Shown: positions 1 to 64,000 of the stretch, piece after piece | Numbering within the stretch: the first letter of the stretch is position 1 | Layout of the letters: the number at the start of each line of letters is the position of its first letter | Source of the DNA: an archaeon | Lineage (GTDB): Archaea > SpSt-1190 > DYHY01 | Assembly: GCA_043803745.1 (NCBI GenBank) | Contig: JAZDJS010000002.1 | Location: 16,581-80,580, forward strand | DNA length: 64,000 nt | Direction of reading: 5' to 3' | Made by a program: the position numbers and the translations under genes | The notes under the pieces: generated by a model | What the model was told of the DNA's origin: nothing | The model's database searches: none | The model's input: the letters and a program-made list of their open reading frames with translations, nothing else

Positions 1-2
1 GT

Positions 3-2081
3 GTCAAGGTCAAGGTTTGCCTTAACCCCGGAAACAAGTTCAGGAATGAAGCCGACGGAATCGACAGTCACAAGGCCGCCGCCTCCGCCTCCGCCACCCC
101 CTCCGCCGGCACCACCACCCCCGCCGCCCTCCCCGCCACCGCCGGAAATAGTGGTCGTGGTAACTGGCGGAGCGCCCGAGCCTCCGATGCCATATGTGCT
201 AAGATGGCTCAAGTTGGCCCAGACATAGCTTCCGGCTGAATTGACGCCGGAGCCATAAACCTGGATTGTCTCGTTACCGCAGGAGATTGCCCCGGAATTC
301 GGGAGGATTGCCCATTCCCCGCTTGCCTTGCAATAGCGCAGGATTCTCAGGGATTCGGGGAGTATTTCGCTTATCCCGTCCCCGTCGGAATCAAGGTCCG
401 AAACTGAATAATGCAGCTTCAGCAGGAAATATGCATAGGAAGAGTCGGAAAGGTTCCCTGAAAGATTGAAATCGAAGAACCTGTCGACTGAGACAAGCCC
501 CCCGAGCCAGTATTCGAAGGAAGTGTCGTTCGTCTCCGGCTCAAGAGCGCCCGGGTTGTTGCTTGAAGTTATTGTGAGGTTCGCTTTTCCGGATGCGAGC
601 GGCAAAACTTCCAATTCTGCTCCGGTGGCAATCAGCGATTCGTTGAAGAATGCCGTCGTGTTTGCAGTCAGGTTTTTCCCCGACTGGCTTGCAGGGAAAT
701 ATGCATAGAAAATCCTCTCGAAAACTACCTTGTTCGAAAGGGAATCCTGGGCGGCGATTGTCAGGTTGTTCTTCCCGGAAGCATAGTCAAGGCTCCTCGA
801 GAAGTTGCCCGTGCCTGAAAGGGAGAACCCAAGGGCGCCGTTGAGGTAAACCTGCGCTGAAACCGGGTTGTCATCGGAAATCGTGCCCTCGATTGTGTTG
901 TTGAGGAACGAGACATTCGCTCCCTGGGCCGGCTTTGAGATGCTTATCTGCGGAGCCTGGATGTCGACGAAGAATTCAGTCCAGCTAGAGCCGAGATTCA
1001 GCGAGGAATCCCAGGCATAGACCGCAAGCGAGTGCGCCCCGTGGGAAAGCGCGCCAATTGTCATGTTCATGCCCGAAAGGCTCATGTTGGGTCCGCCGTC
1101 AAGAGAATATTTGGCAATCGGAACCGGTTCGCTGGCAGACCAGCTCAGCTGCACCGGAGTTCCCGGGCCAAGCATTCCAGCCGGAGAATAGATTGCTATT
1201 GTCGGAGCCGTAACATCCCCCCCGGTCTGGTATGAAAAGGTTGCCGTTGCGCTCCCTATCGTTCCCTCCGAGCTGCTTGCATAGAAAATCAATTTGTGGA
1301 CTCCCTGCGAAATGTTTGTGATGTTCTGCTCAAAGGGACTGGTTGGAGCGAAAGGACCGACGCTTTTTCCGTCAAGGGCATACCAAATCTGGGAGATTTC
1401 TGGGAGATTTGAGACAATTCCCCTGAACCTCACAGGAAGGATTGCAGTCTTGAAAAGGTCGGCAGGGGTTTCAATTGAAACCTGCGGAACGGAGAACGAG
1501 ACTGTCTTTCCGAAAATTTCCCAGTTGCCGTTCCGGTCGTCCGACCAGAGGACGAAAGCGGTGTTGTTCGAAAACCTGACTGACGGATTCTTGGCGCGCC
1601 CAGAACCTCCGGCTATGTTGGCTGAGGTTCCGGAGTAAAGCGTTCCATCGGAGGATTTGAAGAGGCCGTAGTAAATTGCCGGCATCCCTTCCTTCTCAGT
1701 GCTTATCCAGGCGAGATGGATTCTTCCAAGCGGGTCAAGGAAAGCCGAGATTTCGTGGATTGCGCCCTTGCCGGTTGTCACAAGGGTCGCGTTCAGAATG
1801 GACTTCCCATTGGAATCGTATTTTTTCATCAATATTGCCGAGCCGGTTGCCGAAGGAATTGTTGTCGTGGTGGCTGCAAAGGATTTTATCTCAGTCAGGT
1901 TCTGCACAAAGATAACATATGCGTTGTCGCTGCTGTCGGAAAGTATCTGCTGATTGCTGCCAGTTCCAGCAACGATTTCAGGCGACCACTCCCCGGAGCC
2001 GAGCGCGAACCCGGCTGAAAAAAGCGAAGTGAGCAGGATGACTGAAACCAGGAGCAAGAAAGCAAGCAGAGATTTTCTCAT
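3..2081 (-). CDS. Cell-surface protein, 3' end outside window: signal peptide, ~3 propeller blades, ~3 Ig-like domains, PGF-pre-PGF-like domain, poly-Gly linker
   Basis: Not in the ORF track because it has no stop in the window. Manual translation: MRKSLLAFLLLVSVILLTSLFSAGFA; LDPLGRIHLAW; VLWSDDRNGNWEIF; DVTAPTIAIYSP; YSLDGG; WANLSHLSTYGI; GGGGEGGGGGGAGGG. Its ATG overlaps the TGA of the upstream giant gene (ATGA). Confidence 0.85.
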   Translation of the reverse strand, partial: MRKSLLAFLLLVSVILLTSLFSAGFALGSGEWSPEIVAGTGSNQQILSDSSDNAYVIFVQNLTEIKSFAATTTTIPSATGSAILMKKYDSNGKSILNATLVTTGKGAIHEISAFLDPLGRIHLAWISTEKEGMPAIYYGLFKSSDGTLYSGTSANIAGGSGRAKNPSVRFSNNTAFVLWSDDRNGNWEIFGKTVSFSVPQVSIETPADLFKTAILPVRFRGIVSNLPEISQIWYALDGKSVGPFAPTSPFEQNITNISQGVHKLIFYASSSEGTIGSATATFSYQTGGDVTAPTIAIYSPAGMLGPGTPVQLSWSASEPVPIAKYSLDGGPNMSLSGMNMTIGALSHGAHSLAVYAWDSSLNLGSSWTEFFVDIQAPQISISKPAQGANVSFLNNTIEGTISDDNPVSAQVYLNGALGFSLSGTGNFSRSLDYASGKNNLTIAAQDSLSNKVVFERIFYAYFPASQSGKNLTANTTAFFNESLIATGAELEVLPLASGKANLTITSSNNPGALEPETNDTSFEYWLGGLVSVDRFFDFNLSGNLSDSSYAYFLLKLHYSVSDLDSDGDGISEILPESLRILRYCKASGEWAILPNSGAISCGNETIQVYGSGVNSAGSYVWANLSHLSTYGIGGSGAPPVTTTTISGGGGEGGGGGGAGGGGGGGGGGGLVTVDSVGFIPELVSGVKANLDLD

Positions 2082-5000
2082 TCCGCAGGCACCACCTGCG
2101 ATGGAAGGAACCATCGCTCTTGGTACACGTCAGTGTCCGCATAAGCTGTTTTCAGAGCATCCAGGCTCATTGCCGAGGGTATTATCCCGGTGTTGAACTC
2201 GAAGATGAAGACGATCCCCTCGGGACCGGCTGCCAGGTGGTCGAAGGGACCCTGCTCAACATCGATTATGTCGTAGTGATTCAGGAGCTTGAGCGGCGCC
2301 CAGATTGCATAGTAGGTTGCATACCAGGTCGGTATTATGACTGCTGCGGGAGGGAAGGCAATGCTTGCAACCGAGAAGCCGATGCCGATTCCCGTTGCCG
2401 CGACATCCTCGTAGGCGGCCTTCTTCATTATCGGGTCCTCGGTTGTCCTTGCGGTGTAAATCTGGTAGCCCATTTTCGCAACATCAAGGCCGAGCATCAC
2501 TGCGTCGGTAACTCCGACATGCACGAACTTTCCGGGCACGTTCGGCGGTAGGAATGACCTTTGGAAGATTCCGAAGGAAACCTTCCCTCCGGAAGCGCCC
2601 TGCAAGGTGTTCTTGATTGTCCGCATCTTCCATCCGAACTTCCCGAAATCCGCAATCGCGCTCTTGTGGTCGTAGAGATAGTTCGCTATCTTGTAGATTA
2701 TTACCTGCTTGTAATTGCCGGTGATAAGGCTCGAGACTATTATCGACTCCGCATTGGTCACTGTCGCGACGGTCCCAGGGGCGAATTTGGTTATTTCCGC
2801 CTTGATTGAATTGAACCTCGGGTCAGTCAGGAACTCGGAAGTGCTGATGTCGTTTATCGTGACCGTTATCGCCCGGACAATCGTTGTCTCAAGGTCGGGC
2901 GTGGAGGTCTTCTTCGCATCGTTCCTTGTCACCGAGTATTTCGTCTGGTTGTTCTTGGTTATCGTGACGAACGTTTCGTTCGACGTTGTCGAAGCCGCTG
3001 CGAACGGCTCCATGTCGAGGGCGCCGAAGGAACTGTAGAACCTGGTCGTCCTCCTGGTTTCTTTGATTGAGTTCCTCGAGGGCAGGCTGTTGTTGAGCGA
3101 ATCGTTGTAGTAGAATTCCCATTTGGGGGAAACCGCGCTCCAGTTCAGGGAGCTTGCTGTGAAGGAAACGTCCGCTTCCGATGAGCCTATCAGGACAACC
3201 CCGGAATAGCCGCCCAAGGAGGTTGAGTTGAAGAACTGCGTTACGTTCTCAGGCGCGCCATTGTAGACGAAGAGCTTGTACGGGCCGACTGTCGCGTTCC
3301 CTGTCGGATATGTCTGGATGTTCGCCGGCAGGGCTGAATTGATTGCCGAGACGTTCGCCGAGAGGTTCGTGACAAGCGAGAATGAATAGTCGTCGGTTGT
3401 CTTGGCAAGCGCGCCCGCCTTGATGTTCCGGGCGTTCATCGGGATTCTGGATATTTTCCCGCCGGTGACGTTGATGTAAATCGGAGAAAGGTAGATGACG
3501 TAGCCGGGTTTCTCGATTTTCTCCTTAGGGAGGTTTATCGTGAATTCGTAGGAATGCCTTGTCGTTACATATTCAAGGGTCCGCCCGATTGAGATTCCGC
3601 TCATGACCCCTGTGCCCCAGGAGAATTCCCCGTCATAAAGGGCATAGTCGATTGCCGGGACAAGATAATTCTCGGAATCGTTTGAAACCGATTTGTCGAG
3701 CGCGGGGTCGACTGAAATCTGGAGGGTTACGTGCTGGTTTTTTCCGGGCTCGAGCTTTATCGGGGCTTCGGCATACCAGTATTTCATCTCAGGGTCCCCG
3801 ATGCTTGCGGCTTCGTAAGTCGGCACCCAGCCCTTGCCCTCAACCATGTATGCGTCCCTGCCGTTCCCGAGCATCACGGTATAGGCGCGTCCGGTCAAAT
3901 CATAGCTTATCTTGTAAGTCGGATAGGGGTCAAGGTTGCTGTAGTAGAAATAATCCCGGGTATAGCTTATCGAATAATGCCTGTCGCCGCCCTCGTAAAA
4001 GACGACGCCGTCGGTCGTGTTCTCAACCCGGTAAATCCAGCTGTCAAGGCCGTAGTTCACCCCTTCTTCAATCGTGTTTGTCCTTGATGCCAAATCGGTC
4101 GGGCTGTTCCTGACGCCGTTCTCCCCAAGCTCCACAACCTCGTTCCTGTTGCAAGAGGTCAAGCCCCAGTCGCCGCAGTCGATTCTGTGGGAATGCCCGT
4201 CAAGGAACCAGAGATATTGCTTCGATTCATAGTACAGGGTTCCGGGCCTGAAAACATCCGACCACGGGTAGGAAGTCTCAAGGTTCGCGTTCGGGAGCAG
4301 GTCGTAGGTGTCAATTATCCCGTCCCCGTCGCTGTCCGAGCGGATTGGGTTAGTCCCTTTGGCAAGCTCCTCCCCGTCGCTTATCCCGTCATCATCGCTG
4401 TCAGCGTCAAGCGGGCTTGAATAGCTTAGCTCTTCCTCGGGGAACTCCCTGTTAGTGAAAATCCACCTTCCCCATCCCTCTTCCGCCCCATCCTTGATGC
4501 CGTCGGAATCGGTGTCAGTGTTGCTGTAATTGAGCCCCTGCTTGTAGGCAAGAATCCTGTGAACCTCGACATAATCGAAGCCGGGAACGTTCGGGCCAAT
4601 TGTTATGTCATAGACGCCTCCTGGGAGGTATCCTTCGTAGAACGTCCTGTGCTCGGGAACAAGATATGTGTTGCCTGCTATTGTTGTCCCGTTGCCATCC
4701 GAAATATTGAAGTAAATGCTTCCCTCAGTATCCAATCCTGTGAGGTTGAGCCGGTACATTCCCCCGAAGTTCAGCGTTAGCGTGACGTTGACCGAGGTTG
4801 CCCCGTAAAGCTTGACGCCCTTCACATCCCTGAATCCGTTCCAATAGGTGAGGACATCGCCGATTGTCGGGGCATAGTCGCCCAGTTCGGCCGAGTCGGC
4901 GAGGAACCAGCCCTTGAGCTCGTCCTTGTCCCAGATCCCGTCGTTGTCGGAATCCTTCCCTCCGACGGGGTTCGTTCCGTAGATGGCGACTTCTTCCCCG

Positions 5001-8000
5001 TCCCAGACGCCGTCCGAGTCCGAGTCGAAGTTCAAGGGGTTCGTTTCGCTCTGCGCTATCACCGTCCCGTTCGAAAGATATTTGGTGTTCCAATAGGGCG
5101 CCCCGTCCCGGGCAAAGTTCTCCCCTTCCCAGGCCTGCATCAGCCCGTCGGTCGCGCACCAGACTCCCCAGCCCGCAATCGAGCCCGAGGCTCCCGGCTT
5201 TGTCGAGTTGAAGCACCAGCCATCCTTCCATCCGTCCGGAAGGCCGTCGTTGTCGCTGTCAACATCAAGGGCGTTCTTGAAATCGTCATAATCGTCAGTT
5301 GTCTGGTTCCAGTTCCGTTCAGTCCCGTCAATTATCCCGTCCCCGTCAGTGTCGGCAGCGTTCCGGTCGGTCTCCCCCGCATCGACAATTCCGTCGTTGT
5401 CAACATCCTCGAACTTGTCAAGGAGGCCGTCCTTGTCAGTGTCTGCGTTGCTCGGGTTCGTAAGGGCAAGGTCCATGTTATAGGTTTCCTTGTGGTTCGA
5501 TGCGTAAGCTGAAATAGGATTCGCAGAAAGGTCGGCGAAGGTTCCCGTCCTGAAAACGGTATAGTTGTTTCCGCCGGTCCTGACAAGTATGTGCGTCCCG
5601 TTGTCATAAACCGGATAGCCTTCGGGAGTGTCGACCTGGACGTTCCTTCCAAGGAGGGTGTAGTTGAGCGGAAGCTGCGCAGCTGTCAGGTTTGCGTTGG
5701 GGATGGCAAGGACATATCCAATGAGCGCCGCGCTGCTGTTTGTGAGCGAGCGCTGGACTGCGATTCCCGTTCCAGCAGCCCAATAATTGAATGTTCCAGT
5801 CGTTGAATTGTATGCCGCGTTCGTCCTGAATACGACCCGGGCTTCCGTCCAGTCGGTCGAGGTGTCGTTGTCCGAGTCAGTATCGAAAACATTGAGCAGC
5901 TTGTCCCCGTCCGCATCCTTGTCAAAGGAGGCTTCCTCGCCGTTCAGGATTCCGTCGCCGTCCGCATCCTTGTCAAGGAAGTTCGGAATGCCATTGTGGT
6001 CAGCATCGTTATACCCGAGGGCGACCCTTGCGCCGTCGGAAAGCCCGTCGTTCAGCGAGTCTTTCTTCAGCGGGTCCGAGACCATCAGCAGGTTTCCCGT
6101 TTCCTTGCCGGCTGAATTGTAGGCGGGGACCGTCCCGTGCCCCGTCTCAGCATAGTACGCGTCCGAAGCAAGGGAGAACGTTGTCGGGCTTCCATAGACG
6201 GGGTTCTTGTCTCCCGGGACGTCCATCGCAACATATGGCGGGATATATGAGAAAATTGAATGCGTGCTTGTGCCTAGTGCGTTGTAAGCCCTCGCTGCGA
6301 CAAATGCATAGTCTCCGGACGGATGCCAGGAAATCCCGAAAAGGCGAGAGCTTGTTGACGGAATCTTGCTTGTGAAGTTGTTCTCAGCCGAATCGAAGAT
6401 TATCGCCTTCCCGTTCGAGTTCGGACCGTCGTCATCAGTCACAATCAGCGCCTCCCCGGTTCTCGGGTTCCATTCAACATCCTTTGCATCCCCGAGGCAG
6501 CTCCATATGCAGGGAATCTTGTATGAAAGGCAGGTTCCGTTCCAGTAGCATTTGTAGAGGTATTTCTCGTTGCCCGCAGCAGTTCCGAGCATAAGGCCTG
6601 CATCGATTTGCTTGTTATTCCGGGAATCTGTGCTTCTTTTCCAGTCTGCTGAAGTGATTTTTGTCGGCGCCGGAGAGAGCGTGAGATTGAACTGCCAGCT
6701 TTCGAATCCGGCATTATACTGGAAAACGAAAGCTTTGCCCGTTGAAGTCGTGATGAGCACGTAGACGTTGTCAATGTAGCTTACGTCAGTATAGCTGTAT
6801 CCCGGCCCGCCAAGGCCGGATGGTCTTGTTATGTCCGAGACAATTCCGGATGCCGCGTCGTATCTGAGTATTTTCCCGTCCCCGACAATCACAGCAACAT
6901 CCCCGTAAGAGGGAAACTCTACGGAGGAAAGATTCGCAGTTACCCCGCTTGAGACAATCGAAACGTTCTTGGTTGTCGCGTTGTATTTCAGGACTGTTCC
7001 GACGTTTCCCACAAGAATTGCCCGGTCCCCTGACGGGCTCCACGCTGCGCCCTTTATGCAATAGGATCCGGGAATCGTCAGGCTTTCTAACCGATTGTCC
7101 GGATAAACAAGGTAGCCGTCCCCAACCCAGCAGAAAATATCGTCGATATGCTCCAGTCCGATGGCATACTCCCCGCTTGGGTTCCATGCAACCTTTTCCA
7201 TTATGTGGTTCAGGCTCGAGTATTTTATTATGCCGTTCAGGACCGGCTGCTTGGCATAGGCCGCTTCATACCCCTCCGGGCTTGTTGCGACTCCGACATA
7301 GTTTGAAAAAGTCCCGATTTGCGTGTCGGTAAGGGCAAGCCCCTTGATTCTTCCAAAGGGGACGAGGTTCTTGCTAATGCTGGCCCCGATGTCAACCGCA
7401 ATCCAGGAATTGTCGTTCTCAGGGGCGGAATAGTCGATGTCTGATGCCCCGTAATAGTAGACGACAAGGCGCTCGCTTCCGGATGTGTTTGTGAAAAGCT
7501 CGGTTGAATTGTCCTTCCTAACCTCCCGTCTATACTGGCCGTTGCCCGGAGTTCCGGAGGTTTCAGTGAGAACCGCCGTAATGTTTGCCGGGCTTCTGAC
7601 CGTGACATAATAGGGATAATCCATTTCATAAATGCTAAAGTTAGTTCCAGGACCGGTAAAGCCCCAGGAATAAGAACCGCCCATGAACGCGCTGTAATAA
7701 TAGACTGTTACGGATTCCTGGGCAGTCAGGTTCGTTCCAAGAACGACAAGCCCGTTCATTCCTTGCTTGATCCACCAGTATTGCCCTGGAGACGGAGGAT
7801 AGACCGGATTGTTTGTCTGGTTTGTATAGCTGAAACCCGAGGAGTAAGAAGTAACATTAATTATCGAGGAAACCCGGTATGCCAGCCGGTAAGCAGAGCC
7901 AGAAAGCAATTCTTCCCGGATTATTCTCCCGCCGTTGACATCATCCGCATCAGTCCTGAACTCTATCCAGTCCCCTTCGCTGTCCGGAAGCCCGTCGCCA

Positions 8001-9973
8001 TCGGTGTCCGGGTTCGTCATGTTCGTTCCCTTCGCCGGTTCAACCCCGTCGTAAACCCCGTCCCCGTCAGTGTCAGGATTCAGCGGGTCGGTGTGTTGTG
8101 TGTTTATTTCATCCCAGTCTGAAATCAAATCACCGTCAGTGTCAGCGGAAGACGGGTTCGTCCCGTAGAGCTTCTTCTCATCAGAATCTGAAAACCCATC
8201 CCCGTCGCTGTGGTTCGATTTCGGGTTCGATGTTGTCCAGTAATTCTTCCCACCGACCAGGATGCTCCAGCCATAGACCTCGGCAAAGTCGGAAAGGCCG
8301 TCGTTGTCCCAGTCTGGATTCAGGGGATTCGTTCCGGCAGTCGTTTCCCCGATAGAGACTATTGTCCAATTCCCGAGCATTGTTATGCTCCCATCCCAGA
8401 GCCCGTCCCCGTCGGAATCCGGGTTCGTCGGGTCTGTTTCTCCGGCGTCAAGGAGTCCATTCATGTTCGCGTCCTCGAAGCTGTCTTGGCGCCCGTCATC
8501 ATCAGTATCGAATTTGACCGGGGAAATCCGGTCAGTCCCGTTCCGGTATTCGATTGAATCCCCTATTCCGTCCCCATCCGAGTCGGAATCTTTTGCGTTT
8601 ATCAGCCCGTCCGAATCGCAATCGACATCGGGCCCGCAGTTGTCGGTGAACATCATTGATTCGTAATTCTCAGCCCCGTCCTTGACTCCGTCCCCATCAG
8701 TATCCGGATTGTTGAGAAGGGTTCCAATCGTGTATTCAGTTAGATCGGAAAGCCCGTCCCCGTCAGTGTCCGGGTTCGAGCCAAGCGTCCCTAGAATTGA
8801 TTCGCCAATTGGGATTACCGTCCCATTTGCAAGCCTCCTGAACGTTCCGTCCCAGAGGCCGTCCCCGTCAGAATCGTTCGCAAGCGTCTTCTTCCCGTTT
8901 CCGAGCTCTTGGAGGTTCGTTACCCCGTCAAGGTCAAGGTCGCCGGAAGCGCCGTAATTTCCGACTGATGAGGTTGCGTCAAGCCCGTTCCAGATTTCCC
9001 ATCCGTCCGGAAGCCCGTCCCCGTCAGTATCGGCTTTGTTCGGGTCGCTTTCCCCGCCATCTATTTTCCCGTTAAGGCCCCAGTCTTCCCCTTCCCAGAT
9101 CTGGACAAGTCCATCAATCTCTGAAATATTCCAAGTCCAGGTGCGGTTCCGTTCATCATAGAACCATCCGTCAACCCATCCGTCCGGAAGCCCGTCGTTG
9201 TCCGAATCGAAATCGTTCTGGTTCGTCTTGGTTGCCGGGTCGACATCCCAGTAGCTTGAATTCGTGCTGTTGGCATATCCCATTTCAACTGCATCGACAA
9301 GCCCGTCCCCGTCGGAATCAAGCTCGTCAGTTCCATAGCCAGTCCTCTGATTCCCCTTGTACAAGCGGAAGGTAACGTCAGCCAGGTTCTGGTATGCGAA
9401 ATACAGGTTGCTGTCAGTTGCGGAAATCACCGGGTTTATTGCCTTGTTCGATGTTGAAACGTTCCGCATATCCTCCCAGCGCCCGTCCGCAAAAGTCCGG
9501 TAGAAAATTCCCTTCTTGAGAACCTGCCAGACTGAATTTAGAGCAGTTCCCCCGGCAAGCTTTGGGTTCGTTGAATCAAACGATTCGTTCGAGATGATCC
9601 CCGCCGGGTAAATTCCCTTCACAATCGCCTCAATGCTGAATACCGCGCCGTTCAGGAATTGCCAGGCTGCCGCTTTCGCAGTCCCGTAGATGGAGGAAAC
9701 CGGATTCGCAGCGTTTTCCTTCAGCAGGCTCCCGCTAGTCTGGTCGTCCAGATTTTGGGTCAGGCTTTTCTCGAAAACGTTCGTTCCCTCCTGCCAGGTA
9801 AGCTCGACTGTCCCGTTGTCCGAAATGTAAAAGGAAGGCGAAACTGAGTCAGCCGGGCCGTTTGTGATTTGCGTTTCCCCGTTGAAAGTAACTGCCGCAA
9901 GTGAAGGGGTTATTAGCAACAATAGGAGAAGGAAAAAAATCAATCCTACTCCAAAGTGGTTTAATTTTGCCAA
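2078..9973 (-). CDS. Giant (~2630 aa) secreted/surface protein with dozens of DxDxDG Ca-binding (TSP3/binary-toxin-like) repeats, a WD40-like propeller and a hydrophobic C-terminal domain
   Basis: ORF 2078..10099. Likely TTG start at 9973, after GGGGA, giving a signal peptide (LIFFLLLLLLITPSLAA). Repeats such as DTDGDGLSD..E..GTNP; WNPSG/WSPSG/WHPSG blades. Confidence 0.9.
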   Translation of the reverse strand: MAKLNHFGVGLIFFLLLLLLITPSLAAVTFNGETQITNGPADSVSPSFYISDNGTVELTWQEGTNVFEKSLTQNLDDQTSGSLLKENAANPVSSIYGTAKAAAWQFLNGAVFSIEAIVKGIYPAGIISNESFDSTNPKLAGGTALNSVWQVLKKGIFYRTFADGRWEDMRNVSTSNKAINPVISATDSNLYFAYQNLADVTFRLYKGNQRTGYGTDELDSDGDGLVDAVEMGYANSTNSSYWDVDPATKTNQNDFDSDNDGLPDGWVDGWFYDERNRTWTWNISEIDGLVQIWEGEDWGLNGKIDGGESDPNKADTDGDGLPDGWEIWNGLDATSSVGNYGASGDLDLDGVTNLQELGNGKKTLANDSDGDGLWDGTFRRLANGTVIPIGESILGTLGSNPDTDGDGLSDLTEYTIGTLLNNPDTDGDGVKDGAENYESMMFTDNCGPDVDCDSDGLINAKDSDSDGDGIGDSIEYRNGTDRISPVKFDTDDDGRQDSFEDANMNGLLDAGETDPTNPDSDGDGLWDGSITMLGNWTIVSIGETTAGTNPLNPDWDNDGLSDFAEVYGWSILVGGKNYWTTSNPKSNHSDGDGFSDSDEKKLYGTNPSSADTDGDLISDWDEINTQHTDPLNPDTDGDGVYDGVEPAKGTNMTNPDTDGDGLPDSEGDWIEFRTDADDVNGGRIIREELLSGSAYRLAYRVSSIINVTSYSSGFSYTNQTNNPVYPPSPGQYWWIKQGMNGLVVLGTNLTAQESVTVYYYSAFMGGSYSWGFTGPGTNFSIYEMDYPYYVTVRSPANITAVLTETSGTPGNGQYRREVRKDNSTELFTNTSGSERLVVYYYGASDIDYSAPENDNSWIAVDIGASISKNLVPFGRIKGLALTDTQIGTFSNYVGVATSPEGYEAAYAKQPVLNGIIKYSSLNHIMEKVAWNPSGEYAIGLEHIDDIFCWVGDGYLVYPDNRLESLTIPGSYCIKGAAWSPSGDRAILVGNVGTVLKYNATTKNVSIVSSGVTANLSSVEFPSYGDVAVIVGDGKILRYDAASGIVSDITRPSGLGGPGYSYTDVSYIDNVYVLITTSTGKAFVFQYNAGFESWQFNLTLSPAPTKITSADWKRSTDSRNNKQIDAGLMLGTAAGNEKYLYKCYWNGTCLSYKIPCIWSCLGDAKDVEWNPRTGEALIVTDDDGPNSNGKAIIFDSAENNFTSKIPSTSSRLFGISWHPSGDYAFVAARAYNALGTSTHSIFSYIPPYVAMDVPGDKNPVYGSPTTFSLASDAYYAETGHGTVPAYNSAGKETGNLLMVSDPLKKDSLNDGLSDGARVALGYNDADHNGIPNFLDKDADGDGILNGEEASFDKDADGDKLLNVFDTDSDNDTSTDWTEARVVFRTNAAYNSTTGTFNYWAAGTGIAVQRSLTNSSAALIGYVLAIPNANLTAAQLPLNYTLLGRNVQVDTPEGYPVYDNGTHILVRTGGNNYTVFRTGTFADLSANPISAYASNHKETYNMDLALTNPSNADTDKDGLLDKFEDVDNDGIVDAGETDRNAADTDGDGIIDGTERNWNQTTDDYDDFKNALDVDSDNDGLPDGWKDGWCFNSTKPGASGSIAGWGVWCATDGLMQAWEGENFARDGAPYWNTKYLSNGTVIAQSETNPLNFDSDSDGVWDGEEVAIYGTNPVGGKDSDNDGIWDKDELKGWFLADSAELGDYAPTIGDVLTYWNGFRDVKGVKLYGATSVNVTLTLNFGGMYRLNLTGLDTEGSIYFNISDGNGTTIAGNTYLVPEHRTFYEGYLPGGVYDITIGPNVPGFDYVEVHRILAYKQGLNYSNTDTDSDGIKDGAEEGWGRWIFTNREFPEEELSYSSPLDADSDDDGISDGEELAKGTNPIRSDSDGDGIIDTYDLLPNANLETSYPWSDVFRPGTLYYESKQYLWFLDGHSHRIDCGDWGLTSCNRNEVVELGENGVRNSPTDLASRTNTIEEGVNYGLDSWIYRVENTTDGVVFYEGGDRHYSISYTRDYFYYSNLDPYPTYKISYDLTGRAYTVMLGNGRDAYMVEGKGWVPTYEAASIGDPEMKYWYAEAPIKLEPGKNQHVTLQISVDPALDKSVSNDSENYLVPAIDYALYDGEFSWGTGVMSGISIGRTLEYVTTRHSYEFTINLPKEKIEKPGYVIYLSPIYINVTGGKISRIPMNARNIKAGALAKTTDDYSFSLVTNLSANVSAINSALPANIQTYPTGNATVGPYKLFVYNGAPENVTQFFNSTSLGGYSGVVLIGSSEADVSFTASSLNWSAVSPKWEFYYNDSLNNSLPSRNSIKETRRTTRFYSSFGALDMEPFAAASTTSNETFVTITKNNQTKYSVTRNDAKKTSTPDLETTIVRAITVTINDISTSEFLTDPRFNSIKAEITKFAPGTVATVTNAESIIVSSLITGNYKQVIIYKIANYLYDHKSAIADFGKFGWKMRTIKNTLQGASGGKVSFGIFQRSFLPPNVPGKFVHVGVTDAVMLGLDVAKMGYQIYTARTTEDPIMKKAAYEDVAATGIGIGFSVASIAFPPAAVIIPTWYATYYAIWAPLKLLNHYDIIDVEQGPFDHLAAGPEGIVFIFEFNTGIIPSAMSLDALKTAYADTDVYQERWFLPSQVVPAE

Positions 9974-10140
9974 TTTTCCCCAATCAGGGCTCGAGGGCGG
10001 TTTTTCATTTAAATCATTTACCAGTTTTAGCCCGTTCGAAGCGAAAAAAGGGCCATTTTTCCATAAGATTCCCTTCCAAGCAAAACCGGCAAATGACATT
10101 CCAAAAAAACTTTTATAAGAAAGTTCAGGTGCTCCCTGCC

Positions 10141-10764
10141 ATGGGGTGCCGCATCCTTGTTGTGGGCGCGGGCAGCGATAGTGTTACGCTGAATTTTCTG
10201 GCTGGAAGCGAACCCGACCCCGCCGAAGCTGAAAAAGCCCAGATAAACGCATACCGGGAATTCATTGGGCGCAATCCGCCGTTTGACGAGGTTGCTGCAA
10301 TAGATTCCTATCGACGCAGCATCGAAAAGCTGAGAGAAAAAGGAATCGACCCGAAAGTGCAGTCGATTCTTGCAAGGGTGCCAACGGAATTTCTCCGTGA
10401 GCGGGAGGAAGCTGATGATAACTGGGACGCGCTTGTTTCAGGAACGCCGTTTGACGTTGTATTCGTCCCGCACGTCGTTGGATATTACACCGGAGCCGTC
10501 CGCTCATACCTACAGGCAAGGTCGCTGCTCAGGAACGCCGCCCGCTGCTGTAGGGACGGAGGTTCCCTGATAGCACTTGACTGCGACAAGGATTTCAGGC
10601 TTCCGTCCGGGGGAAGCCCCTCAGGTCCGCGGGAATACAAGCTAGGCTCCCTCCGGGAAACATATGAATTCCTCTGTCCGTCCGGCTTTTTCATCGAATC
10701 AATTAGGGATGGAAGTTCCGAATCAGTCCCGACCGATGTCGTCCTTTACAGGAAAGTCGCCTGA
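10141..10764 (+). CDS. Class I SAM-dependent methyltransferase-like protein
   Basis: ILVVGAGSD (motif I), FDVVF, RCCRDGGSLIALD. TTTTATAA about 25 nt before ATG 10141. Confidence 0.65.
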   Translation: MGCRILVVGAGSDSVTLNFLAGSEPDPAEAEKAQINAYREFIGRNPPFDEVAAIDSYRRSIEKLREKGIDPKVQSILARVPTEFLREREEADDNWDALVSGTPFDVVFVPHVVGYYTGAVRSYLQARSLLRNAARCCRDGGSLIALDCDKDFRLPSGGSPSGPREYKLGSLRETYEFLCPSGFFIESIRDGSSESVPTDVVLYRKVA

Positions 10765-10866
10765 AACGGAGGGGGGCGGGAAATCCGAACTTTCCGGGAT
10801 TCCGCCGAAGGAAGAAGCGCGCCCGCGGACGGTGAATGTTAAATATGCCGCGCGCCCCCGAGCATT

Positions 10867-11535
10867 ATGGGAGAAACCTCGAAAAGAGCACAGCAGTATT
10901 TTCCTGAGAGAAACGAGCCCCCTGAGCTCAGTCCGGAAAGCAGGAAGGACCCACTTAACAAGGCTCTTGCTGTAGCGGGGAAGCTTCGGGAAAAGATAGT
11001 TGCCCAAGCGAACTTTTCCGAGCCCTTCGAAGCGGCGGGCTTTCATGAGATAGGCAAGCTGGATTACTCTCCCGAATATGAGAAAATGGACGGCAAATTG
11101 AGGACCGCCCTGGGCTTTCCGAAAGAACTCACTTCCCCAGCAGAACTTGTTGCAAAGGCGGATTTGGAAACGCCAGCGATAGGACCCGTCACGGCATACC
11201 TAGAGTTCATTGCGGAGCACACGAAACGAACGGTTGACCACATCTGTAGGGCAGTTCATGCTTCCGGGCGAGAAGTTTCCAAAGGGCTTCTCGGGGGGCT
11301 TGCGGAAAAATCCCCAAAGTTCAAGGAAGTTTACAATTCAGTGAACGGCTTTGCGGGCAGGGGCAAGGAGATACTTGAAGGCGCTGCCGAAGCAATTGAG
11401 GAACTCGGAAAAAGGCCTTATTCGGAATATGAACGCCCCGAGGGGAAGGAGATACCCGGCATAGAAGCAGCCCAGAAAAAGCTCCGGGAAGGCCTTGCAG
11501 AGGCGTTTCAGCCGGAAATACCCGAAACCAGCTGA
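10867..11535 (+). CDS. Hypothetical helical protein
   Basis: 222-aa ORF with TTAAATA box upstream; no recognisable motif. Confidence 0.7.
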   Translation: MGETSKRAQQYFPERNEPPELSPESRKDPLNKALAVAGKLREKIVAQANFSEPFEAAGFHEIGKLDYSPEYEKMDGKLRTALGFPKELTSPAELVAKADLETPAIGPVTAYLEFIAEHTKRTVDHICRAVHASGREVSKGLLGGLAEKSPKFKEVYNSVNGFAGRGKEILEGAAEAIEELGKRPYSEYERPEGKEIPGIEAAQKKLREGLAEAFQPEIPETS

Positions 11536-11546
11536 AGCGAAAACCT

Positions 11547-12068
11547 GTTGCCCATTTCCTCTTCGGCCTAGGCCTTTTCTCCGCAATCAAGGTTTCCGGG
11601 CTTTCGTTCTGGTTCTACAAGGGGATAGGGTTCCTGGCAATCCTCATCGGCCTCGCCAACCTGAAGGACTTTTTCTGGTATGGCGGGGGCGGGTTCGTAA
11701 TGGAGATACCCAGAAACTGGAGGCCTGCCCTGAAGAAGCTGCTCTCCAGGGTGACTTCCCCCTTCGGCGCCTTTTTGATGGGGTTTGTCGTCTGCCTTTT
11801 CGAGCTTCCTTGCACCGGCGGGCCTTACATCTTCATACTCGGGCTCCTTGCGGAGAAGGCAACTTTCGTCTCAACCTTCCCGGTTCTTGCGATATACAAC
11901 ATCTTTTTCGTCCTGCCCTTGCTCCTGATAACCTTCGGGATATACCTTGGATTCTCCCAAGTCGAGACTGCGGCCGAGTGGAAGGAGAAAAACCTCCGGA
12001 ACCTTCACCTTGTCGCAGGGATAGTGATGCTGCTCCTGGGACTTGGGGTCGTCCTCGGGCTGATTTGA
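11547..12068 (+). pseudogene. 5'-truncated CcdA/DsbD-like cytochrome c biogenesis membrane protein
   Basis: Homologous frame extends upstream of ATG 11700 (HFLFGLGLF...NLKDFFWYGGGGF) and contains FELPCTGGPY. The N-terminal NPC Cys segment and a start codon are missing. Confidence 0.65.
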
Positions 12069-12162
12069 ACCGGGCGCCCTCGAGAATTCCAGCCCCCGGA
12101 ATCGCGGCCGGGAATTCTTTCCGAGAGGATTTTTATAAACTCCCGCCGGCAGGGGTCCGCAA

Positions 12163-12766
12163 ATGGAGGAAATTGCAAAGCCCGCGGCCGGGAACCGGGC
12201 GAAGGCCCGCCGGATGAAAGTCGCCTTCGTCAGCTACTACTACGAACCTCCGCCCGTCCGGCGTCGGCATCCATGTCAGGAATCTTGCGCGAGCCCTTGC
12301 CGCGAGGGACTGTGAGGTTCACGTTTTCTGCGGCAGTTCCGGACATGGCAGCTACCGGGAGGGCGGCGTAACTGTCCATAAAATAAAGAGCAGGCGCCCG
12401 AACGTCAGGGGGGAGTTCTCGCAGATGTGGCTCGAATATTACCTGTTCGAGTCCGAGGTTGTGCGCGCGCTAATAGGCGAGAACGCGAAAAGGCCGTTCG
12501 ACATACTTCACACCCACGGTTTCCTGACCGGCGCCGCATTCATCGTGAGGACCGCATGCGGGACGAAATGGATACACACCTTCCACGCGGTGGAACGCTC
12601 CCGCGTCAGGAAGCTTTCAAGGGAGGAGGAATCGTTCACTAGCCTCATCTCCTGGCTGGAAGACACGGTCAGGCATCTTCCGGTCGAACCCGGCGGACCT
12701 GTCGTTCAATCAACGTGTCCGAACTGGGCTGAAGAACGAACCCCTATTGCCCCTCGGCCGCATTGA
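12163..12766 (+). pseudogene. Glycosyltransferase family 4 remnant (N-terminal domain only, frameshifted)
   Basis: MKVAFVSYYYEPP, then a frameshift near 12255 to SGVGIHVRNLARALAARDCEVHVF...DILHTHG...IHTFH. Homology stops near 12676; no C-terminal domain. Confidence 0.75.
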
Positions 12767-13133
12767 ACAGGAAGGGCTTTCCGAAGGCCTCCCAGGAAAG
12801 CTCATCCGTCCCAAGGAAGATTTCAAGGATTTTTTCCGGAAGCGCGGCTTGCGGAATGATGCGTGTCTTCTGCCCCCTGGGATACCTTTCTCCGTTTTCA
12901 GTGACCTTGAAAAAGTCATATTTGATTTTTTCATCATCCGGAGAGATTTCCGGAGCATATTTTGCGGAACATTTGGGGTCAACCAGGGCGTTTTTCAGGG
13001 GACCCGTCTCATATCCATGTTCCGAGACGGTCCTAGTCACGGGGGGCTCCTGAAGAAGAACGGTCTTGTAATATGTCGTTACGTTCTTCTGTGCGGAATA
13101 TCTCTGAGCAAGCCCCGAATTAAAACTCCCCAT
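12744..13133 (-). CDS. Hypothetical protein
   Basis: 129-aa ATG ORF; its 3' end abuts the truncated GT4. Confidence 0.5.
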   Translation of the reverse strand: MGSFNSGLAQRYSAQKNVTTYYKTVLLQEPPVTRTVSEHGYETGPLKNALVDPKCSAKYAPEISPDDEKIKYDFFKVTENGERYPRGQKTRIIPQAALPEKILEIFLGTDELSWEAFGKPFLFNAAEGQ

Positions 13134-13186
13134 GATTGACTGGGACGGCGCGCCCCCTTATTTCTTTTTCCCTTTTCACGGGGTAA

Positions 13187-14413
13187 TTAGGCAGAAAACG
13201 CTCGCTTTTCGGGTTTTTCGGAGGTTTTCCCCCTCTTTCCCCTGAATGCGAAGCTTCCGGCGGTCGAGATTACGTTGGTCGCAAGTATTGTCAGAAAGAC
13301 CAGCTCCGGGAGATTCGGCATGGAAATGCCGTTCTCCATCGGAAGATATGCGAGGACTGCCGCGGCAAGGCCCCTCGGCATCATTGAGACGACTGCCGAA
13401 GCATTGGCCCAGAGCCGTTTTTCCACAAAGCCGACTACCCTGGTCGCCAGGCCCCTGGCGGCGATTATTGTCGCAAGTATCGCGCTTCCCATCAGGAGGA
13501 CGCCGAAGCCGATTGACCTGATGTTGAATATGAGTCCGAGGTAGACGAAGAAGAATGTCCTGACGAAGAAGGTCACCTCCGATTGGAACGACTTGAAGTT
13601 TTCGCCAAGGCGCAGGTCCGTCTTCATCCCCAGGCGTTTGGTTATGTATTCGATGTTCCCGAGTATCAGGCCGAAAACTAGGACGGCTATTGCCCCGCTC
13701 CCCCCGCTTGCTTCAACCAGGGGATAGAGGATGAAAAGGGTAGCAATCGTCAGCATGTATCCGAACGGCTTTCCGCGCATTTTCCTGAGCAGCAGCATCC
13801 ACAGGCCGGCGACAATGAGTCCCATCACGCAGGCGACGGCGAAGGCCGCCGCGAAGGTCTTGAGCGTCGGCCCGAAAGAAACTTCTCCGGAGCCGATTAT
13901 TTTCAGGACGGTCATTGCGGTGATTATGCACATCGCGTCCGTTAGCGCCGACTTCAGGCTCAGGACGATCTTGACCCGCTCATCAAGGTTCAGCTTCGGG
14001 ATTGTCGATATGACTATCGGCGAGCTGGTGCCGCCGACTATCGCGCCGAGGAGGATTCCGCCAAGTAGGGTCCAGCCGAACGCGACATGCATCAGGAAGC
14101 CGACTCCCGCGACCGTGAGGGAAAAAACCAGCAAAGTGAAAAAGGCCGTCAGGGGGAACGCCCCGAGGACATTCAGTATTTTCAGGTTCAGCCCGCCGTC
14201 GAAGAGGATTATTATGAGAGCAAGGGTTCCCACCAGCGGAGCGAACTTTGCGATTGTCGAGCCTTCGGTCGCCTTCATGAAACCGAAAACCGGACCCAGA
14301 AGGATTCCCGCGCCCATCAGTATGAGGGTGTCGGGTATCTTGGTTTTCTCGAAAAAAAGGCTGCTGAGGAAACCGAGGACTATTATCAAGCCTATTGCCA
14401 GTAATTCAATCAT
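13187..14413 (-). CDS. Cation:proton antiporter, CPA1 (NhaP2-like)
   Basis: ~12 TM; IILFDGGL, GGTSSPIV, FFVRTFFFVYLG. The usual LESALTD reads LKSALTD. Confidence 0.9.
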   Translation of the reverse strand: MIELLAIGLIIVLGFLSSLFFEKTKIPDTLILMGAGILLGPVFGFMKATEGSTIAKFAPLVGTLALIIILFDGGLNLKILNVLGAFPLTAFFTLLVFSLTVAGVGFLMHVAFGWTLLGGILLGAIVGGTSSPIVISTIPKLNLDERVKIVLSLKSALTDAMCIITAMTVLKIIGSGEVSFGPTLKTFAAAFAVACVMGLIVAGLWMLLLRKMRGKPFGYMLTIATLFILYPLVEASGGSGAIAVLVFGLILGNIEYITKRLGMKTDLRLGENFKSFQSEVTFFVRTFFFVYLGLIFNIRSIGFGVLLMGSAILATIIAARGLATRVVGFVEKRLWANASAVVSMMPRGLAAAVLAYLPMENGISMPNLPELVFLTILATNVISTAGSFAFRGKRGKTSEKPEKRAFSA

Positions 14414-14559
14414 TTTCCCGAAGCCACTTGTCCCTACTAAAATAGCTTTCTTTTGGCAGGGATCAGGCGCCCGTAAAGCGGAAAAAAGGCGGGACTGCCG
14501 GGTTTCTCCCGGGCGGGAAAAGGCAAGATATTAAAGAGCCGTCAGGGGTCAGGCTCCGA

Positions 14560-16119
14560 ATGGCGGAAGCCCTAGTCTCTTTCATCCCAACCCTGCTCGA
14601 GCTGCTGATAATAGCCGCCATTGTCTCCGTTTTCACGCAAAAATACGCCAAGCTACCTTACACGGTCGCCCTCCTTCTGACGGGGCTGCTGGCTGCCGCA
14701 ATGGGACTTGTCCCGAGAATCCTGCTGGAAAAGGACCTGCTTTTCGCACTTTTCCTCCCGCCGCTCATTTTCGAGGCAACCTTGAACACGAGCCTCTCGC
14801 ATTTCAAGGAGAACTTCCGGCCAATCCTGATATATTCGGTTTTCGGGGTCTTTCTCTCGTCATTTATTGTCGGCTTTCTGGTTCACAAGATTTTGGGGGT
14901 TCCGCTTTTCGCGGCAATGATTTTCGGCTCCCTGATATCGGCGACAGACCCGGTCGCGGTAATCTCCCTGTTCAAGCAGGTGCGCGTCCCGCAGAGGCTT
15001 TCGGTGATAATGGAAGGGGAGAGCATACTGAACGACGGGACATCGATAGTCATCTTCACCCTCTTCTTGGCGATAATGAAGACCGGGGAATTCAGCTTTC
15101 TTGGGTCGGTGTTTTCGTTCTTCAAGGTGACTTTGGGGGGTGTCGCGGTTGGCGTGGCAATAGGCTATCTTGCCTCGGAGATTTTCAAGAGGACGGACGA
15201 CCATCTAATCGAAACCGTGCTGTCGGTCATACTTGCATACGGCTCTTTTTTCGTTGCGGAGACCCTCGGGTTTTCCGGGATTGTCGCGGTCGCCCTAACG
15301 GGTCTTTTGGTCGGAAACCCGAAAGGAGAATATCATTTCTCCCCCCAGACGAAGACATTCCTCCTGCCTTTCTGGGAATTCCTTGCGTTCATCATAAATT
15401 CCCTGATTTTCCTGATAATAGGCGGGAACATAAATTTCTCCCTTTTCGCCGAAAGGGCCTGGTTGATTCTCGTGACAATCGGGGTCGTCGTTTTGGCGAG
15501 AGCCGCCGTAGTATACGGTCTGGGAAACGCCCTGAACACGAGAAAACCAGAGGGAGCAATCCCATTTTCGTGGCAGCACGTTATTTTCTGGGGAGGCCTT
15601 CGCGGGGCAATACCCCTGGCTCTTGTCCTCTCCCTTCCGGACACTTTCGCATTCAAGGACCTTTTCTTCCATGTCACCCTGGGGGTGGTTTTCTTCACGA
15701 TAGTTGTCTGTGGGACGACAATCAAGCCACTGATAGATTTCCTCAGGATAGTGAAAAAATCCGAAATCAGGGAGCGCTACCTGAACGCGATGGCGGTTAT
15801 TTCCGCCTCCGCAAGGGCGCTGCGCGCGGTAAGGAGAATGAAACTGCGCGGGGAGCTGCATGAGAAAACCTACAAAAGGGTGAATGCATATATCGAGAAG
15901 CGGAATGAGAAAGCCAAGGCGGAGTCGGACAGGTTGATCTCAGGCAACAGGGAGCTTTTGGATTATGAGGCGCGGCGCGGGATAAAGAAAGCGCTTGTTG
16001 AGCTGAAAAGCGGGCTCATGGACGCCAATAGGCAGGGGCTTCTGTCTGAAGGGGGCCTTGACCAGGAAATCTCCAGAATAGAGACTGAGCTTTCGAAAGC
16101 CCCCGGAAAGAAATCCTGA
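14560..16119 (+). CDS. Na+/H+ antiporter, CPA1 (NhaP/YjcE family)
   Basis: FLPPLIFEA, SATDPVAV, EGESILNDG, WGGLRGAI. Confidence 0.92.
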   Translation: MAEALVSFIPTLLELLIIAAIVSVFTQKYAKLPYTVALLLTGLLAAAMGLVPRILLEKDLLFALFLPPLIFEATLNTSLSHFKENFRPILIYSVFGVFLSSFIVGFLVHKILGVPLFAAMIFGSLISATDPVAVISLFKQVRVPQRLSVIMEGESILNDGTSIVIFTLFLAIMKTGEFSFLGSVFSFFKVTLGGVAVGVAIGYLASEIFKRTDDHLIETVLSVILAYGSFFVAETLGFSGIVAVALTGLLVGNPKGEYHFSPQTKTFLLPFWEFLAFIINSLIFLIIGGNINFSLFAERAWLILVTIGVVVLARAAVVYGLGNALNTRKPEGAIPFSWQHVIFWGGLRGAIPLALVLSLPDTFAFKDLFFHVTLGVVFFTIVVCGTTIKPLIDFLRIVKKSEIRERYLNAMAVISASARALRAVRRMKLRGELHEKTYKRVNAYIEKRNEKAKAESDRLISGNRELLDYEARRGIKKALVELKSGLMDANRQGLLSEGGLDQEISRIETELSKAPGKKS

Positions 16120-16339
16120 GTATGTGGATTCGTTGGGCGGGGCGAAGGTTTCCTCAACGGATTTGCGCAGCTTCCTGGGGGAGGCCGTCAGTTCCAGGGA
16201 AAATATCCGGGATTTTCAATCCCAAAAAAGTCGGGAGGAAGACAGGAAAGGCGGAATCTACGTTTTCACTGAAAGGCCCGAAAATGGCTAATAAAGAATT
16301 TCATCAGTTTTCCGGATATTCCCGCGTCCTCTGCGTCGT

Positions 16340-17416
16340 TCAAGGCAGCTCGACAAGACCCTTGAAAAACGGAATCAATACCTCTTTCAGGGCATACAGT
16401 TGCTCGCCGAAAAGAACGACAATGAAGACCGCATATATCCCCATGAGAATCATCCCCTGCCTCTTTCCGAAAGTTCCCTCGCTGAGGAAATACCAGAAAA
16501 CTATGTTTGTCAACAGCGAGAACAGGACCAGAGTCGAGAAGAAATGCACGTTTATTTTGGTTGGCGAGAGAAGCAGGGAAACCCCGAGGACAAGCGTGAG
16601 GTTGGCGACCGTGCTCCCGATGGCATCCCCGAGGGCGATTCCAATCCGGCCCTTACTGAGCGCGGTCAATTCCACCGCAAGCTCCGGAACGGACGTCCCG
16701 AAGGCAATGACGACAGCGCCCACGACGGACTTGGCTATCCCCAGCGAGGTAGCAAGACCGCTCCCGGAGCTCACGACAAATCCGGAGCTCACGACAATCC
16801 CGATTGTCCCGATTATGAGGTGCAGCAGGGATCGCGCAAGATCCTTCTCCTTTTGGCCCATTCCGCTGCCACCGAATAGGGCCCTGTCTTCGATGTGAAG
16901 CTTGCTTATTTTCGAGGACCTTCCCGAATTTTGCTGGACGATCTCGATCTCATGCACCTTCTCCTTGCTGCGGATGAGCGTATAGCAGAAGAAAAGGAAA
17001 AGCGCGATGAGGAGCGCGCCCGTCACCCGGTTCAGAGAGGGCACGAGCATGAAGACCACCAGGGTCGTCGATGTGAGCAGAAGCGCGGCGGAAAGCTTTT
17101 TCAGGATGCTTCGGGTCTTCACGACCTTCGGATAAAGATAGAATCCGAGGCCAAGGACCAGCGCGATGTCAACGATGTTGGAGCCGAAAATGTTGCCTAT
17201 GGAAAGCCCGATTTTCTCCGAAGTCGAGGAATTGACCGAAACCATCAGTTCCGGAAGGCTCGTCAGGACCGATATCATGATGAACCCGATGGCAAGCTCG
17301 CTCAGCTTGAGGAGTTTCGCCAGGCGGACGCCGCTGTTGACAACCCAGTCCGAGAACAGGGCAAGGGCGATGAGGGATATTGCCAGCACGAGGGCATTCA
17401 AAATTGCCGGATGCAT
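16340..17416 (-). CDS. Ca2+/Na+ antiporter (YrbG/CaCA family)
   Basis: Alpha repeats TSLPEL..GNIFGSN and GTSVPEL..GDAIGS. Confidence 0.92.
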   Translation of the reverse strand: MHPAILNALVLAISLIALALFSDWVVNSGVRLAKLLKLSELAIGFIMISVLTSLPELMVSVNSSTSEKIGLSIGNIFGSNIVDIALVLGLGFYLYPKVVKTRSILKKLSAALLLTSTTLVVFMLVPSLNRVTGALLIALFLFFCYTLIRSKEKVHEIEIVQQNSGRSSKISKLHIEDRALFGGSGMGQKEKDLARSLLHLIIGTIGIVVSSGFVVSSGSGLATSLGIAKSVVGAVVIAFGTSVPELAVELTALSKGRIGIALGDAIGSTVANLTLVLGVSLLLSPTKINVHFFSTLVLFSLLTNIVFWYFLSEGTFGKRQGMILMGIYAVFIVVLFGEQLYALKEVLIPFFKGLVELP

Positions 17417-17462
17417 TCCATTGAACCCCTATTTATTCCAATATAAATAAGTTGCCTGTGCG

Positions 17463-17997
17463 TGCTCAGGGAGTTTCGGTTTTCTTCGAGACCAGTTCCG
17501 CTATCCCGAGGAGCGCCCTGAAAACCCACTCAAGAACGACCAAGACTATCAGGAAGGCTTCGGTCTTGCCCAATTGCTGATAGAACCCAAGGGCCTTCGG
17601 TAGGAAGGTTGCCAGGGTCAGGTTCGAGGGCGCATACAGGAAAGTCGCCAGGAATCTGGCCCGGACTCCCTTGAGCGGCGAAAGGGCGTTCTCCCGGAAC
17701 TGCTTTTCAGCCCTCGCCCGCCGCGGACTTGACCCCGATTTCGGCGTTGAGACCGGGATTAACATTGAATTTATCCTTGGCAGGCTCGGACAGCTGGCGG
17801 AAATCGGCATCGGGAAGATAGACCCGGTTTTCAAGGGAACCCTCGGGCCGAAGGAAATGAAGCGCCGGGCGGGAAGGATTGCCAATGCAATATTTTCTCG
17901 GGCAAGGAAATATGGGCGGGCCGAGGCCGTCCGCAAAGCAAGAGGCCTCCGCCGGCTTTACTTTGAGAACTTGGCGCGCCTGGAATCGGTTCTGTAG
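17463..17997 (+). pseudogene. GT2 (GpgS-like) glycosyltransferase C-terminal remnant
   Basis: PLSGERAF...FGVETGINIE...LAEIGIG resembles the GpgS-type C-terminal half. In-frame stops at 17578-17583; no N-terminal DxD domain. Confidence 0.5.
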
Positions 17998-18014
17998 GGA
18001 GACTTTGTCAGTGC

Positions 18015-20477
18015 CTATTTTCTTCCAACTTCCCTTACTTCCTCGGAAATTTCCTTCGGGATGCTCCCTTCCGGGGCACCTCTTCCTTCATCGACTGCAA
18101 GGGCGCGGGCCCTCAGAAGGAAAATCCCGGCAATTGCGAGGATGCAGACAAGGAGACCCGGCACCAGGAACCTTGCGATTTCCTGGAGGAACGGGAATTT
18201 CCTTGAGAGCGGAAGCGGCTGGGGGGTTGAGAGCTCTTCGGCAAAATCGTCAAGAACCGAAAGGTTCACAAAAGCGGGCAGGGAATTCGTGGTTTCTTTC
18301 GGAGGGCTTGTCGTCGTTATCCTGGACGGGATGCTTGTGGTTGATGAAGATACCGGAGCAGTTGATGTGGAGCTTGTTGTTGTTCCCGGAAAAACCCCGC
18401 TCCCGCCCCCTCCCGAAACCGAGGTTGTTGTCGGAGGTGAGGTTGTAGTTGTCGTCGTTGCGGGAGGACAGGTCGGACAATTGGTCCCCCCGCAATCAAC
18501 ACCCTCCTCATCATAATTCTCAACCCCATCTTCGCACTGCTCTTCAAGGGTATAGTTGCTGAAGAAGGGAACGGTGACGTTGAACTCCTCCGCAGCCTGG
18601 TTGAACGACTGGTCCGCGCACCCCCCGCAGTCGGCGCCGTCTCGTTTCACAACCGGGAACGAAAAATTCGCCCCGAGGAAGGTTATCCTCGCGCTCCGGT
18701 TGAACTCCGGGATTGCCGAGCTGTTTATGAAAATCGAGTTGTTTGCGACAATTATCAGCCCGGAAAGGTTCCTGCTTTCCGAAAGGTTCAGGGGCTCCGC
18801 GAAGACTAGTTTCCCGTGACCGTTTGAGAAAGTTACGTTGCTTATGTTCGCAAGAACCGAGTTGTTGTACTGGGAGAAGTTCGTTGTGCCGGGACCCCAC
18901 GCGCTTTCATTCAGCGTTATGTTGACGGGCGGTTCCGCAGGCGGTTCCGTAAGCGTTGAGAAGCTGAACGTCCCGTTCCTTGCGCAGTTCCCCGAGGAAT
19001 CGCAGGAGGTTGCGTTGAAGTAGTAGGCGGTTTCCGGGGAAAGCTGGGCGAGTGAAAGGGTTTGCGAAAGGGAGAAACTTCCGGAAGAGGAAACGTTCCC
19101 GAAGGCAATTGTTGTTCCCCAAGCAAGCGTAAGATTGGCGCTTTCATTCGTCTCAACGGTGATGTTCGCGCTTGAGATTCCCGCAGAGGAATCCGCTGTC
19201 AGGATTGCCGGGGGCGTGCTGTCGCCGGCTCCTCCAGCAGTCCTGTTCGAGAGCGGGATATAGTCGATTACGGAAGAGCTGTTGTAAATCGAATCGCAAA
19301 TCCCATCTTCCCCCCCGTCAGCGCAGGTGTCGGAAAACCCGTTCCCGTTCGTGCGCCCCCAGTAGTTCCCGCCGTAGCAGCCCCCTCCGGAAATGCCCGT
19401 CCTTGAGCAGTTCTGCGTCGTGTTGAAGCTGTTCGTGCCGTTGCCGTTCGACGCGGAGGAGCTTGTGTTGAAGAAATTGTTGTAGAACGAGTTCCATCCC
19501 GCCGAGCCGTAGAGGACGAACGGATATGTGTAGTTCCAGAACCGGTTGTCCCGGAAGACGGTGTCCTTGAGCGAAATCGCCGAAATCCCGTAGCTGGTTC
19601 CAACCCCGCTCGAGAAATTGTTCCCCTCTATTGTGTTGTTCTGCGCGGAATCGGAAAAGCTTATCCCGTCCCGCGTCCGGATAATCGAGTTCCCCGAGAT
19701 ATTTGCCGTCCGCATCCCGTAGAGGTTCATTGCCGAGCCGTTCAGGTCCGTGAAATTGTTCCCGGTAATGTTCGTCAGGCTGACGACAAGGGAGCTTGAA
19801 ATTGTTATTCCGGAGCCGAGAATCTGCTCGAAGGTATTCTGGGAGATTGCCGAGGAGGTGAGTTGGGTGTCAATGTCGATTTCCGGATACCCCGTCGAGC
19901 GGTTCCTTGAGAAATAGTTCGAGGAAATCGTGCTGTATCTGACGCTTCCCGTCGGGAAGCTTATTGCCCGGAGGGTCTGGTTCACGAACCGGTTCCCGCA
20001 AATGAAGTAGTAGTATGCGCTCTTGGCGACAATGCCATCCCCGTTCTCGGTGAAATTGTTGTAGGTTATGTTCAGGTAGTCGTTGTTCAGGTTGTCAATC
20101 CCGTATGTGTTGTTGAAGAACGTGTTGTTCGTGATGTAGTCCTTGTTCGAGAACTCCGAGAACGAGGCGTAATAGCCCCACTTGTAATTCCTGATTGTGC
20201 AGCCGGTGACCGTTGTGTTCGAAACGCTCTGGAGCGTAACCGCCTTGTAGTTCAAGGAGGCGTTCTCTCCCTCAATTACCGAGCCGTTGCAGTCAAGGGT
20301 TCCTCCAGTGGCATTCAGTATGAAGCGGACCTTCGAATAGGCTCCGGTGCAGAGGCTGAAACTGCCGCTGACCCCGACCTGGCTGTCGTTTGCGGGCGTT
20401 GTGCAAGAGGAAAACGCCGGAAAGATGACAAGCAGCGTGAAAACAAAGACTGCGGGAAAAATCCGGTTCACGAACAT
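18015..20477 (-). CDS. Surface glycoprotein: NosD/CASH parallel beta-helix, Fn3-like domain, Cys motif, Thr-rich stalk, C-terminal TM
   Basis: Signal peptide; ITNNTFFNN repeats; GGNYW; LSPETAYYF; CEDGVENYDEEGVDCGGTNCPTC; TM plus charged tail. Confidence 0.88.
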   Translation of the reverse strand: MFVNRIFPAVFVFTLLVIFPAFSSCTTPANDSQVGVSGSFSLCTGAYSKVRFILNATGGTLDCNGSVIEGENASLNYKAVTLQSVSNTTVTGCTIRNYKWGYYASFSEFSNKDYITNNTFFNNTYGIDNLNNDYLNITYNNFTENGDGIVAKSAYYYFICGNRFVNQTLRAISFPTGSVRYSTISSNYFSRNRSTGYPEIDIDTQLTSSAISQNTFEQILGSGITISSSLVVSLTNITGNNFTDLNGSAMNLYGMRTANISGNSIIRTRDGISFSDSAQNNTIEGNNFSSGVGTSYGISAISLKDTVFRDNRFWNYTYPFVLYGSAGWNSFYNNFFNTSSSASNGNGTNSFNTTQNCSRTGISGGGCYGGNYWGRTNGNGFSDTCADGGEDGICDSIYNSSSVIDYIPLSNRTAGGAGDSTPPAILTADSSAGISSANITVETNESANLTLAWGTTIAFGNVSSSGSFSLSQTLSLAQLSPETAYYFNATSCDSSGNCARNGTFSFSTLTEPPAEPPVNITLNESAWGPGTTNFSQYNNSVLANISNVTFSNGHGKLVFAEPLNLSESRNLSGLIIVANNSIFINSSAIPEFNRSARITFLGANFSFPVVKRDGADCGGCADQSFNQAAEEFNVTVPFFSNYTLEEQCEDGVENYDEEGVDCGGTNCPTCPPATTTTTTSPPTTTSVSGGGGSGVFPGTTTSSTSTAPVSSSTTSIPSRITTTSPPKETTNSLPAFVNLSVLDDFAEELSTPQPLPLSRKFPFLQEIARFLVPGLLVCILAIAGIFLLRARALAVDEGRGAPEGSIPKEISEEVREVGRK

Positions 20478-20645
20478 GAATTACCTCTTCCAGTTCTTCA
20501 ATTGGGTTCTCGGCGATTTTTATATCCTTTCCCCCGTTAGATTGTCCCTTTGGCGGGAGAGCCGGCAAGCCCGTTTCCCGCCGCAAAATCCGCTAAAAAG
20601 CATTTATACTGACTGCAGTGACATTCAAGGGAAGGGTTGGCTAGG

Positions 20646-23600
20646 ATGTCAAAAGAGGTAAATCTGAAGCGTTTTTTAGGCTCCGCAATATTTTTGTTTG
20701 CGTTCGTATTTGCTGCCGGATTCGCGGCAACAACGGTTGATTTGCTCTCTCCGCCGGACAACAACTGGACCAACCTCGATAACAGCACGACCCCCTTCAT
20801 CTTTCAGGCGAACGACACTGCCGACATAATTCTCAACTGCTCCCTTACGGTGGCGGGCGCAAACGTTTCGGCCAACGCTTCCGTTTTCAACGCAACGCCG
20901 ACAACATTCTATGCGAACTCCTCTTTCGCGCTCGGTGCAAGCCAATGGAACGTTACCTGCTACAACACAACCTCGGGAATTTCGGCGGCAAGAACCCTCA
21001 ATTTCGATTCAATCAATCCGGTCGCGGCTTCGGTCTCTCCCGACAACTATTTCAATTCATCATCTCGGAACGTAACTTTCCAGCTCCAGGGCGTTGACAA
21101 TCTAAACCTAACGGGCCTGACGCTTTATGGCAACTGGTCCTCCGGATGGCACGCGAACGCAACGAACTCAACCCCGGTAAACGGGACAACTTGGACCGTT
21201 AACGTGACGGGGATTCCTGACGGGATTTACACCTGGAGCGCATATGCCGCGGATGCCGCGGGCAACTGGAACTTTTCAGCAAACAGGACCCTTGTCGTTG
21301 ACGCAACAGCGCCGACAGTCACCCTTACCGCACCCGTCAACGCAACGAACTCCTCAATCCCCGCAGTCCAGATAAACTATACAGTTTCCGACGCAATCGA
21401 TTCCGCCGGCGTCTGGTGCAAGCCGTTCATCCTCAACGGAAGCACCTGGACGAACCTCTCATATTTCCCGGCAAACACGGTGAACTACACGGTCGCAGGG
21501 GATGACGGGACATATCTCTGGAACTACCAGTGCCAGGACAGCGCGGGAAACGCCGCCTTTGCAACTGCCAACAGGTCGTTCACAATTGATACCGCGTTTC
21601 CAGGAATTGCAGTTGTTTCTCCCGCAATCGGAGAGAACCTGACAGTTTCGGCAATGGCTTTCAACGTCTCGGTTTCCGACATCTCGACTTCCTTGGTCTG
21701 GTATTCCCTCCTTAACGCAACAAGCGACGTCATAGTCCAGAACACCACAATGACCGGAGGGCCCGTTTATTACACGGCAAGCCTTCCGAGCAATTTCTCC
21801 CTTTACCCGCCCGGAATGTACCAGATAATAGCTTATGCGAACGATTCGGTCGGACACGCGAACGCAACGGGAATACTCCCATTCGGACTTGCAGCCGTCA
21901 ACGCAACCCAGATTGAAGGAATGGTAAGCAACGCAATCTTCACCGCGAACTTCACCAACACCAACGGAACCGAGTTTTCCGGGGACATCCAAGAGGACAC
22001 CGAATACAACCTTGTCTTCAACGTAACGGGGTCCGGAATAGTGATAACCCTCGGAAACTTCAGCGCAGCCGACTATGGGCAGGCAAGCGAGCTTAACGCA
22101 ACGGCGCAGGTCGACGTTACCGGCCTTGAGAGCGCTCTGGGAATCGACTTTTACTCCTTCGGCTGGCTTGATATCGGCGATTTTGTCTCTTCAGACTATT
22201 ACGACTATGGGAAAATTCAGATAAACTCGACAGCCGACCTTGCATACTATCTCGGCGGGAGCAAGGATGACCCGACATCAACCCTTGCCTCGGCATGCAA
22301 TGCAACGTTCAGCAACTACCCCTGCTACAACGTTTCCGGCTCTGCAACCACGATATATGTCAGCGCGTTCTCCGGAGGCGGCGTTGGGAACGACACAACC
22401 GCGCCTTCAGTCAGCCTGACAACTCCCGCAGGTTCCGCGCATATCCGGGGCACCTACGACTTGACTGGGACGTACACGGACGGCATCGGTGTAACCAACG
22501 TCACATACTACTACACCAGCTTTTCAAACCTTATCGGATACAGCACAACCTCCCCGCACACAGTTTCCTGGAACACTGCCTTGGTTTCCGACGGGACATA
22601 TACGATAATCGTGAACGCGACCGATGCGAAAGGCAACAAGAACAGCACCAACGCGACCGGAGTTGTCATCGACAACACGGCTCCGACAGTGACCGCCTTC
22701 TCCCTCTCGACAACCTCGGCATATTCCGGGAACACAATAACCGCAACCTGCACGGGCTCCGATGCTTCCGGGACCGTCGCAACAACTGTCGGGAACCTTG
22801 ACTATTCAACCGTCGGGACCCGCCAGGCAAGCTGCACAATAACCGACCAGGCCGGAAACACAGCCGTTTCCTACCTTTCCTACACAATACTTGCAAGCTC
22901 ATCCTCGTCGGCAATAGCTTCCGGAACATACAGGATTTCCGAAAACATTCCGGAGGGAACTGTCTCAATAGTAATCGACCGGGTTATCAAGGGGCAGCTT
23001 GCGAAGTTCGCGGTTATCCCGGATGCCTTGAGGTTCGACGTTACCGCAATAGAACTTGAGACTCTTAGGGATCTTGTCGGGGTTAAGATAAACATTCGGG
23101 GAGCTTCCGCTCCATCTTTGCCGCTCCCGAACGGTTCGGGAAAAGTGAGAGCCTACCTTGAAATCTCCCGGGTGAATTTCGAGGATTCCGCGGTCGGGTT
23201 CGCGAGGATAAGGTTCAGCGTCCCGAAGGAATGGGTTGCTGCGAACTTAGTGGATCCGGCGAAAATCTTCCTCTACCGGCTTGAGGGAAACTCCTGGAAT
23301 AAGCTTTCGACAAGCCTCCTCAGCCAGGATTCGCAGGAATACGTTTTCGAGGCGCAGACTCCCGGGTTCTCGACTTTCGCAATAGCCGGCGCGGTGAACG
23401 CGCCTGAGACGGCGGCGCCAGCTCCTGGAGAAACCCCGGAAAACCAGCCGCCCCAGCAAGAGGGAGCGACGACTACAGTGGAAACAACAACGACAAGTTC
23501 GTCGATGCAGGCAGCAGGAATTCCAGCCAATGCTTCTGCGGGAAAGCCCGCCTATATTGGAATTGTCGCAATCCTGCTGGTCGTTGCGCTTGTTGCCGGA

Positions 23601-23696
23601 GGGGCATACTATTATTTCGTCATCCTCGGCAAGGAAGGTAAGCCCAAATACCGTTTCAAGGGCAAGCACAGGAAAGAGGAAGGGGAAGGGCTCTAG
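20646..23696 (+). CDS. Ig-like repeat surface protein with PGF-pre-PGF domain and C-terminal TM
   Basis: Signal peptide; VDATAPTVTL / DTTAPSVSL repeats; TPGFSTFAI; TM followed by a Lys/Arg tail. Confidence 0.9.
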   Translation: MSKEVNLKRFLGSAIFLFAFVFAAGFAATTVDLLSPPDNNWTNLDNSTTPFIFQANDTADIILNCSLTVAGANVSANASVFNATPTTFYANSSFALGASQWNVTCYNTTSGISAARTLNFDSINPVAASVSPDNYFNSSSRNVTFQLQGVDNLNLTGLTLYGNWSSGWHANATNSTPVNGTTWTVNVTGIPDGIYTWSAYAADAAGNWNFSANRTLVVDATAPTVTLTAPVNATNSSIPAVQINYTVSDAIDSAGVWCKPFILNGSTWTNLSYFPANTVNYTVAGDDGTYLWNYQCQDSAGNAAFATANRSFTIDTAFPGIAVVSPAIGENLTVSAMAFNVSVSDISTSLVWYSLLNATSDVIVQNTTMTGGPVYYTASLPSNFSLYPPGMYQIIAYANDSVGHANATGILPFGLAAVNATQIEGMVSNAIFTANFTNTNGTEFSGDIQEDTEYNLVFNVTGSGIVITLGNFSAADYGQASELNATAQVDVTGLESALGIDFYSFGWLDIGDFVSSDYYDYGKIQINSTADLAYYLGGSKDDPTSTLASACNATFSNYPCYNVSGSATTIYVSAFSGGGVGNDTTAPSVSLTTPAGSAHIRGTYDLTGTYTDGIGVTNVTYYYTSFSNLIGYSTTSPHTVSWNTALVSDGTYTIIVNATDAKGNKNSTNATGVVIDNTAPTVTAFSLSTTSAYSGNTITATCTGSDASGTVATTVGNLDYSTVGTRQASCTITDQAGNTAVSYLSYTILASSSSSAIASGTYRISENIPEGTVSIVIDRVIKGQLAKFAVIPDALRFDVTAIELETLRDLVGVKINIRGASAPSLPLPNGSGKVRAYLEISRVNFEDSAVGFARIRFSVPKEWVAANLVDPAKIFLYRLEGNSWNKLSTSLLSQDSQEYVFEAQTPGFSTFAIAGAVNAPETAAPAPGETPENQPPQQEGATTTVETTTTSSSMQAAGIPANASAGKPAYIGIVAILLVVALVAGGAYYYFVILGKEGKPKYRFKGKHRKEEGEGL

Positions 23697-23766
23697 TTCC
23701 GAGAACCCCTGCCCCGCAGCCTGGATTTTGCCGGGGAAACTCTTTTAAACCTAAACAAATGACTAT

Positions 23767-24981
23767 TTGAAAATGGTCAACCTCTTGGTTATAGATCACC
23801 ACCTCTTGAGAACCGAGAAACTCGAAGCACAAATTGCCGCACAAACCCCCGAGAAAACTAAGCTTGGTGTACCGAAAGCCGATGATTATCGGGGTTATGT
23901 CGAACTTGTCAGAAACTCCCTCGCTGCCGTAAAGCCCGGTTATGCTCTTTCGGATTCCGACCCTGACGGGATTTGCGCAATCATTCCATTCATGCTTTCC
24001 CTTCCGGAAAACGAGCGGCCTCCTTTCGAGCTGACAAGAAGGAAACTGGCTGCTGCCGATTTTGAAAAGTGGAATCGGACCGGAGTTAAGCAGGTTCTTG
24101 CAACCGACTGGTATCCTGTCTACGAATCCGATGTTTCCGGAGCGGAAAGCGTGACAATCCTGAACCCGACGGTTTCCGGGCTTTCCTCACTTAATTGCGC
24201 GACAATGATTATGTATGATGCGCTTGCGGCGCAGCTTCCGGTCGAACTCCAGGAAACCGCCCTCGCCCTTGCTGCAATAGGGATTGTCGGGGACAAGGCT
24301 TCCGAGTGCGGCGGGGAAATACTCCGGAAAGTTGCTGAGAAATATCCGCAGCAGTTCCCGGGTCTTGCCGAAGCAGTTTCCCGGACGCCAATCAACAATT
24401 CAGCAGTGACCCGGACGCCCCTTGGCACGCTCGTCGAGCGTATGTGGGCGCCATATGTTTTGGGCGGGGATGCGGGCTCCACCGAAGCGGCGGGCGTCCT
24501 CCTTGCCGGAGCGCCCTTCAGCCTTCCCGAACTCCTTGACAAGGAATCGGAAAATCCGGCTGCCAAGTATCTGCGGGAGCGCGGCACTGAATTAACTTCA
24601 ATTCTCGCGCCCGAACTCGAAAGATTCAATCGAACCGCAACTTCCCAAGGTCCAACAATACTTTACGTTACGCAACAGAGAAACCAGGGAGTTGTCCAGT
24701 ATTTTGCGAATGTCCTTTCCGAGAACGAACCGGAGAGCGTAATCCTGATGGGACAGGCAAATCCGGGAGCGGACGGCCTTGTAAAATATTCGGCAAGGAG
24801 GATAGCCGTCAAGGTCGACCTCGGGAAACTCGCGAAGGAAATTGTAGCTGAGGGAAACGGCATTATCGCCGGGGGAAGGCCGGATTCAGCGGGCTTCCAA
24901 GTCCCGCCGGCCTACTGCGCGCAGTTCGAGCAGGAATTCGCCGGGAAGGTTGAGTCGGCTCTGGCAAGCCCCTCAAGCTAG
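23767..24981 (+). CDS. DHH-family phosphoesterase (RecJ/GAN-like) with rearranged motif order
   Basis: LLVIDHH, DSDPDG, LATD, ILNP, GIVGD, YSAR, GGRPDSAGF (DHHA1). Confidence 0.75.
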   Translation: MKMVNLLVIDHHLLRTEKLEAQIAAQTPEKTKLGVPKADDYRGYVELVRNSLAAVKPGYALSDSDPDGICAIIPFMLSLPENERPPFELTRRKLAAADFEKWNRTGVKQVLATDWYPVYESDVSGAESVTILNPTVSGLSSLNCATMIMYDALAAQLPVELQETALALAAIGIVGDKASECGGEILRKVAEKYPQQFPGLAEAVSRTPINNSAVTRTPLGTLVERMWAPYVLGGDAGSTEAAGVLLAGAPFSLPELLDKESENPAAKYLRERGTELTSILAPELERFNRTATSQGPTILYVTQQRNQGVVQYFANVLSENEPESVILMGQANPGADGLVKYSARRIAVKVDLGKLAKEIVAEGNGIIAGGRPDSAGFQVPPAYCAQFEQEFAGKVESALASPSS

Positions 24982-25027
24982 TCAGTTTTTTATACCCTAG
25001 TTTCAGCGAGAAAGTGCGATTTCTTAA

Positions 25028-25225
25028 ACATTCCTCTGGATTCTCGGATCGGTAACCCTTGTCAGCCTGATTTCCCTTGTGGGGGTTTTCGCCCTTGGGC
25101 TGCGGGAAAGGACGCTCAAGAAAATCATACTGATGCTTGTCGGCTTCTCAGCCGGCGCGCTGTTCGGCTTCTTCCTGACCGGGATAGGCGTCATGCTCTC
25201 GGTCAAGATTGTTTTCGGCGGCTGA
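25028..25225 (+). pseudogene. ZIP (ZupT-like) metal transporter remnant with a large internal deletion
   Basis: Manual translation FLWILGSVTLVSLISLVGVFALGLRERTLKKIILMLVGFSAGALFG|FFLTGIGVMLSVKIVFGG*; no in-frame start. Confidence 0.6.
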
Positions 25226-25292
25226 AAAAACCCTTTTTTGGGCAATAACTCCCCGCGTTCTTTTAAACCGCTCGTTTTTCCCCAAGGGCAGG

Positions 25293-27458
25293 ATGGCTTT
25301 GATTGGAATGAAGAAAGGAATCAAGAGTCCTTTAAGGGTTTTGTTCGGAAGTATTTTTGCGTTTTCAGCATTGTTCCTGCTTCTGGCAGCCGTTCCTGTG
25401 GGAGCGATAACCTTCACGACAGTAAGGCCGGTTCTCTCGACAATCCCTATTGTCAACAACACGACCAACACCACGACAACGACAATCAAAACCCTTTCAA
25501 CAATCCCCCTCCAGCTCACGACAACCTCGATAAAGGTCCTCTCGACAATTCCAATCCAGCTCACAACAAGCATCCCACCTACTACGACCTCGGTAAAGGT
25601 CCTCTCGACAATACCCTTCCAACTAACCACAATCCCGATTGTCAACAACACAACGACAACCACGACAATCAAGACACTAGTCCCACTCCTCAACGCATCG
25701 GGAATCGTTTTGGGAGATGAGCTTTCGGTAGTTCCCTTGAGCCCAGATGTCCTTCTTTCCAAGTCTCTCGCGTTCGTCGCAGGAGGCCAGGGCGCAATCG
25801 CGATTGACCGGACCCTGCATAAGGTTCTTGCGAACCTTTCCCTTCCATTCACCCCCGTCGATGTTGCGCTTTCCCCGGATGACAAGATACTCTATGTCCT
25901 TGGAAGAAAGACAATCTCAGACGGCTTTGGGCACACATACTATCCCTCTTATCTTGCGCGGGTCAACACAAGCACCTTCGAGCTGATTTCAACCTCGACA
26001 ATCTCGACCCTCTTCAAGGCGCGGGACCTTTTCGTTGCGCCGAACGGGCGGGTATATGTCTCAACCCAGCACAAGGATACCGGGCGGTCAATGGTGTTTG
26101 TCTACGCTCCCGGGACTTCGGGCGCGATGGTAAACACAGTGAACCTCCTCGGCTCGCCAACGGCTTTCCCAATCCTTTCAATGACCTCCGACCCCTCGGG
26201 AATGAAGGTTTTCTTCGGCGGATGGGATTCCTACGCTCGCCTCTATGAGGTTAACTGGCTTATGAACCGCCTCTACTACCATCCCCTTGGCTATTATTCG
26301 ATTGGCGGGATAACGAGCGTTGTAATGTCCGGTGCTTCGCGCCTCTACATCACAAGGCAGAACCAGCCGTTCATAAACTACTATTCGCCCCTGACGCCCT
26401 ACCGGAAACACAAGTGGAGCACGGGATATGTTCCTGTTGCACTTGCGGCAAGCTCGGATGGAACGACGCTTTTCGCTGTCGGAAGGGTTAGCGGAACTCC
26501 GAAAATATACAAGTATTCCGGGTTGAAGGCGCCCTCTATCTCGAACCCGGACTATTCCGTCCCTGACGCGTCCTATCTCTACACCTCGGTTTCCTCTGCA
26601 TCGCTTTCTCTTCCGGTCGGCCAGATTGCCCAGTCAATAACCCTGAGCAGCGACGGCTCAGAGGCGGTGATAACGACTGCAATAGGGACAATATATCCGG
26701 CTTCGACAGGCAACCGGGTGAGTTCCTATAGCACGTCAACTCTCGGGAAGAACTGGGAAGTCCAGGTCCCCTGGGTTGCCGCAATGTCAAAGGCAGCCCT
26801 TACGAAGAACAACGTTGTCTGGCTGCACACGCCACCTGCCCCGAACATCACGATAATGCCCTTCCTGCCGCTTGAGATAGACCCGGAAATCCTAGGCATC
26901 TTTGCAAACGAGAGCACGCCTTCCGAAAACGAGAGTTCCTCAGGGAACGGGACCATTTTCATCCCGGGCTTGAAGGACCTTCTCGGCGACACGAAGTTCG
27001 ACTTTTTCAAAATCCCTGAAAACGTCTCAACCAACTTTACCGAGCCGGATCCCGGGGAAAGCGACCCAGTTGTCACAACGACAATTGAACCCGAGGCAGT
27101 GATTCCGGAGTCCTCTTCGGGAAGCTCGTCATCCGGAGGAAGCTCTTCTTCCTCAGGAGGCGGATTCGACGGTTCCGTCCCGGCCTTGGGCAACGAAACC
27201 CAGATTCAAGGAGGTCCTCAGCCTGAAAGCCCCGCTGAAGAAACCGGAGGGATAAACCCGCAGCCCGAGCCTCCCTCAGGGGACTTGCAGCTTCCGGGCG
27301 GAGAAAATGAAGATGGCGCCCCAGCCCCGGCAGTTGACAGCAAGCTCAACCCGCAGCCCGAGCCTCCCGCGCCCAAGTTCGAAATCCCGATAATCTCCCC
27401 GATTTTCGAGGCAATCGCGAACTTCTTCAAGGCTATTTTCGGCGGGGGCAAGCAATAA
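25293..27458 (+). CDS. Secreted YVTN/YncE-type beta-propeller protein with Thr-rich repeats and an acidic Pro-rich tail
   Basis: Signal peptide; LSTIP repeats; PVDVALSPDDKILYV; PVALAASSDGTTLF; NPQPEPP repeats. Confidence 0.85.
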   Translation: MALIGMKKGIKSPLRVLFGSIFAFSALFLLLAAVPVGAITFTTVRPVLSTIPIVNNTTNTTTTTIKTLSTIPLQLTTTSIKVLSTIPIQLTTSIPPTTTSVKVLSTIPFQLTTIPIVNNTTTTTTIKTLVPLLNASGIVLGDELSVVPLSPDVLLSKSLAFVAGGQGAIAIDRTLHKVLANLSLPFTPVDVALSPDDKILYVLGRKTISDGFGHTYYPSYLARVNTSTFELISTSTISTLFKARDLFVAPNGRVYVSTQHKDTGRSMVFVYAPGTSGAMVNTVNLLGSPTAFPILSMTSDPSGMKVFFGGWDSYARLYEVNWLMNRLYYHPLGYYSIGGITSVVMSGASRLYITRQNQPFINYYSPLTPYRKHKWSTGYVPVALAASSDGTTLFAVGRVSGTPKIYKYSGLKAPSISNPDYSVPDASYLYTSVSSASLSLPVGQIAQSITLSSDGSEAVITTAIGTIYPASTGNRVSSYSTSTLGKNWEVQVPWVAAMSKAALTKNNVVWLHTPPAPNITIMPFLPLEIDPEILGIFANESTPSENESSSGNGTIFIPGLKDLLGDTKFDFFKIPENVSTNFTEPDPGESDPVVTTTIEPEAVIPESSSGSSSSGGSSSSSGGGFDGSVPALGNETQIQGGPQPESPAEETGGINPQPEPPSGDLQLPGGENEDGAPAPAVDSKLNPQPEPPAPKFEIPIISPIFEAIANFFKAIFGGGKQ

Positions 27459-28560
27459 GCCAATCGGCCCCGCGGCTGCCGTAGGCAACGATCATTCTTG
27501 CAGCTTCGAGAATGTTTTCTGAATCCCGCCCAAGGATGATCGTGTTCAGGCCAGCCCTTCTTCCGGCGCCGCCGTCCTTCTCCAAATCATCCCCTATGAA
27601 ATGGCTTGCCCGGACGTCCCCGGTCTCCCGTTCAAGTATTTGCTCGAACATCCCCGTTCCCGGCTTTTTGCATTCGCAGCCGTCGTCCTTCGTGTGGGGA
27701 CAGTATGAATAGCTGTCAACTTCGATTCCGGCGTCTGCATACCTTTGAACGAGCCGTTTGAAGACTCCTTCAACTTCCGCAGGACTCATCAGCCCCTTTC
27801 CTATCCAGGACTGGTTGCTTACTATATGCAGCGCGTATCCCTGCTCTTTCAGCAGCCGAAGCGCCGGGAGGCTTTCCGGATATATCTCGTCAGTTGGAAT
27901 TATCGGGGGGCACTTTGAGTTGTCGACAAGAACCCCGTCCTTGTCAAGGAAAACTATTTTCTTCATCGGCATCCCGAGTAGTCCGTAAACATTGCTTCTT
28001 ACCTGCTGGAAAACCGCTCCCTCGCTCCCTCCGCAATAGATGAGCGCAGAATTCGGAAGGCTTGCCGCAAGACCCTCGAAATTTTCCCTCAGTTGATGCA
28101 TTTTCTGAAGCTCTTCGGAAACTTGTTTTTCACCCTCCCTTTCATTGACCCGTGCGAAAGCTATTTCCGGCTCGCAAACGAAGAAAAGGGCAAGATCAGG
28201 GTCGGGGAAGAATGAATTGAGCGCCTTCAGCTCTTCGGCAGGGAGTCCCGTCTGGTAGCCGAGAGCGGCATATTTGCTCCGGTCCATCAATATCAGGCAG
28301 TCCCTTTCAAGAAGCGGAGAAATCTCCTCGGCAAACTGCTTTCTCCTGTCAGCCGAGAAAAGGAATGCCTCGACATAAGGGTCCCTGAGCTCCGAGGGCC
28401 TTTCTGAGCGGTATTTCTTTATCAGACCGTCCGCGAATCCGCTTGGTTCCCTGAAAACGTGCGCTTCAATCCCCAGCGCGTCAAGTCGGTTCTTCATCAG
28501 CTTTAATTGGGTCGTCTTCCCGGTCCCGCTCATCCCCTCGAAAGCAGCTATTCTTGCCAC
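27433..28560 (-). CDS. tmk: dTMP kinase fused to a HAD-IIIA (GmhB-like) phosphatase
   Basis: FEGMSGTGKTTQ, FREP, DRSKY; then FLDKDGVL, VSNQS, YCPH..CECKKPGTGM, FIGDD. GTG 28560 overlaps the upstream stop. Confidence 0.8.
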   Translation of the reverse strand: MARIAAFEGMSGTGKTTQLKLMKNRLDALGIEAHVFREPSGFADGLIKKYRSERPSELRDPYVEAFLFSADRRKQFAEEISPLLERDCLILMDRSKYAALGYQTGLPAEELKALNSFFPDPDLALFFVCEPEIAFARVNEREGEKQVSEELQKMHQLRENFEGLAASLPNSALIYCGGSEGAVFQQVRSNVYGLLGMPMKKIVFLDKDGVLVDNSKCPPIIPTDEIYPESLPALRLLKEQGYALHIVSNQSWIGKGLMSPAEVEGVFKRLVQRYADAGIEVDSYSYCPHTKDDGCECKKPGTGMFEQILERETGDVRASHFIGDDLEKDGGAGRRAGLNTIILGRDSENILEAARMIVAYGSRGADWLIACPRRK

Positions 28561-29201
28561 TAGCGTCCCCCTTCGCGATAGCCCTTCGAGCCGAGAGCTG
28601 AAAGGTCCCGGTAAAGCCAAAAGGATTCCCCAAGATACCTTTTCTTGAACTGGCGGGATGGAATCCTGTCGACAATCATTACATCGTTCCATCCGTTCGG
28701 GACAATCGGGACCTGGAAAAGCTCGTCAACCCCCGAAACTTTTGCAATGAGGATTTCCTCTCCGTTCCTGAGGCCGAGATATGCTCGATGTCCGCCGTCA
28801 ATGAGGACGGGGAGGGAAAGCTTGCTGCAGCCCCTTTCGATTTGCTGGGGGCAGGCGAGGAAATATTTCCCCTGTTCGACTATCGGCGGAGCAAGAACGA
28901 CTTCGCCGTCGGGAGTTTCAAGGATTGCAAGTCCAGAAAGATTGAGCGTGTCAATCCCCGCGTCTTTGTGAAGACGTTCTCGGAGCTTCTCCTGGAAAAG
29001 GACCGTCTCCCGGACAAGATATTCGGTTGTCAGGTTGAGCTCCTCGGGCCTGACCGCCTCCGACTCAATCAAAGTTCTTTTGTAGACCCCCCGATCCTTC
29101 CTGGGGATTTGCTCGCTCCCGACAATCCCGACTTTCCGGAGCCTTCCCTCAAGGGCAGCCCAGGGCAGGATTTCCTTGACGCCGATTGAGGAAACATCCA
29201 T
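28560..29201 (-). CDS. ParB/Srx-like fold protein
   Basis: PPIVE...PVLIDGGHRAY motif. Confidence 0.6.
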   Translation of the reverse strand: MDVSSIGVKEILPWAALEGRLRKVGIVGSEQIPRKDRGVYKRTLIESEAVRPEELNLTTEYLVRETVLFQEKLRERLHKDAGIDTLNLSGLAILETPDGEVVLAPPIVEQGKYFLACPQQIERGCSKLSLPVLIDGGHRAYLGLRNGEEILIAKVSGVDELFQVPIVPNGWNDVMIVDRIPSRQFKKRYLGESFWLYRDLSALGSKGYREGGR

Positions 29202-29299
29202 TCACTAGAAGAGTGTTGTATTTCCTATAGCCGTTTCTCACCTATTTTCAACCTCACTGTTGTATATTATTAAAAAGGGACGCGCGCCCTTTCCGGAGG

Positions 29300-30157
29300 A
29301 TGCTCGACAGGAAAATCTCCCGACAGATTGAGGAATTCGTCCTTACCCGCCCCAGGACGGTCCAGGAAATCGCCGAGCTCCTGAAGAAGAATTGGCGGAC
29401 TGCCGAAAGCTATGTCGAAAGGATTGCTTCAGAGGAGGGCACCTTGGCAATGCACACCTTCCGCGGGGGAACGAGGGGCGCGCTCAAGCTTGTCTACTGG
29501 AGCAATATCGAGCGCCCGCATTCAACAGCGCTCCAGGAAAAGCTTTTCAGGCAGATTGAGATTGGCAGGAACAAGTCTGATTTCTCGCCTTTCGACATCT
29601 ACCAGTTCGTTCCGGACAAAAAGAAGGAGGCATATCTTGAGGAGCAGGCTGACGATACGAAGGAAGTCAGGCAGGACCTGGTCGGACCCCTCAGAAGCGC
29701 GAAAGAGCAAGTGTTGATTTTCTCGGGGAACCTTTCTTGGGCGAACCTTGTCCAGAAAGGGACGAAGATGGTTGATGTTTTCGAGGAGCTCGGACGCGCC
29801 GGAGTTTCGGTGAAATTTCTCGTGTCCAACCTCGACATTTCCGCAATCCAAAGCTGGAAAAAGCTCAATTCGGTGAACGAGCGGCTTGGCCGGGACGCAA
29901 TCGAAGTCAGGTGCGCCCAGCACCCCTTGCGGGCATTCATCGTTGACAAGAATCTTGTCCAGTTCAAGGAAACGCTCTCGCCTTCCAACTATGAGAGGGG
30001 CGAACTGAAGCGGAAAACCTATGTCTTCTACAAGATATATGACGAGGAATGGGTCGGCTGGATGCAGAAGGTTTTCTGGAATCTTTTCAGGTCCGCGCTG
30101 CCGGCCGAGGAGCGGGTCCGGAACCTCAGGAAAATCTCCGGGCTCCGGAGAATCTAG
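29300..30157 (+). CDS. Winged-HTH transcriptional regulator with TrmB/PLD-like effector domain
   Basis: PRTVQEIAELLKKNWRTAESY; SAKEQVLIFSG, GVSVKFL, LRAFIVD. Confidence 0.75.
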   Translation: MLDRKISRQIEEFVLTRPRTVQEIAELLKKNWRTAESYVERIASEEGTLAMHTFRGGTRGALKLVYWSNIERPHSTALQEKLFRQIEIGRNKSDFSPFDIYQFVPDKKKEAYLEEQADDTKEVRQDLVGPLRSAKEQVLIFSGNLSWANLVQKGTKMVDVFEELGRAGVSVKFLVSNLDISAIQSWKKLNSVNERLGRDAIEVRCAQHPLRAFIVDKNLVQFKETLSPSNYERGELKRKTYVFYKIYDEEWVGWMQKVFWNLFRSALPAEERVRNLRKISGLRRI

Positions 30158-30163
30158 TGCTTG

Positions 30164-31630
30164 TCAAAAGAAAGTTTCTTCAAAATCCGCCCACTTCCGG
30201 AAAGCCCGAGAAAGCAGAACTGCTGAGAGCGGAACCAGCATCAGCAGGAGGAGGAGGAGGAGGAGACTCCGGGAGCCAGGCCAGCTTACAAGGGAAAGGA
30301 AAACGAAAGCTCCGGAGGGGATTGCTATCAGCGCCGAATATTTCGCAAAAGCCCATCCGCCGTAAAGGCGCAGGGAAGGCTCAAGCCCCGTCAGGAAAAC
30401 CGTCACTGAAAGCGAATATGCTGAGAAGATCAGGCAGGAAAAAACGGCTTCAAGAATCCCAAAAAAGCCCTCACCGAGGGCAACGCCGGAAAAAACAATC
30501 AGGGCGACCGGAAGGACGTTCAGGATAGCATAGCCGGAAAGCTTTCCCCAAATCAGCTGGGATTTTCTAACCGGAAGGAAGGAATATGCTGCCTGAAAAT
30601 CGAACTCAGTCAGCCAGTTGTACATTGAGGAGGAAACAATCCCAGTGAAGATGGCGAACGCAAGGAAGACCGGAAGCTCGGGGGCGATTGCCGAAAGCTT
30701 CGAAAGGAGATACCAGACCGCGCCAAGAGGGACGAGGAAAGCGAAAATCACCCGCCCCAGGCCGCCCCCGCTTCTGAGCAGGTCAAGGAAATCCTTCCCA
30801 ACGAAAGCAAACCTTGCCGGAAGATTCTTCAGGAGCAAAAGGTGCTTCTTTCCCCCCTTCGGCTTCGAGACGCTCTCAGCATAGTCGTTCTCGAGCAGGA
30901 CCAGCCCGCCTGCGGAAAGGATTGCTGCCGCAAGAAGAAAGCCGGCTGTATTGGCAAGTGAAAAATTCTCCGGGAAAAATGAAATCAGGCCAAGGAATTC
31001 ACTCCAAAATGCCTTTGCGAAAAAAGCGCAGGAAACAACAGCTGCAAGGAAAACCGCCTTGGATTTCACAAGAACCCCTGAAAGGAAGAACGAAAGCGAC
31101 ATCCCCGAAAGGAAAAGCAAGCTTCCCTCGAAAACAAGCGCTGCAAGCCCCGGGAGAGAAAAGCCCGCCCCGGCAACTACCGCAAAAATCCTGATTCCGA
31201 GCCCGAGCCCTAGGAGGGACGGGGCGAGCCAGAGGAGGATGTAGTAGAAAGAATCCTTGAGGATGAACGCCAGGAAAATCAGCCTGTCGCTGACCGGGAG
31301 GATTCTCGAGGAATAGGAAACAAGGCTTGCCTGGCCGAACCGCCTGTTCAGGATTTCCCGTCCGAAAATCCCGAACGCCCCTACCGAGAAGCCCAGGACA
31401 ATGCAAAAGCCGGCGACTCCGAGGAAAAAGTCCCGCGCCGGGATTGCCAGGAGGAAGACTGAAAACAGAATTGAAAGAATCAGCGAGATTGAGAAAAGGG
31501 CCGCTGGAAAAAGGAGGAAGGGGACTTTGCCGAAAAGGAGCGTGTGGATTCTCCATTCCTCGGCAACCTGCCACTTCAGTATTTCCCGGAACCGCCTGAA
31601 CTCCCGGAACCCCCCAAGCCAGCCGGTCAT
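30164..31630 (-). CDS. ABC transporter permease
   Basis: Multi-TM protein; overlaps the ATPase stop. Confidence 0.8.
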   Translation of the reverse strand: MTGWLGGFREFRRFREILKWQVAEEWRIHTLLFGKVPFLLFPAALFSISLILSILFSVFLLAIPARDFFLGVAGFCIVLGFSVGAFGIFGREILNRRFGQASLVSYSSRILPVSDRLIFLAFILKDSFYYILLWLAPSLLGLGLGIRIFAVVAGAGFSLPGLAALVFEGSLLFLSGMSLSFFLSGVLVKSKAVFLAAVVSCAFFAKAFWSEFLGLISFFPENFSLANTAGFLLAAAILSAGGLVLLENDYAESVSKPKGGKKHLLLLKNLPARFAFVGKDFLDLLRSGGGLGRVIFAFLVPLGAVWYLLSKLSAIAPELPVFLAFAIFTGIVSSSMYNWLTEFDFQAAYSFLPVRKSQLIWGKLSGYAILNVLPVALIVFSGVALGEGFFGILEAVFSCLIFSAYSLSVTVFLTGLEPSLRLYGGWAFAKYSALIAIPSGAFVFLSLVSWPGSRSLLLLLLLLMLVPLSAVLLSRAFRKWADFEETFF

Positions 31631-32394
31631 TTTCTCCCTCGGGGATTCCCTCTTCGCAGCCGAGGGGAAGAGACCAGGCTGAAGAAAACCTGCTCAAGAT
31701 TTTTCCCCCGCTTCCGAAGGTCGGATATTTTCCCCGTCTTAAGCAGTTTTCCTCCGGAAATTATCCCGTAATCCGTGCAGAGCTTCTCGGCAACCTCGAG
31801 GACGTGCGTGCAGAAGAAAACAGTCCCCCCCCTTTTTGCAAACCCGGTAAGGAATTCCTTGACGCTCTTCTGGACTATCGGGTCGAGGTTTATCAGGGGC
31901 TCGTCAATGAAGGCAACCTTCGGCTCGTGTATGAACGCCTGGGCGAACATCAGCTTCTGCCGGGTCCCCCGGGAAAGGTCCTTGCAAAGCGTGTCCCGCT
32001 CGCTTTCAAGGGAGAAGAAGGAAAGCCACCGGGAGATTTTCTTTTCAGCCCCCTCAGCCCTCTCAACTCCCCGTATCTTGCAAACGAACTGGAGATATTC
32101 CTCGGAGGTGAGAAAGCTCGGAGGAGTTTCCTGCTCGGGCATTATCCCGACCGCCTCCCGGACCTTTATCGGTTCCTTCTCCGGATCAATCCCGAGCACA
32201 AGCGCTCGCCCTGAAGTCGGCTTGAGCTGGCCCGTCAGCAGCCTGACTGTCGTGGTTTTCCCGCTTCCATTCGGCCCGAGGAACCCGAAAATGCTTCCTG
32301 CCTCAACCGAGAGCGAAACAGAATCCACCGCGCGGGTTCTTCCCGGAAAAATCTTCGTTAGCCCTTCAGTCATTATTACGCGGCGACCGTCCAT
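31627..32394 (-). CDS. ABC transporter ATP-binding protein
   Basis: GPNGSGKTT, LSRGTRQK, FIDEP, CTH. Confidence 0.95.
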   Translation of the reverse strand: MDGRRVIMTEGLTKIFPGRTRAVDSVSLSVEAGSIFGFLGPNGSGKTTTVRLLTGQLKPTSGRALVLGIDPEKEPIKVREAVGIMPEQETPPSFLTSEEYLQFVCKIRGVERAEGAEKKISRWLSFFSLESERDTLCKDLSRGTRQKLMFAQAFIHEPKVAFIDEPLINLDPIVQKSVKEFLTGFAKRGGTVFFCTHVLEVAEKLCTDYGIISGGKLLKTGKISDLRKRGKNLEQVFFSLVSSPRLRRGNPRGRK

Positions 32395-32495
32395 TTCACC
32401 CGGCTTCGCATGCGCCCGATTAAATCATTTGCCGGTTTCTGTCCCGTCCGAATCTCATAAAAACTCTTTTAAATCGACAGCCCCGCGAGCCGCCC

Positions 32496-34511
32496 ATGGT
32501 AGTTAAATATGCGATAGGAGCGAGCCTTTTCGGGCTTGCGTTTGCGGCATATCTTGTGAAGGACATTCTTTCGAAGGAGGAGGGCTCCAGCAAAATCAAG
32601 GAGATCGCCCGGGCAATCCAGACGGGCGCGATGGCTTTCCTGAAGCGGCAGTACGTCACTATTTCATTCATGAGCGTCGTCCTTGCAATTGCAATCGGGT
32701 TCTTCATTTCCTGGAAAACCGCGATTTCATTTATGATAGGCGCGTTCTTCTCCGGACTCGCCGGCTATGTAAGCATGTGGGTCGCGGTCCGGGCGAACAG
32801 CAGGACAACCCGGGCTGCTGAAAAGTACGGGCTTAACGAGGCGCTCAAGGTTTCCTTCCGCGGAGGCGCGGTAATGGGACTCTCGGTTGTCGGGATGAGC
32901 CTGCTTTCGGTCTCGGTTCTCTACCTTGTATTCGGGAACCCGACGGAAATAATCGGACTCGGGTTCGGCGCAAGCTTTGTTGCCCTGTTCGCCCAGCTTG
33001 GCGGAGGGATTTACACCAAAGCTGCCGATGTCGGGGCGGACCTTGTCGGGAAGGTTGAGAAGAACATTCCCGAGGATGACCCGAGGAACCCCGCCGTTAT
33101 CGCGGACCTTGTCGGGGACAATGTCGGGGACTGCGCCGGAAGGGGCGCGGATCTTTTCGAATCCTGCACGGCCGAGAACATCGGCGCAATGATTCTTGGA
33201 ATCGCACTGATGCCGGTCTACGGGATAGGCGCGGTTCTTTTTCCCCTTGTTGCGCGGGCAGCGGGGATAATATCCTCGATAATAGGGATGTTCTTCGTCA
33301 GCGTCAAGTCGGACAACGACGACCCGCTCAGGGGAATGGACAAGGGGCTTTACGTCTCGTCAATCCTTTCAGCCGTTGCCTTTTACTTCCTCGTGCAGAT
33401 TTTCCTCAAGGGCAACATGAACCTCTTTTATGCATCCCTTGTCGGAATGGCAACGACAATCGTAATCCGCTACATAACAGAATACTACACAGCGAAGAAA
33501 TACAAGCCGGTCCAGGACATTGCAAAGGCATCCCAGACCGGAGCCGCAACGAACTTCATCAAGGGGTTTGCAGTGGGGCTTGAATCAACCGCAATGCCGG
33601 TAATCGTGATGTGCGTTGCAATATTGGGGGCCTATTCGCTTGGCAGCGCCGGAGGAGCCGGATTTGCGGGCGGAATCTATGGCACGGCAGTTGCGACAAT
33701 CGGAATGCTTTCAACGGCGGTCTTCATCCTTGCGATGGACGGCTACGGACCGATTTCCGACAACGCCGGAGGAATCGGGGAAATGGCGGGAATAGACAAG
33801 AGAGTCAGGGACAAGATACTCGACCCGCTCGATTCCCTCGGGAACACGACCAAGTCCCTTACGAAGGGGTATGCAATGGGCTCGGCGGCGCTCTCTGCGT
33901 TCCTTCTTTTCGCGGCATATCTCGAGATAACCAAGCTCACCGTCGTCGACATCGCGATTCCGAGCGTTTTCGTCGGGGCGTTCATCGGAGTAGCCCTCCC
34001 ATACCTTTTCAGCTCTTTTGCGATAAGCGCGGTCGGGAACGCTGCCTTCGAAATGGTCAACGAGGTCAGGAGGCAGTTCAAGGAAATAAAGGGCCTGATG
34101 GCCGGGAAGGCAAAGCCGGACTATGCGAGATGCGTCGACATAAGCACAAAAGCCGCACTTCGGGAAATGGTTGTTCCGGGGATCCTTGTTGTTGGCGCGC
34201 CAATAGTTGTCGGTCTTCTCCTTGGTCCTGCAGCGGTTGCGGGGCTTCTGGTCGGCTCGACAATGAGCGGAATAGTTCTTGCGCTCCTGATGAACACCGG
34301 AGGCGCCGCATGGGACAACGCGAAGAAATACATCGAGGGCGGAGCATATGGCGGAAAGGGATCGGTAACGCACGCAGCAGCAGTCGCGGGCGACACTGTC
34401 GGCGACCCGTTCAAGGATACCGCGGGACCCTCGCTCCACGTGCTCGTGAAACTGCTGAACACGATTTCGCTTGTGTTCGCGCCGATTTTCATCGGCTTGC
34501 TGATGCACTGA
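32496..34511 (+). CDS. hppA: Membrane-bound pyrophosphatase, K+-independent H+-pumping type
   Basis: GGGIYTKAADVGADLVGKVE, DNVGD, GDTVGDPFKD; GNTTKS carries the Lys typical of K+-independent enzymes. Confidence 0.95.
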   Translation: MVVKYAIGASLFGLAFAAYLVKDILSKEEGSSKIKEIARAIQTGAMAFLKRQYVTISFMSVVLAIAIGFFISWKTAISFMIGAFFSGLAGYVSMWVAVRANSRTTRAAEKYGLNEALKVSFRGGAVMGLSVVGMSLLSVSVLYLVFGNPTEIIGLGFGASFVALFAQLGGGIYTKAADVGADLVGKVEKNIPEDDPRNPAVIADLVGDNVGDCAGRGADLFESCTAENIGAMILGIALMPVYGIGAVLFPLVARAAGIISSIIGMFFVSVKSDNDDPLRGMDKGLYVSSILSAVAFYFLVQIFLKGNMNLFYASLVGMATTIVIRYITEYYTAKKYKPVQDIAKASQTGAATNFIKGFAVGLESTAMPVIVMCVAILGAYSLGSAGGAGFAGGIYGTAVATIGMLSTAVFILAMDGYGPISDNAGGIGEMAGIDKRVRDKILDPLDSLGNTTKSLTKGYAMGSAALSAFLLFAAYLEITKLTVVDIAIPSVFVGAFIGVALPYLFSSFAISAVGNAAFEMVNEVRRQFKEIKGLMAGKAKPDYARCVDISTKAALREMVVPGILVVGAPIVVGLLLGPAAVAGLLVGSTMSGIVLALLMNTGGAAWDNAKKYIEGGAYGGKGSVTHAAAVAGDTVGDPFKDTAGPSLHVLVKLLNTISLVFAPIFIGLLMH

Positions 34512-34552
34512 CTGAGGAAGGCAGGCGGGGCTCGCCAAACCCCCTTTGTTTT

Positions 34553-35032
34553 TTAATATTCCACTTTGTCCTTTTTCAGGAACCATTCCCGCATTATCGG
34601 AAGGGCGCGTTCTCTCAAAAGCATCTTTTTCGGAACTCCGGTTTTTATTCCCCTCAGAACATCGTAGAAAAATTCGTCGTCAAAGCCTATCTTGGCAGCG
34701 TCCCTTCGGGTTGCCCCGTAATAGACCTTGTCAATCCGCGCCCAGTTTATTGCAGCGAGGCACATTGGGCAGGGCTCGCAGGTCGAGTAAAGCGTGCATC
34801 CGGCAAGGCTGAACGTGCCGAGCTTCCTGCACGCGCGCCTTATCGCAACAATTTCTGCATGGGCGGTCGGGTCGTTCGAGAAGGGAACCATATTCACCCC
34901 GGTTGAAACCAGTTTCCCGCCTTTTTTCGCAATCGCCGCGCCAAACGGGCCCCCCTTTTTCCTCCGCACTCCCCTTTCCGCTTCCTTCAGTGCGCGAGTC
35001 ATGAGCGTCTGGTTTAGTTCAGCTGCCTGCAT
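34553..35032 (-). CDS. guaD: Nucleoside/guanine deaminase (CDA fold)
   Basis: GGPFGA, HAE, CEPCPMC, IGFDD. Confidence 0.8.
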   Translation of the reverse strand: MQAAELNQTLMTRALKEAERGVRRKKGGPFGAAIAKKGGKLVSTGVNMVPFSNDPTAHAEIVAIRRACRKLGTFSLAGCTLYSTCEPCPMCLAAINWARIDKVYYGATRRDAAKIGFDDEFFYDVLRGIKTGVPKKMLLRERALPIMREWFLKKDKVEY

Positions 35033-35083
35033 GGCAAGAAAGGAAACGAAAGCGTTTTAATTTGTTTTGGTTTCCTTTCCGGA

Positions 35084-35581
35084 ATGGATGCGCTTGAGGC
35101 GATATTCTCCCGGAGGAGCATCAGGGAATATTCGGGGAAGGAAATACGGGAGTCCGAGATTGAAACGCTCCTGAGGGCCGGGATGTCCGCCCCTTCAGCG
35201 CACAATGAGCAGCCCTGGCAGTTCGTTCTTGTCCGTGAGAGAGACCGGCTCGAAGCCCTTTCGAAAACCGGAAAATACTCCGGAATGGTTGCCCGCGCAT
35301 CAGCCGCAATTGTCGTTTGCGGGGAGGGCGCGTCACTCCACCTTGTCGAGGACCTTTCCTGCGCTGCCGAGAACATCCTCCTCGCATCCCACGCTCTGGG
35401 GCTCGGTTCGGTCTGGGTTGCCCTCTATCCTTCGGAGGACCGGATTGCCCGCGCAAGGGCAGCGCTCAAGCTTCCGAAAGGAATCCTGCCCCTTTGCATA
35501 ATCCCGGTTGGCTATCCCGCTGAGAAGCCCGCTCCGGAAGAGCGGTTCAGGAAGGAACGGATACACAATGAGACCTGGTGA
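35084..35581 (+). CDS. Nitroreductase family protein
   Basis: RRSIREY, APSAHNEQPW, LGLGSVW. Confidence 0.92.
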   Translation: MDALEAIFSRRSIREYSGKEIRESEIETLLRAGMSAPSAHNEQPWQFVLVRERDRLEALSKTGKYSGMVARASAAIVVCGEGASLHLVEDLSCAAENILLASHALGLGSVWVALYPSEDRIARARAALKLPKGILPLCIIPVGYPAEKPAPEERFRKERIHNETW

Positions 35582-35939
35582 GCCCCCCGAGAAACTCTGG
35601 TTCGCTTCAGCAGCAATCCTCCTGCTTTCAATCCTGATTTTCCGCCAGCTCCCTTTGGAACTTTTCCTAATCCATTGTTCCGCCAGCGCAATCTTCCTTT
35701 CCGCCTGCCGGTTCTTCCAGCTGGCTCGCGCGCCGATTGTCTTTTCTTCTATTGTCCTTGCAGGGAATCTTTTCTCATTTCTCGCTCTTTCTCTGGCGAG
35801 CTTCCAGTCCTATCCGCGCGTTCTCACCTTTCTCCTGTTCGGGGCATATTCGTTTTTCCTTTCCTTCCCCTCCGGGATTTTAATCGGGCTGCTTGCCGAA
35901 TTTTTTCACCGGTTTTCTGGAAGGCCGGGAAGTTTTTAA
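35568..35939 (+). CDS. Small 4-TM membrane protein
   Basis: Hydrophobic ORF from ATG 35568, overlapping the nitroreductase end. Confidence 0.6.
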   Translation: MRPGEPPEKLWFASAAILLLSILIFRQLPLELFLIHCSASAIFLSACRFFQLARAPIVFSSIVLAGNLFSFLALSLASFQSYPRVLTFLLFGAYSFFLSFPSGILIGLLAEFFHRFSGRPGSF

Positions 35940-35966
35940 ACTGCCGATGAACCTTTCCGGGCAAGA

Positions 35967-36437
35967 ATGGCCGGCAGACTCGTCCCGAAGGCCCCCGAGG
36001 CAATTGCCGCAGGGGTTGTTGTTGACTCGCGCGGAAGGGTCCTTCTTCAGGAAGAGCTGATGAACAACGGGAAAATGAAATGGGTCTTTCCGGGCGGCCA
36101 CATTGAATTCGGCGAAAGAATTTCCGCCGCAGTAAAGCGCGAAATCCTTGAGGAAACCGGGCTGCGCGTGAGAATCGGGAAGTTTCTCGGGCATTTTGAA
36201 GCCGTCTTCCCGCAGTTCGGCTATCACACAATCGTCTTCTTCCACCGGGCAAAGCCGGTTTCTCCCGGGGAAAAACTTGTCTCGGAAGGGGGAAAACCGC
36301 TCAGGTTCTTTCCGATAAAGGCCGCCCTGAAGAAACTGGAACTTGTAGAAAGCTCAAGGTGGCTTCTTGAGGGCGCATCACTCAAGCCGCTTTCCGGAAA
36401 GGACGGTCGCAATCGCGAAAATCGCAAGAGAATATAG
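35967..36437 (+). CDS. NUDIX hydrolase
   Basis: Nudix box GGHIEFGERISAAVKREILEETGL. Confidence 0.92.
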   Translation: MAGRLVPKAPEAIAAGVVVDSRGRVLLQEELMNNGKMKWVFPGGHIEFGERISAAVKREILEETGLRVRIGKFLGHFEAVFPQFGYHTIVFFHRAKPVSPGEKLVSEGGKPLRFFPIKAALKKLELVESSRWLLEGASLKPLSGKDGRNRENRKRI

Positions 36438-38300
36438 CGCAATGCCGGAGAACGCAAGGACGTTCGCGCCTTCATAAACCCCGAAAACCCTCAGGGCTTC
36501 CGAAGAAACCGCAAGCGGCAGCGCTCCGGAAACGCTCTTGAGGCTTGCCGGAAGGAATTCGAAGGAGAAAAGCCCCCCCGAAAGGAAGAGGGATGGGATT
36601 GAGAAGCCCACCACCGCGAGCAGCGCGCTTGATTCGTCCCGCACAAGGAAGCCTACCAGGATTCCTCCAAGGGAAAACATAAGCGACACAAGGACTATCC
36701 CGAGGAAAAATCCGGGCGGATTCGAGATTCTCAGGGAGAAGAACAGGCGGCCCATCAGGGTCATCAGGAGAGTTTGCCCAAGCCCGAGCAAAGTCAGGAT
36801 TGCCGCCTTTGAAAGTATGAAGAAAAGCGTCCCCTTGCCGGCAAGGCTTGTCCTCAGGAGCGTCCCGGACTTTCTCTCGAACAAAACCGTCCCCGAGCCG
36901 AGCAAAAGAAGGTTGAACATCAGGACGATTGCCGCGATTGACGGGAAAATGTAGGAGAACCCCTTCGACGAGAACGCTTCCGTCTCCTCAACTGCAAGCG
37001 GGCTTACGACGGTTTCCGGATCCCGCGAGTAAATTGTCTCGAGGGCTTTCCGGGCGTCTTCAAGCCTCGGTATTGCCTTGTTTATCTCCGAGGTTATGTT
37101 CGCGAAAATCCCCGCTGAATATTCCAGATCCCTTAGCGAATAGTTCCGGATTTCCGAGAATTCCGAAAGGGTCTCCGAAACCTCGGCAAGCGCGATTTCA
37201 GCCCCGCCAAGCTTTGAGAGCGCAATCCCGAGTCCCGCGGTAAGGTTCTCCGCGCCAGCCGAAACGTTCTCAAGCTCGGATTGCATTAGCGTGAGATTCT
37301 GGGAAATCTTCGAAATCCTCTCGCGCATCGTCTTCTCCCGCCAAACTCTTTCCTCAAGGGGTTCGAGAACCTGTCCTGCGAACGAGATGTTCGGGCAGAG
37401 GCCGGGAAGGCAAGCGGAATAGTTGACAAGCCCCTCAACCGCCCTTGCAGAATCGAGTATCCCCTCAGTCATGCTAATGTCCTCGGCAAGGAGGGCATCC
37501 GCCTCGGTGAGGAGAAGCAGGGATTCGTTAAGGGTCCCGTTCGCGCTTTCAAGGCGCGCCTTCAAAACGTCCAGCGTGCCGTTCGCGGAAATGAGCTGGG
37601 CTTTCTGCTCGGAAAGGAACCCTGAGGTTTCGGAAATCCGTTTCTCGAGGGAAAGAATTGACAGGTTCTCGAGCTCAAGCTTCGCCGAGTCCATTTTCGC
37701 CGAAACCTCGGAAAGCCTTCCGCGCGCCTGCTCAAGCTGAACGCCGGAGATCTCAAGCTCAACACCCATCCTGGAAAGGCCTTCCCACGCCCTTCCAATG
37801 AAGGACTCGGACACATTCCCGGAAATTTCCTGGGTTATCCCGGAAGCATATGTAAGTATCAGGGAGGAGACATCCTCCCTCGAGTTGTCGTAGTAGACCT
37901 GGACTTTCCTGCCGATTCCCGAAGAGATGTCCTCGCTCGCCCCTTTGGGGACCAGGATTATTGCCGAAAGATTGCCCGAGGAAATCCGGGTAAGGCCGCT
38001 CCCAAGGCAGCCGGAATCCCCCGAGATTTCCGCGCGGAAGGGCCCGCTTGAAAGGGCGGAGAAATAAGCTTCCCCAATCGCATCCCCGGAGGAACAGACA
38101 AGCACGCTTATTCCGGAAGCGGTTTTCTCGTTGAAAACGTTTCCAAGTATCGCGACAGTGAGAACCGGGACAAGGAGGAGGAGAATCAGCGAGTTCCGCG
38201 AGCGGAGGAAATAGAGCAGGTCTTTCCAAAGCGTCCGCAAGGCCAGGCCCTTACCGTCCGAGCGCAATTTTCTCGAAAACCTCCTCAAGCGTTTTTGCAT
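36378..38300 (-). CDS. ABC-2 permease with long extracellular coiled coil (YhgE/Pip-like)
   Basis: N-terminal TM, ~250-aa heptad region, ERKSGTL, LSGGLF. An alternative TTG start lies at 38240. Confidence 0.85.
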   Translation of the reverse strand: MQKRLRRFSRKLRSDGKGLALRTLWKDLLYFLRSRNSLILLLLVPVLTVAILGNVFNEKTASGISVLVCSSGDAIGEAYFSALSSGPFRAEISGDSGCLGSGLTRISSGNLSAIILVPKGASEDISSGIGRKVQVYYDNSREDVSSLILTYASGITQEISGNVSESFIGRAWEGLSRMGVELEISGVQLEQARGRLSEVSAKMDSAKLELENLSILSLEKRISETSGFLSEQKAQLISANGTLDVLKARLESANGTLNESLLLLTEADALLAEDISMTEGILDSARAVEGLVNYSACLPGLCPNISFAGQVLEPLEERVWREKTMRERISKISQNLTLMQSELENVSAGAENLTAGLGIALSKLGGAEIALAEVSETLSEFSEIRNYSLRDLEYSAGIFANITSEINKAIPRLEDARKALETIYSRDPETVVSPLAVEETEAFSSKGFSYIFPSIAAIVLMFNLLLLGSGTVLFERKSGTLLRTSLAGKGTLFFILSKAAILTLLGLGQTLLMTLMGRLFFSLRISNPPGFFLGIVLVSLMFSLGGILVGFLVRDESSALLAVVGFSIPSLFLSGGLFSFEFLPASLKSVSGALPLAVSSEALRVFGVYEGANVLAFSGIALYSLAIFAIATVLSGKRLE

Positions 38301-38928
38301 TGTGCTTGCGCTTCAGCTTTTCCGGGGAAATGAATTCGACGGACCTTCCGGAAAAGAGCGCAAGAACCTTGTCGAAATCCTCTATTTCCGCAAGATTGTG
38401 GGTGACAACCAGGATTGTTTTCCCCTCATCCTTCTTGAGCTTCCTGAGGAGATCCAGAAGCTCCCGCTTGCTGAGCGGGTCAAGCCCGACGGTTGGCTCG
38501 TCAAGGAGGAGGATTTCGGCGCCGCCGGCAAGCCCGGCAAGTATTGAAAGCTTTTTCCGCTGGCCTCCGGAAAGTTCTCCCGCCGGCTTCTCCGGGTCAA
38601 GCCCGAAAAGTTTTTCCGGAATCTTTTCCCCGTGCAGAGCCGAGAAATACTCGAGGTTTTCCCGAACTGTCAGGTATGGATAGAAGGAATCTGCCTGGGG
38701 AACATAGCCGATTTTCCCGGTTCGTTCGACTTTTCCGGAGTCCGCCTTCAATATGCCCAGCAGTATTTTCACAAGGGTAGATTTCCCCCCTCCGGAAGGT
38801 CCGAGTATCCCGATGAGCTCCCCTCTGCCCGCGGAAAAGGAGACTCCGGAAAGTATTTTCCTCTCTCTGAAGGATTTGGAAATCCCCGTTGCGGAGAGGA
38901 CCGTTCCAGCATCCCTTTTCCCTGCCAT
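38251..38928 (-). CDS. ABC transporter ATP-binding protein
   Basis: GPSGGGKST, LSGGQ, LLLDEP, VTH. Confidence 0.95.
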   Translation of the reverse strand: MAGKRDAGTVLSATGISKSFRERKILSGVSFSAGRGELIGILGPSGGGKSTLVKILLGILKADSGKVERTGKIGYVPQADSFYPYLTVRENLEYFSALHGEKIPEKLFGLDPEKPAGELSGGQRKKLSILAGLAGGAEILLLDEPTVGLDPLSKRELLDLLRKLKKDEGKTILVVTHNLAEIEDFDKVLALFSGRSVEFISPEKLKRKHNAKTLEEVFEKIALGR

Positions 38929-38960
38929 TGCCCGGATTGGCCGCAGTCCCGCCTTAAAAA

Positions 38961-38980
38961 GTTAAACCTGCGGGTTTAAC
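38961..38980. promoter_or_regulatory. Perfect 8-bp inverted repeat in a divergent promoter region
   Basis: GTTAAACC-TGCG-GGTTTAAC. Confidence 0.35.
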
Positions 38981-39028
38981 TCTCAATCTACCTAAAGCAT
39001 ATTTGGGCTCTTCTCCGAGGAAGGCTGA

Positions 39029-40042
39029 ATGGATTCCCGAGCAGCCATTTACGGATATTTCAGCAAACCCTCCAGATTTCAGGCTGCCCTGGGCGCCGTC
39101 GCTCCTTCGCTTCTCAGGATTGTTTATGACGTTCGTCCCTCCGGAAACGAGCGCGTTCCGGAAAGGGGTCCCCTTGTTGTTGCAACCGGACCGCACAGCA
39201 GTGCGATTGACGTCGGTTTCGCGATTTTCCTCCCGGAACTCCGAAGGCGGCTCGGCGAAACCGCGGTCGTTGCCAAGGAAAGCCTCCAGACGCACCCGCT
39301 TGTTGGAAGGCTCCAGCACATTCCGGCTTATCGGGGAAAGGCTGAGGAAGGAAGCGAAACTCCCATCGTCCTTAGGGCTGACGGGAACTGCAAGGTATTC
39401 GCCATTGGGCCCCTTTCAGAAGCCGAATCTGACGGGGCTTACAGGCTTTCCGAACAGGAATGCTCAGTTTTGGGAATTGACTGGACTGGCGGGGAAAGCT
39501 CCCCGCTTCTCGATGCAGCCAACAAAGTTCCTCTCCTTCGGAAAAACACCTTCGCCCCGGCCAAGAACTGGCTTGATGCTGGAAAGGTCCTGCTCATTTC
39601 AGTTGAGGGAACAAGATATCCGCAGGCAGACGTTCCGGAAGAATTCGACCCGGTCGGATATTCCCGCCTTGAGGTTTCCAAGCTTTTCGGCGGAACTGTC
39701 GCGATTGCAAGGGCATCCTCGGCGAAAATCCTCCCGGTTTACACGGGTTTCTCGGGCGACCGCGACCCTTTCGGGAGGAAACCCCTTGCAGTAAGGGCCG
39801 GCTATCCGATCGAGCCCCCCCAGGACAGGCGCGGGAGAGCGCGCGCCACAGAAGAAATAAGATACCAGCTCCTTGCCCTGCAATCCGATTTGTTCGGGGA
39901 ACTGTTTCCCGACTATTCCTCTTTCAGGGGTTTCTTCGACCGGGCTTTCGAGCTCAACGGCGGGCCCCCCTCAGCAGGCTCAATGACCTGGCAGCCCTTT
40001 TCCGAGCGCCTGGCGGAATACGAAAAACTTTTTATAAGCTGA
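39029..40042 (+). CDS. plsC: Lysophospholipid acyltransferase (PlsC/LPLAT family) with ~65-aa insertion
   Basis: GNERVPERGPLVV..HSSAID (HxxxxD), AKESL, IPAYRG, VEGTR, ILPV, GYPI. Confidence 0.8.
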   Translation: MDSRAAIYGYFSKPSRFQAALGAVAPSLLRIVYDVRPSGNERVPERGPLVVATGPHSSAIDVGFAIFLPELRRRLGETAVVAKESLQTHPLVGRLQHIPAYRGKAEEGSETPIVLRADGNCKVFAIGPLSEAESDGAYRLSEQECSVLGIDWTGGESSPLLDAANKVPLLRKNTFAPAKNWLDAGKVLLISVEGTRYPQADVPEEFDPVGYSRLEVSKLFGGTVAIARASSAKILPVYTGFSGDRDPFGRKPLAVRAGYPIEPPQDRRGRARATEEIRYQLLALQSDLFGELFPDYSSFRGFFDRAFELNGGPPSAGSMTWQPFSERLAEYEKLFIS

Positions 40043-40060
40043 GCCGCTTCTTCTCGCACA

Positions 40061-41140
40061 TTGTCAGTTCTTTTGATTGACTTGCTGGTTCTCGCAATCT
40101 CCCTTACCGCCCTTGCCCTCTTCAGCGAATGGGTTGTCAGGAGCGGGATACGGATTTCCAGGCTCCTGAAGATAAGCGAACTGACAATAGGATTCATCCT
40201 GATTTCGGTGCTTACGAGCCTTCCGGAACTTCTCGTTTCAATGACATCCGCCGCAGGAGGGACCTTCGCCCTCTCAGTCGGAAACGTTTTCGGGGCGAAC
40301 GTCGTCGACATCGCGCTTGTGCTCGGGCTCTCATTCTACATTTACCCGAAAAAATTCAGGAACAAGAGAGCCGTGAAGAAGCTTTCGACAGCGCTCCTGC
40401 TTTCGTCCGGGATCACAATCATCTTTCTCCTGTTCGGCTCGGTCGGGCGGCTTGCCGGAATCTTCCTGGTAGCCTCGTTCTTCTTTTTCTGCTATTATCT
40501 TTTCCGGGAAAAGCTGAACATCCACGAAACCGAATCCATCTATTCTCAGGGGAAAACGACGATCGCATCGAAAATTTCCCGCCTTCACTTCGAGGAAAAG
40601 GTGTTTTTTTCAGGAGGGCATCTCGGCTCGAAGGAAAGGGCGACCGCGATTTCCTTCCTTAACCTCCTAATCGGGATGGTCCTGGTTGTTTTTTCAGCAG
40701 GGTTCGTTGTGAAGGCGGCAACCTCAATTGCGGCAGGTTCGGGGATTTCCGAGTCAATACTCGGGGCGCTTGTAATCGCCCTTGGAACAACCCTTCCAGA
40801 GCTCTCAATAGGGCTTGCTGCGTTCCGGAAAGGGCACATCGGGCTTGCCCTCGGAGATTCCCTCGGAAGCACGGTAACCAACCTGACTCTCGTGCTTGGA
40901 AGCGGGCTCCTTATTTCGAGCGCTTCCCTCAACCTGACTTTCTTCTCAACCCTTGCGCTTTTCTCCCTTCTGACGAACATCGCGTTCTGGCACATAATAA
41001 CGACGAAGGATGAGCTTGGCAAGTCCGAGGGCAAGTTCCTTCTTGCGATCTATTCTGCATTCGTCCTTTTCCTCCTTGCAAGCCAGCTATATCTCCTGAA
41101 GGAGGAGCTTTTTTCCTTCGTTCTGGGGGCGTTCGGTTAG
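40061..41140 (+). CDS. Ca2+/Na+ antiporter (YrbG family), paralog of 16340..17416
   Basis: TSLPEL, GNVFGAN, GTTLPEL, GDSLGS. Confidence 0.92.
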   Translation: MSVLLIDLLVLAISLTALALFSEWVVRSGIRISRLLKISELTIGFILISVLTSLPELLVSMTSAAGGTFALSVGNVFGANVVDIALVLGLSFYIYPKKFRNKRAVKKLSTALLLSSGITIIFLLFGSVGRLAGIFLVASFFFFCYYLFREKLNIHETESIYSQGKTTIASKISRLHFEEKVFFSGGHLGSKERATAISFLNLLIGMVLVVFSAGFVVKAATSIAAGSGISESILGALVIALGTTLPELSIGLAAFRKGHIGLALGDSLGSTVTNLTLVLGSGLLISSASLNLTFFSTLALFSLLTNIAFWHIITTKDELGKSEGKFLLAIYSAFVLFLLASQLYLLKEELFSFVLGAFG

Positions 41141-41144
41141 GCGG

Positions 41145-41537
41145 ATGGAAATACTCTCATTCAACACGACCGAAGAGGAGCAGGCAGTCGACATAACCCC
41201 CGTACTGCGGAAAATAGTCGAGAAATCGAAGGTCGTGGAAGGGACTCTCCTCGTTTACTGCCCCCACACAACGGCAGCGGTTGTCGTGAACGAGGGAACT
41301 GACGAGACGTTCGTTGCGGACCTTTTCCTCGCCCTTGAGAAGTTTGCCTCCGGGAAATGGAGCCACCAGTCGAATCCAAAGGCGCACCTGAAGGCGGCGA
41401 TGATCGGAAACTCGAAGCTGCTGCCAATTTCACAAGGCAAGCTTTTCCTCGGGGCATGGGAATCAGTTTTCCTCCTGGAGTTCGACGGCCCAAGGGAGCG
41501 GAAGATTTTCGCAAGGGCGGCCAGGCAAGAGGTTTGA
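41145..41537 (+). CDS. yjbQ: YjbQ (UPF0047) family protein
   Basis: PHTTAAVVVNE, AHLKA, EFDGPRER. Confidence 0.9.
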   Translation: MEILSFNTTEEEQAVDITPVLRKIVEKSKVVEGTLLVYCPHTTAAVVVNEGTDETFVADLFLALEKFASGKWSHQSNPKAHLKAAMIGNSKLLPISQGKLFLGAWESVFLLEFDGPRERKIFARAARQEV

Positions 41538-41539
41538 AG

Positions 41540-42172
41540 ATGGGAAAGCTGAACCCGGCTAACGCAATAACAATTGCACGGGTTGCCGGCGTCTATCTGG
41601 CCGTACTGCTCATTTATTTCGGCAAGTCCTACGTGAGCGGTTTCGCCGCGGTTTTCCTGATACTTCTCAATTTCCTGCTCGATTCCGCCGACGGTTACGT
41701 TTCAAGGAAGCTCAAGGTTGCGACGCGCGCCGGCGCATTCCTCGACATTCTTGCGGACAGGATTGTAGAGCTTACCCTGTTCGTTGTCTTTTCGGATTTG
41801 GGGCTTGTCCCGCTTTGGGTGCCCCTGGTCCTCCTCGCAAGGGGGCTTGTGACCGATTCAATCAGAGGCGCGGAGTTTTCACGCGGGGGCAAGGTCCCCT
41901 ACAAGATAGGGTATTCCAAACTGGGCAAGTTCCTTGTTTCCTCAAGATTGATGCGCGAACTTTCCGGGATATCGAAGGCGGCGGCATTCACCCTTCTCGC
42001 CCTTCTTTGCACTGCAGCGAAATATTTTCCGGATTCCGATTTCCTCGCAAGGGGACTCCTTTCGCCTCTCACAAACCTTTCAGTTCTTGCTGCGGTTGCA
42101 GTGAACATTCTCAGGGGCCTTCCAGTAATCCTCGAATCAGGAAAGCTTTTTCTTTCTTCCCCCAAGTCCTGA
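41540..42172 (+). CDS. CDP-alcohol phosphatidyltransferase (PgsA-like)
   Basis: ANAITIAR, DSADGYVSR..GAFLDILAD. Confidence 0.9.
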   Translation: MGKLNPANAITIARVAGVYLAVLLIYFGKSYVSGFAAVFLILLNFLLDSADGYVSRKLKVATRAGAFLDILADRIVELTLFVVFSDLGLVPLWVPLVLLARGLVTDSIRGAEFSRGGKVPYKIGYSKLGKFLVSSRLMRELSGISKAAAFTLLALLCTAAKYFPDSDFLARGLLSPLTNLSVLAAVAVNILRGLPVILESGKLFLSSPKS

Positions 42173-42637
42173 ATATTTCCCGACAAGTATTCTTTCTCTT
42201 ATTCCGGAGACGTAAGCGCCCCAAAGGTCAACCCCGGGCTTGTCGCCAACCATAATGGTTTTCTCAGGGCTTGCTCCGGCGTCCGCCATCAATCTGGCAA
42301 AGCCCTCCCTGTTCGGCTTGTTGCCGGTTTCCCCGACGAGAACCGGAAGCCGCCCGAGCATTTTCCGGAGCGCTTCGCGTCTTTTCCTCCCGCAGTTGGA
42401 AAGTATTGCCAGCTTGAATCCAAGCTTCAGGAGGGCCCTGAGAAGCGCCAGGGTTTCCTTCGGAAGCTTTCCGTGGTTCTTGGAAAGTGTTTCATCAGCA
42501 TCGAAAATCACCAATTTCTTTCCGCTCCGCGCAAGCTTCCGGTAGTCAATCCCGAATACCGAATCCGCCCTTCCGGTGCAGATTGAATCTCCCTTTCCGG
42601 AAACAAGGAATCTTGCATATTCTATCAGGTCGATCAT
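42137..42637 (-). CDS. YqeG/Gep4-family HAD-IIIA phosphatase
   Basis: FDADETL, LSN, KP, MVGDKPGVDLWGA. Confidence 0.8.
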   Translation of the reverse strand: MIDLIEYARFLVSGKGDSICTGRADSVFGIDYRKLARSGKKLVIFDADETLSKNHGKLPKETLALLRALLKLGFKLAILSNCGRKRREALRKMLGRLPVLVGETGNKPNREGFARLMADAGASPEKTIMVGDKPGVDLWGAYVSGIRERILVGKYSGLGGRKKKLS

Positions 42638-42639
42638 TT

Positions 42640-43443
42640 TCAGTCCCCCAGAGCGCCGATTAGCTCAAGCATCTGCCTTTGAATTTCTTTGTTGTTCGTT
42701 GCAAGGAGGTTCGGTTTGTCAATCGTCCAATCCCTTCCGGAAAAATCAGTCACGCGTCCGCCCGCTTCCCTCACAAGTGAAACCCCCGCAGCGACATCCC
42801 AGAGTCCGCCGAATCCGATTGTGAAGAAGCAGTCGTTCCTTCCGGAGGCAACCCAGGCAAGGTCGAGGGTTCCCGCCCCAAGCCGCCTGAAATCCCTTCC
42901 AGCAAGCTTCAGCTTTTCGTAAACCCCCGAAAGCTTTCCGATTTCCTCCTTCCCCTGCCGGTGGCAGTGGTTGATGAGGGTTTTTGAGAGAAGCCCGTTA
43001 CCTGAAACGGAAATCAGTTTTCCATTGAGGAAAGCGCCGTTTCCCCTGAGGGAGGAAAAAAGCTCTCCGGTTGCCGGGTTGAGCATCGCGCCTGCGACCG
43101 GCACCCGGTCCTTGAGAATTCCGATTGAGACGGAGAAGAACGGAATCTTGCAGGAGTAGTTGACAGTTCCGTCAAGCGGGTCCACCGCAAAGCAGAGGCC
43201 CTTCTCGGGGATTTCCGCGTCAGCCCGCGTTTCCTCCGAGAGGATCGGGATTCCCGTCTTCCTGAGGATCGGGAAAATTTCTTTCTCCGAAGCAAGGTCC
43301 GCCGTCGTTACGAGCTCGTAAGTTGACGCGCTCCCCTTCTCGCCAAGGATTTTTGCCTTTCGGTACTTGGAGAGCAGAACCTTGCCCGCCGCTTTCGCGG
43401 CTCGTATTGCGGAGGAATGCGCAGCTGCAAGGGAGGTTGCCAT
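42640..43443 (-). CDS. suhB: Inositol monophosphatase family (SuhB/FBPase)
   Basis: VTTAD, SEE, DPLDGTVNY, WDVAAG. Confidence 0.88.
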   Translation of the reverse strand: MATSLAAAHSSAIRAAKAAGKVLLSKYRKAKILGEKGSASTYELVTTADLASEKEIFPILRKTGIPILSEETRADAEIPEKGLCFAVDPLDGTVNYSCKIPFFSVSIGILKDRVPVAGAMLNPATGELFSSLRGNGAFLNGKLISVSGNGLLSKTLINHCHRQGKEEIGKLSGVYEKLKLAGRDFRRLGAGTLDLAWVASGRNDCFFTIGFGGLWDVAAGVSLVREAGGRVTDFSGRDWTIDKPNLLATNNKEIQRQMLELIGALGD

Positions 43444-43473
43444 TAAGGACAAGCCACCCCCCAACTTAAAAGA

Positions 43474-44343
43474 CTAATTGGGGCTGGCCGCGAATCCATT
43501 CTTCCCGTCAGTTGTCAGGACAACCGTCCCGTCAAGGTCAGTTCTCAGGACGTTGCTTCCGACAGCCTCCAGGCGCTTGATTGTTTCGTTCGCAGGATGA
43601 CCGTAGGGGTTCCTCAGGCCAACGGAAATTACCGAAAGCTCGGGCCTCGCAATTGAAACGAATTTCGCGCTCGTTGCATATTTGCTCCCGTGATGGGCGA
43701 CCTTGAGGACATCGACGTCCGGAACCGCCAGCTCAGTCTCGCAGGAACCCTCGCAATCCCCCGTCAGGAGCAGGCTGAAGCTTCCGTATTTTATCCAAAG
43801 GACAACGGAGTTCTCGTTCTTCTCCAAGCCGCCGGCGCCCTTCCCCGGGTTCAGGATGGAAATCTCGATTCCGGAGAAGTTGAAAAAATCCCCCCTTTTC
43901 GGATATGCAAGGTTCCCGCGGTTGGCTTGGGAAATGTAAGAGCGATAGCTTTCAGTGTCCTCCGCAATTCCGGAATCCCAGACGTTCGTGAAGTTGCATT
44001 CGCGCAGTACGCCCGTAAGCCCCCCGATGTGGTCCGAATCGGGATGGGTCGCGACGACAAGCTCAATTGAACGGTCCCCGGTCGAGTTCATTTCCAGGAA
44101 AATGGCTTCTTCGCTTCCGGCTTTTCCGCCGTCAACGAGAACCGAGAAGTTCCCCTTGTTCAGGAGGATTGCATCTCCCTGCCCGACCGAGATGAATCGG
44201 ACCGTCAGGTTCTCTCCACCCGGGACAGCCCGCAGTTCCTCCGCCGGAGCTGCGGGAGCGAGCCCCTTAACGGCGCATCCCGCAAGAAGAAGGGCGCCGG
44301 CAAGGACAGCCAAAACAAGCAGGGCAAGGGCGCGCCTCACCAT
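43474..44343 (-). CDS. ComEC/Rec2-like metallo-beta-lactamase-fold lipoprotein
   Basis: Lipobox LAGC; VGQGDA, THPDSDHIGG, TGD, HHGS, YGHP. Confidence 0.88.
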   Translation of the reverse strand: MVRRALALLVLAVLAGALLLAGCAVKGLAPAAPAEELRAVPGGENLTVRFISVGQGDAILLNKGNFSVLVDGGKAGSEEAIFLEMNSTGDRSIELVVATHPDSDHIGGLTGVLRECNFTNVWDSGIAEDTESYRSYISQANRGNLAYPKRGDFFNFSGIEISILNPGKGAGGLEKNENSVVLWIKYGSFSLLLTGDCEGSCETELAVPDVDVLKVAHHGSKYATSAKFVSIARPELSVISVGLRNPYGHPANETIKRLEAVGSNVLRTDLDGTVVLTTDGKNGFAASPN

Positions 44344-44400
44344 CCTCCCGAAAAGCCCGCCCCAACATATAAAAAACATGGGCTTTTCAATGTTCGCTGG

Positions 44401-47400
44401 ATGGCCCATCTCATTTCCCTTGCGATAAAGAGCTTCAAGTCGTTCGGAAGGCTGACGACGATGAACTTCTCCGAAAAGCTCACCGGAATTGTCGGGCCCA
44501 ACGGCAGCGGAAAAAGCAACATAATGGACGCGATATTCTTCGTAATCGGGAGCAGCCGCATAACCGCAATGCGCGCAAAGCGCGGCGGAGAGCTCATATT
44601 CAATTCCAAGACGATAAAGCCGGAATATGCGGAGGTCCGCCTTGTAATAAGCAATTCAGAGCGGGAGTTTGGCGAGGACTGGGGGGCTGCTCTGACGATT
44701 TCCAGGCGCGTCAGGGGCGACGGACTTTCAGCATACCGGGTCAACGGACGGAGGATGACGCGATTCCAGGTGGTCGACATCCTTGCAAAGGCGAAGGTTT
44801 TTCCGGACGGCCACAACATTGTCCAGCAAGGGGAGATCGCCGGGCTTGTCAAGAAGAACTCGGACGAGCGGCGGCAGATAATAGAGGAACTTGCGGGAAT
44901 CCGCGAGTATGACGAGAAGAAGCACAAGGCATTCCTTGAGCTCGCGGTCGTCGAGCAGAAAGTCAACGAAATAAACGGCCTTCTGCGCGAAAGGCAGCGG
45001 AACCTTGAGCGCCTGAAGAAGGAACGGGAGCAGGCTGCACGGTTCGGGAAGCTCCTTGAAGTCAGGAAGCTTTTCGAGGATTCGATTGTGAAGCGGCGCC
45101 TCGAGGAGCGCGAGGAAAGCAGGCAGAAGCTTCTTGGCGAGCGCGAGTCCGAGGAGAAGGGCCTTGCCTCCGTCGACGCCCAGCTTTCAGAATGCTCTGC
45201 GAAGGTTGATGGCGAGAAGAAGGAGCTTTCCGCGGTTGACCGGAAGCTTTCCCAGCTCCAGTCGGGGGAGAACCTGAAGATAGTGAAGGAGTCGGAACGC
45301 ATTTCAGGCTCGCTTCAGGCGAAAACCGCGCGCGCAGCCCAGATTGACGAGCAGGTCCTTTCCGGAAAGAAGCGGCGGGAGGCAATCCTCTCAAAGGAAA
45401 TCCCCGAACTGGAAGCCCAGCTTTCGAAAAGGCGCGCAAGGGTTGAGGAAATCCAAGGGGAGATTTCCCAGCTCGAGGCGGAGATTTCCGCGGCCGAGAA
45501 AAGCCGCCTGGAACTCCTTTCGGTTTTCTCACGGGAAAGCGAGGCGCAGAACCGGCACGAGGAGGCCCGGAAGGGCTTTGAGGATGTGCTTGCAAAGCTT
45601 TCCGCCGAAGAGCGCAAGGGGACTTTCGAACTCGAGCGGCTTGCGTCCCTTGCATCCCGCCTCGAGGAGGAGCGGGAATATTCCGAGAAGGGTCTTTCCG
45701 AGCTAAGGAGGAGAAACGCCGAAAGGGTTGCTGAAGCGGGGAAGCTCGAAAAGAAGCAGGCTGACGCAATCGCGCGCGCAAGGAAGCTTTCGCAGGAGCT
45801 TTCCGAAATCAAGGTTGCCCTTTCCGAAGCGACCGCCCTGCATTCGGAAAAGGTTTCGAAGGTTTCCCTAATTTCCGGGAAGCTTGGCGAGGTATCCTCT
45901 TCGGAGCGGGACCGCGTTCCGGACCTTGCCGCGAAATTTCCCGGTTTCCTCGGGAGGCTTTCCTCCTTCATCAAGCGGGGGACGACGCCGCAGAAAATTG
46001 GACTGCTTGGAACCTCCCTCCTTCCCAACTCAGTTGTCGTTTCTGACAGGAAGACCGCCCTCGAGATTGCCGAATATGTGAAGAGGGAAGGCGGTTTCGG
46101 ACGCCTGTCAATCCTGATTCTCGGGGAAGGCGCGCCCTCGACCCGGGAGGCTGAACAGCTTGAGAAGCTCGTCCCCTTCTCCGACAGGAGAATCTCAGCC
46201 GCCCTCTCGTCATTTGTTCTCCCGAAGGGGCGGAAAATCGTCCCGAGCCTCAGGGAGGCCCTCGAAGATGGCAACGCCCTGACAGAGGACGGGGAAATCG
46301 TCTCAGTCAACGGGCGGATTGTCGAGGTAGGGGAAATCGTCCTTCGGGAAACCATTGAGGCGGAGCTTTCATCGGAGCGGGAGCTCCTTGAGGCTGCCCA
46401 GGCCAGGAGGGACTCCATTGAAAAAAGGGCTCTCGAGCTTTCCTCGGAAATTGCCTCAATCGAGTCCGAGGGGGCGCGCATTTCCTCGGAAATAGCGAAG
46501 AGGTCCCCCGGGAAACTTGACCTTGCGGAGGAGAATCGCCTTTCCGAGAAAATAGAAGCTTCCGAGACTGAGCGGAACAAGGCCCTTTCCGAAAAGGAGC
46601 GGATTCTTTCGGAGCTCGCCCGGACAAGGGAACTGAGGGCTTTGGAGGAGAAGAAGCTCTCGGAAATAACGCCCCCGGCAAGAAAATCCGATTTCGATTT
46701 TTCCAGAATCAAGAAAAGCGAGGAGGCCCACGCCGCGCTCCGGAAAAGGCATTCGGAGGGTTCCCTTGACGTCTCCGAGAACAACCTCCGGATAAAGAAC
46801 TATCTCGTGCCCGAGATAGAGAGCCTGGGTCGCCTTGTGAAAAGCCTTGAGAAGGAGGAGGAAAAGCTTCTTTCCGAAAAGGAGAAACTCGGCAAGGAAA
46901 CCGCCGAATTGCGCACCCAGGCGGAGGAGTTCGACAAGCTGGTCCAGGAAAAGCTGAAGGATCTCAAAGACGAGGCTGCGCGCAAGGAGTCGATGGCCAA
47001 GGAGCTCGAGAAAGACGAGAGGAAGAAGTACGAGTTTCTTGCCCGGAAAAGCGCTGTTGAAAGCAAAATATCCCTGTTTTCAATAAGGATTGAGGGGGAG
47101 GACAAGGAGATAGCCGAGCTTTCCGTCCAGATTTCCGGAAGGCTCAAGTTCATTCCGGGAACTGTGAAAAAGCTTTCGGCAAAGCTGTCTGTGATTTCCG
47201 ATAGGATTGCGCGCCTCGGGGCGATAAACCAGCGCGCCCTTCTCGAGTTTGAGGAGGCCGAGGTGGAGTTCAAGGATGTTGAGGTGAAAAAGACGAAGCT
47301 CGAGGAGGAGCGCCAGTCAATACTCACGTTCATGGAAGCCGTTGAGACGAGAAAGAAGGAGGTTTTCATGGAGCACTACAATTCAATTGCCGAGAACTTT

Positions 47401-47859
47401 GCGAAAATCTACTCGCGCCTTTCCGGGGGAATGGGCGAGCTTTCCCTTGAGAACCCGGAATCGGTTTTCGAGGGCGGACTGATAATAGTTGCCAAGCCTC
47501 CGGGAAAGGAGGTTTCCAGGATAGACCTGCTCTCCGGAGGGGAGCAGACGATTGCCGCGCTTGCTTTCATTTTCTCGATTCAGGAGCACTCTCCGGCGCC
47601 CTTCTACATTTTCGACGAGGTCGACGCCGCCCTTGACAAGGAAAACTCGGAGAAGCTTGCTGCCCTGCTCTCGACATATTCCGCCAAATCCCAGATAATA
47701 GTGATAACCCACAACGATAACGTGATGAAGGACTGCGACCAGCTCGTCGGGGTTTACCTCAACAAACAGGAAGGCATTTCCAGGATAATCTCCCAGCCGA
47801 CCCCCGAGTTCCTGAAGAAGGTGAGCCGCGAGATACAGAGGGGACAGGCGCCCGAATAA
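44401..47859 (+). CDS. smc: Chromosome segregation protein SMC
   Basis: GPNGSGKSN, VQQG, coiled coils, hinge, LSGGE, FDEVDAALD. Confidence 0.95.
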   Translation: MAHLISLAIKSFKSFGRLTTMNFSEKLTGIVGPNGSGKSNIMDAIFFVIGSSRITAMRAKRGGELIFNSKTIKPEYAEVRLVISNSEREFGEDWGAALTISRRVRGDGLSAYRVNGRRMTRFQVVDILAKAKVFPDGHNIVQQGEIAGLVKKNSDERRQIIEELAGIREYDEKKHKAFLELAVVEQKVNEINGLLRERQRNLERLKKEREQAARFGKLLEVRKLFEDSIVKRRLEEREESRQKLLGERESEEKGLASVDAQLSECSAKVDGEKKELSAVDRKLSQLQSGENLKIVKESERISGSLQAKTARAAQIDEQVLSGKKRREAILSKEIPELEAQLSKRRARVEEIQGEISQLEAEISAAEKSRLELLSVFSRESEAQNRHEEARKGFEDVLAKLSAEERKGTFELERLASLASRLEEEREYSEKGLSELRRRNAERVAEAGKLEKKQADAIARARKLSQELSEIKVALSEATALHSEKVSKVSLISGKLGEVSSSERDRVPDLAAKFPGFLGRLSSFIKRGTTPQKIGLLGTSLLPNSVVVSDRKTALEIAEYVKREGGFGRLSILILGEGAPSTREAEQLEKLVPFSDRRISAALSSFVLPKGRKIVPSLREALEDGNALTEDGEIVSVNGRIVEVGEIVLRETIEAELSSERELLEAAQARRDSIEKRALELSSEIASIESEGARISSEIAKRSPGKLDLAEENRLSEKIEASETERNKALSEKERILSELARTRELRALEEKKLSEITPPARKSDFDFSRIKKSEEAHAALRKRHSEGSLDVSENNLRIKNYLVPEIESLGRLVKSLEKEEEKLLSEKEKLGKETAELRTQAEEFDKLVQEKLKDLKDEAARKESMAKELEKDERKKYEFLARKSAVESKISLFSIRIEGEDKEIAELSVQISGRLKFIPGTVKKLSAKLSVISDRIARLGAINQRALLEFEEAEVEFKDVEVKKTKLEEERQSILTFMEAVETRKKEVFMEHYNSIAENFAKIYSRLSGGMGELSLENPESVFEGGLIIVAKPPGKEVSRIDLLSGGEQTIAALAFIFSIQEHSPAPFYIFDEVDAALDKENSEKLAALLSTYSAKSQIIVITHNDNVMKDCDQLVGVYLNKQEGISRIISQPTPEFLKKVSREIQRGQAPE

Positions 47860-47934
47860 GTTTTCCCCGCCCCTGCTCCGGCGCGCCGCCAAAGCAAATC
47901 AGAAACAAATCGTGCGGATTTTTCCGCTCAAGGG

Positions 47935-48114
47935 TCAGGACTCGCTTTCCGGTTCCTCTTCCTCTTCAGGCTCGTCGTCCTCTTCCTCTTCAGGCGGTTC
48001 CCACTCTTCCCCTTTGTCATCATCATCAAGTTCGTCAGAGCCCCATTCGTCCTTTTCCCAGCTCTCGTCGCCGTCTTTCTTGGTTGTGTTCGTGCCTTCG
48101 CCTTTCGTCGCCAT
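47935..48114 (-). CDS. 59-aa highly acidic protein
   Basis: Manual translation MATKGEGTNTTKKDGDESWEKDEWGSDELDDDDKGEEWEPPEEEEDDEPEEEEEPESES*; TTAAAA box upstream. Confidence 0.6.
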   Translation of the reverse strand: MATKGEGTNTTKKDGDESWEKDEWGSDELDDDDKGEEWEPPEEEEDDEPEEEEEPESES

Positions 48115-48200
48115 TTTGTCGCTCTTTTCACCAGCCTGATTTTTCCACGCAGGAATAGCTTCCCTTTTAAGGGTTTCCCTGCAAACTGCCCGGAGGCTTT

Positions 48201-48250
48201 CAACGGGTTCTCCAACGGGTTCTCCAACGGGTTCCCCAACGGGTTCCCCC
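48201..48250. repeat. 12-bp tandem repeat x4
   Basis: CAACGGGTTC[T/C]C units. Confidence 0.85.
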
Positions 48251-48313
48251 GAAAGGACGCCCCGGATAAGACAAGCTTTTTATTCTCTTTCTGTGCGATA
48301 TTCCTGAACACGG

Positions 48314-48676
48314 ATGATACGCGTCGAAATAATACGGAAGGTCAATTTTTCGGGTCGAGTCGGGGAAGAGGAGCTCCTGAAGCTTGTTTTCGGCCTGAGG
48401 GAAATAGAGGTCGCGACCTTCCGGACGGTCATAGTTTCCAAGGGGACTGTCGATGTCGAGTCTGTTGCGCGGAGAATAGGGCGGGACAGGACGACTGCCC
48501 AGCGTTCCCTCTGTAATCTTGTTTCCGCCGGGCTGGTTTTGAGGACTGTGAAACCCCACAGGAGGCTTTACTACACGTATGAGGCGGTTTCCGAGGAAAA
48601 GATAAAGGAAGCGCTTCGGGAATACGTGCGGAAACTCCACAGGGAGCTTTCCCAAAGCGTCGAGGAGTCGTTCTGA
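48314..48676 (+). CDS. HTH transcriptional regulator (TrmB/ArsR-like)
   Basis: FGLREIE...VESVARRIGRDRTTAQRSLCNLVSAGLV. Confidence 0.8.
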   Translation: MIRVEIIRKVNFSGRVGEEELLKLVFGLREIEVATFRTVIVSKGTVDVESVARRIGRDRTTAQRSLCNLVSAGLVLRTVKPHRRLYYTYEAVSEEKIKEALREYVRKLHRELSQSVEESF

Positions 48677-50452
48677 TTAGTAGCGCTCGTCAATTGTCGG
48701 AAGCATCCGTTTTCCCCCGCCAACCCCCTTTTTCCCGGAAGCACCCGTTTTCCCCCCGTCATCAAGCGCAGCAACTTTAACCAGGGCCAGGGTTTCCTTG
48801 CGCCTGTTTCCCCGAAGGTCCGCAATCAGAATCCCTATTGAAATTGCCGCGGACAGTATTGAAAGTATTGCGACAAGGGTTTCGGTCTTGAAGGTGGCGA
48901 ACTTGTACTTGATGAGTGCAATCGAAAGCTCGACCCTCGCGTTCGCAACCCGTATGAGGGCAAGGTTGATTTCCCGCCTCAGCTGGCTTTGCACGGTAGA
49001 ATTTTCCGCGGTTTCTATGCTGCCCCTTGCCTTTTCGAGGAAGAATCCGGCCCTCTCGAAATTCTGGTATATTCCAGTGAAATCCTGGCTGTTCACTCCC
49101 CTGAACGACGCGGTGCCGTTGACAAGATATTCAAGGGAGATTTTGCTTGCTTCAGCGGAGCGCCGGGAGTTTATCGCGACCTTCATCAGCTCGGAGTAGA
49201 CCCTGTCGAACGTCTTCTCGATTGACTGCTTCAGTTTCAGCAGGAGCTCCCTTGCCCTCTGCAGGAGCCCGAGAGCCTCCGCCTCCCGTCCCTCCCTGAG
49301 CTTGTTCTTCGCTTCCTCAAGCAGGTCCTTTGCAATCCTTAAATCCTCGGTCCATTCGGCAAATGCCCCGCCGAGGATTTCGGGAGCGTTCTCGGCAATC
49401 GGCTCGATTGTCCCGAGGAGTTCCTCGAGTTCTCCAAGCATTATCCCGGTAGTGTTGACATACCAGTCAAGATAGTTCTTGGATGTCGGGGAATAATACA
49501 CAAGGCTCGAGTATGCTTCGTTTGCGAAACTTCTTGCGCCGTTCGCAGCGGAGGCGGCGGCCCCCGCAAAATAGCTTGCGTTCTCGAAGAGAGCCTGGTC
49601 GAATGAATATGAGGCGCTTCCGTACAGGTGAAGGGATTCGTTTGCCCCGCTTTCAGCCTGCAAAAGGCGGTATTCGGCGAAGCTTGTATCGAATCCCGCG
49701 GGCGCAAGCTCGAGGGCCTGTCTCACCTTCTCAATCAGTTTTTGGGCTTCGCTGAGCGCGAGAAGGGCCTGGTTGAGGGCGGTCGATGCGACAAGCTTCC
49801 TTTCCTGGTATTCCCGCACCACTTCAATGGTCGGATACTGGTAGAACCCCGAGAATTCCACGCAGCCCGCTCCGCACCACAAGTAGTTCCCTCCGCTTGC
49901 GTTCACAACCCTTGCTTCGCACCTCACTTTGTAGCTCACCGGAACCCTTTGCTGGTAGCCGGGATTGTCCGAGGGCGCGACAATCTGCTCGAATCCTATT
50001 GTTGAGCGCGCCTCCTCGCCAACCGAAACCGGATTCAACCGGTCGGCTCCGTCAAGGGAATAGACGCAGGTCAGCGTCAGGTTTTCCGAGTTGATTACCG
50101 TTATCGTCGAGTTTGTCGCCTCCCCAGAAAGAAGGAGTTGGTTCTCGATGTCGGCTTCCGCTGAAAACGAGAGAGGCTCGCATATCGGATTGGAAAGGTT
50201 CGTTTTCGGGCAGTTGGAATTGCAGGGGAGCTCGCAGACCGAAGCGAATGCGGTCCCGAGAACAAGGAGCAGGAGGAGGGGGAGAAGAAGGAGGAGAAGG
50301 AAGCCCGGGAGACTGGTTTGGACCGCCCGCCTCCCTCTGAGGACCTTACTGGCTGGTTCTCTTCCCGTCCTCCGGACGAAGGATCTAAGTGTGTCAGACT
50401 GGAGCGGCCAAGTCATCGCGAACAGCTCCTCTACCCTGTATGGGTTCATCAT
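48677..50452 (-). CDS. Membrane-anchored protein: Cys-rich/Ig-like N-terminus, helical bundle, C-terminal TM; start uncertain
   Basis: Leu-rich signal, CELPCNSNC, long helices, TM near the end. Confidence 0.7.
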   Translation of the reverse strand: MMNPYRVEELFAMTWPLQSDTLRSFVRRTGREPASKVLRGRRAVQTSLPGFLLLLLLPLLLLLVLGTAFASVCELPCNSNCPKTNLSNPICEPLSFSAEADIENQLLLSGEATNSTITVINSENLTLTCVYSLDGADRLNPVSVGEEARSTIGFEQIVAPSDNPGYQQRVPVSYKVRCEARVVNASGGNYLWCGAGCVEFSGFYQYPTIEVVREYQERKLVASTALNQALLALSEAQKLIEKVRQALELAPAGFDTSFAEYRLLQAESGANESLHLYGSASYSFDQALFENASYFAGAAASAANGARSFANEAYSSLVYYSPTSKNYLDWYVNTTGIMLGELEELLGTIEPIAENAPEILGGAFAEWTEDLRIAKDLLEEAKNKLREGREAEALGLLQRARELLLKLKQSIEKTFDRVYSELMKVAINSRRSAEASKISLEYLVNGTASFRGVNSQDFTGIYQNFERAGFFLEKARGSIETAENSTVQSQLRREINLALIRVANARVELSIALIKYKFATFKTETLVAILSILSAAISIGILIADLRGNRRKETLALVKVAALDDGGKTGASGKKGVGGGKRMLPTIDERY

Positions 50453-50464
50453 TCACACTGGATC
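50382..50464 (-). ncRNA. Box C/D guide sRNA candidate
   Basis: Minus strand AGTGTG-A-ATGATGA(C)-12 nt-TAGA(D')-...GCGATGA(C')-15 nt-CTGA(D)-CACACT, with a terminal stem. TTAATTAA box upstream. Confidence 0.75.
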
Positions 50465-50493
50465 ACCTTTGAAACGGGTTAATTAACTTTTCT

Positions 50494-51495
50494 TCAAATC
50501 AGCGTCGAGAGGCATCTTAAACCCTTCACAATCCTGTCCTCGTGAAGCGCCCCGACATTCAGGAAGGCGAGGTCGTTCCCAAGCGAGGGATTCTCCGGGA
50601 AGAACAGGGTGCCCGGCAGGAAATTGACGCCTTCCATCCTCGCCGTCTGGAGGATTTTCGGGGAATTTGGAATCTTCAGTCGGATGTGCCAACCTCCGGA
50701 AGGGGCGCCCGACTTGCACGCCCGGAGGTCGTCCTCCGCGATTTCCAAGGCGATTTCGACCCGCTTCCGGTATAGCGAAAGTCCCCGCTTCCTAAAGTCC
50801 TCGATGCCGCCCGCCTCAAGCCATTTTTTCACTGCGAATTTCCCGAGGACCGTCGGGGCGGAAACCGCCGAAATCCTTTCGGCAAGTTCCTCGCTTGCCG
50901 AGAAAATCCCGAGCCCGATATTCGGAAGAAACTCCCCCGAGAAATCGGAAAAATAAGCAACCCGCCCGGTTTCGTCAAAGGATTTTATCGGCGGCAGGGG
51001 CGACCCGAAAGAAAGGTTCCTTCCGCTTCCGTCCTCAAGTATGATGAAGTTGTTTTTCTCCGCAAGCTCGACAAGCGCCCGCCTCTCTCCGACCGGCAAA
51101 GTCTCTCCGGAAGGCAGGGAAACATCGGGTCTTACAAGAAGGCCCCCGAGAGAGCCTCCGGTTTTCAGGAAGCGTTCAAGCTCGCCAATTCCGGAGAAAC
51201 CGGCGGACCCCGAAATTGCAACGGGGGAGGGCCTCATGATTCCCACCCTGCCGAGCGCAGGGAGGATTTTTGCTATGGGGTCGAAGAGGCCTGCCGTAAG
51301 CGCGAATTCCTCCCGCCTCACCCTGAAGGGCAGCGTCCTGAAAACGGCTTCCGGGAACTTCGGCGAATCCGGCTCCAGGTCGGAGACGAGAATCTCTGAA
51401 AACGCCGATTCCACGAACTCAACCGGCAGGAGGTTTCTGCTCCCCCAGCTCATCCCAAAATCAAATTCAATCCTTTCAAGCTCCGTAATCGGCAT
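50494..51495 (-). CDS. Degenerate class I/II PLP aminotransferase-like protein
   Basis: PSGETL..RRALVELA..FIILED, P.GGW, GVNFLPG. FSGEFLPNIGLG lacks the catalytic Lys. Confidence 0.75.
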   Translation of the reverse strand: MPITELERIEFDFGMSWGSRNLLPVEFVESAFSEILVSDLEPDSPKFPEAVFRTLPFRVRREEFALTAGLFDPIAKILPALGRVGIMRPSPVAISGSAGFSGIGELERFLKTGGSLGGLLVRPDVSLPSGETLPVGERRALVELAEKNNFIILEDGSGRNLSFGSPLPPIKSFDETGRVAYFSDFSGEFLPNIGLGIFSASEELAERISAVSAPTVLGKFAVKKWLEAGGIEDFRKRGLSLYRKRVEIALEIAEDDLRACKSGAPSGGWHIRLKIPNSPKILQTARMEGVNFLPGTLFFPENPSLGNDLAFLNVGALHEDRIVKGLRCLSTLI

Positions 51496-51504
51496 AGTTC
51501 AAGC

Positions 51505-53247
51505 TCACCTTTCCCCCTTTCTCGTTCTTTCCTGTATTTCGAAGAGCGACATTATTTCCGAGACCGTCGTCGCGTCCCCGGGAAGCTTGTCCTCCCGCAC
51601 GAATCCCTTGATTCTCGGGAATCTGAGGGCGAAGCCCCCGCCGGCGGAGTGCGTTGGACTGCGGGTTATCTCATCTGCCGCAACAGTCACGACATGGCGC
51701 GGAGAAACCCAAAAATCAGGAACAAGCCCGCTCTCAACGTTCTTGGGCTTTTCTTTGGACTTGCTTTTCTCAAGGAGTTCCGAGAACGCCTTCATTCCCT
51801 CCTCGCTGAAACCGGTGCCAACCTTGGCAATGCTCTTGAAAATGCCCTCCTTCTCGTCAAGGACTGCGACAAGAAGGCCCCCGAAGCCAAAGTTCGTCCT
51901 CTGGCCTTTCCCCCTGAAATAGCCTATTATTACCGCGTCGACAGTGTCGGAAAGCCCCTGCTCGGTATATGATTTTTTCATCTTTATCCATGCAAATTTC
52001 CGCGCTCCGGCGGAATATGGGGAATCCAACTTCTTTGCGATTATTCCCTCAAGCCCCCTCGAAACGACTTTCTGGAAGAACTCGTCAATGTCCTCCCCGG
52101 TCGAGGCTGGGATTGCCTCGCTTGGGGCGATTCCGCCGCCATTGGAAAAAAGCGCCTCTATTTTTTTCCGCCTTTCCGAAAACGGCTGCTTGGTGTAGTC
52201 GGTTCCGTCAAGATAAAGCAGGTCAAATGCGAAAAGCTTCAGCGGGCTTTTTTCGCTTGCCTCCTTCACTCCGTACTTCCGTTTCCTCCGGATTGTCTTC
52301 TGGAACGGCAGAAAATTCCCCTTTTCATCAGTCCCTATTGCTTCGCCCTCGAATATGACTTCGCTGGCGGGCAGTTTCCTGACGGAATCGACAATTTCCG
52401 GGAACATTTCAGTTGTCCGTTCAAGTGAGCGCGAGAATATCTCTATCCGGGAGCCCTTCTTGTGCACCTGCGCCCGGAAGCCGTCGTATTTGGCCTCGAC
52501 GAGGCAGGCGCCTATCTTCCCTATTATCGCAGCCCCGCTCTCAAGCCTCTCCGCAAGGGCGGGCCTTATCGGGTTCCCGGGGAAAATTTCAAGGGCGGAA
52601 ACCCCTTCAAGTCCGCTCTCGGAGAATTTTTCGGCAACAAGCCCGAGATCCGAGCACATGTTATAGGCTCCCTCAAGTTCGCCGCGCAGGCTCTTGTCTC
52701 CGGACTTCCAGAACGAGAGCGCGTCAAGTATTGTCGGGTCGCCGATTCCGAGGCGCAGCTTCCCGAGCGGCACCCTTGCAAGGTGTTTCGCTTCCGCAGG
52801 GGTTCTGCATCGTCCAAGCAGGCCTGCCAGCGTCCTTATTTTGTCGTCCTGGCTCCCTGTTCCGGATGAGCCTGCAAGGTTTCTGAGAACCGAGTAAACT
52901 TCCGAAAGCCCGAGTTTCTCGAGCTCGACAAGCGACCTCTGCCGTCCGCTCTCGGAGAATTTTTCGGCAACAAGCCCGAGATCCCCGAGCTTGCGGTATT
53001 CGGCTGAAATGACTTTGTCGGACCTTCCGGAGGAGATTGCGAGGGCCCTAACGAGGAGTTTTTCGCCAATTCCGAATTCTATTCCCTTGAAAGGCGGCTC
53101 CACAACCCCTTGCAGCAGGTAAACCGCTCCTCGGACTTCTTCGGTTTCCAGCCTGCCGAAGAACTCGGAAAGTATCGAGACCATTGCGTTGCGCGAGGGT
53201 TCCCTTTCAATCCTTTCCAAGGTTTCCGTGAATTCCGAAAATCTCAT
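51505..53247 (-). CDS. lig: ATP-dependent DNA ligase
   Basis: EAKYDGFR, EGEAI, FDLLY, EGIIAK, WIKMK, LRFPR. Confidence 0.97.
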   Translation of the reverse strand: MRFSEFTETLERIEREPSRNAMVSILSEFFGRLETEEVRGAVYLLQGVVEPPFKGIEFGIGEKLLVRALAISSGRSDKVISAEYRKLGDLGLVAEKFSESGRQRSLVELEKLGLSEVYSVLRNLAGSSGTGSQDDKIRTLAGLLGRCRTPAEAKHLARVPLGKLRLGIGDPTILDALSFWKSGDKSLRGELEGAYNMCSDLGLVAEKFSESGLEGVSALEIFPGNPIRPALAERLESGAAIIGKIGACLVEAKYDGFRAQVHKKGSRIEIFSRSLERTTEMFPEIVDSVRKLPASEVIFEGEAIGTDEKGNFLPFQKTIRRKRKYGVKEASEKSPLKLFAFDLLYLDGTDYTKQPFSERRKKIEALFSNGGGIAPSEAIPASTGEDIDEFFQKVVSRGLEGIIAKKLDSPYSAGARKFAWIKMKKSYTEQGLSDTVDAVIIGYFRGKGQRTNFGFGGLLVAVLDEKEGIFKSIAKVGTGFSEEGMKAFSELLEKSKSKEKPKNVESGLVPDFWVSPRHVVTVAADEITRSPTHSAGGGFALRFPRIKGFVREDKLPGDATTVSEIMSLFEIQERTRKGER

Positions 53248-53376
53248 TATTGCGCTTTCCAGCTCAAGGCGCGTTTAATAGCTTTTTTCTAGAAAACGAC
53301 CCCGGTTTCCTTTCCTCGCCCGTATAAACAATTGGCTCGGAACCTCCCTCGCATCCGCTCTGTCGGCTTCGCTTTC

Positions 53377-53646
53377 CTAGAAAACGACCCCGGTTTCCTC
53401 TTCGCTGCCCTTGGAAACTACGATTTCTCTTGCGCCGTCCTCTGAGGAGCCTTCGACGGAAGTTGCAATTGCAGGAACCCTGATTCTGACTGCGCGATGG
53501 TGCTTGAGCACAGCTTCGAGATCGATTATGAGCTCGTCCGCATCCTCGCCGAACATTTCTTCGAAATCGTCGTCGGCATCATCCTCGGAAAGGGGCTCGA
53601 TTTTCATGAATTTTTCCGGAAATGCCGGCGAACTTGATTTGAACAT
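53377..53646 (-). CDS. Small acidic hypothetical protein
   Basis: 89-aa ATG ORF with an upstream AT-rich box. Confidence 0.55.
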   Translation of the reverse strand: MFKSSSPAFPEKFMKIEPLSEDDADDDFEEMFGEDADELIIDLEAVLKHHRAVRIRVPAIATSVEGSSEDGAREIVVSKGSEEETGVVF

Positions 53647-53707
53647 TTTCCACCCGAGCGCCCAGCCCTTTTTAAGACTTTATTGGCTCCGAATTCCAAC
53701 TCTGCAG

Positions 53708-54388
53708 TCAACCGGGCGGTTGATTTTCAGCGGAGTCTATTATTTTCAGGATCCGGTCAAGTGCGCCCCTCCGGACAACCGCATCAGCAGCGGATTCAAC
53801 GGAGAGGTCTTTCGGGTGGAACGCGATTCCCAGGCCCGCCGCCCTCAGAGCGTCAACATCGTTGTGCGAATCCCCGACGAAAATCGCCTCCGAAGCGGAA
53901 ATGCCCTCCCGCTCGCACATGATCCGGAGGGCGCCGGCCTTCTTCCCCTGGTCGAACCTGGTCGCGCTCCAGCCGGAAATGAGGCCCCCCTTGAAGAAAA
54001 CCCGATTTATGAAGACCTCATCAAACTTCACTTTCGGCAGCAGGGTTTCCACCAGGATATCCAGGCTTCCGGAAATTATCGCAATCTTGTATTTCCGTTT
54101 TTTCAACGCCGCCAGGAGCTTCTCGGTCCCGCCAGTCAGGTCAAGATTCCTTGCGACTTTCTGGAAATCCTTTTTGGTTACTTTGGCTTTCCTGAACTTT
54201 TCCAGGGTCCTGCCAACCCACGCAGCGTAGCTTATCCTTCCGGAGAAAAACTGCGAGCAGATTTTCCGGTTGAACTCCATCCCGCGCCGCCCCAGAAGCT
54301 CACTATGCAGGAGGTTCCAGTAGTTCCTCCTTCCCCTCCCGGTTATCAGCGTCCCGTCAACGTCGAAGCAGATCAGTTTGTATTCCAT
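53708..54388 (-). CDS. HAD-IB phosphatase (phosphoserine phosphatase-like)
   Basis: FDVDGTL, ISGS, K, VGDSHND, AGLGIAF. Confidence 0.88.
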   Translation of the reverse strand: MEYKLICFDVDGTLITGRGRRNYWNLLHSELLGRRGMEFNRKICSQFFSGRISYAAWVGRTLEKFRKAKVTKKDFQKVARNLDLTGGTEKLLAALKKRKYKIAIISGSLDILVETLLPKVKFDEVFINRVFFKGGLISGWSATRFDQGKKAGALRIMCEREGISASEAIFVGDSHNDVDALRAAGLGIAFHPKDLSVESAADAVVRRGALDRILKIIDSAENQPPG

Positions 54389-54534
54389 CCTGAAGCCGGC
54401 TGCGGAAGCCGCGAGGATAAAAGAATATATGCTAGTTTTCGCCAATTATGCGCATGGGAAAGAAAAAGAAGAAACGCCACTAAGCTTCTGATGGGCTCCC
54501 GGGGCGGGTTTTGTTTCTCTGCTCCGGCGGCGGG

Positions 54535-54699
54535 CTATTTTCTCTTCGGAACGAATTCCTGACACGCGGGGTCGCTTGCAGCCGCAGGAAACCTGACCTT
54601 GAGCTTCGGGCTCTCACAGGTGAAGCTTTTCCAGGATGAGCAGTCCCCGCAGACCTTGAGCCCGAGGGACCGCATCTCGTCCGCAGGCTTTTTCGGCAT
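54535..54699 (-). CDS. 54-aa Cys-rich putative metal-binding protein
   Basis: Manual translation MPKKPADEMRSLGLKVCGDCSSWKSFTCESPKLKVRFPAAASDPACQEFVPKRK*; starts 5 nt after the TrmB stop. Confidence 0.6.
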   Translation of the reverse strand: MPKKPADEMRSLGLKVCGDCSSWKSFTCESPKLKVRFPAAASDPACQEFVPKRK

Positions 54700-54704
54700 T
54701 CCCG

Positions 54705-55498
54705 CTACTTGCCCGTCCAGACGTGGTTGAAGAGTTCCTTCATCGCCTTGACGAAATAGGGTGAATGCACCCAGACTGCCGTGTCGTAGATGTTGTGCAC
54801 GTCCTTGTTCGAGAAGAGGGAGAAAACCGCCTCTTCCCCGTCCCGGAGGATTATCCTTGCGTTGATTGACTTGGCAATCTTAAGCTCGGCAACCTTCGAA
54901 AGCTCCTTGTAGTATTGCTCGGTTTCCTTGAACGGGCCGGCAATCCTGATTTTCACGCCCTTGCCCGAGGCATAAAGCAGGCGCTCGGAATGGAACTTTG
55001 CAAGGTGTTCCGCTTCCTCGGGAGTTGCAAGAATCTCAATTGCCTTCTTCGCCCCTCCGAGAAGGGAGTCTATCTGGTGGCTTATGCTCCTCCTTGAGCG
55101 GATTACCCCCGCTTTTTCGTGCTTTTCTACTAGCTGTTCGCCCTTCTTGTGGGCCTCGACAAGCTTCTGCGAAACGTCCGAGCTCTTCAGCTTGTCGATC
55201 AGCTTGCTCTGTTCGTCCATCTTCTTGTCGAAATTCACCTTCACCTGGGAAAGTATTTCGTGGGGCGGGAGCGCGATGTACTTGACGGGCCTCTGCTCCC
55301 TCTTCGCGCTGATGAGCTTTTTTTGAAGGAGCGATTCGAGCACGTCATATGCGCGCGAGCGCGGAACCGCCGAGATTTCGGAGAGTTCGCCCGCGGTGGA
55401 AATCCCCTTGAAAGGAGGGCGAGCCAAAGCCGCGCCTCGTAAAGGTTAAGGTCGAAAATCCGCTTGACTTCTTCAATTATCCTCTCGTTGTGTATCAA
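54705..55498 (-). pseudogene. trmB: TrmB-family regulator split by a single-base frameshift (or a sequencing error)
   Basis: LNLYEARLWLALLSRG / ISTAGELSEISAVPRSRAYDVLESL. A G4 run (55404-55407) needs to be G5 for a continuous frame. Confidence 0.8.
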
Positions 55499-55552
55499 TT
55501 TCCTCTAATCCCTCTTCATTGTCGTTTCTTCTTTCGATGAGCCGCGCCCTTT

Positions 55553-55584
55553 GGAACCCCCCGGGAACCCCCCGGGAACCCCCC
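55553..55584. repeat. 11-bp tandem repeat x3
   Basis: GGAACCCCCC(G) units. Confidence 0.85.
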
Positions 55585-55683
55585 AGCAGCTTCACTATGT
55601 CACTGAACCAAGTTACTATTTATAACCTTTCCTAAATAGTTGGTATTCTTATAAATACGGAGAGGCGCCATTATCTGGACGAG

Positions 55684-55926
55684 ATGGCAACGAAAAAGAA
55701 ACCCTCTCCAAAGGGCGCCGCGCCTTCGGGAGCCTCCCTGGAGAAAAAGCGGAAGAAATCCAACCTCCCCAACCTGCTGACCGGATTCTTCATGATCCTT
55801 GCGGGACTCGCTTTCACACTGACCGGAATCGGGGCGATTGTCGGGCTTCCGCTTTTCCTTGTCGGAATAGTTCTCACCGGATTCTTCTTCCTCAAGGAGA
55901 GGCGGGAATCCGCAGAAAGATTATAA
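55684..55926 (+). CDS. Small 2-TM membrane protein
   Basis: LTGIGAIVGLPLFLVGIVL; TTATAAATA upstream. Confidence 0.65.
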   Translation: MATKKKPSPKGAAPSGASLEKKRKKSNLPNLLTGFFMILAGLAFTLTGIGAIVGLPLFLVGIVLTGFFFLKERRESAERL

Positions 55927-55951
55927 AACCCCTCCGCGGGCGCAGTTCCCG

Positions 55952-57391
55952 ATGAAATTTCTCAAGAGGGCGACCTTCAAGAGGACGAAAATACTCTGCA
56001 CAATAGGTCCCGTCTCGATGGACGCGGGGATTATGAAGAAGCTTTTCGAGGCGGGGATGGACGGGGTGCGGATAAACACCGCCCACGGGGATTTTGCCCA
56101 GTACGACCAGATACTCGCGAATGCCCGTTCGATTGCCGAGCTTCCGATTCTCGTCGATATCAAGGGTCCTGAAGTGCGGACAAGGGTTTCCCGGGAAATC
56201 CAGGTTTCCAGGGGCACGCTGCTCGACATCTCGCTTTCCGGAGATTGCGCGCTTTCGTTCTCCTACAACTTCCTTTCGGAAGTAAAGACGGGCGCCCGGA
56301 TATTCATTGAGGATGGGAAGCTTTCGGGAATGCTTGAGGAAGTCGACGGCAGGGGCAAGGGAAAAATACGGTTCGAGACTCCCGGAATCCTGAAGGACCG
56401 GAAGAACGTCAACATTCCCGGATACGAACTGAAGGTTCCCCTTCTTTCGGAAAAGGACCTGAAGTCAATTGCCTGGGCGGTTGAGAACGAGGTCGAGTTC
56501 ATCGCGCTTTCATTCGTCCGCTCGGCCGGGGAGGTGGAGAACCTGAGAAAACACATCCCGAAGGGTTCCCGGATGAAGATAATTTCCAAGGTCGAGGACG
56601 AGAACGGGGTCAAGCGGATTGACGAGATAATCGCCGCTTCCGACGGAATAATGATTGCCCGCGGGGACCTCGGGGTCGAAATACCCCCCGAGAAAATCCC
56701 CCTTTTCCAGAAGGGGACAATCGCTAAATGCAACCGGGCGGGGAAGATAGTGATCACCGCGACCCAGATGCTTGACTCGATGGTCGAGCGGCCCCGCCCG
56801 ACAAGGGCGGAAACGAGCGACGTTGCGAACGCGGTGCTTGACGGAACGGACGTCGTCATGCTTTCGGGCGAAACCTCAGCTGGGAAATACCCGGTCGAGG
56901 CGGTCCGGGAGATGGCGCGGATTTCCGCCGAGGTTGAGCCGGCAATTGCCCACAACATCGAAAATTCCCCCGCGGAAACCGTTTCCGACGCAATCGGCGC
57001 GGCAATAGACTCGATAATAAGGCAGCTTCCCGTGACGAAGATAGTTGCGATAACAAAAAGCGGCTACAGCGCGGCTGCGATATCCCGCTACAAGCCCAAG
57101 GAGCCGATAATCGCAATAACCCCCGACCCGGTCACCTACAGGCAGATGAAGCTTGTCTGGGGCGTGAATTCAATCCTCTTCCTTGACGTCAACCTCAAGC
57201 ACAAGATTTCTTCCTCAATAGAGTTCCTTGTCCGGGAGAAAATTCTTTCGGAAAAGGACCTTGCAGTATTCACCGCAGGGGCAAGAACTAAAAGGCCGAA
57301 GGCGAGCAACATCATCGAAGTCCACTATGTGAAAGACCTTGTGGAGTTCTTTTCGGAGAAGGAAGCCAATGGAAAAAGGAAAAAAAGCTGA
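55952..57391 (+). CDS. pyk: Pyruvate kinase
   Basis: TKILCTIGP, ARGDLG, ATQMLDSM, PTRAE, MLSGETS. Confidence 0.97.
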   Translation: MKFLKRATFKRTKILCTIGPVSMDAGIMKKLFEAGMDGVRINTAHGDFAQYDQILANARSIAELPILVDIKGPEVRTRVSREIQVSRGTLLDISLSGDCALSFSYNFLSEVKTGARIFIEDGKLSGMLEEVDGRGKGKIRFETPGILKDRKNVNIPGYELKVPLLSEKDLKSIAWAVENEVEFIALSFVRSAGEVENLRKHIPKGSRMKIISKVEDENGVKRIDEIIAASDGIMIARGDLGVEIPPEKIPLFQKGTIAKCNRAGKIVITATQMLDSMVERPRPTRAETSDVANAVLDGTDVVMLSGETSAGKYPVEAVREMARISAEVEPAIAHNIENSPAETVSDAIGAAIDSIIRQLPVTKIVAITKSGYSAAAISRYKPKEPIIAITPDPVTYRQMKLVWGVNSILFLDVNLKHKISSSIEFLVREKILSEKDLAVFTAGARTKRPKASNIIEVHYVKDLVEFFSEKEANGKRKKS

Positions 57392-58307
57392 ACAAGTTGC
57401 GATAATCGGTTCAGGGTCGGCAGGCCTCACTGCCGCAATCTATTGCGCAAGGGCCGACCTTTCTCCGCTCGTTGTAACTGGCTATGAGGAGGGGGGCCAG
57501 CTGACTCTCACCACGGCCGTCGAGAATTTTCCCGGATTTTCCGCGGGCGTTCTCGGACCTTCCCTTATGCAGGAGATGCGCAAGCAGGCTGAAAAATTCG
57601 GGGCGAAATTCATCTTTGCAAAAGCGGTTTCCTTTTCAAAGGGCCCGGGAATATTCAAAATAGGCCTCGATTCCGGGGAGGAGGTGATTGCGCGCGCGGT
57701 AATAGCTGCGACCGGGGCATCAGCCAGGTTCCTCGGGATTCCCGGGGAAAAGGAACTTGTCGGCAAGGGGGTTTCGACCTGCGCAACCTGCGACGCGCAT
57801 TTCTACAGGGGAAAAGGGGTTGCCGTTGTCGGAGGCGGGGATTCCGCCTGCGAGGAAGCGCTTCATCTTGCCAAGTTCGCGGAATCGGTAACCCTGATAC
57901 ATCGGCGCGACAAGCTCAGGGCAAGCAAGATAATGCAGGAGCGGCTTCTTTCGAACCCGAAGGTCAGCATAATCTGGGATTCCGCCGTCGAGAAGGTTTC
58001 CGGGTCCGAAAAGCTCGAGAGCATTCTGTTGAAAAATCTGAAGACGGGAGAAACGCGCGCTTTCCCGGTTGACGGACTTTTCCTCGCAGTCGGGCACATC
58101 CCCAACACAGAGATTTTCAAGGGGCTTGTCGAAATGAATGAACTGGGCTATCTCAAATCCGGCAAGTCAACTGCAACGAACGTTCCGGGCTTTTTCGCAG
58201 CCGGCGACGTCGCCGACCCCCGGTACAGGCAGGCGATAACCGCCGCAGGCGAGGGCTGCAAAGCCGCTCTCGAAGCAGAGCGTTACCTAACCGAGCAAGA
58301 AGTCTAG
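57369..58307 (+). CDS. trxB: Thioredoxin-disulfide reductase
   Basis: GSGSAG, GGQL, CATCD, GGGDSA, HRRD, AAGD, QAITAA. Confidence 0.97.
   Translation: MEKGKKAEQVAIIGSGSAGLTAAIYCARADLSPLVVTGYEEGGQLTLTTAVENFPGFSAGVLGPSLMQEMRKQAEKFGAKFIFAKAVSFSKGPGIFKIGLDSGEEVIARAVIAATGASARFLGIPGEKELVGKGVSTCATCDAHFYRGKGVAVVGGGDSACEEALHLAKFAESVTLIHRRDKLRASKIMQERLLSNPKVSIIWDSAVEKVSGSEKLESILLKNLKTGETRAFPVDGLFLAVGHIPNTEIFKGLVEMNELGYLKSGKSTATNVPGFFAAGDVADPRYRQAITAAGEGCKAALEAERYLTEQEV

Positions 58308-64000: not shown

Follow-up and report, generated by a model that had tools for sequence, protein, structure and literature searches.

Two overlapping genes encode putative surface proteins

The window analyzed here is the whole stretch of 64,000 nucleotides taken from an archaeal contig (JAZDJS010000002.1, positions 16,581 to 80,580). 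On its minus strand, an open reading frame at 2078..10099 (2673 amino acids from the first ATG) is the longest frame for a giant protein, and a further minus-strand frame at 3..2114, open at the window edge, holds the gene for its partner. For the giant gene (P0004; 2078..9973, minus strand, stop codon at 2078-2080), we used the TTG at 9973 as the start. This choice yields a product of 2631 amino acids with a classic signal peptide and, in the alignment, matches the start of P0008, a full-length ortholog of 44% identity, residue for residue; the NCBI gene call begins 10 codons further in. P0008 is encoded on an 18,572-bp contig. The partner gene (3..2081, minus strand) encodes residues 1-693 of 910 within the window, and the remainder precedes it (G000:C2:15932-16582). 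The partner start in the database record is the same as the one read here, giving 910 amino acids.

The two genes had been predicted to be coupled by an ATGA overlap, and reading of the junction confirmed it at 2078..2081 on the minus strand, where the giant frame ends ...GCG GAA TGA and the partner begins ATG AGA AAA one base out of frame. The best explanation is that the genes are bicistronic and translationally coupled and together supply a two-subunit cell-surface protein. A TATA-box-like element, TTATAAAA, may lie 5' of the giant gene (10111..10118, minus strand). Further surface proteins of the NosD/beta-helix and Ig types are encoded nearby.

Both N-termini show a hydrophobic stretch behind basic residues, with Kyte-Doolittle 19-residue means of 2.59 for the giant and 2.60 for the partner. 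These values bear out the prediction of signal peptides on both proteins, located at residues 1-27 of the giant (9893..9973, minus strand; ending ...PSLA and aligned with the signal peptide of P0008) and at residues 1-28 of the partner (1998..2081, minus strand). Export of both by Sec-type signal peptides is the best explanation of these sequences.

The giant protein carries calcium-binding repeats and a conserved C-terminal domain

Directly behind the signal peptide lies a putative four-blade module (residues 28-215; 9329..9892, minus strand), delimited by a blade HMM, the ortholog alignment, and the predicted interface residues. Its first element is a piece of outer strand, GETQIT, and its last is the third strand of blade 4 (VTFRLY). 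This module is the least conserved part of the giant, with 30-36% identity to P0008 compared with 44% overall. AlphaFold2 gave no usable fold for the giant N-terminus from a two-row alignment (pLDDT 32.8).

Next comes a cluster of TSP3-type calcium-binding repeats, the largest as well as the first, at residues 219-670 (7964..9319, minus strand), assigned from Pfam TSP3_bac and motif positions. The giant matches TSP3_bac (PF18884) in 6 stretches with an E-value of 1.3e-23 and 82.9 bits against a gathering cut-off of 25, and it contains 26 D-x-D-x-D-G-like motifs, so its earlier description as a protein of calcium-binding repeats appears sound. Assignment of the giant as CglD (NF033765) was rejected: it scores 223.6 bits against a cut-off of 400, the match is confined to the repeats, and the other domains differ. 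The giant homolog in a second archaeon, G194, described below, scores 177 bits with the same family.

Repeats read by eye at residues about 920-1250 (6224..7216, minus strand) could form a separate WD40-like propeller; the corresponding WD40 matches are sub-threshold and occur only in the ortholog P0008. More TSP3 clusters, at residues 1511-1690 and 1820-1890, flank an unassigned domain (4304..5443, minus strand).

The giant ends in a conserved domain (residues 2456-2631; 2081..2608, minus strand) that is homologous in G194 and shares 52-64% identity with P0008, compared with 25-35% just upstream. Searches of Pfam, NCBIfam, and PDB revealed no relative of this domain, and a PDB sequence search with the giant returned no match. 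Within the domain, a hydrophobic stretch with a central PP (residues 2524-2564; 2282..2404, minus strand) reaches a Kyte-Doolittle peak of 2.01 at about 2524-2549. The value is 1.62 for the same stretch in both P0008 and G194, the latter containing an Asp, and from these values its role as a transmembrane segment is doubtful. The giant had been described as devoid of a transmembrane-plus-basic-tail anchor; this was confirmed, and the hydrophobic stretch is the one such feature found in the C-terminal domain.

Domain organization of the partner protein

The partner begins, after its signal peptide, with a putative three-blade module (residues 29-197; 1491..1997, minus strand) supported by the blade HMM, an AlphaFold2 model, and structure matches. 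The module runs from the outer-strand piece PEIVA to the third strand of blade 3 (WEIF). The AlphaFold2 model of this N-terminus (pLDDT 76.7, pTM 0.77) contains 11 strands forming three blades; the last blade is three-stranded, lacking its outer strand, and the first 13 residues are unplaced. The module matches arcs of solved propellers with Z up to 11.9, and its ESM Atlas model aligns to partial propellers with a TM of about 0.77.

Ig-like repeats follow at residues about 198-480 (642..1490, minus strand), with Big_7 (Pfam, E 7.3e-10) / Glucodextran_B at 377-452 and a weak Big_3_3. A divergent PGF-pre-PGF-like copy may occupy residues about 500-650 (132..584, minus strand), and a Gly-rich linker is found at residues about 655-680 (42..119, minus strand). 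The true PGF_pre_PGF domain (TIGR04213) lies at residues 698-818, outside the window, where it scores 58.9 bits (cut-off 28); the in-window copy matches nothing in NCBIfam and is weakly similar to the true one (E 0.011). Thus, the Ig repeats and the Gly run of the original prediction stand, and its PGF-pre-PGF domain is firmly placed outside the window. PDB sequence matches of the partner were only Gly-linker artifacts (scFv linkers) and were discarded.

The partner C-terminus, also outside the window, is a transmembrane helix followed by RKK, the tail reading PTG...TM...RKK. Its proposed role as the anchor therefore fits this genome; it is not a conserved role, as the G194 partner has no transmembrane segment. 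The PGF-CTERM profile gave no family at E up to 1 in the full partner. A genome search for an archaeosortase returned a single exosortase-like match of 24.4 bits, under the cut-off of 25.7, and no common C-terminal sorting motif was seen among 28 genome frames with a transmembrane segment and a basic tail.

The two N-terminal modules share one blade type

We built a blade HMM from 47 repeats of P0005, P0006, P0009, P0010, and P0011 and report its E-values at Z=1. The partner N-terminus scored 9.8e-16, with blades 2 and 3 at 8e-7 and 3e-10, and the giant N-terminus scored 2.8e-7, its single blades being weak (2.6e-4 to 0.019) and blade 2 degenerate. The N-terminus of P0008 matched with an E-value of 3e-23 and four blades, and in G194 the giant reached 9.1e-18 and the partner 4.6e-22. 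No further blades were detected by this HMM in the remainder of the giant or the partner (E about 0.5). The profile thus points to one type of blade, present four times in the giant and three times in the partner, as originally proposed. Direct BLASTP comparison of the two N-termini was not significant (E 0.068), so their shared blade type stands on the profile.

Neither module matched a Pfam family at E up to 1, and neither reached BNR_4 (PF15892). Their relatives P0005 and P0006 pass BNR_4 with 43.3 and 80.5 bits, and the link of the giant and partner modules to BNR_4 rests on the profile built here. In PDB, profiles A4 and A5, the latter from the giant C-terminus, found nothing below E 0.03. 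Across the whole genome (10,997 frames), the partner was the sole frame passing the blade profile, indicating that no complete propeller of this family competes in the genome.

Single-chain relatives usually carry 7 or 14 blades by the HMM: 7+7 in P0005, 14 in P0006 and P0009, and 7 in a 476-amino acid archaeal protein. Among 29 loci with 16 complete ORFs, 6-8 HMM blades were counted in 8 of the 16, four having 7; in L024 and L033, which have fewer HMM blades, extra degenerate repeats were recognized by eye, up to 7. The seven-blade units of P0005, inspected by eye, follow the same phase as the giant and partner modules, from an outer-strand piece to the third strand of the last blade. Each of the two rings is incomplete alone, the giant's four blades lying between its signal peptide and the first TSP3 repeat, and the partner's three between its signal peptide and the Ig domain. 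Positional orthology of the blades (giant 1-4, partner 5-7) was discarded as uninformative, since single-chain relatives gave a diagonal of 0.16 compared with 0.14 expected.

A second gene pair occurs in a distant archaeon

G194, an archaeon of another phylum-level group with a 2.4 Mb genome, carries the pair in the same order, with four and three blades again. Its giant homolog, putatively one gene spanning a contig gap from the end of C84 to the start of C90, is collinear with P0004 at 32-34% identity and has four blades that lie behind a poly-Thr linker and ahead of the first TSP3 repeat. The start codon (ATG) of the partner overlaps the giant stop by 8 nt, and the partner consists of a signal peptide, three blades, and CARDB, the latter at residue 178. 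It ends without any transmembrane segment, indicating that tethering cannot be the conserved purpose of the pair.

The known sample comprises two pairs and three giants (P0004, P0008, and G194). A profile of the giant C-terminal domain matched 2 of 401 archaeal genomes, namely the window's own genome and G194; these are 1 of the 17 genomes of the window's own phylum and 1 of the 61 genomes of G194's phylum, the latter set being the same genomes as for its class. Given this patchy distribution, the gene pair seems to move as a unit between distant archaea.

Searches elsewhere were largely blank. Among 40 relatives, the two N-terminal modules gave chance-level weak matches in 3 and 2 genomes (E 0.002-0.006), none of them in the window's own family. 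In a set of 5.8 billion proteins, a word-based search that can miss similarities of ~30% identity returned for the partner module only the repeat relatives P0005 and P0006 and no ortholog; among shorter proteins of that set, 0 of 428 candidates carried the module, and the whole partner gave one unrelated Ig-type match and no ortholog. Alignments of the giant C-terminus (A2 and A5) yielded no confirmed locus in genome and metagenome contigs, a weak negative because G194 itself was not recovered.

Complex prediction favors a proposed split seven-blade propeller

ESMFold2 modeling of the giant and partner modules together predicted that they close into a 4+3 ring by exchanging strands reciprocally, with a score of 0.92 in three runs, compared with 0.01 for the best of 3 controls, which were unrelated proteins and included no partial propellers. 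Of 157 solved complexes, 116 attain the mark applied, as do 2 of 215 mismatched pairs; these counts hold only roughly because our own alignments were used. The runs share at least 96% of contacts with a partner pLDDT of at least 83, and the predicted interface comprises 186-188 confident contacts. The contacts of lowest error join giant 7-10 to partner 160-162 and partner 9-10 to giant 173, the two places at which closing the ring should exchange strands. The pass may partly reflect memory of single-chain propellers, as split-domain halves tend to pass.

Based on these data, we propose that outside the cell the giant's four and the partner's three N-terminal blades would assemble into one closed seven-bladed beta-propeller. 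The first strand of the giant, GETQIT, would fill the vacant outer-strand position in the last blade of the partner, and that of the partner, PEIVA, would do likewise in the last blade of the giant; such a reciprocal exchange implies a ring that runs through giant blades 1-4 and then partner blades 1-3. In the window's genome, this ring would connect a 2600-amino acid, calcium-stiffened TSP3 stalk to a partner held by its C-terminal transmembrane helix and RKK. The composite propeller probably serves as a binding head as well, and its biological role would be adhesion or host contact.

We regard this heteromeric 4+3 propeller as the probable reading. Three independent kinds of evidence support it: bounded blade counts that sum to the family norm, the pair in G194, and the complex prediction. 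Against it stand the absence of a partner ortholog from the 5.8-billion-protein set and the weak profile scores of the giant blades. The original idea of closure in trans thus gains from the counts, the conserved pair, and the predicted ring, and binding itself stands as a prediction.

Alternative assemblies and orientation

The two proteins might be coexpressed without sharing a propeller, each homo-oligomerizing into multivalent lectin-like heads, with 8 blades in a giant dimer and 6 or 9 in a partner dimer or trimer. The partner model matches three-blade oligomerizing chains (2yms, Z 10.5; Pizza3 3ww8, Z 10.0; Kordia lectin 6htn, Z 9.5), and the repeat phase suits homo-rings and hetero-rings alike. 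A report on engineered fragments likewise describes only homo-oligomers for those of 3 and 4 blades (PMC6805158). We nevertheless consider such homo-oligomers unlikely, because they leave unexplained why both known pairs have counts of 4 + 3 when single-chain relatives have 7, and why the genes are adjacent with a stop/start overlap in two distant genomes; in addition, the prediction of the hetero model is highly confident, in a comparison that covers the hetero pair and unrelated controls. Still less probable is that the blade modules are self-contained or degenerate remnants, the giant's closing into a four-blade domain and the partner's packing as an open arc against the adjacent Ig domain, with shared regulation of surface proteins as the only link between the genes. 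Closed propellers of four blades exist in nature (hemopexin type), so the giant module could close alone, and the lower conservation of the N-terminal modules in the giant (30-36% against 44% identity to P0008), its degenerate blade 2, and the surface-protein genes close by would all fit this reading. However, no stable domain is known that consists of a three-blade arc whose edge is unpaired and whose N-terminal strand is unplaced; G194 keeps blade number and phase at about 30% identity, and the 186-188 confident contacts fall at the predicted interface.

The orientation of the split propeller is a separate matter. The original prediction pointed the C-terminal tip of the giant toward a host cell. 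The C-terminal 150 amino acids could instead sit in the membrane, so this is one of two orientations. With the giant held by its C-terminal hydrophobic domain, the propeller would be a distal head that recruits the partner as an accessory subunit, an arrangement that we rate as a serious but minority possibility. It would account for these 150 residues being the best conserved non-repeat part of the giant, for their 19-residue window of KD 2.01, and for the G194 partner, which has no transmembrane segment although the complex must be retained somehow. The borderline hydropathy in P0008 and G194 (1.62 in each, with Asp in G194) and a C-terminal domain with neither a basic tail nor a family match argue against it.

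Relation to known propellers and adhesins

Single-chain seven-blade surface propellers (BNR_4 PF15892 or TIGR04275-like) share the blade family and phase with the proposed 4+3 ring and often precede Ig-like domains and a sorting tail, but they hold all 7 (or 14) blades in one chain, whereas the giant and partner N-termini reach no Pfam threshold. Propellers from short chains (WD40 fragments, the Pizza/Cake designs, the nine-blade 2yms, and 6htn) include three-blade chains of the size and shape of the partner module (Z 9.5-10.5). All are homo-oligomers, the Kordia lectin 6htn presumably so, whereas the giant/partner ring is predicted to be a hetero-oligomer. Long TSP3 calcium-binding arrays in a secreted adhesion-type protein, as in the giant, are known from CglD and MtsD of Myxococcus.

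According to one report, propellers are almost always single-chain, ring assembly from incomplete pieces is established, and engineered WD40 fragments of 3, 4, and 5 blades formed homo-oligomers only, seven-blade hetero-oligomers having been sought and never obtained (PMC6805158). Sec13, as described in another, forms with Nup145C, Sec31, or Sec16 a propeller whose ring both chains close with their blades, one donating a velcro strand to the other (PMC2922654). Closure in trans by two different chains with strand donation is the likeness to the present case, where it is predicted. The Sec13 system is a cytoplasmic, eukaryotic 6+1 ring of WD40 type, whereas the giant and partner would form an extracellular, archaeal 4+3 ring from another blade family with two reciprocal exchanges. 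A phrase search of the literature for split, intermolecular, or heterodimeric beta-propellers, or for blades contributed by two chains, returned no paper that also contained a second search term.

Host dependence and implications

The genome of the window measures 1.23 Mb at 90% completeness, and three profiles probed in it (ATP-synt_ab, PcrB, and MCR) gave no match. ATP synthase and GGGP synthase were found in 0 of 2 further genomes of its family. The missing matches for these two enzymes would fit a host-dependent life of the family, possibly of the DPANN type. G194, carrying the same pair, has both enzymes. The full reading, in which a heterodimeric propeller is both joint and binding head of a giant calcium-stiffened surface fiber, the module moves between distant archaea, and it may serve as a host-contact device in a lineage with no ATP synthase or lipid-synthesis match, seems to us evenly poised between right and wrong.

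If the split propeller is real, it would show that an incomplete toroid can evolve into a specific connector that links two proteins by strand swapping, and it would illustrate, in a living system, the oligomeric intermediates through which propellers have been proposed to evolve. It would be a natural 4+3 ring, compared with the single inserted blade of the known natural hetero case (Sec13), and would pinpoint where a rare giant surface protein is jointed, in a genome of host-dependent appearance. The two domains, of about 190 and 170 amino acids, make a small expressible pair suited to direct test.

The giant and partner genes

Two long minus-strand frames take up positions 3–10099 of the window (G000:C2:16581–80580). 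One encodes the 2631-aa TSP3-repeat surface protein P0004 (the giant; 2078–9973), and the other encodes its partner and runs past the window edge. The stop codon of the giant gene (TGA, 2078–2080) overlaps the partner's ATG (2081–2079), so that the proposed ATGA overlap can be read directly at 2078–2081. The most likely start of the giant is TTG at 9973, 10 codons upstream of the NCBI gene call. This start yields the anticipated signal peptide, basic then hydrophobic and ending in PSLA, and agrees position for position with the start of the full-length ortholog P0008. The TTATAAAA element at 10111–10118, read from the sequence, is a candidate promoter of the giant gene. The plus strand carries a 287-aa GTG frame (9901–10764) across the 5' end of the giant gene; it lacks a family match and probably does not represent a gene. 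Past the partner lies a convergent gene, indicating that the operon consists of two genes.

The genome of the window, G000, comprises 1.23 Mb in 51 contigs and is 90% complete. Near the pair are two putative surface proteins, an 820-aa NosD/right-handed β-helix protein (18015–20477, minus strand) and a 1019-aa protein whose Ig domains are of the Big_3_3, Big_7, and Y_Y_Y-like types (20637–23696, plus strand), as well as adjoining divergent Na+/H+ exchanger genes (PF00999; 13187–14413, minus strand, E 5.9e-34; 14560–16119, plus strand, E 4e-73).

Completed from the contig, the partner is 910 aa long, with a hydrophobic helix and then RKK at its end, the C-terminal anchor that had been expected outside the window. 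Its order is signal peptide, blade module, Ig-like domains (Big_7, E 7.3e-10), a divergent PGF-pre-PGF-like copy, a Gly run, PGF_pre_PGF, a Thr/Glu-rich linker, and the transmembrane anchor. The true PGF_pre_PGF domain (residues 698–818, 58.9 bits) lies beyond the window edge, and the copy inside the window is the divergent one. The partner had no match to PGF-CTERM models, and no PGF-type C-terminal motif was seen among the anchored proteins of G000. A weak exosortase/archaeosortase-like frame of 211 aa (L011, G000:C15:49635–50108, minus strand) scored 24.4 bits against a cut-off of 25.7.

The sole Pfam match of the giant is TSP3_bac (E 1.3e-23), and five clusters hold 26 calcium-site-like motifs. 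Its match to the CglD model was under the cut-off and confined to the repeats. The central repeats look WD40-like, with sub-threshold matches only, all in P0008. The best conserved non-repeat part is the last 150–180 residues (52–64% identity to P0008 versus 25–35% just upstream), which have no relative among families or in the PDB. The single hydrophobic stretch of this domain has a KD of 2.01 in the giant but only 1.62 in both homologs (P0008 and the G194 protein described below), which makes it a doubtful membrane segment.

A shared blade type

Neither N terminus matched Pfam, and BLASTP between the two gave no significant match (E 0.068). Database searches from the partner led to the repeat proteins P0005 and P0006, both with BNR_4, and searches from the giant led to the repeat proteins P0009, P0010, and P0011 plus P0008. 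We built a 53-position blade profile from 14 P0009 repeats and 33 blades of other relatives (E values at Z=1). It matched both N termini, confirming one blade type in the two proteins: blades 2 and 3 of the partner (E 8e-7 and 3e-10) and the entire giant module (E 2.8e-7), whose individual blades are weak (E 2.6e-4, 5.3e-4, and 0.019). In P0008, blades 1, 3, and 4 scored E 1.7e-7, 1.3e-6, and 2.2e-12. The remaining 2396 giant and 705 partner residues gave no match (E about 0.5).

An AlphaFold2 model of the partner module (4-row alignment; pLDDT 76.7) contained three four-stranded blades, but the last with three strands only, and left the first 13 residues unplaced. This model superposes on arcs of many solved propellers (Z up to 11.9), including three-blade chains known to oligomerise, and the ESM Atlas model agrees with it. 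The AlphaFold2 fold of the giant module was unusable (pLDDT 32.8).

Evidence for a composite propeller

Single-chain relatives carry profile-detectable blades in sevens: 7+7 in P0005, 14 in both P0006 and P0009, and 7 in a 476-aa archaeal protein. Six to eight blades occur in 8 of 16 complete ORFs (from 29 loci); among those with fewer profile matches, two show extra degenerate repeats by eye. The 476-aa gene belongs to a tandem of three blade-family genes of 350, 453, and 476 aa (G031:C13:2535–7755; L004, L015, and neighbors) from a different archaeon. Read by eye, the P0005 seven-blade units begin with an outer strand and finish with strand 3 of the last blade. The giant and partner modules share this phase, which leaves each with an extra strand at the N terminus and a final blade one strand short. 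Only 1 of 10,997 frames in G000 passes the blade profile, namely the partner. The family norm, the phase, and the lack of a competing propeller in G000 suggest that the 4 + 3 count is more than numerology.

Complex prediction of the two N termini pointed the same way as the proposed ring in trans. With giant residues 29–220 and partner residues 29–200, ESMFold2 closed the 4 + 3 ring with a score of 0.92 in three of three runs, versus 0.01 for the best of three unrelated control proteins. Of 157 solved complexes, 116 reach this mark, as do 2 of 215 mismatched pairs; these counts are only rough here because our own alignments were used. At least 96% of contacts agreed between runs, and the partner pLDDT was at least 83. 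The top-confidence contacts pair partner W-E-I-F with giant T-Q-I-T and giant D-V-T-F-R with partner I-V-A. In the prediction, giant blade 4 packs its inner strands on partner blade 1, and partner blade 3 does likewise on giant blade 1. Taken together, the predicted contacts make up a seven-blade ring that is closed at both junctions by reciprocal velcro strands.

An important caveat is that a high complex score from split-domain pieces can reflect likeness to solved single-chain propellers, and that the controls were unrelated proteins. Homo-oligomeric propellers are one of the closest known systems; in one such study, hetero seven-blade rings were attempted and none was obtained (PMC6805158). 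The other is Sec13, which takes one blade from Nup145C, Sec31, or Sec16 to close its propeller (PMC2922654). We consider homo-oligomerisation of the blade modules rather unlikely. That the modules are self-contained or remnants appears more improbable still. We favor the heteromeric giant-partner ring as the probable arrangement.

A second pair in a distant archaeon

The blade profile matched 51 of 401 archaeal genomes. One match, in G194, an archaeon of another phylum-level group, is a protein with a signal peptide, three blades, and CARDB (residues 178–280). Its end is PGF-pre-PGF-like by eye, with no TIGR04213 match at E 0.01, and it is without a transmembrane segment. The frame just upstream ends in a homolog of the giant C-terminal domain, whose alignment matched 2 of 401 genomes, G000 and G194 only. 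This giant is cut by two contig ends (G194:C84:3387–11060 and G194:C90:3–992; L044, L045), and its larger piece is collinear with the window giant at 32–34% identity. Four blades, three by profile and a degenerate fourth by eye, immediately precede its first TSP3 repeat; ahead of them is an extra Cys-rich N-terminal region of ~290 aa with two Ig-like segments and a poly-Thr linker. The giant stop and the partner ATG overlap by 8 nt. The giant-partner pairing recurs in this archaeon. In all, four blades are seen in each of three giants and three blades in each of two partners, and both pairs of known context are adjacent and overlapping.

Elsewhere, the module is seldom seen. It occurs in 1 of 17 genomes of the window's phylum (G000) and 1 of 61 of G194's (G194 itself), and four scans of sequence collections, which missed G194 as well, gave no copy.

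ATP synthase A/B (PF00006) and GGGP synthase (PF01884) had no match in any of the three family genomes (G000, G001, and G003; 90–94% complete), nor did MCR in G000, a pattern of gene content that fits a host-dependent lineage for the family. Both enzymes are present in the same-order genome G004 and in G194; the giant/partner module is thus not confined to host-dependent lineages.
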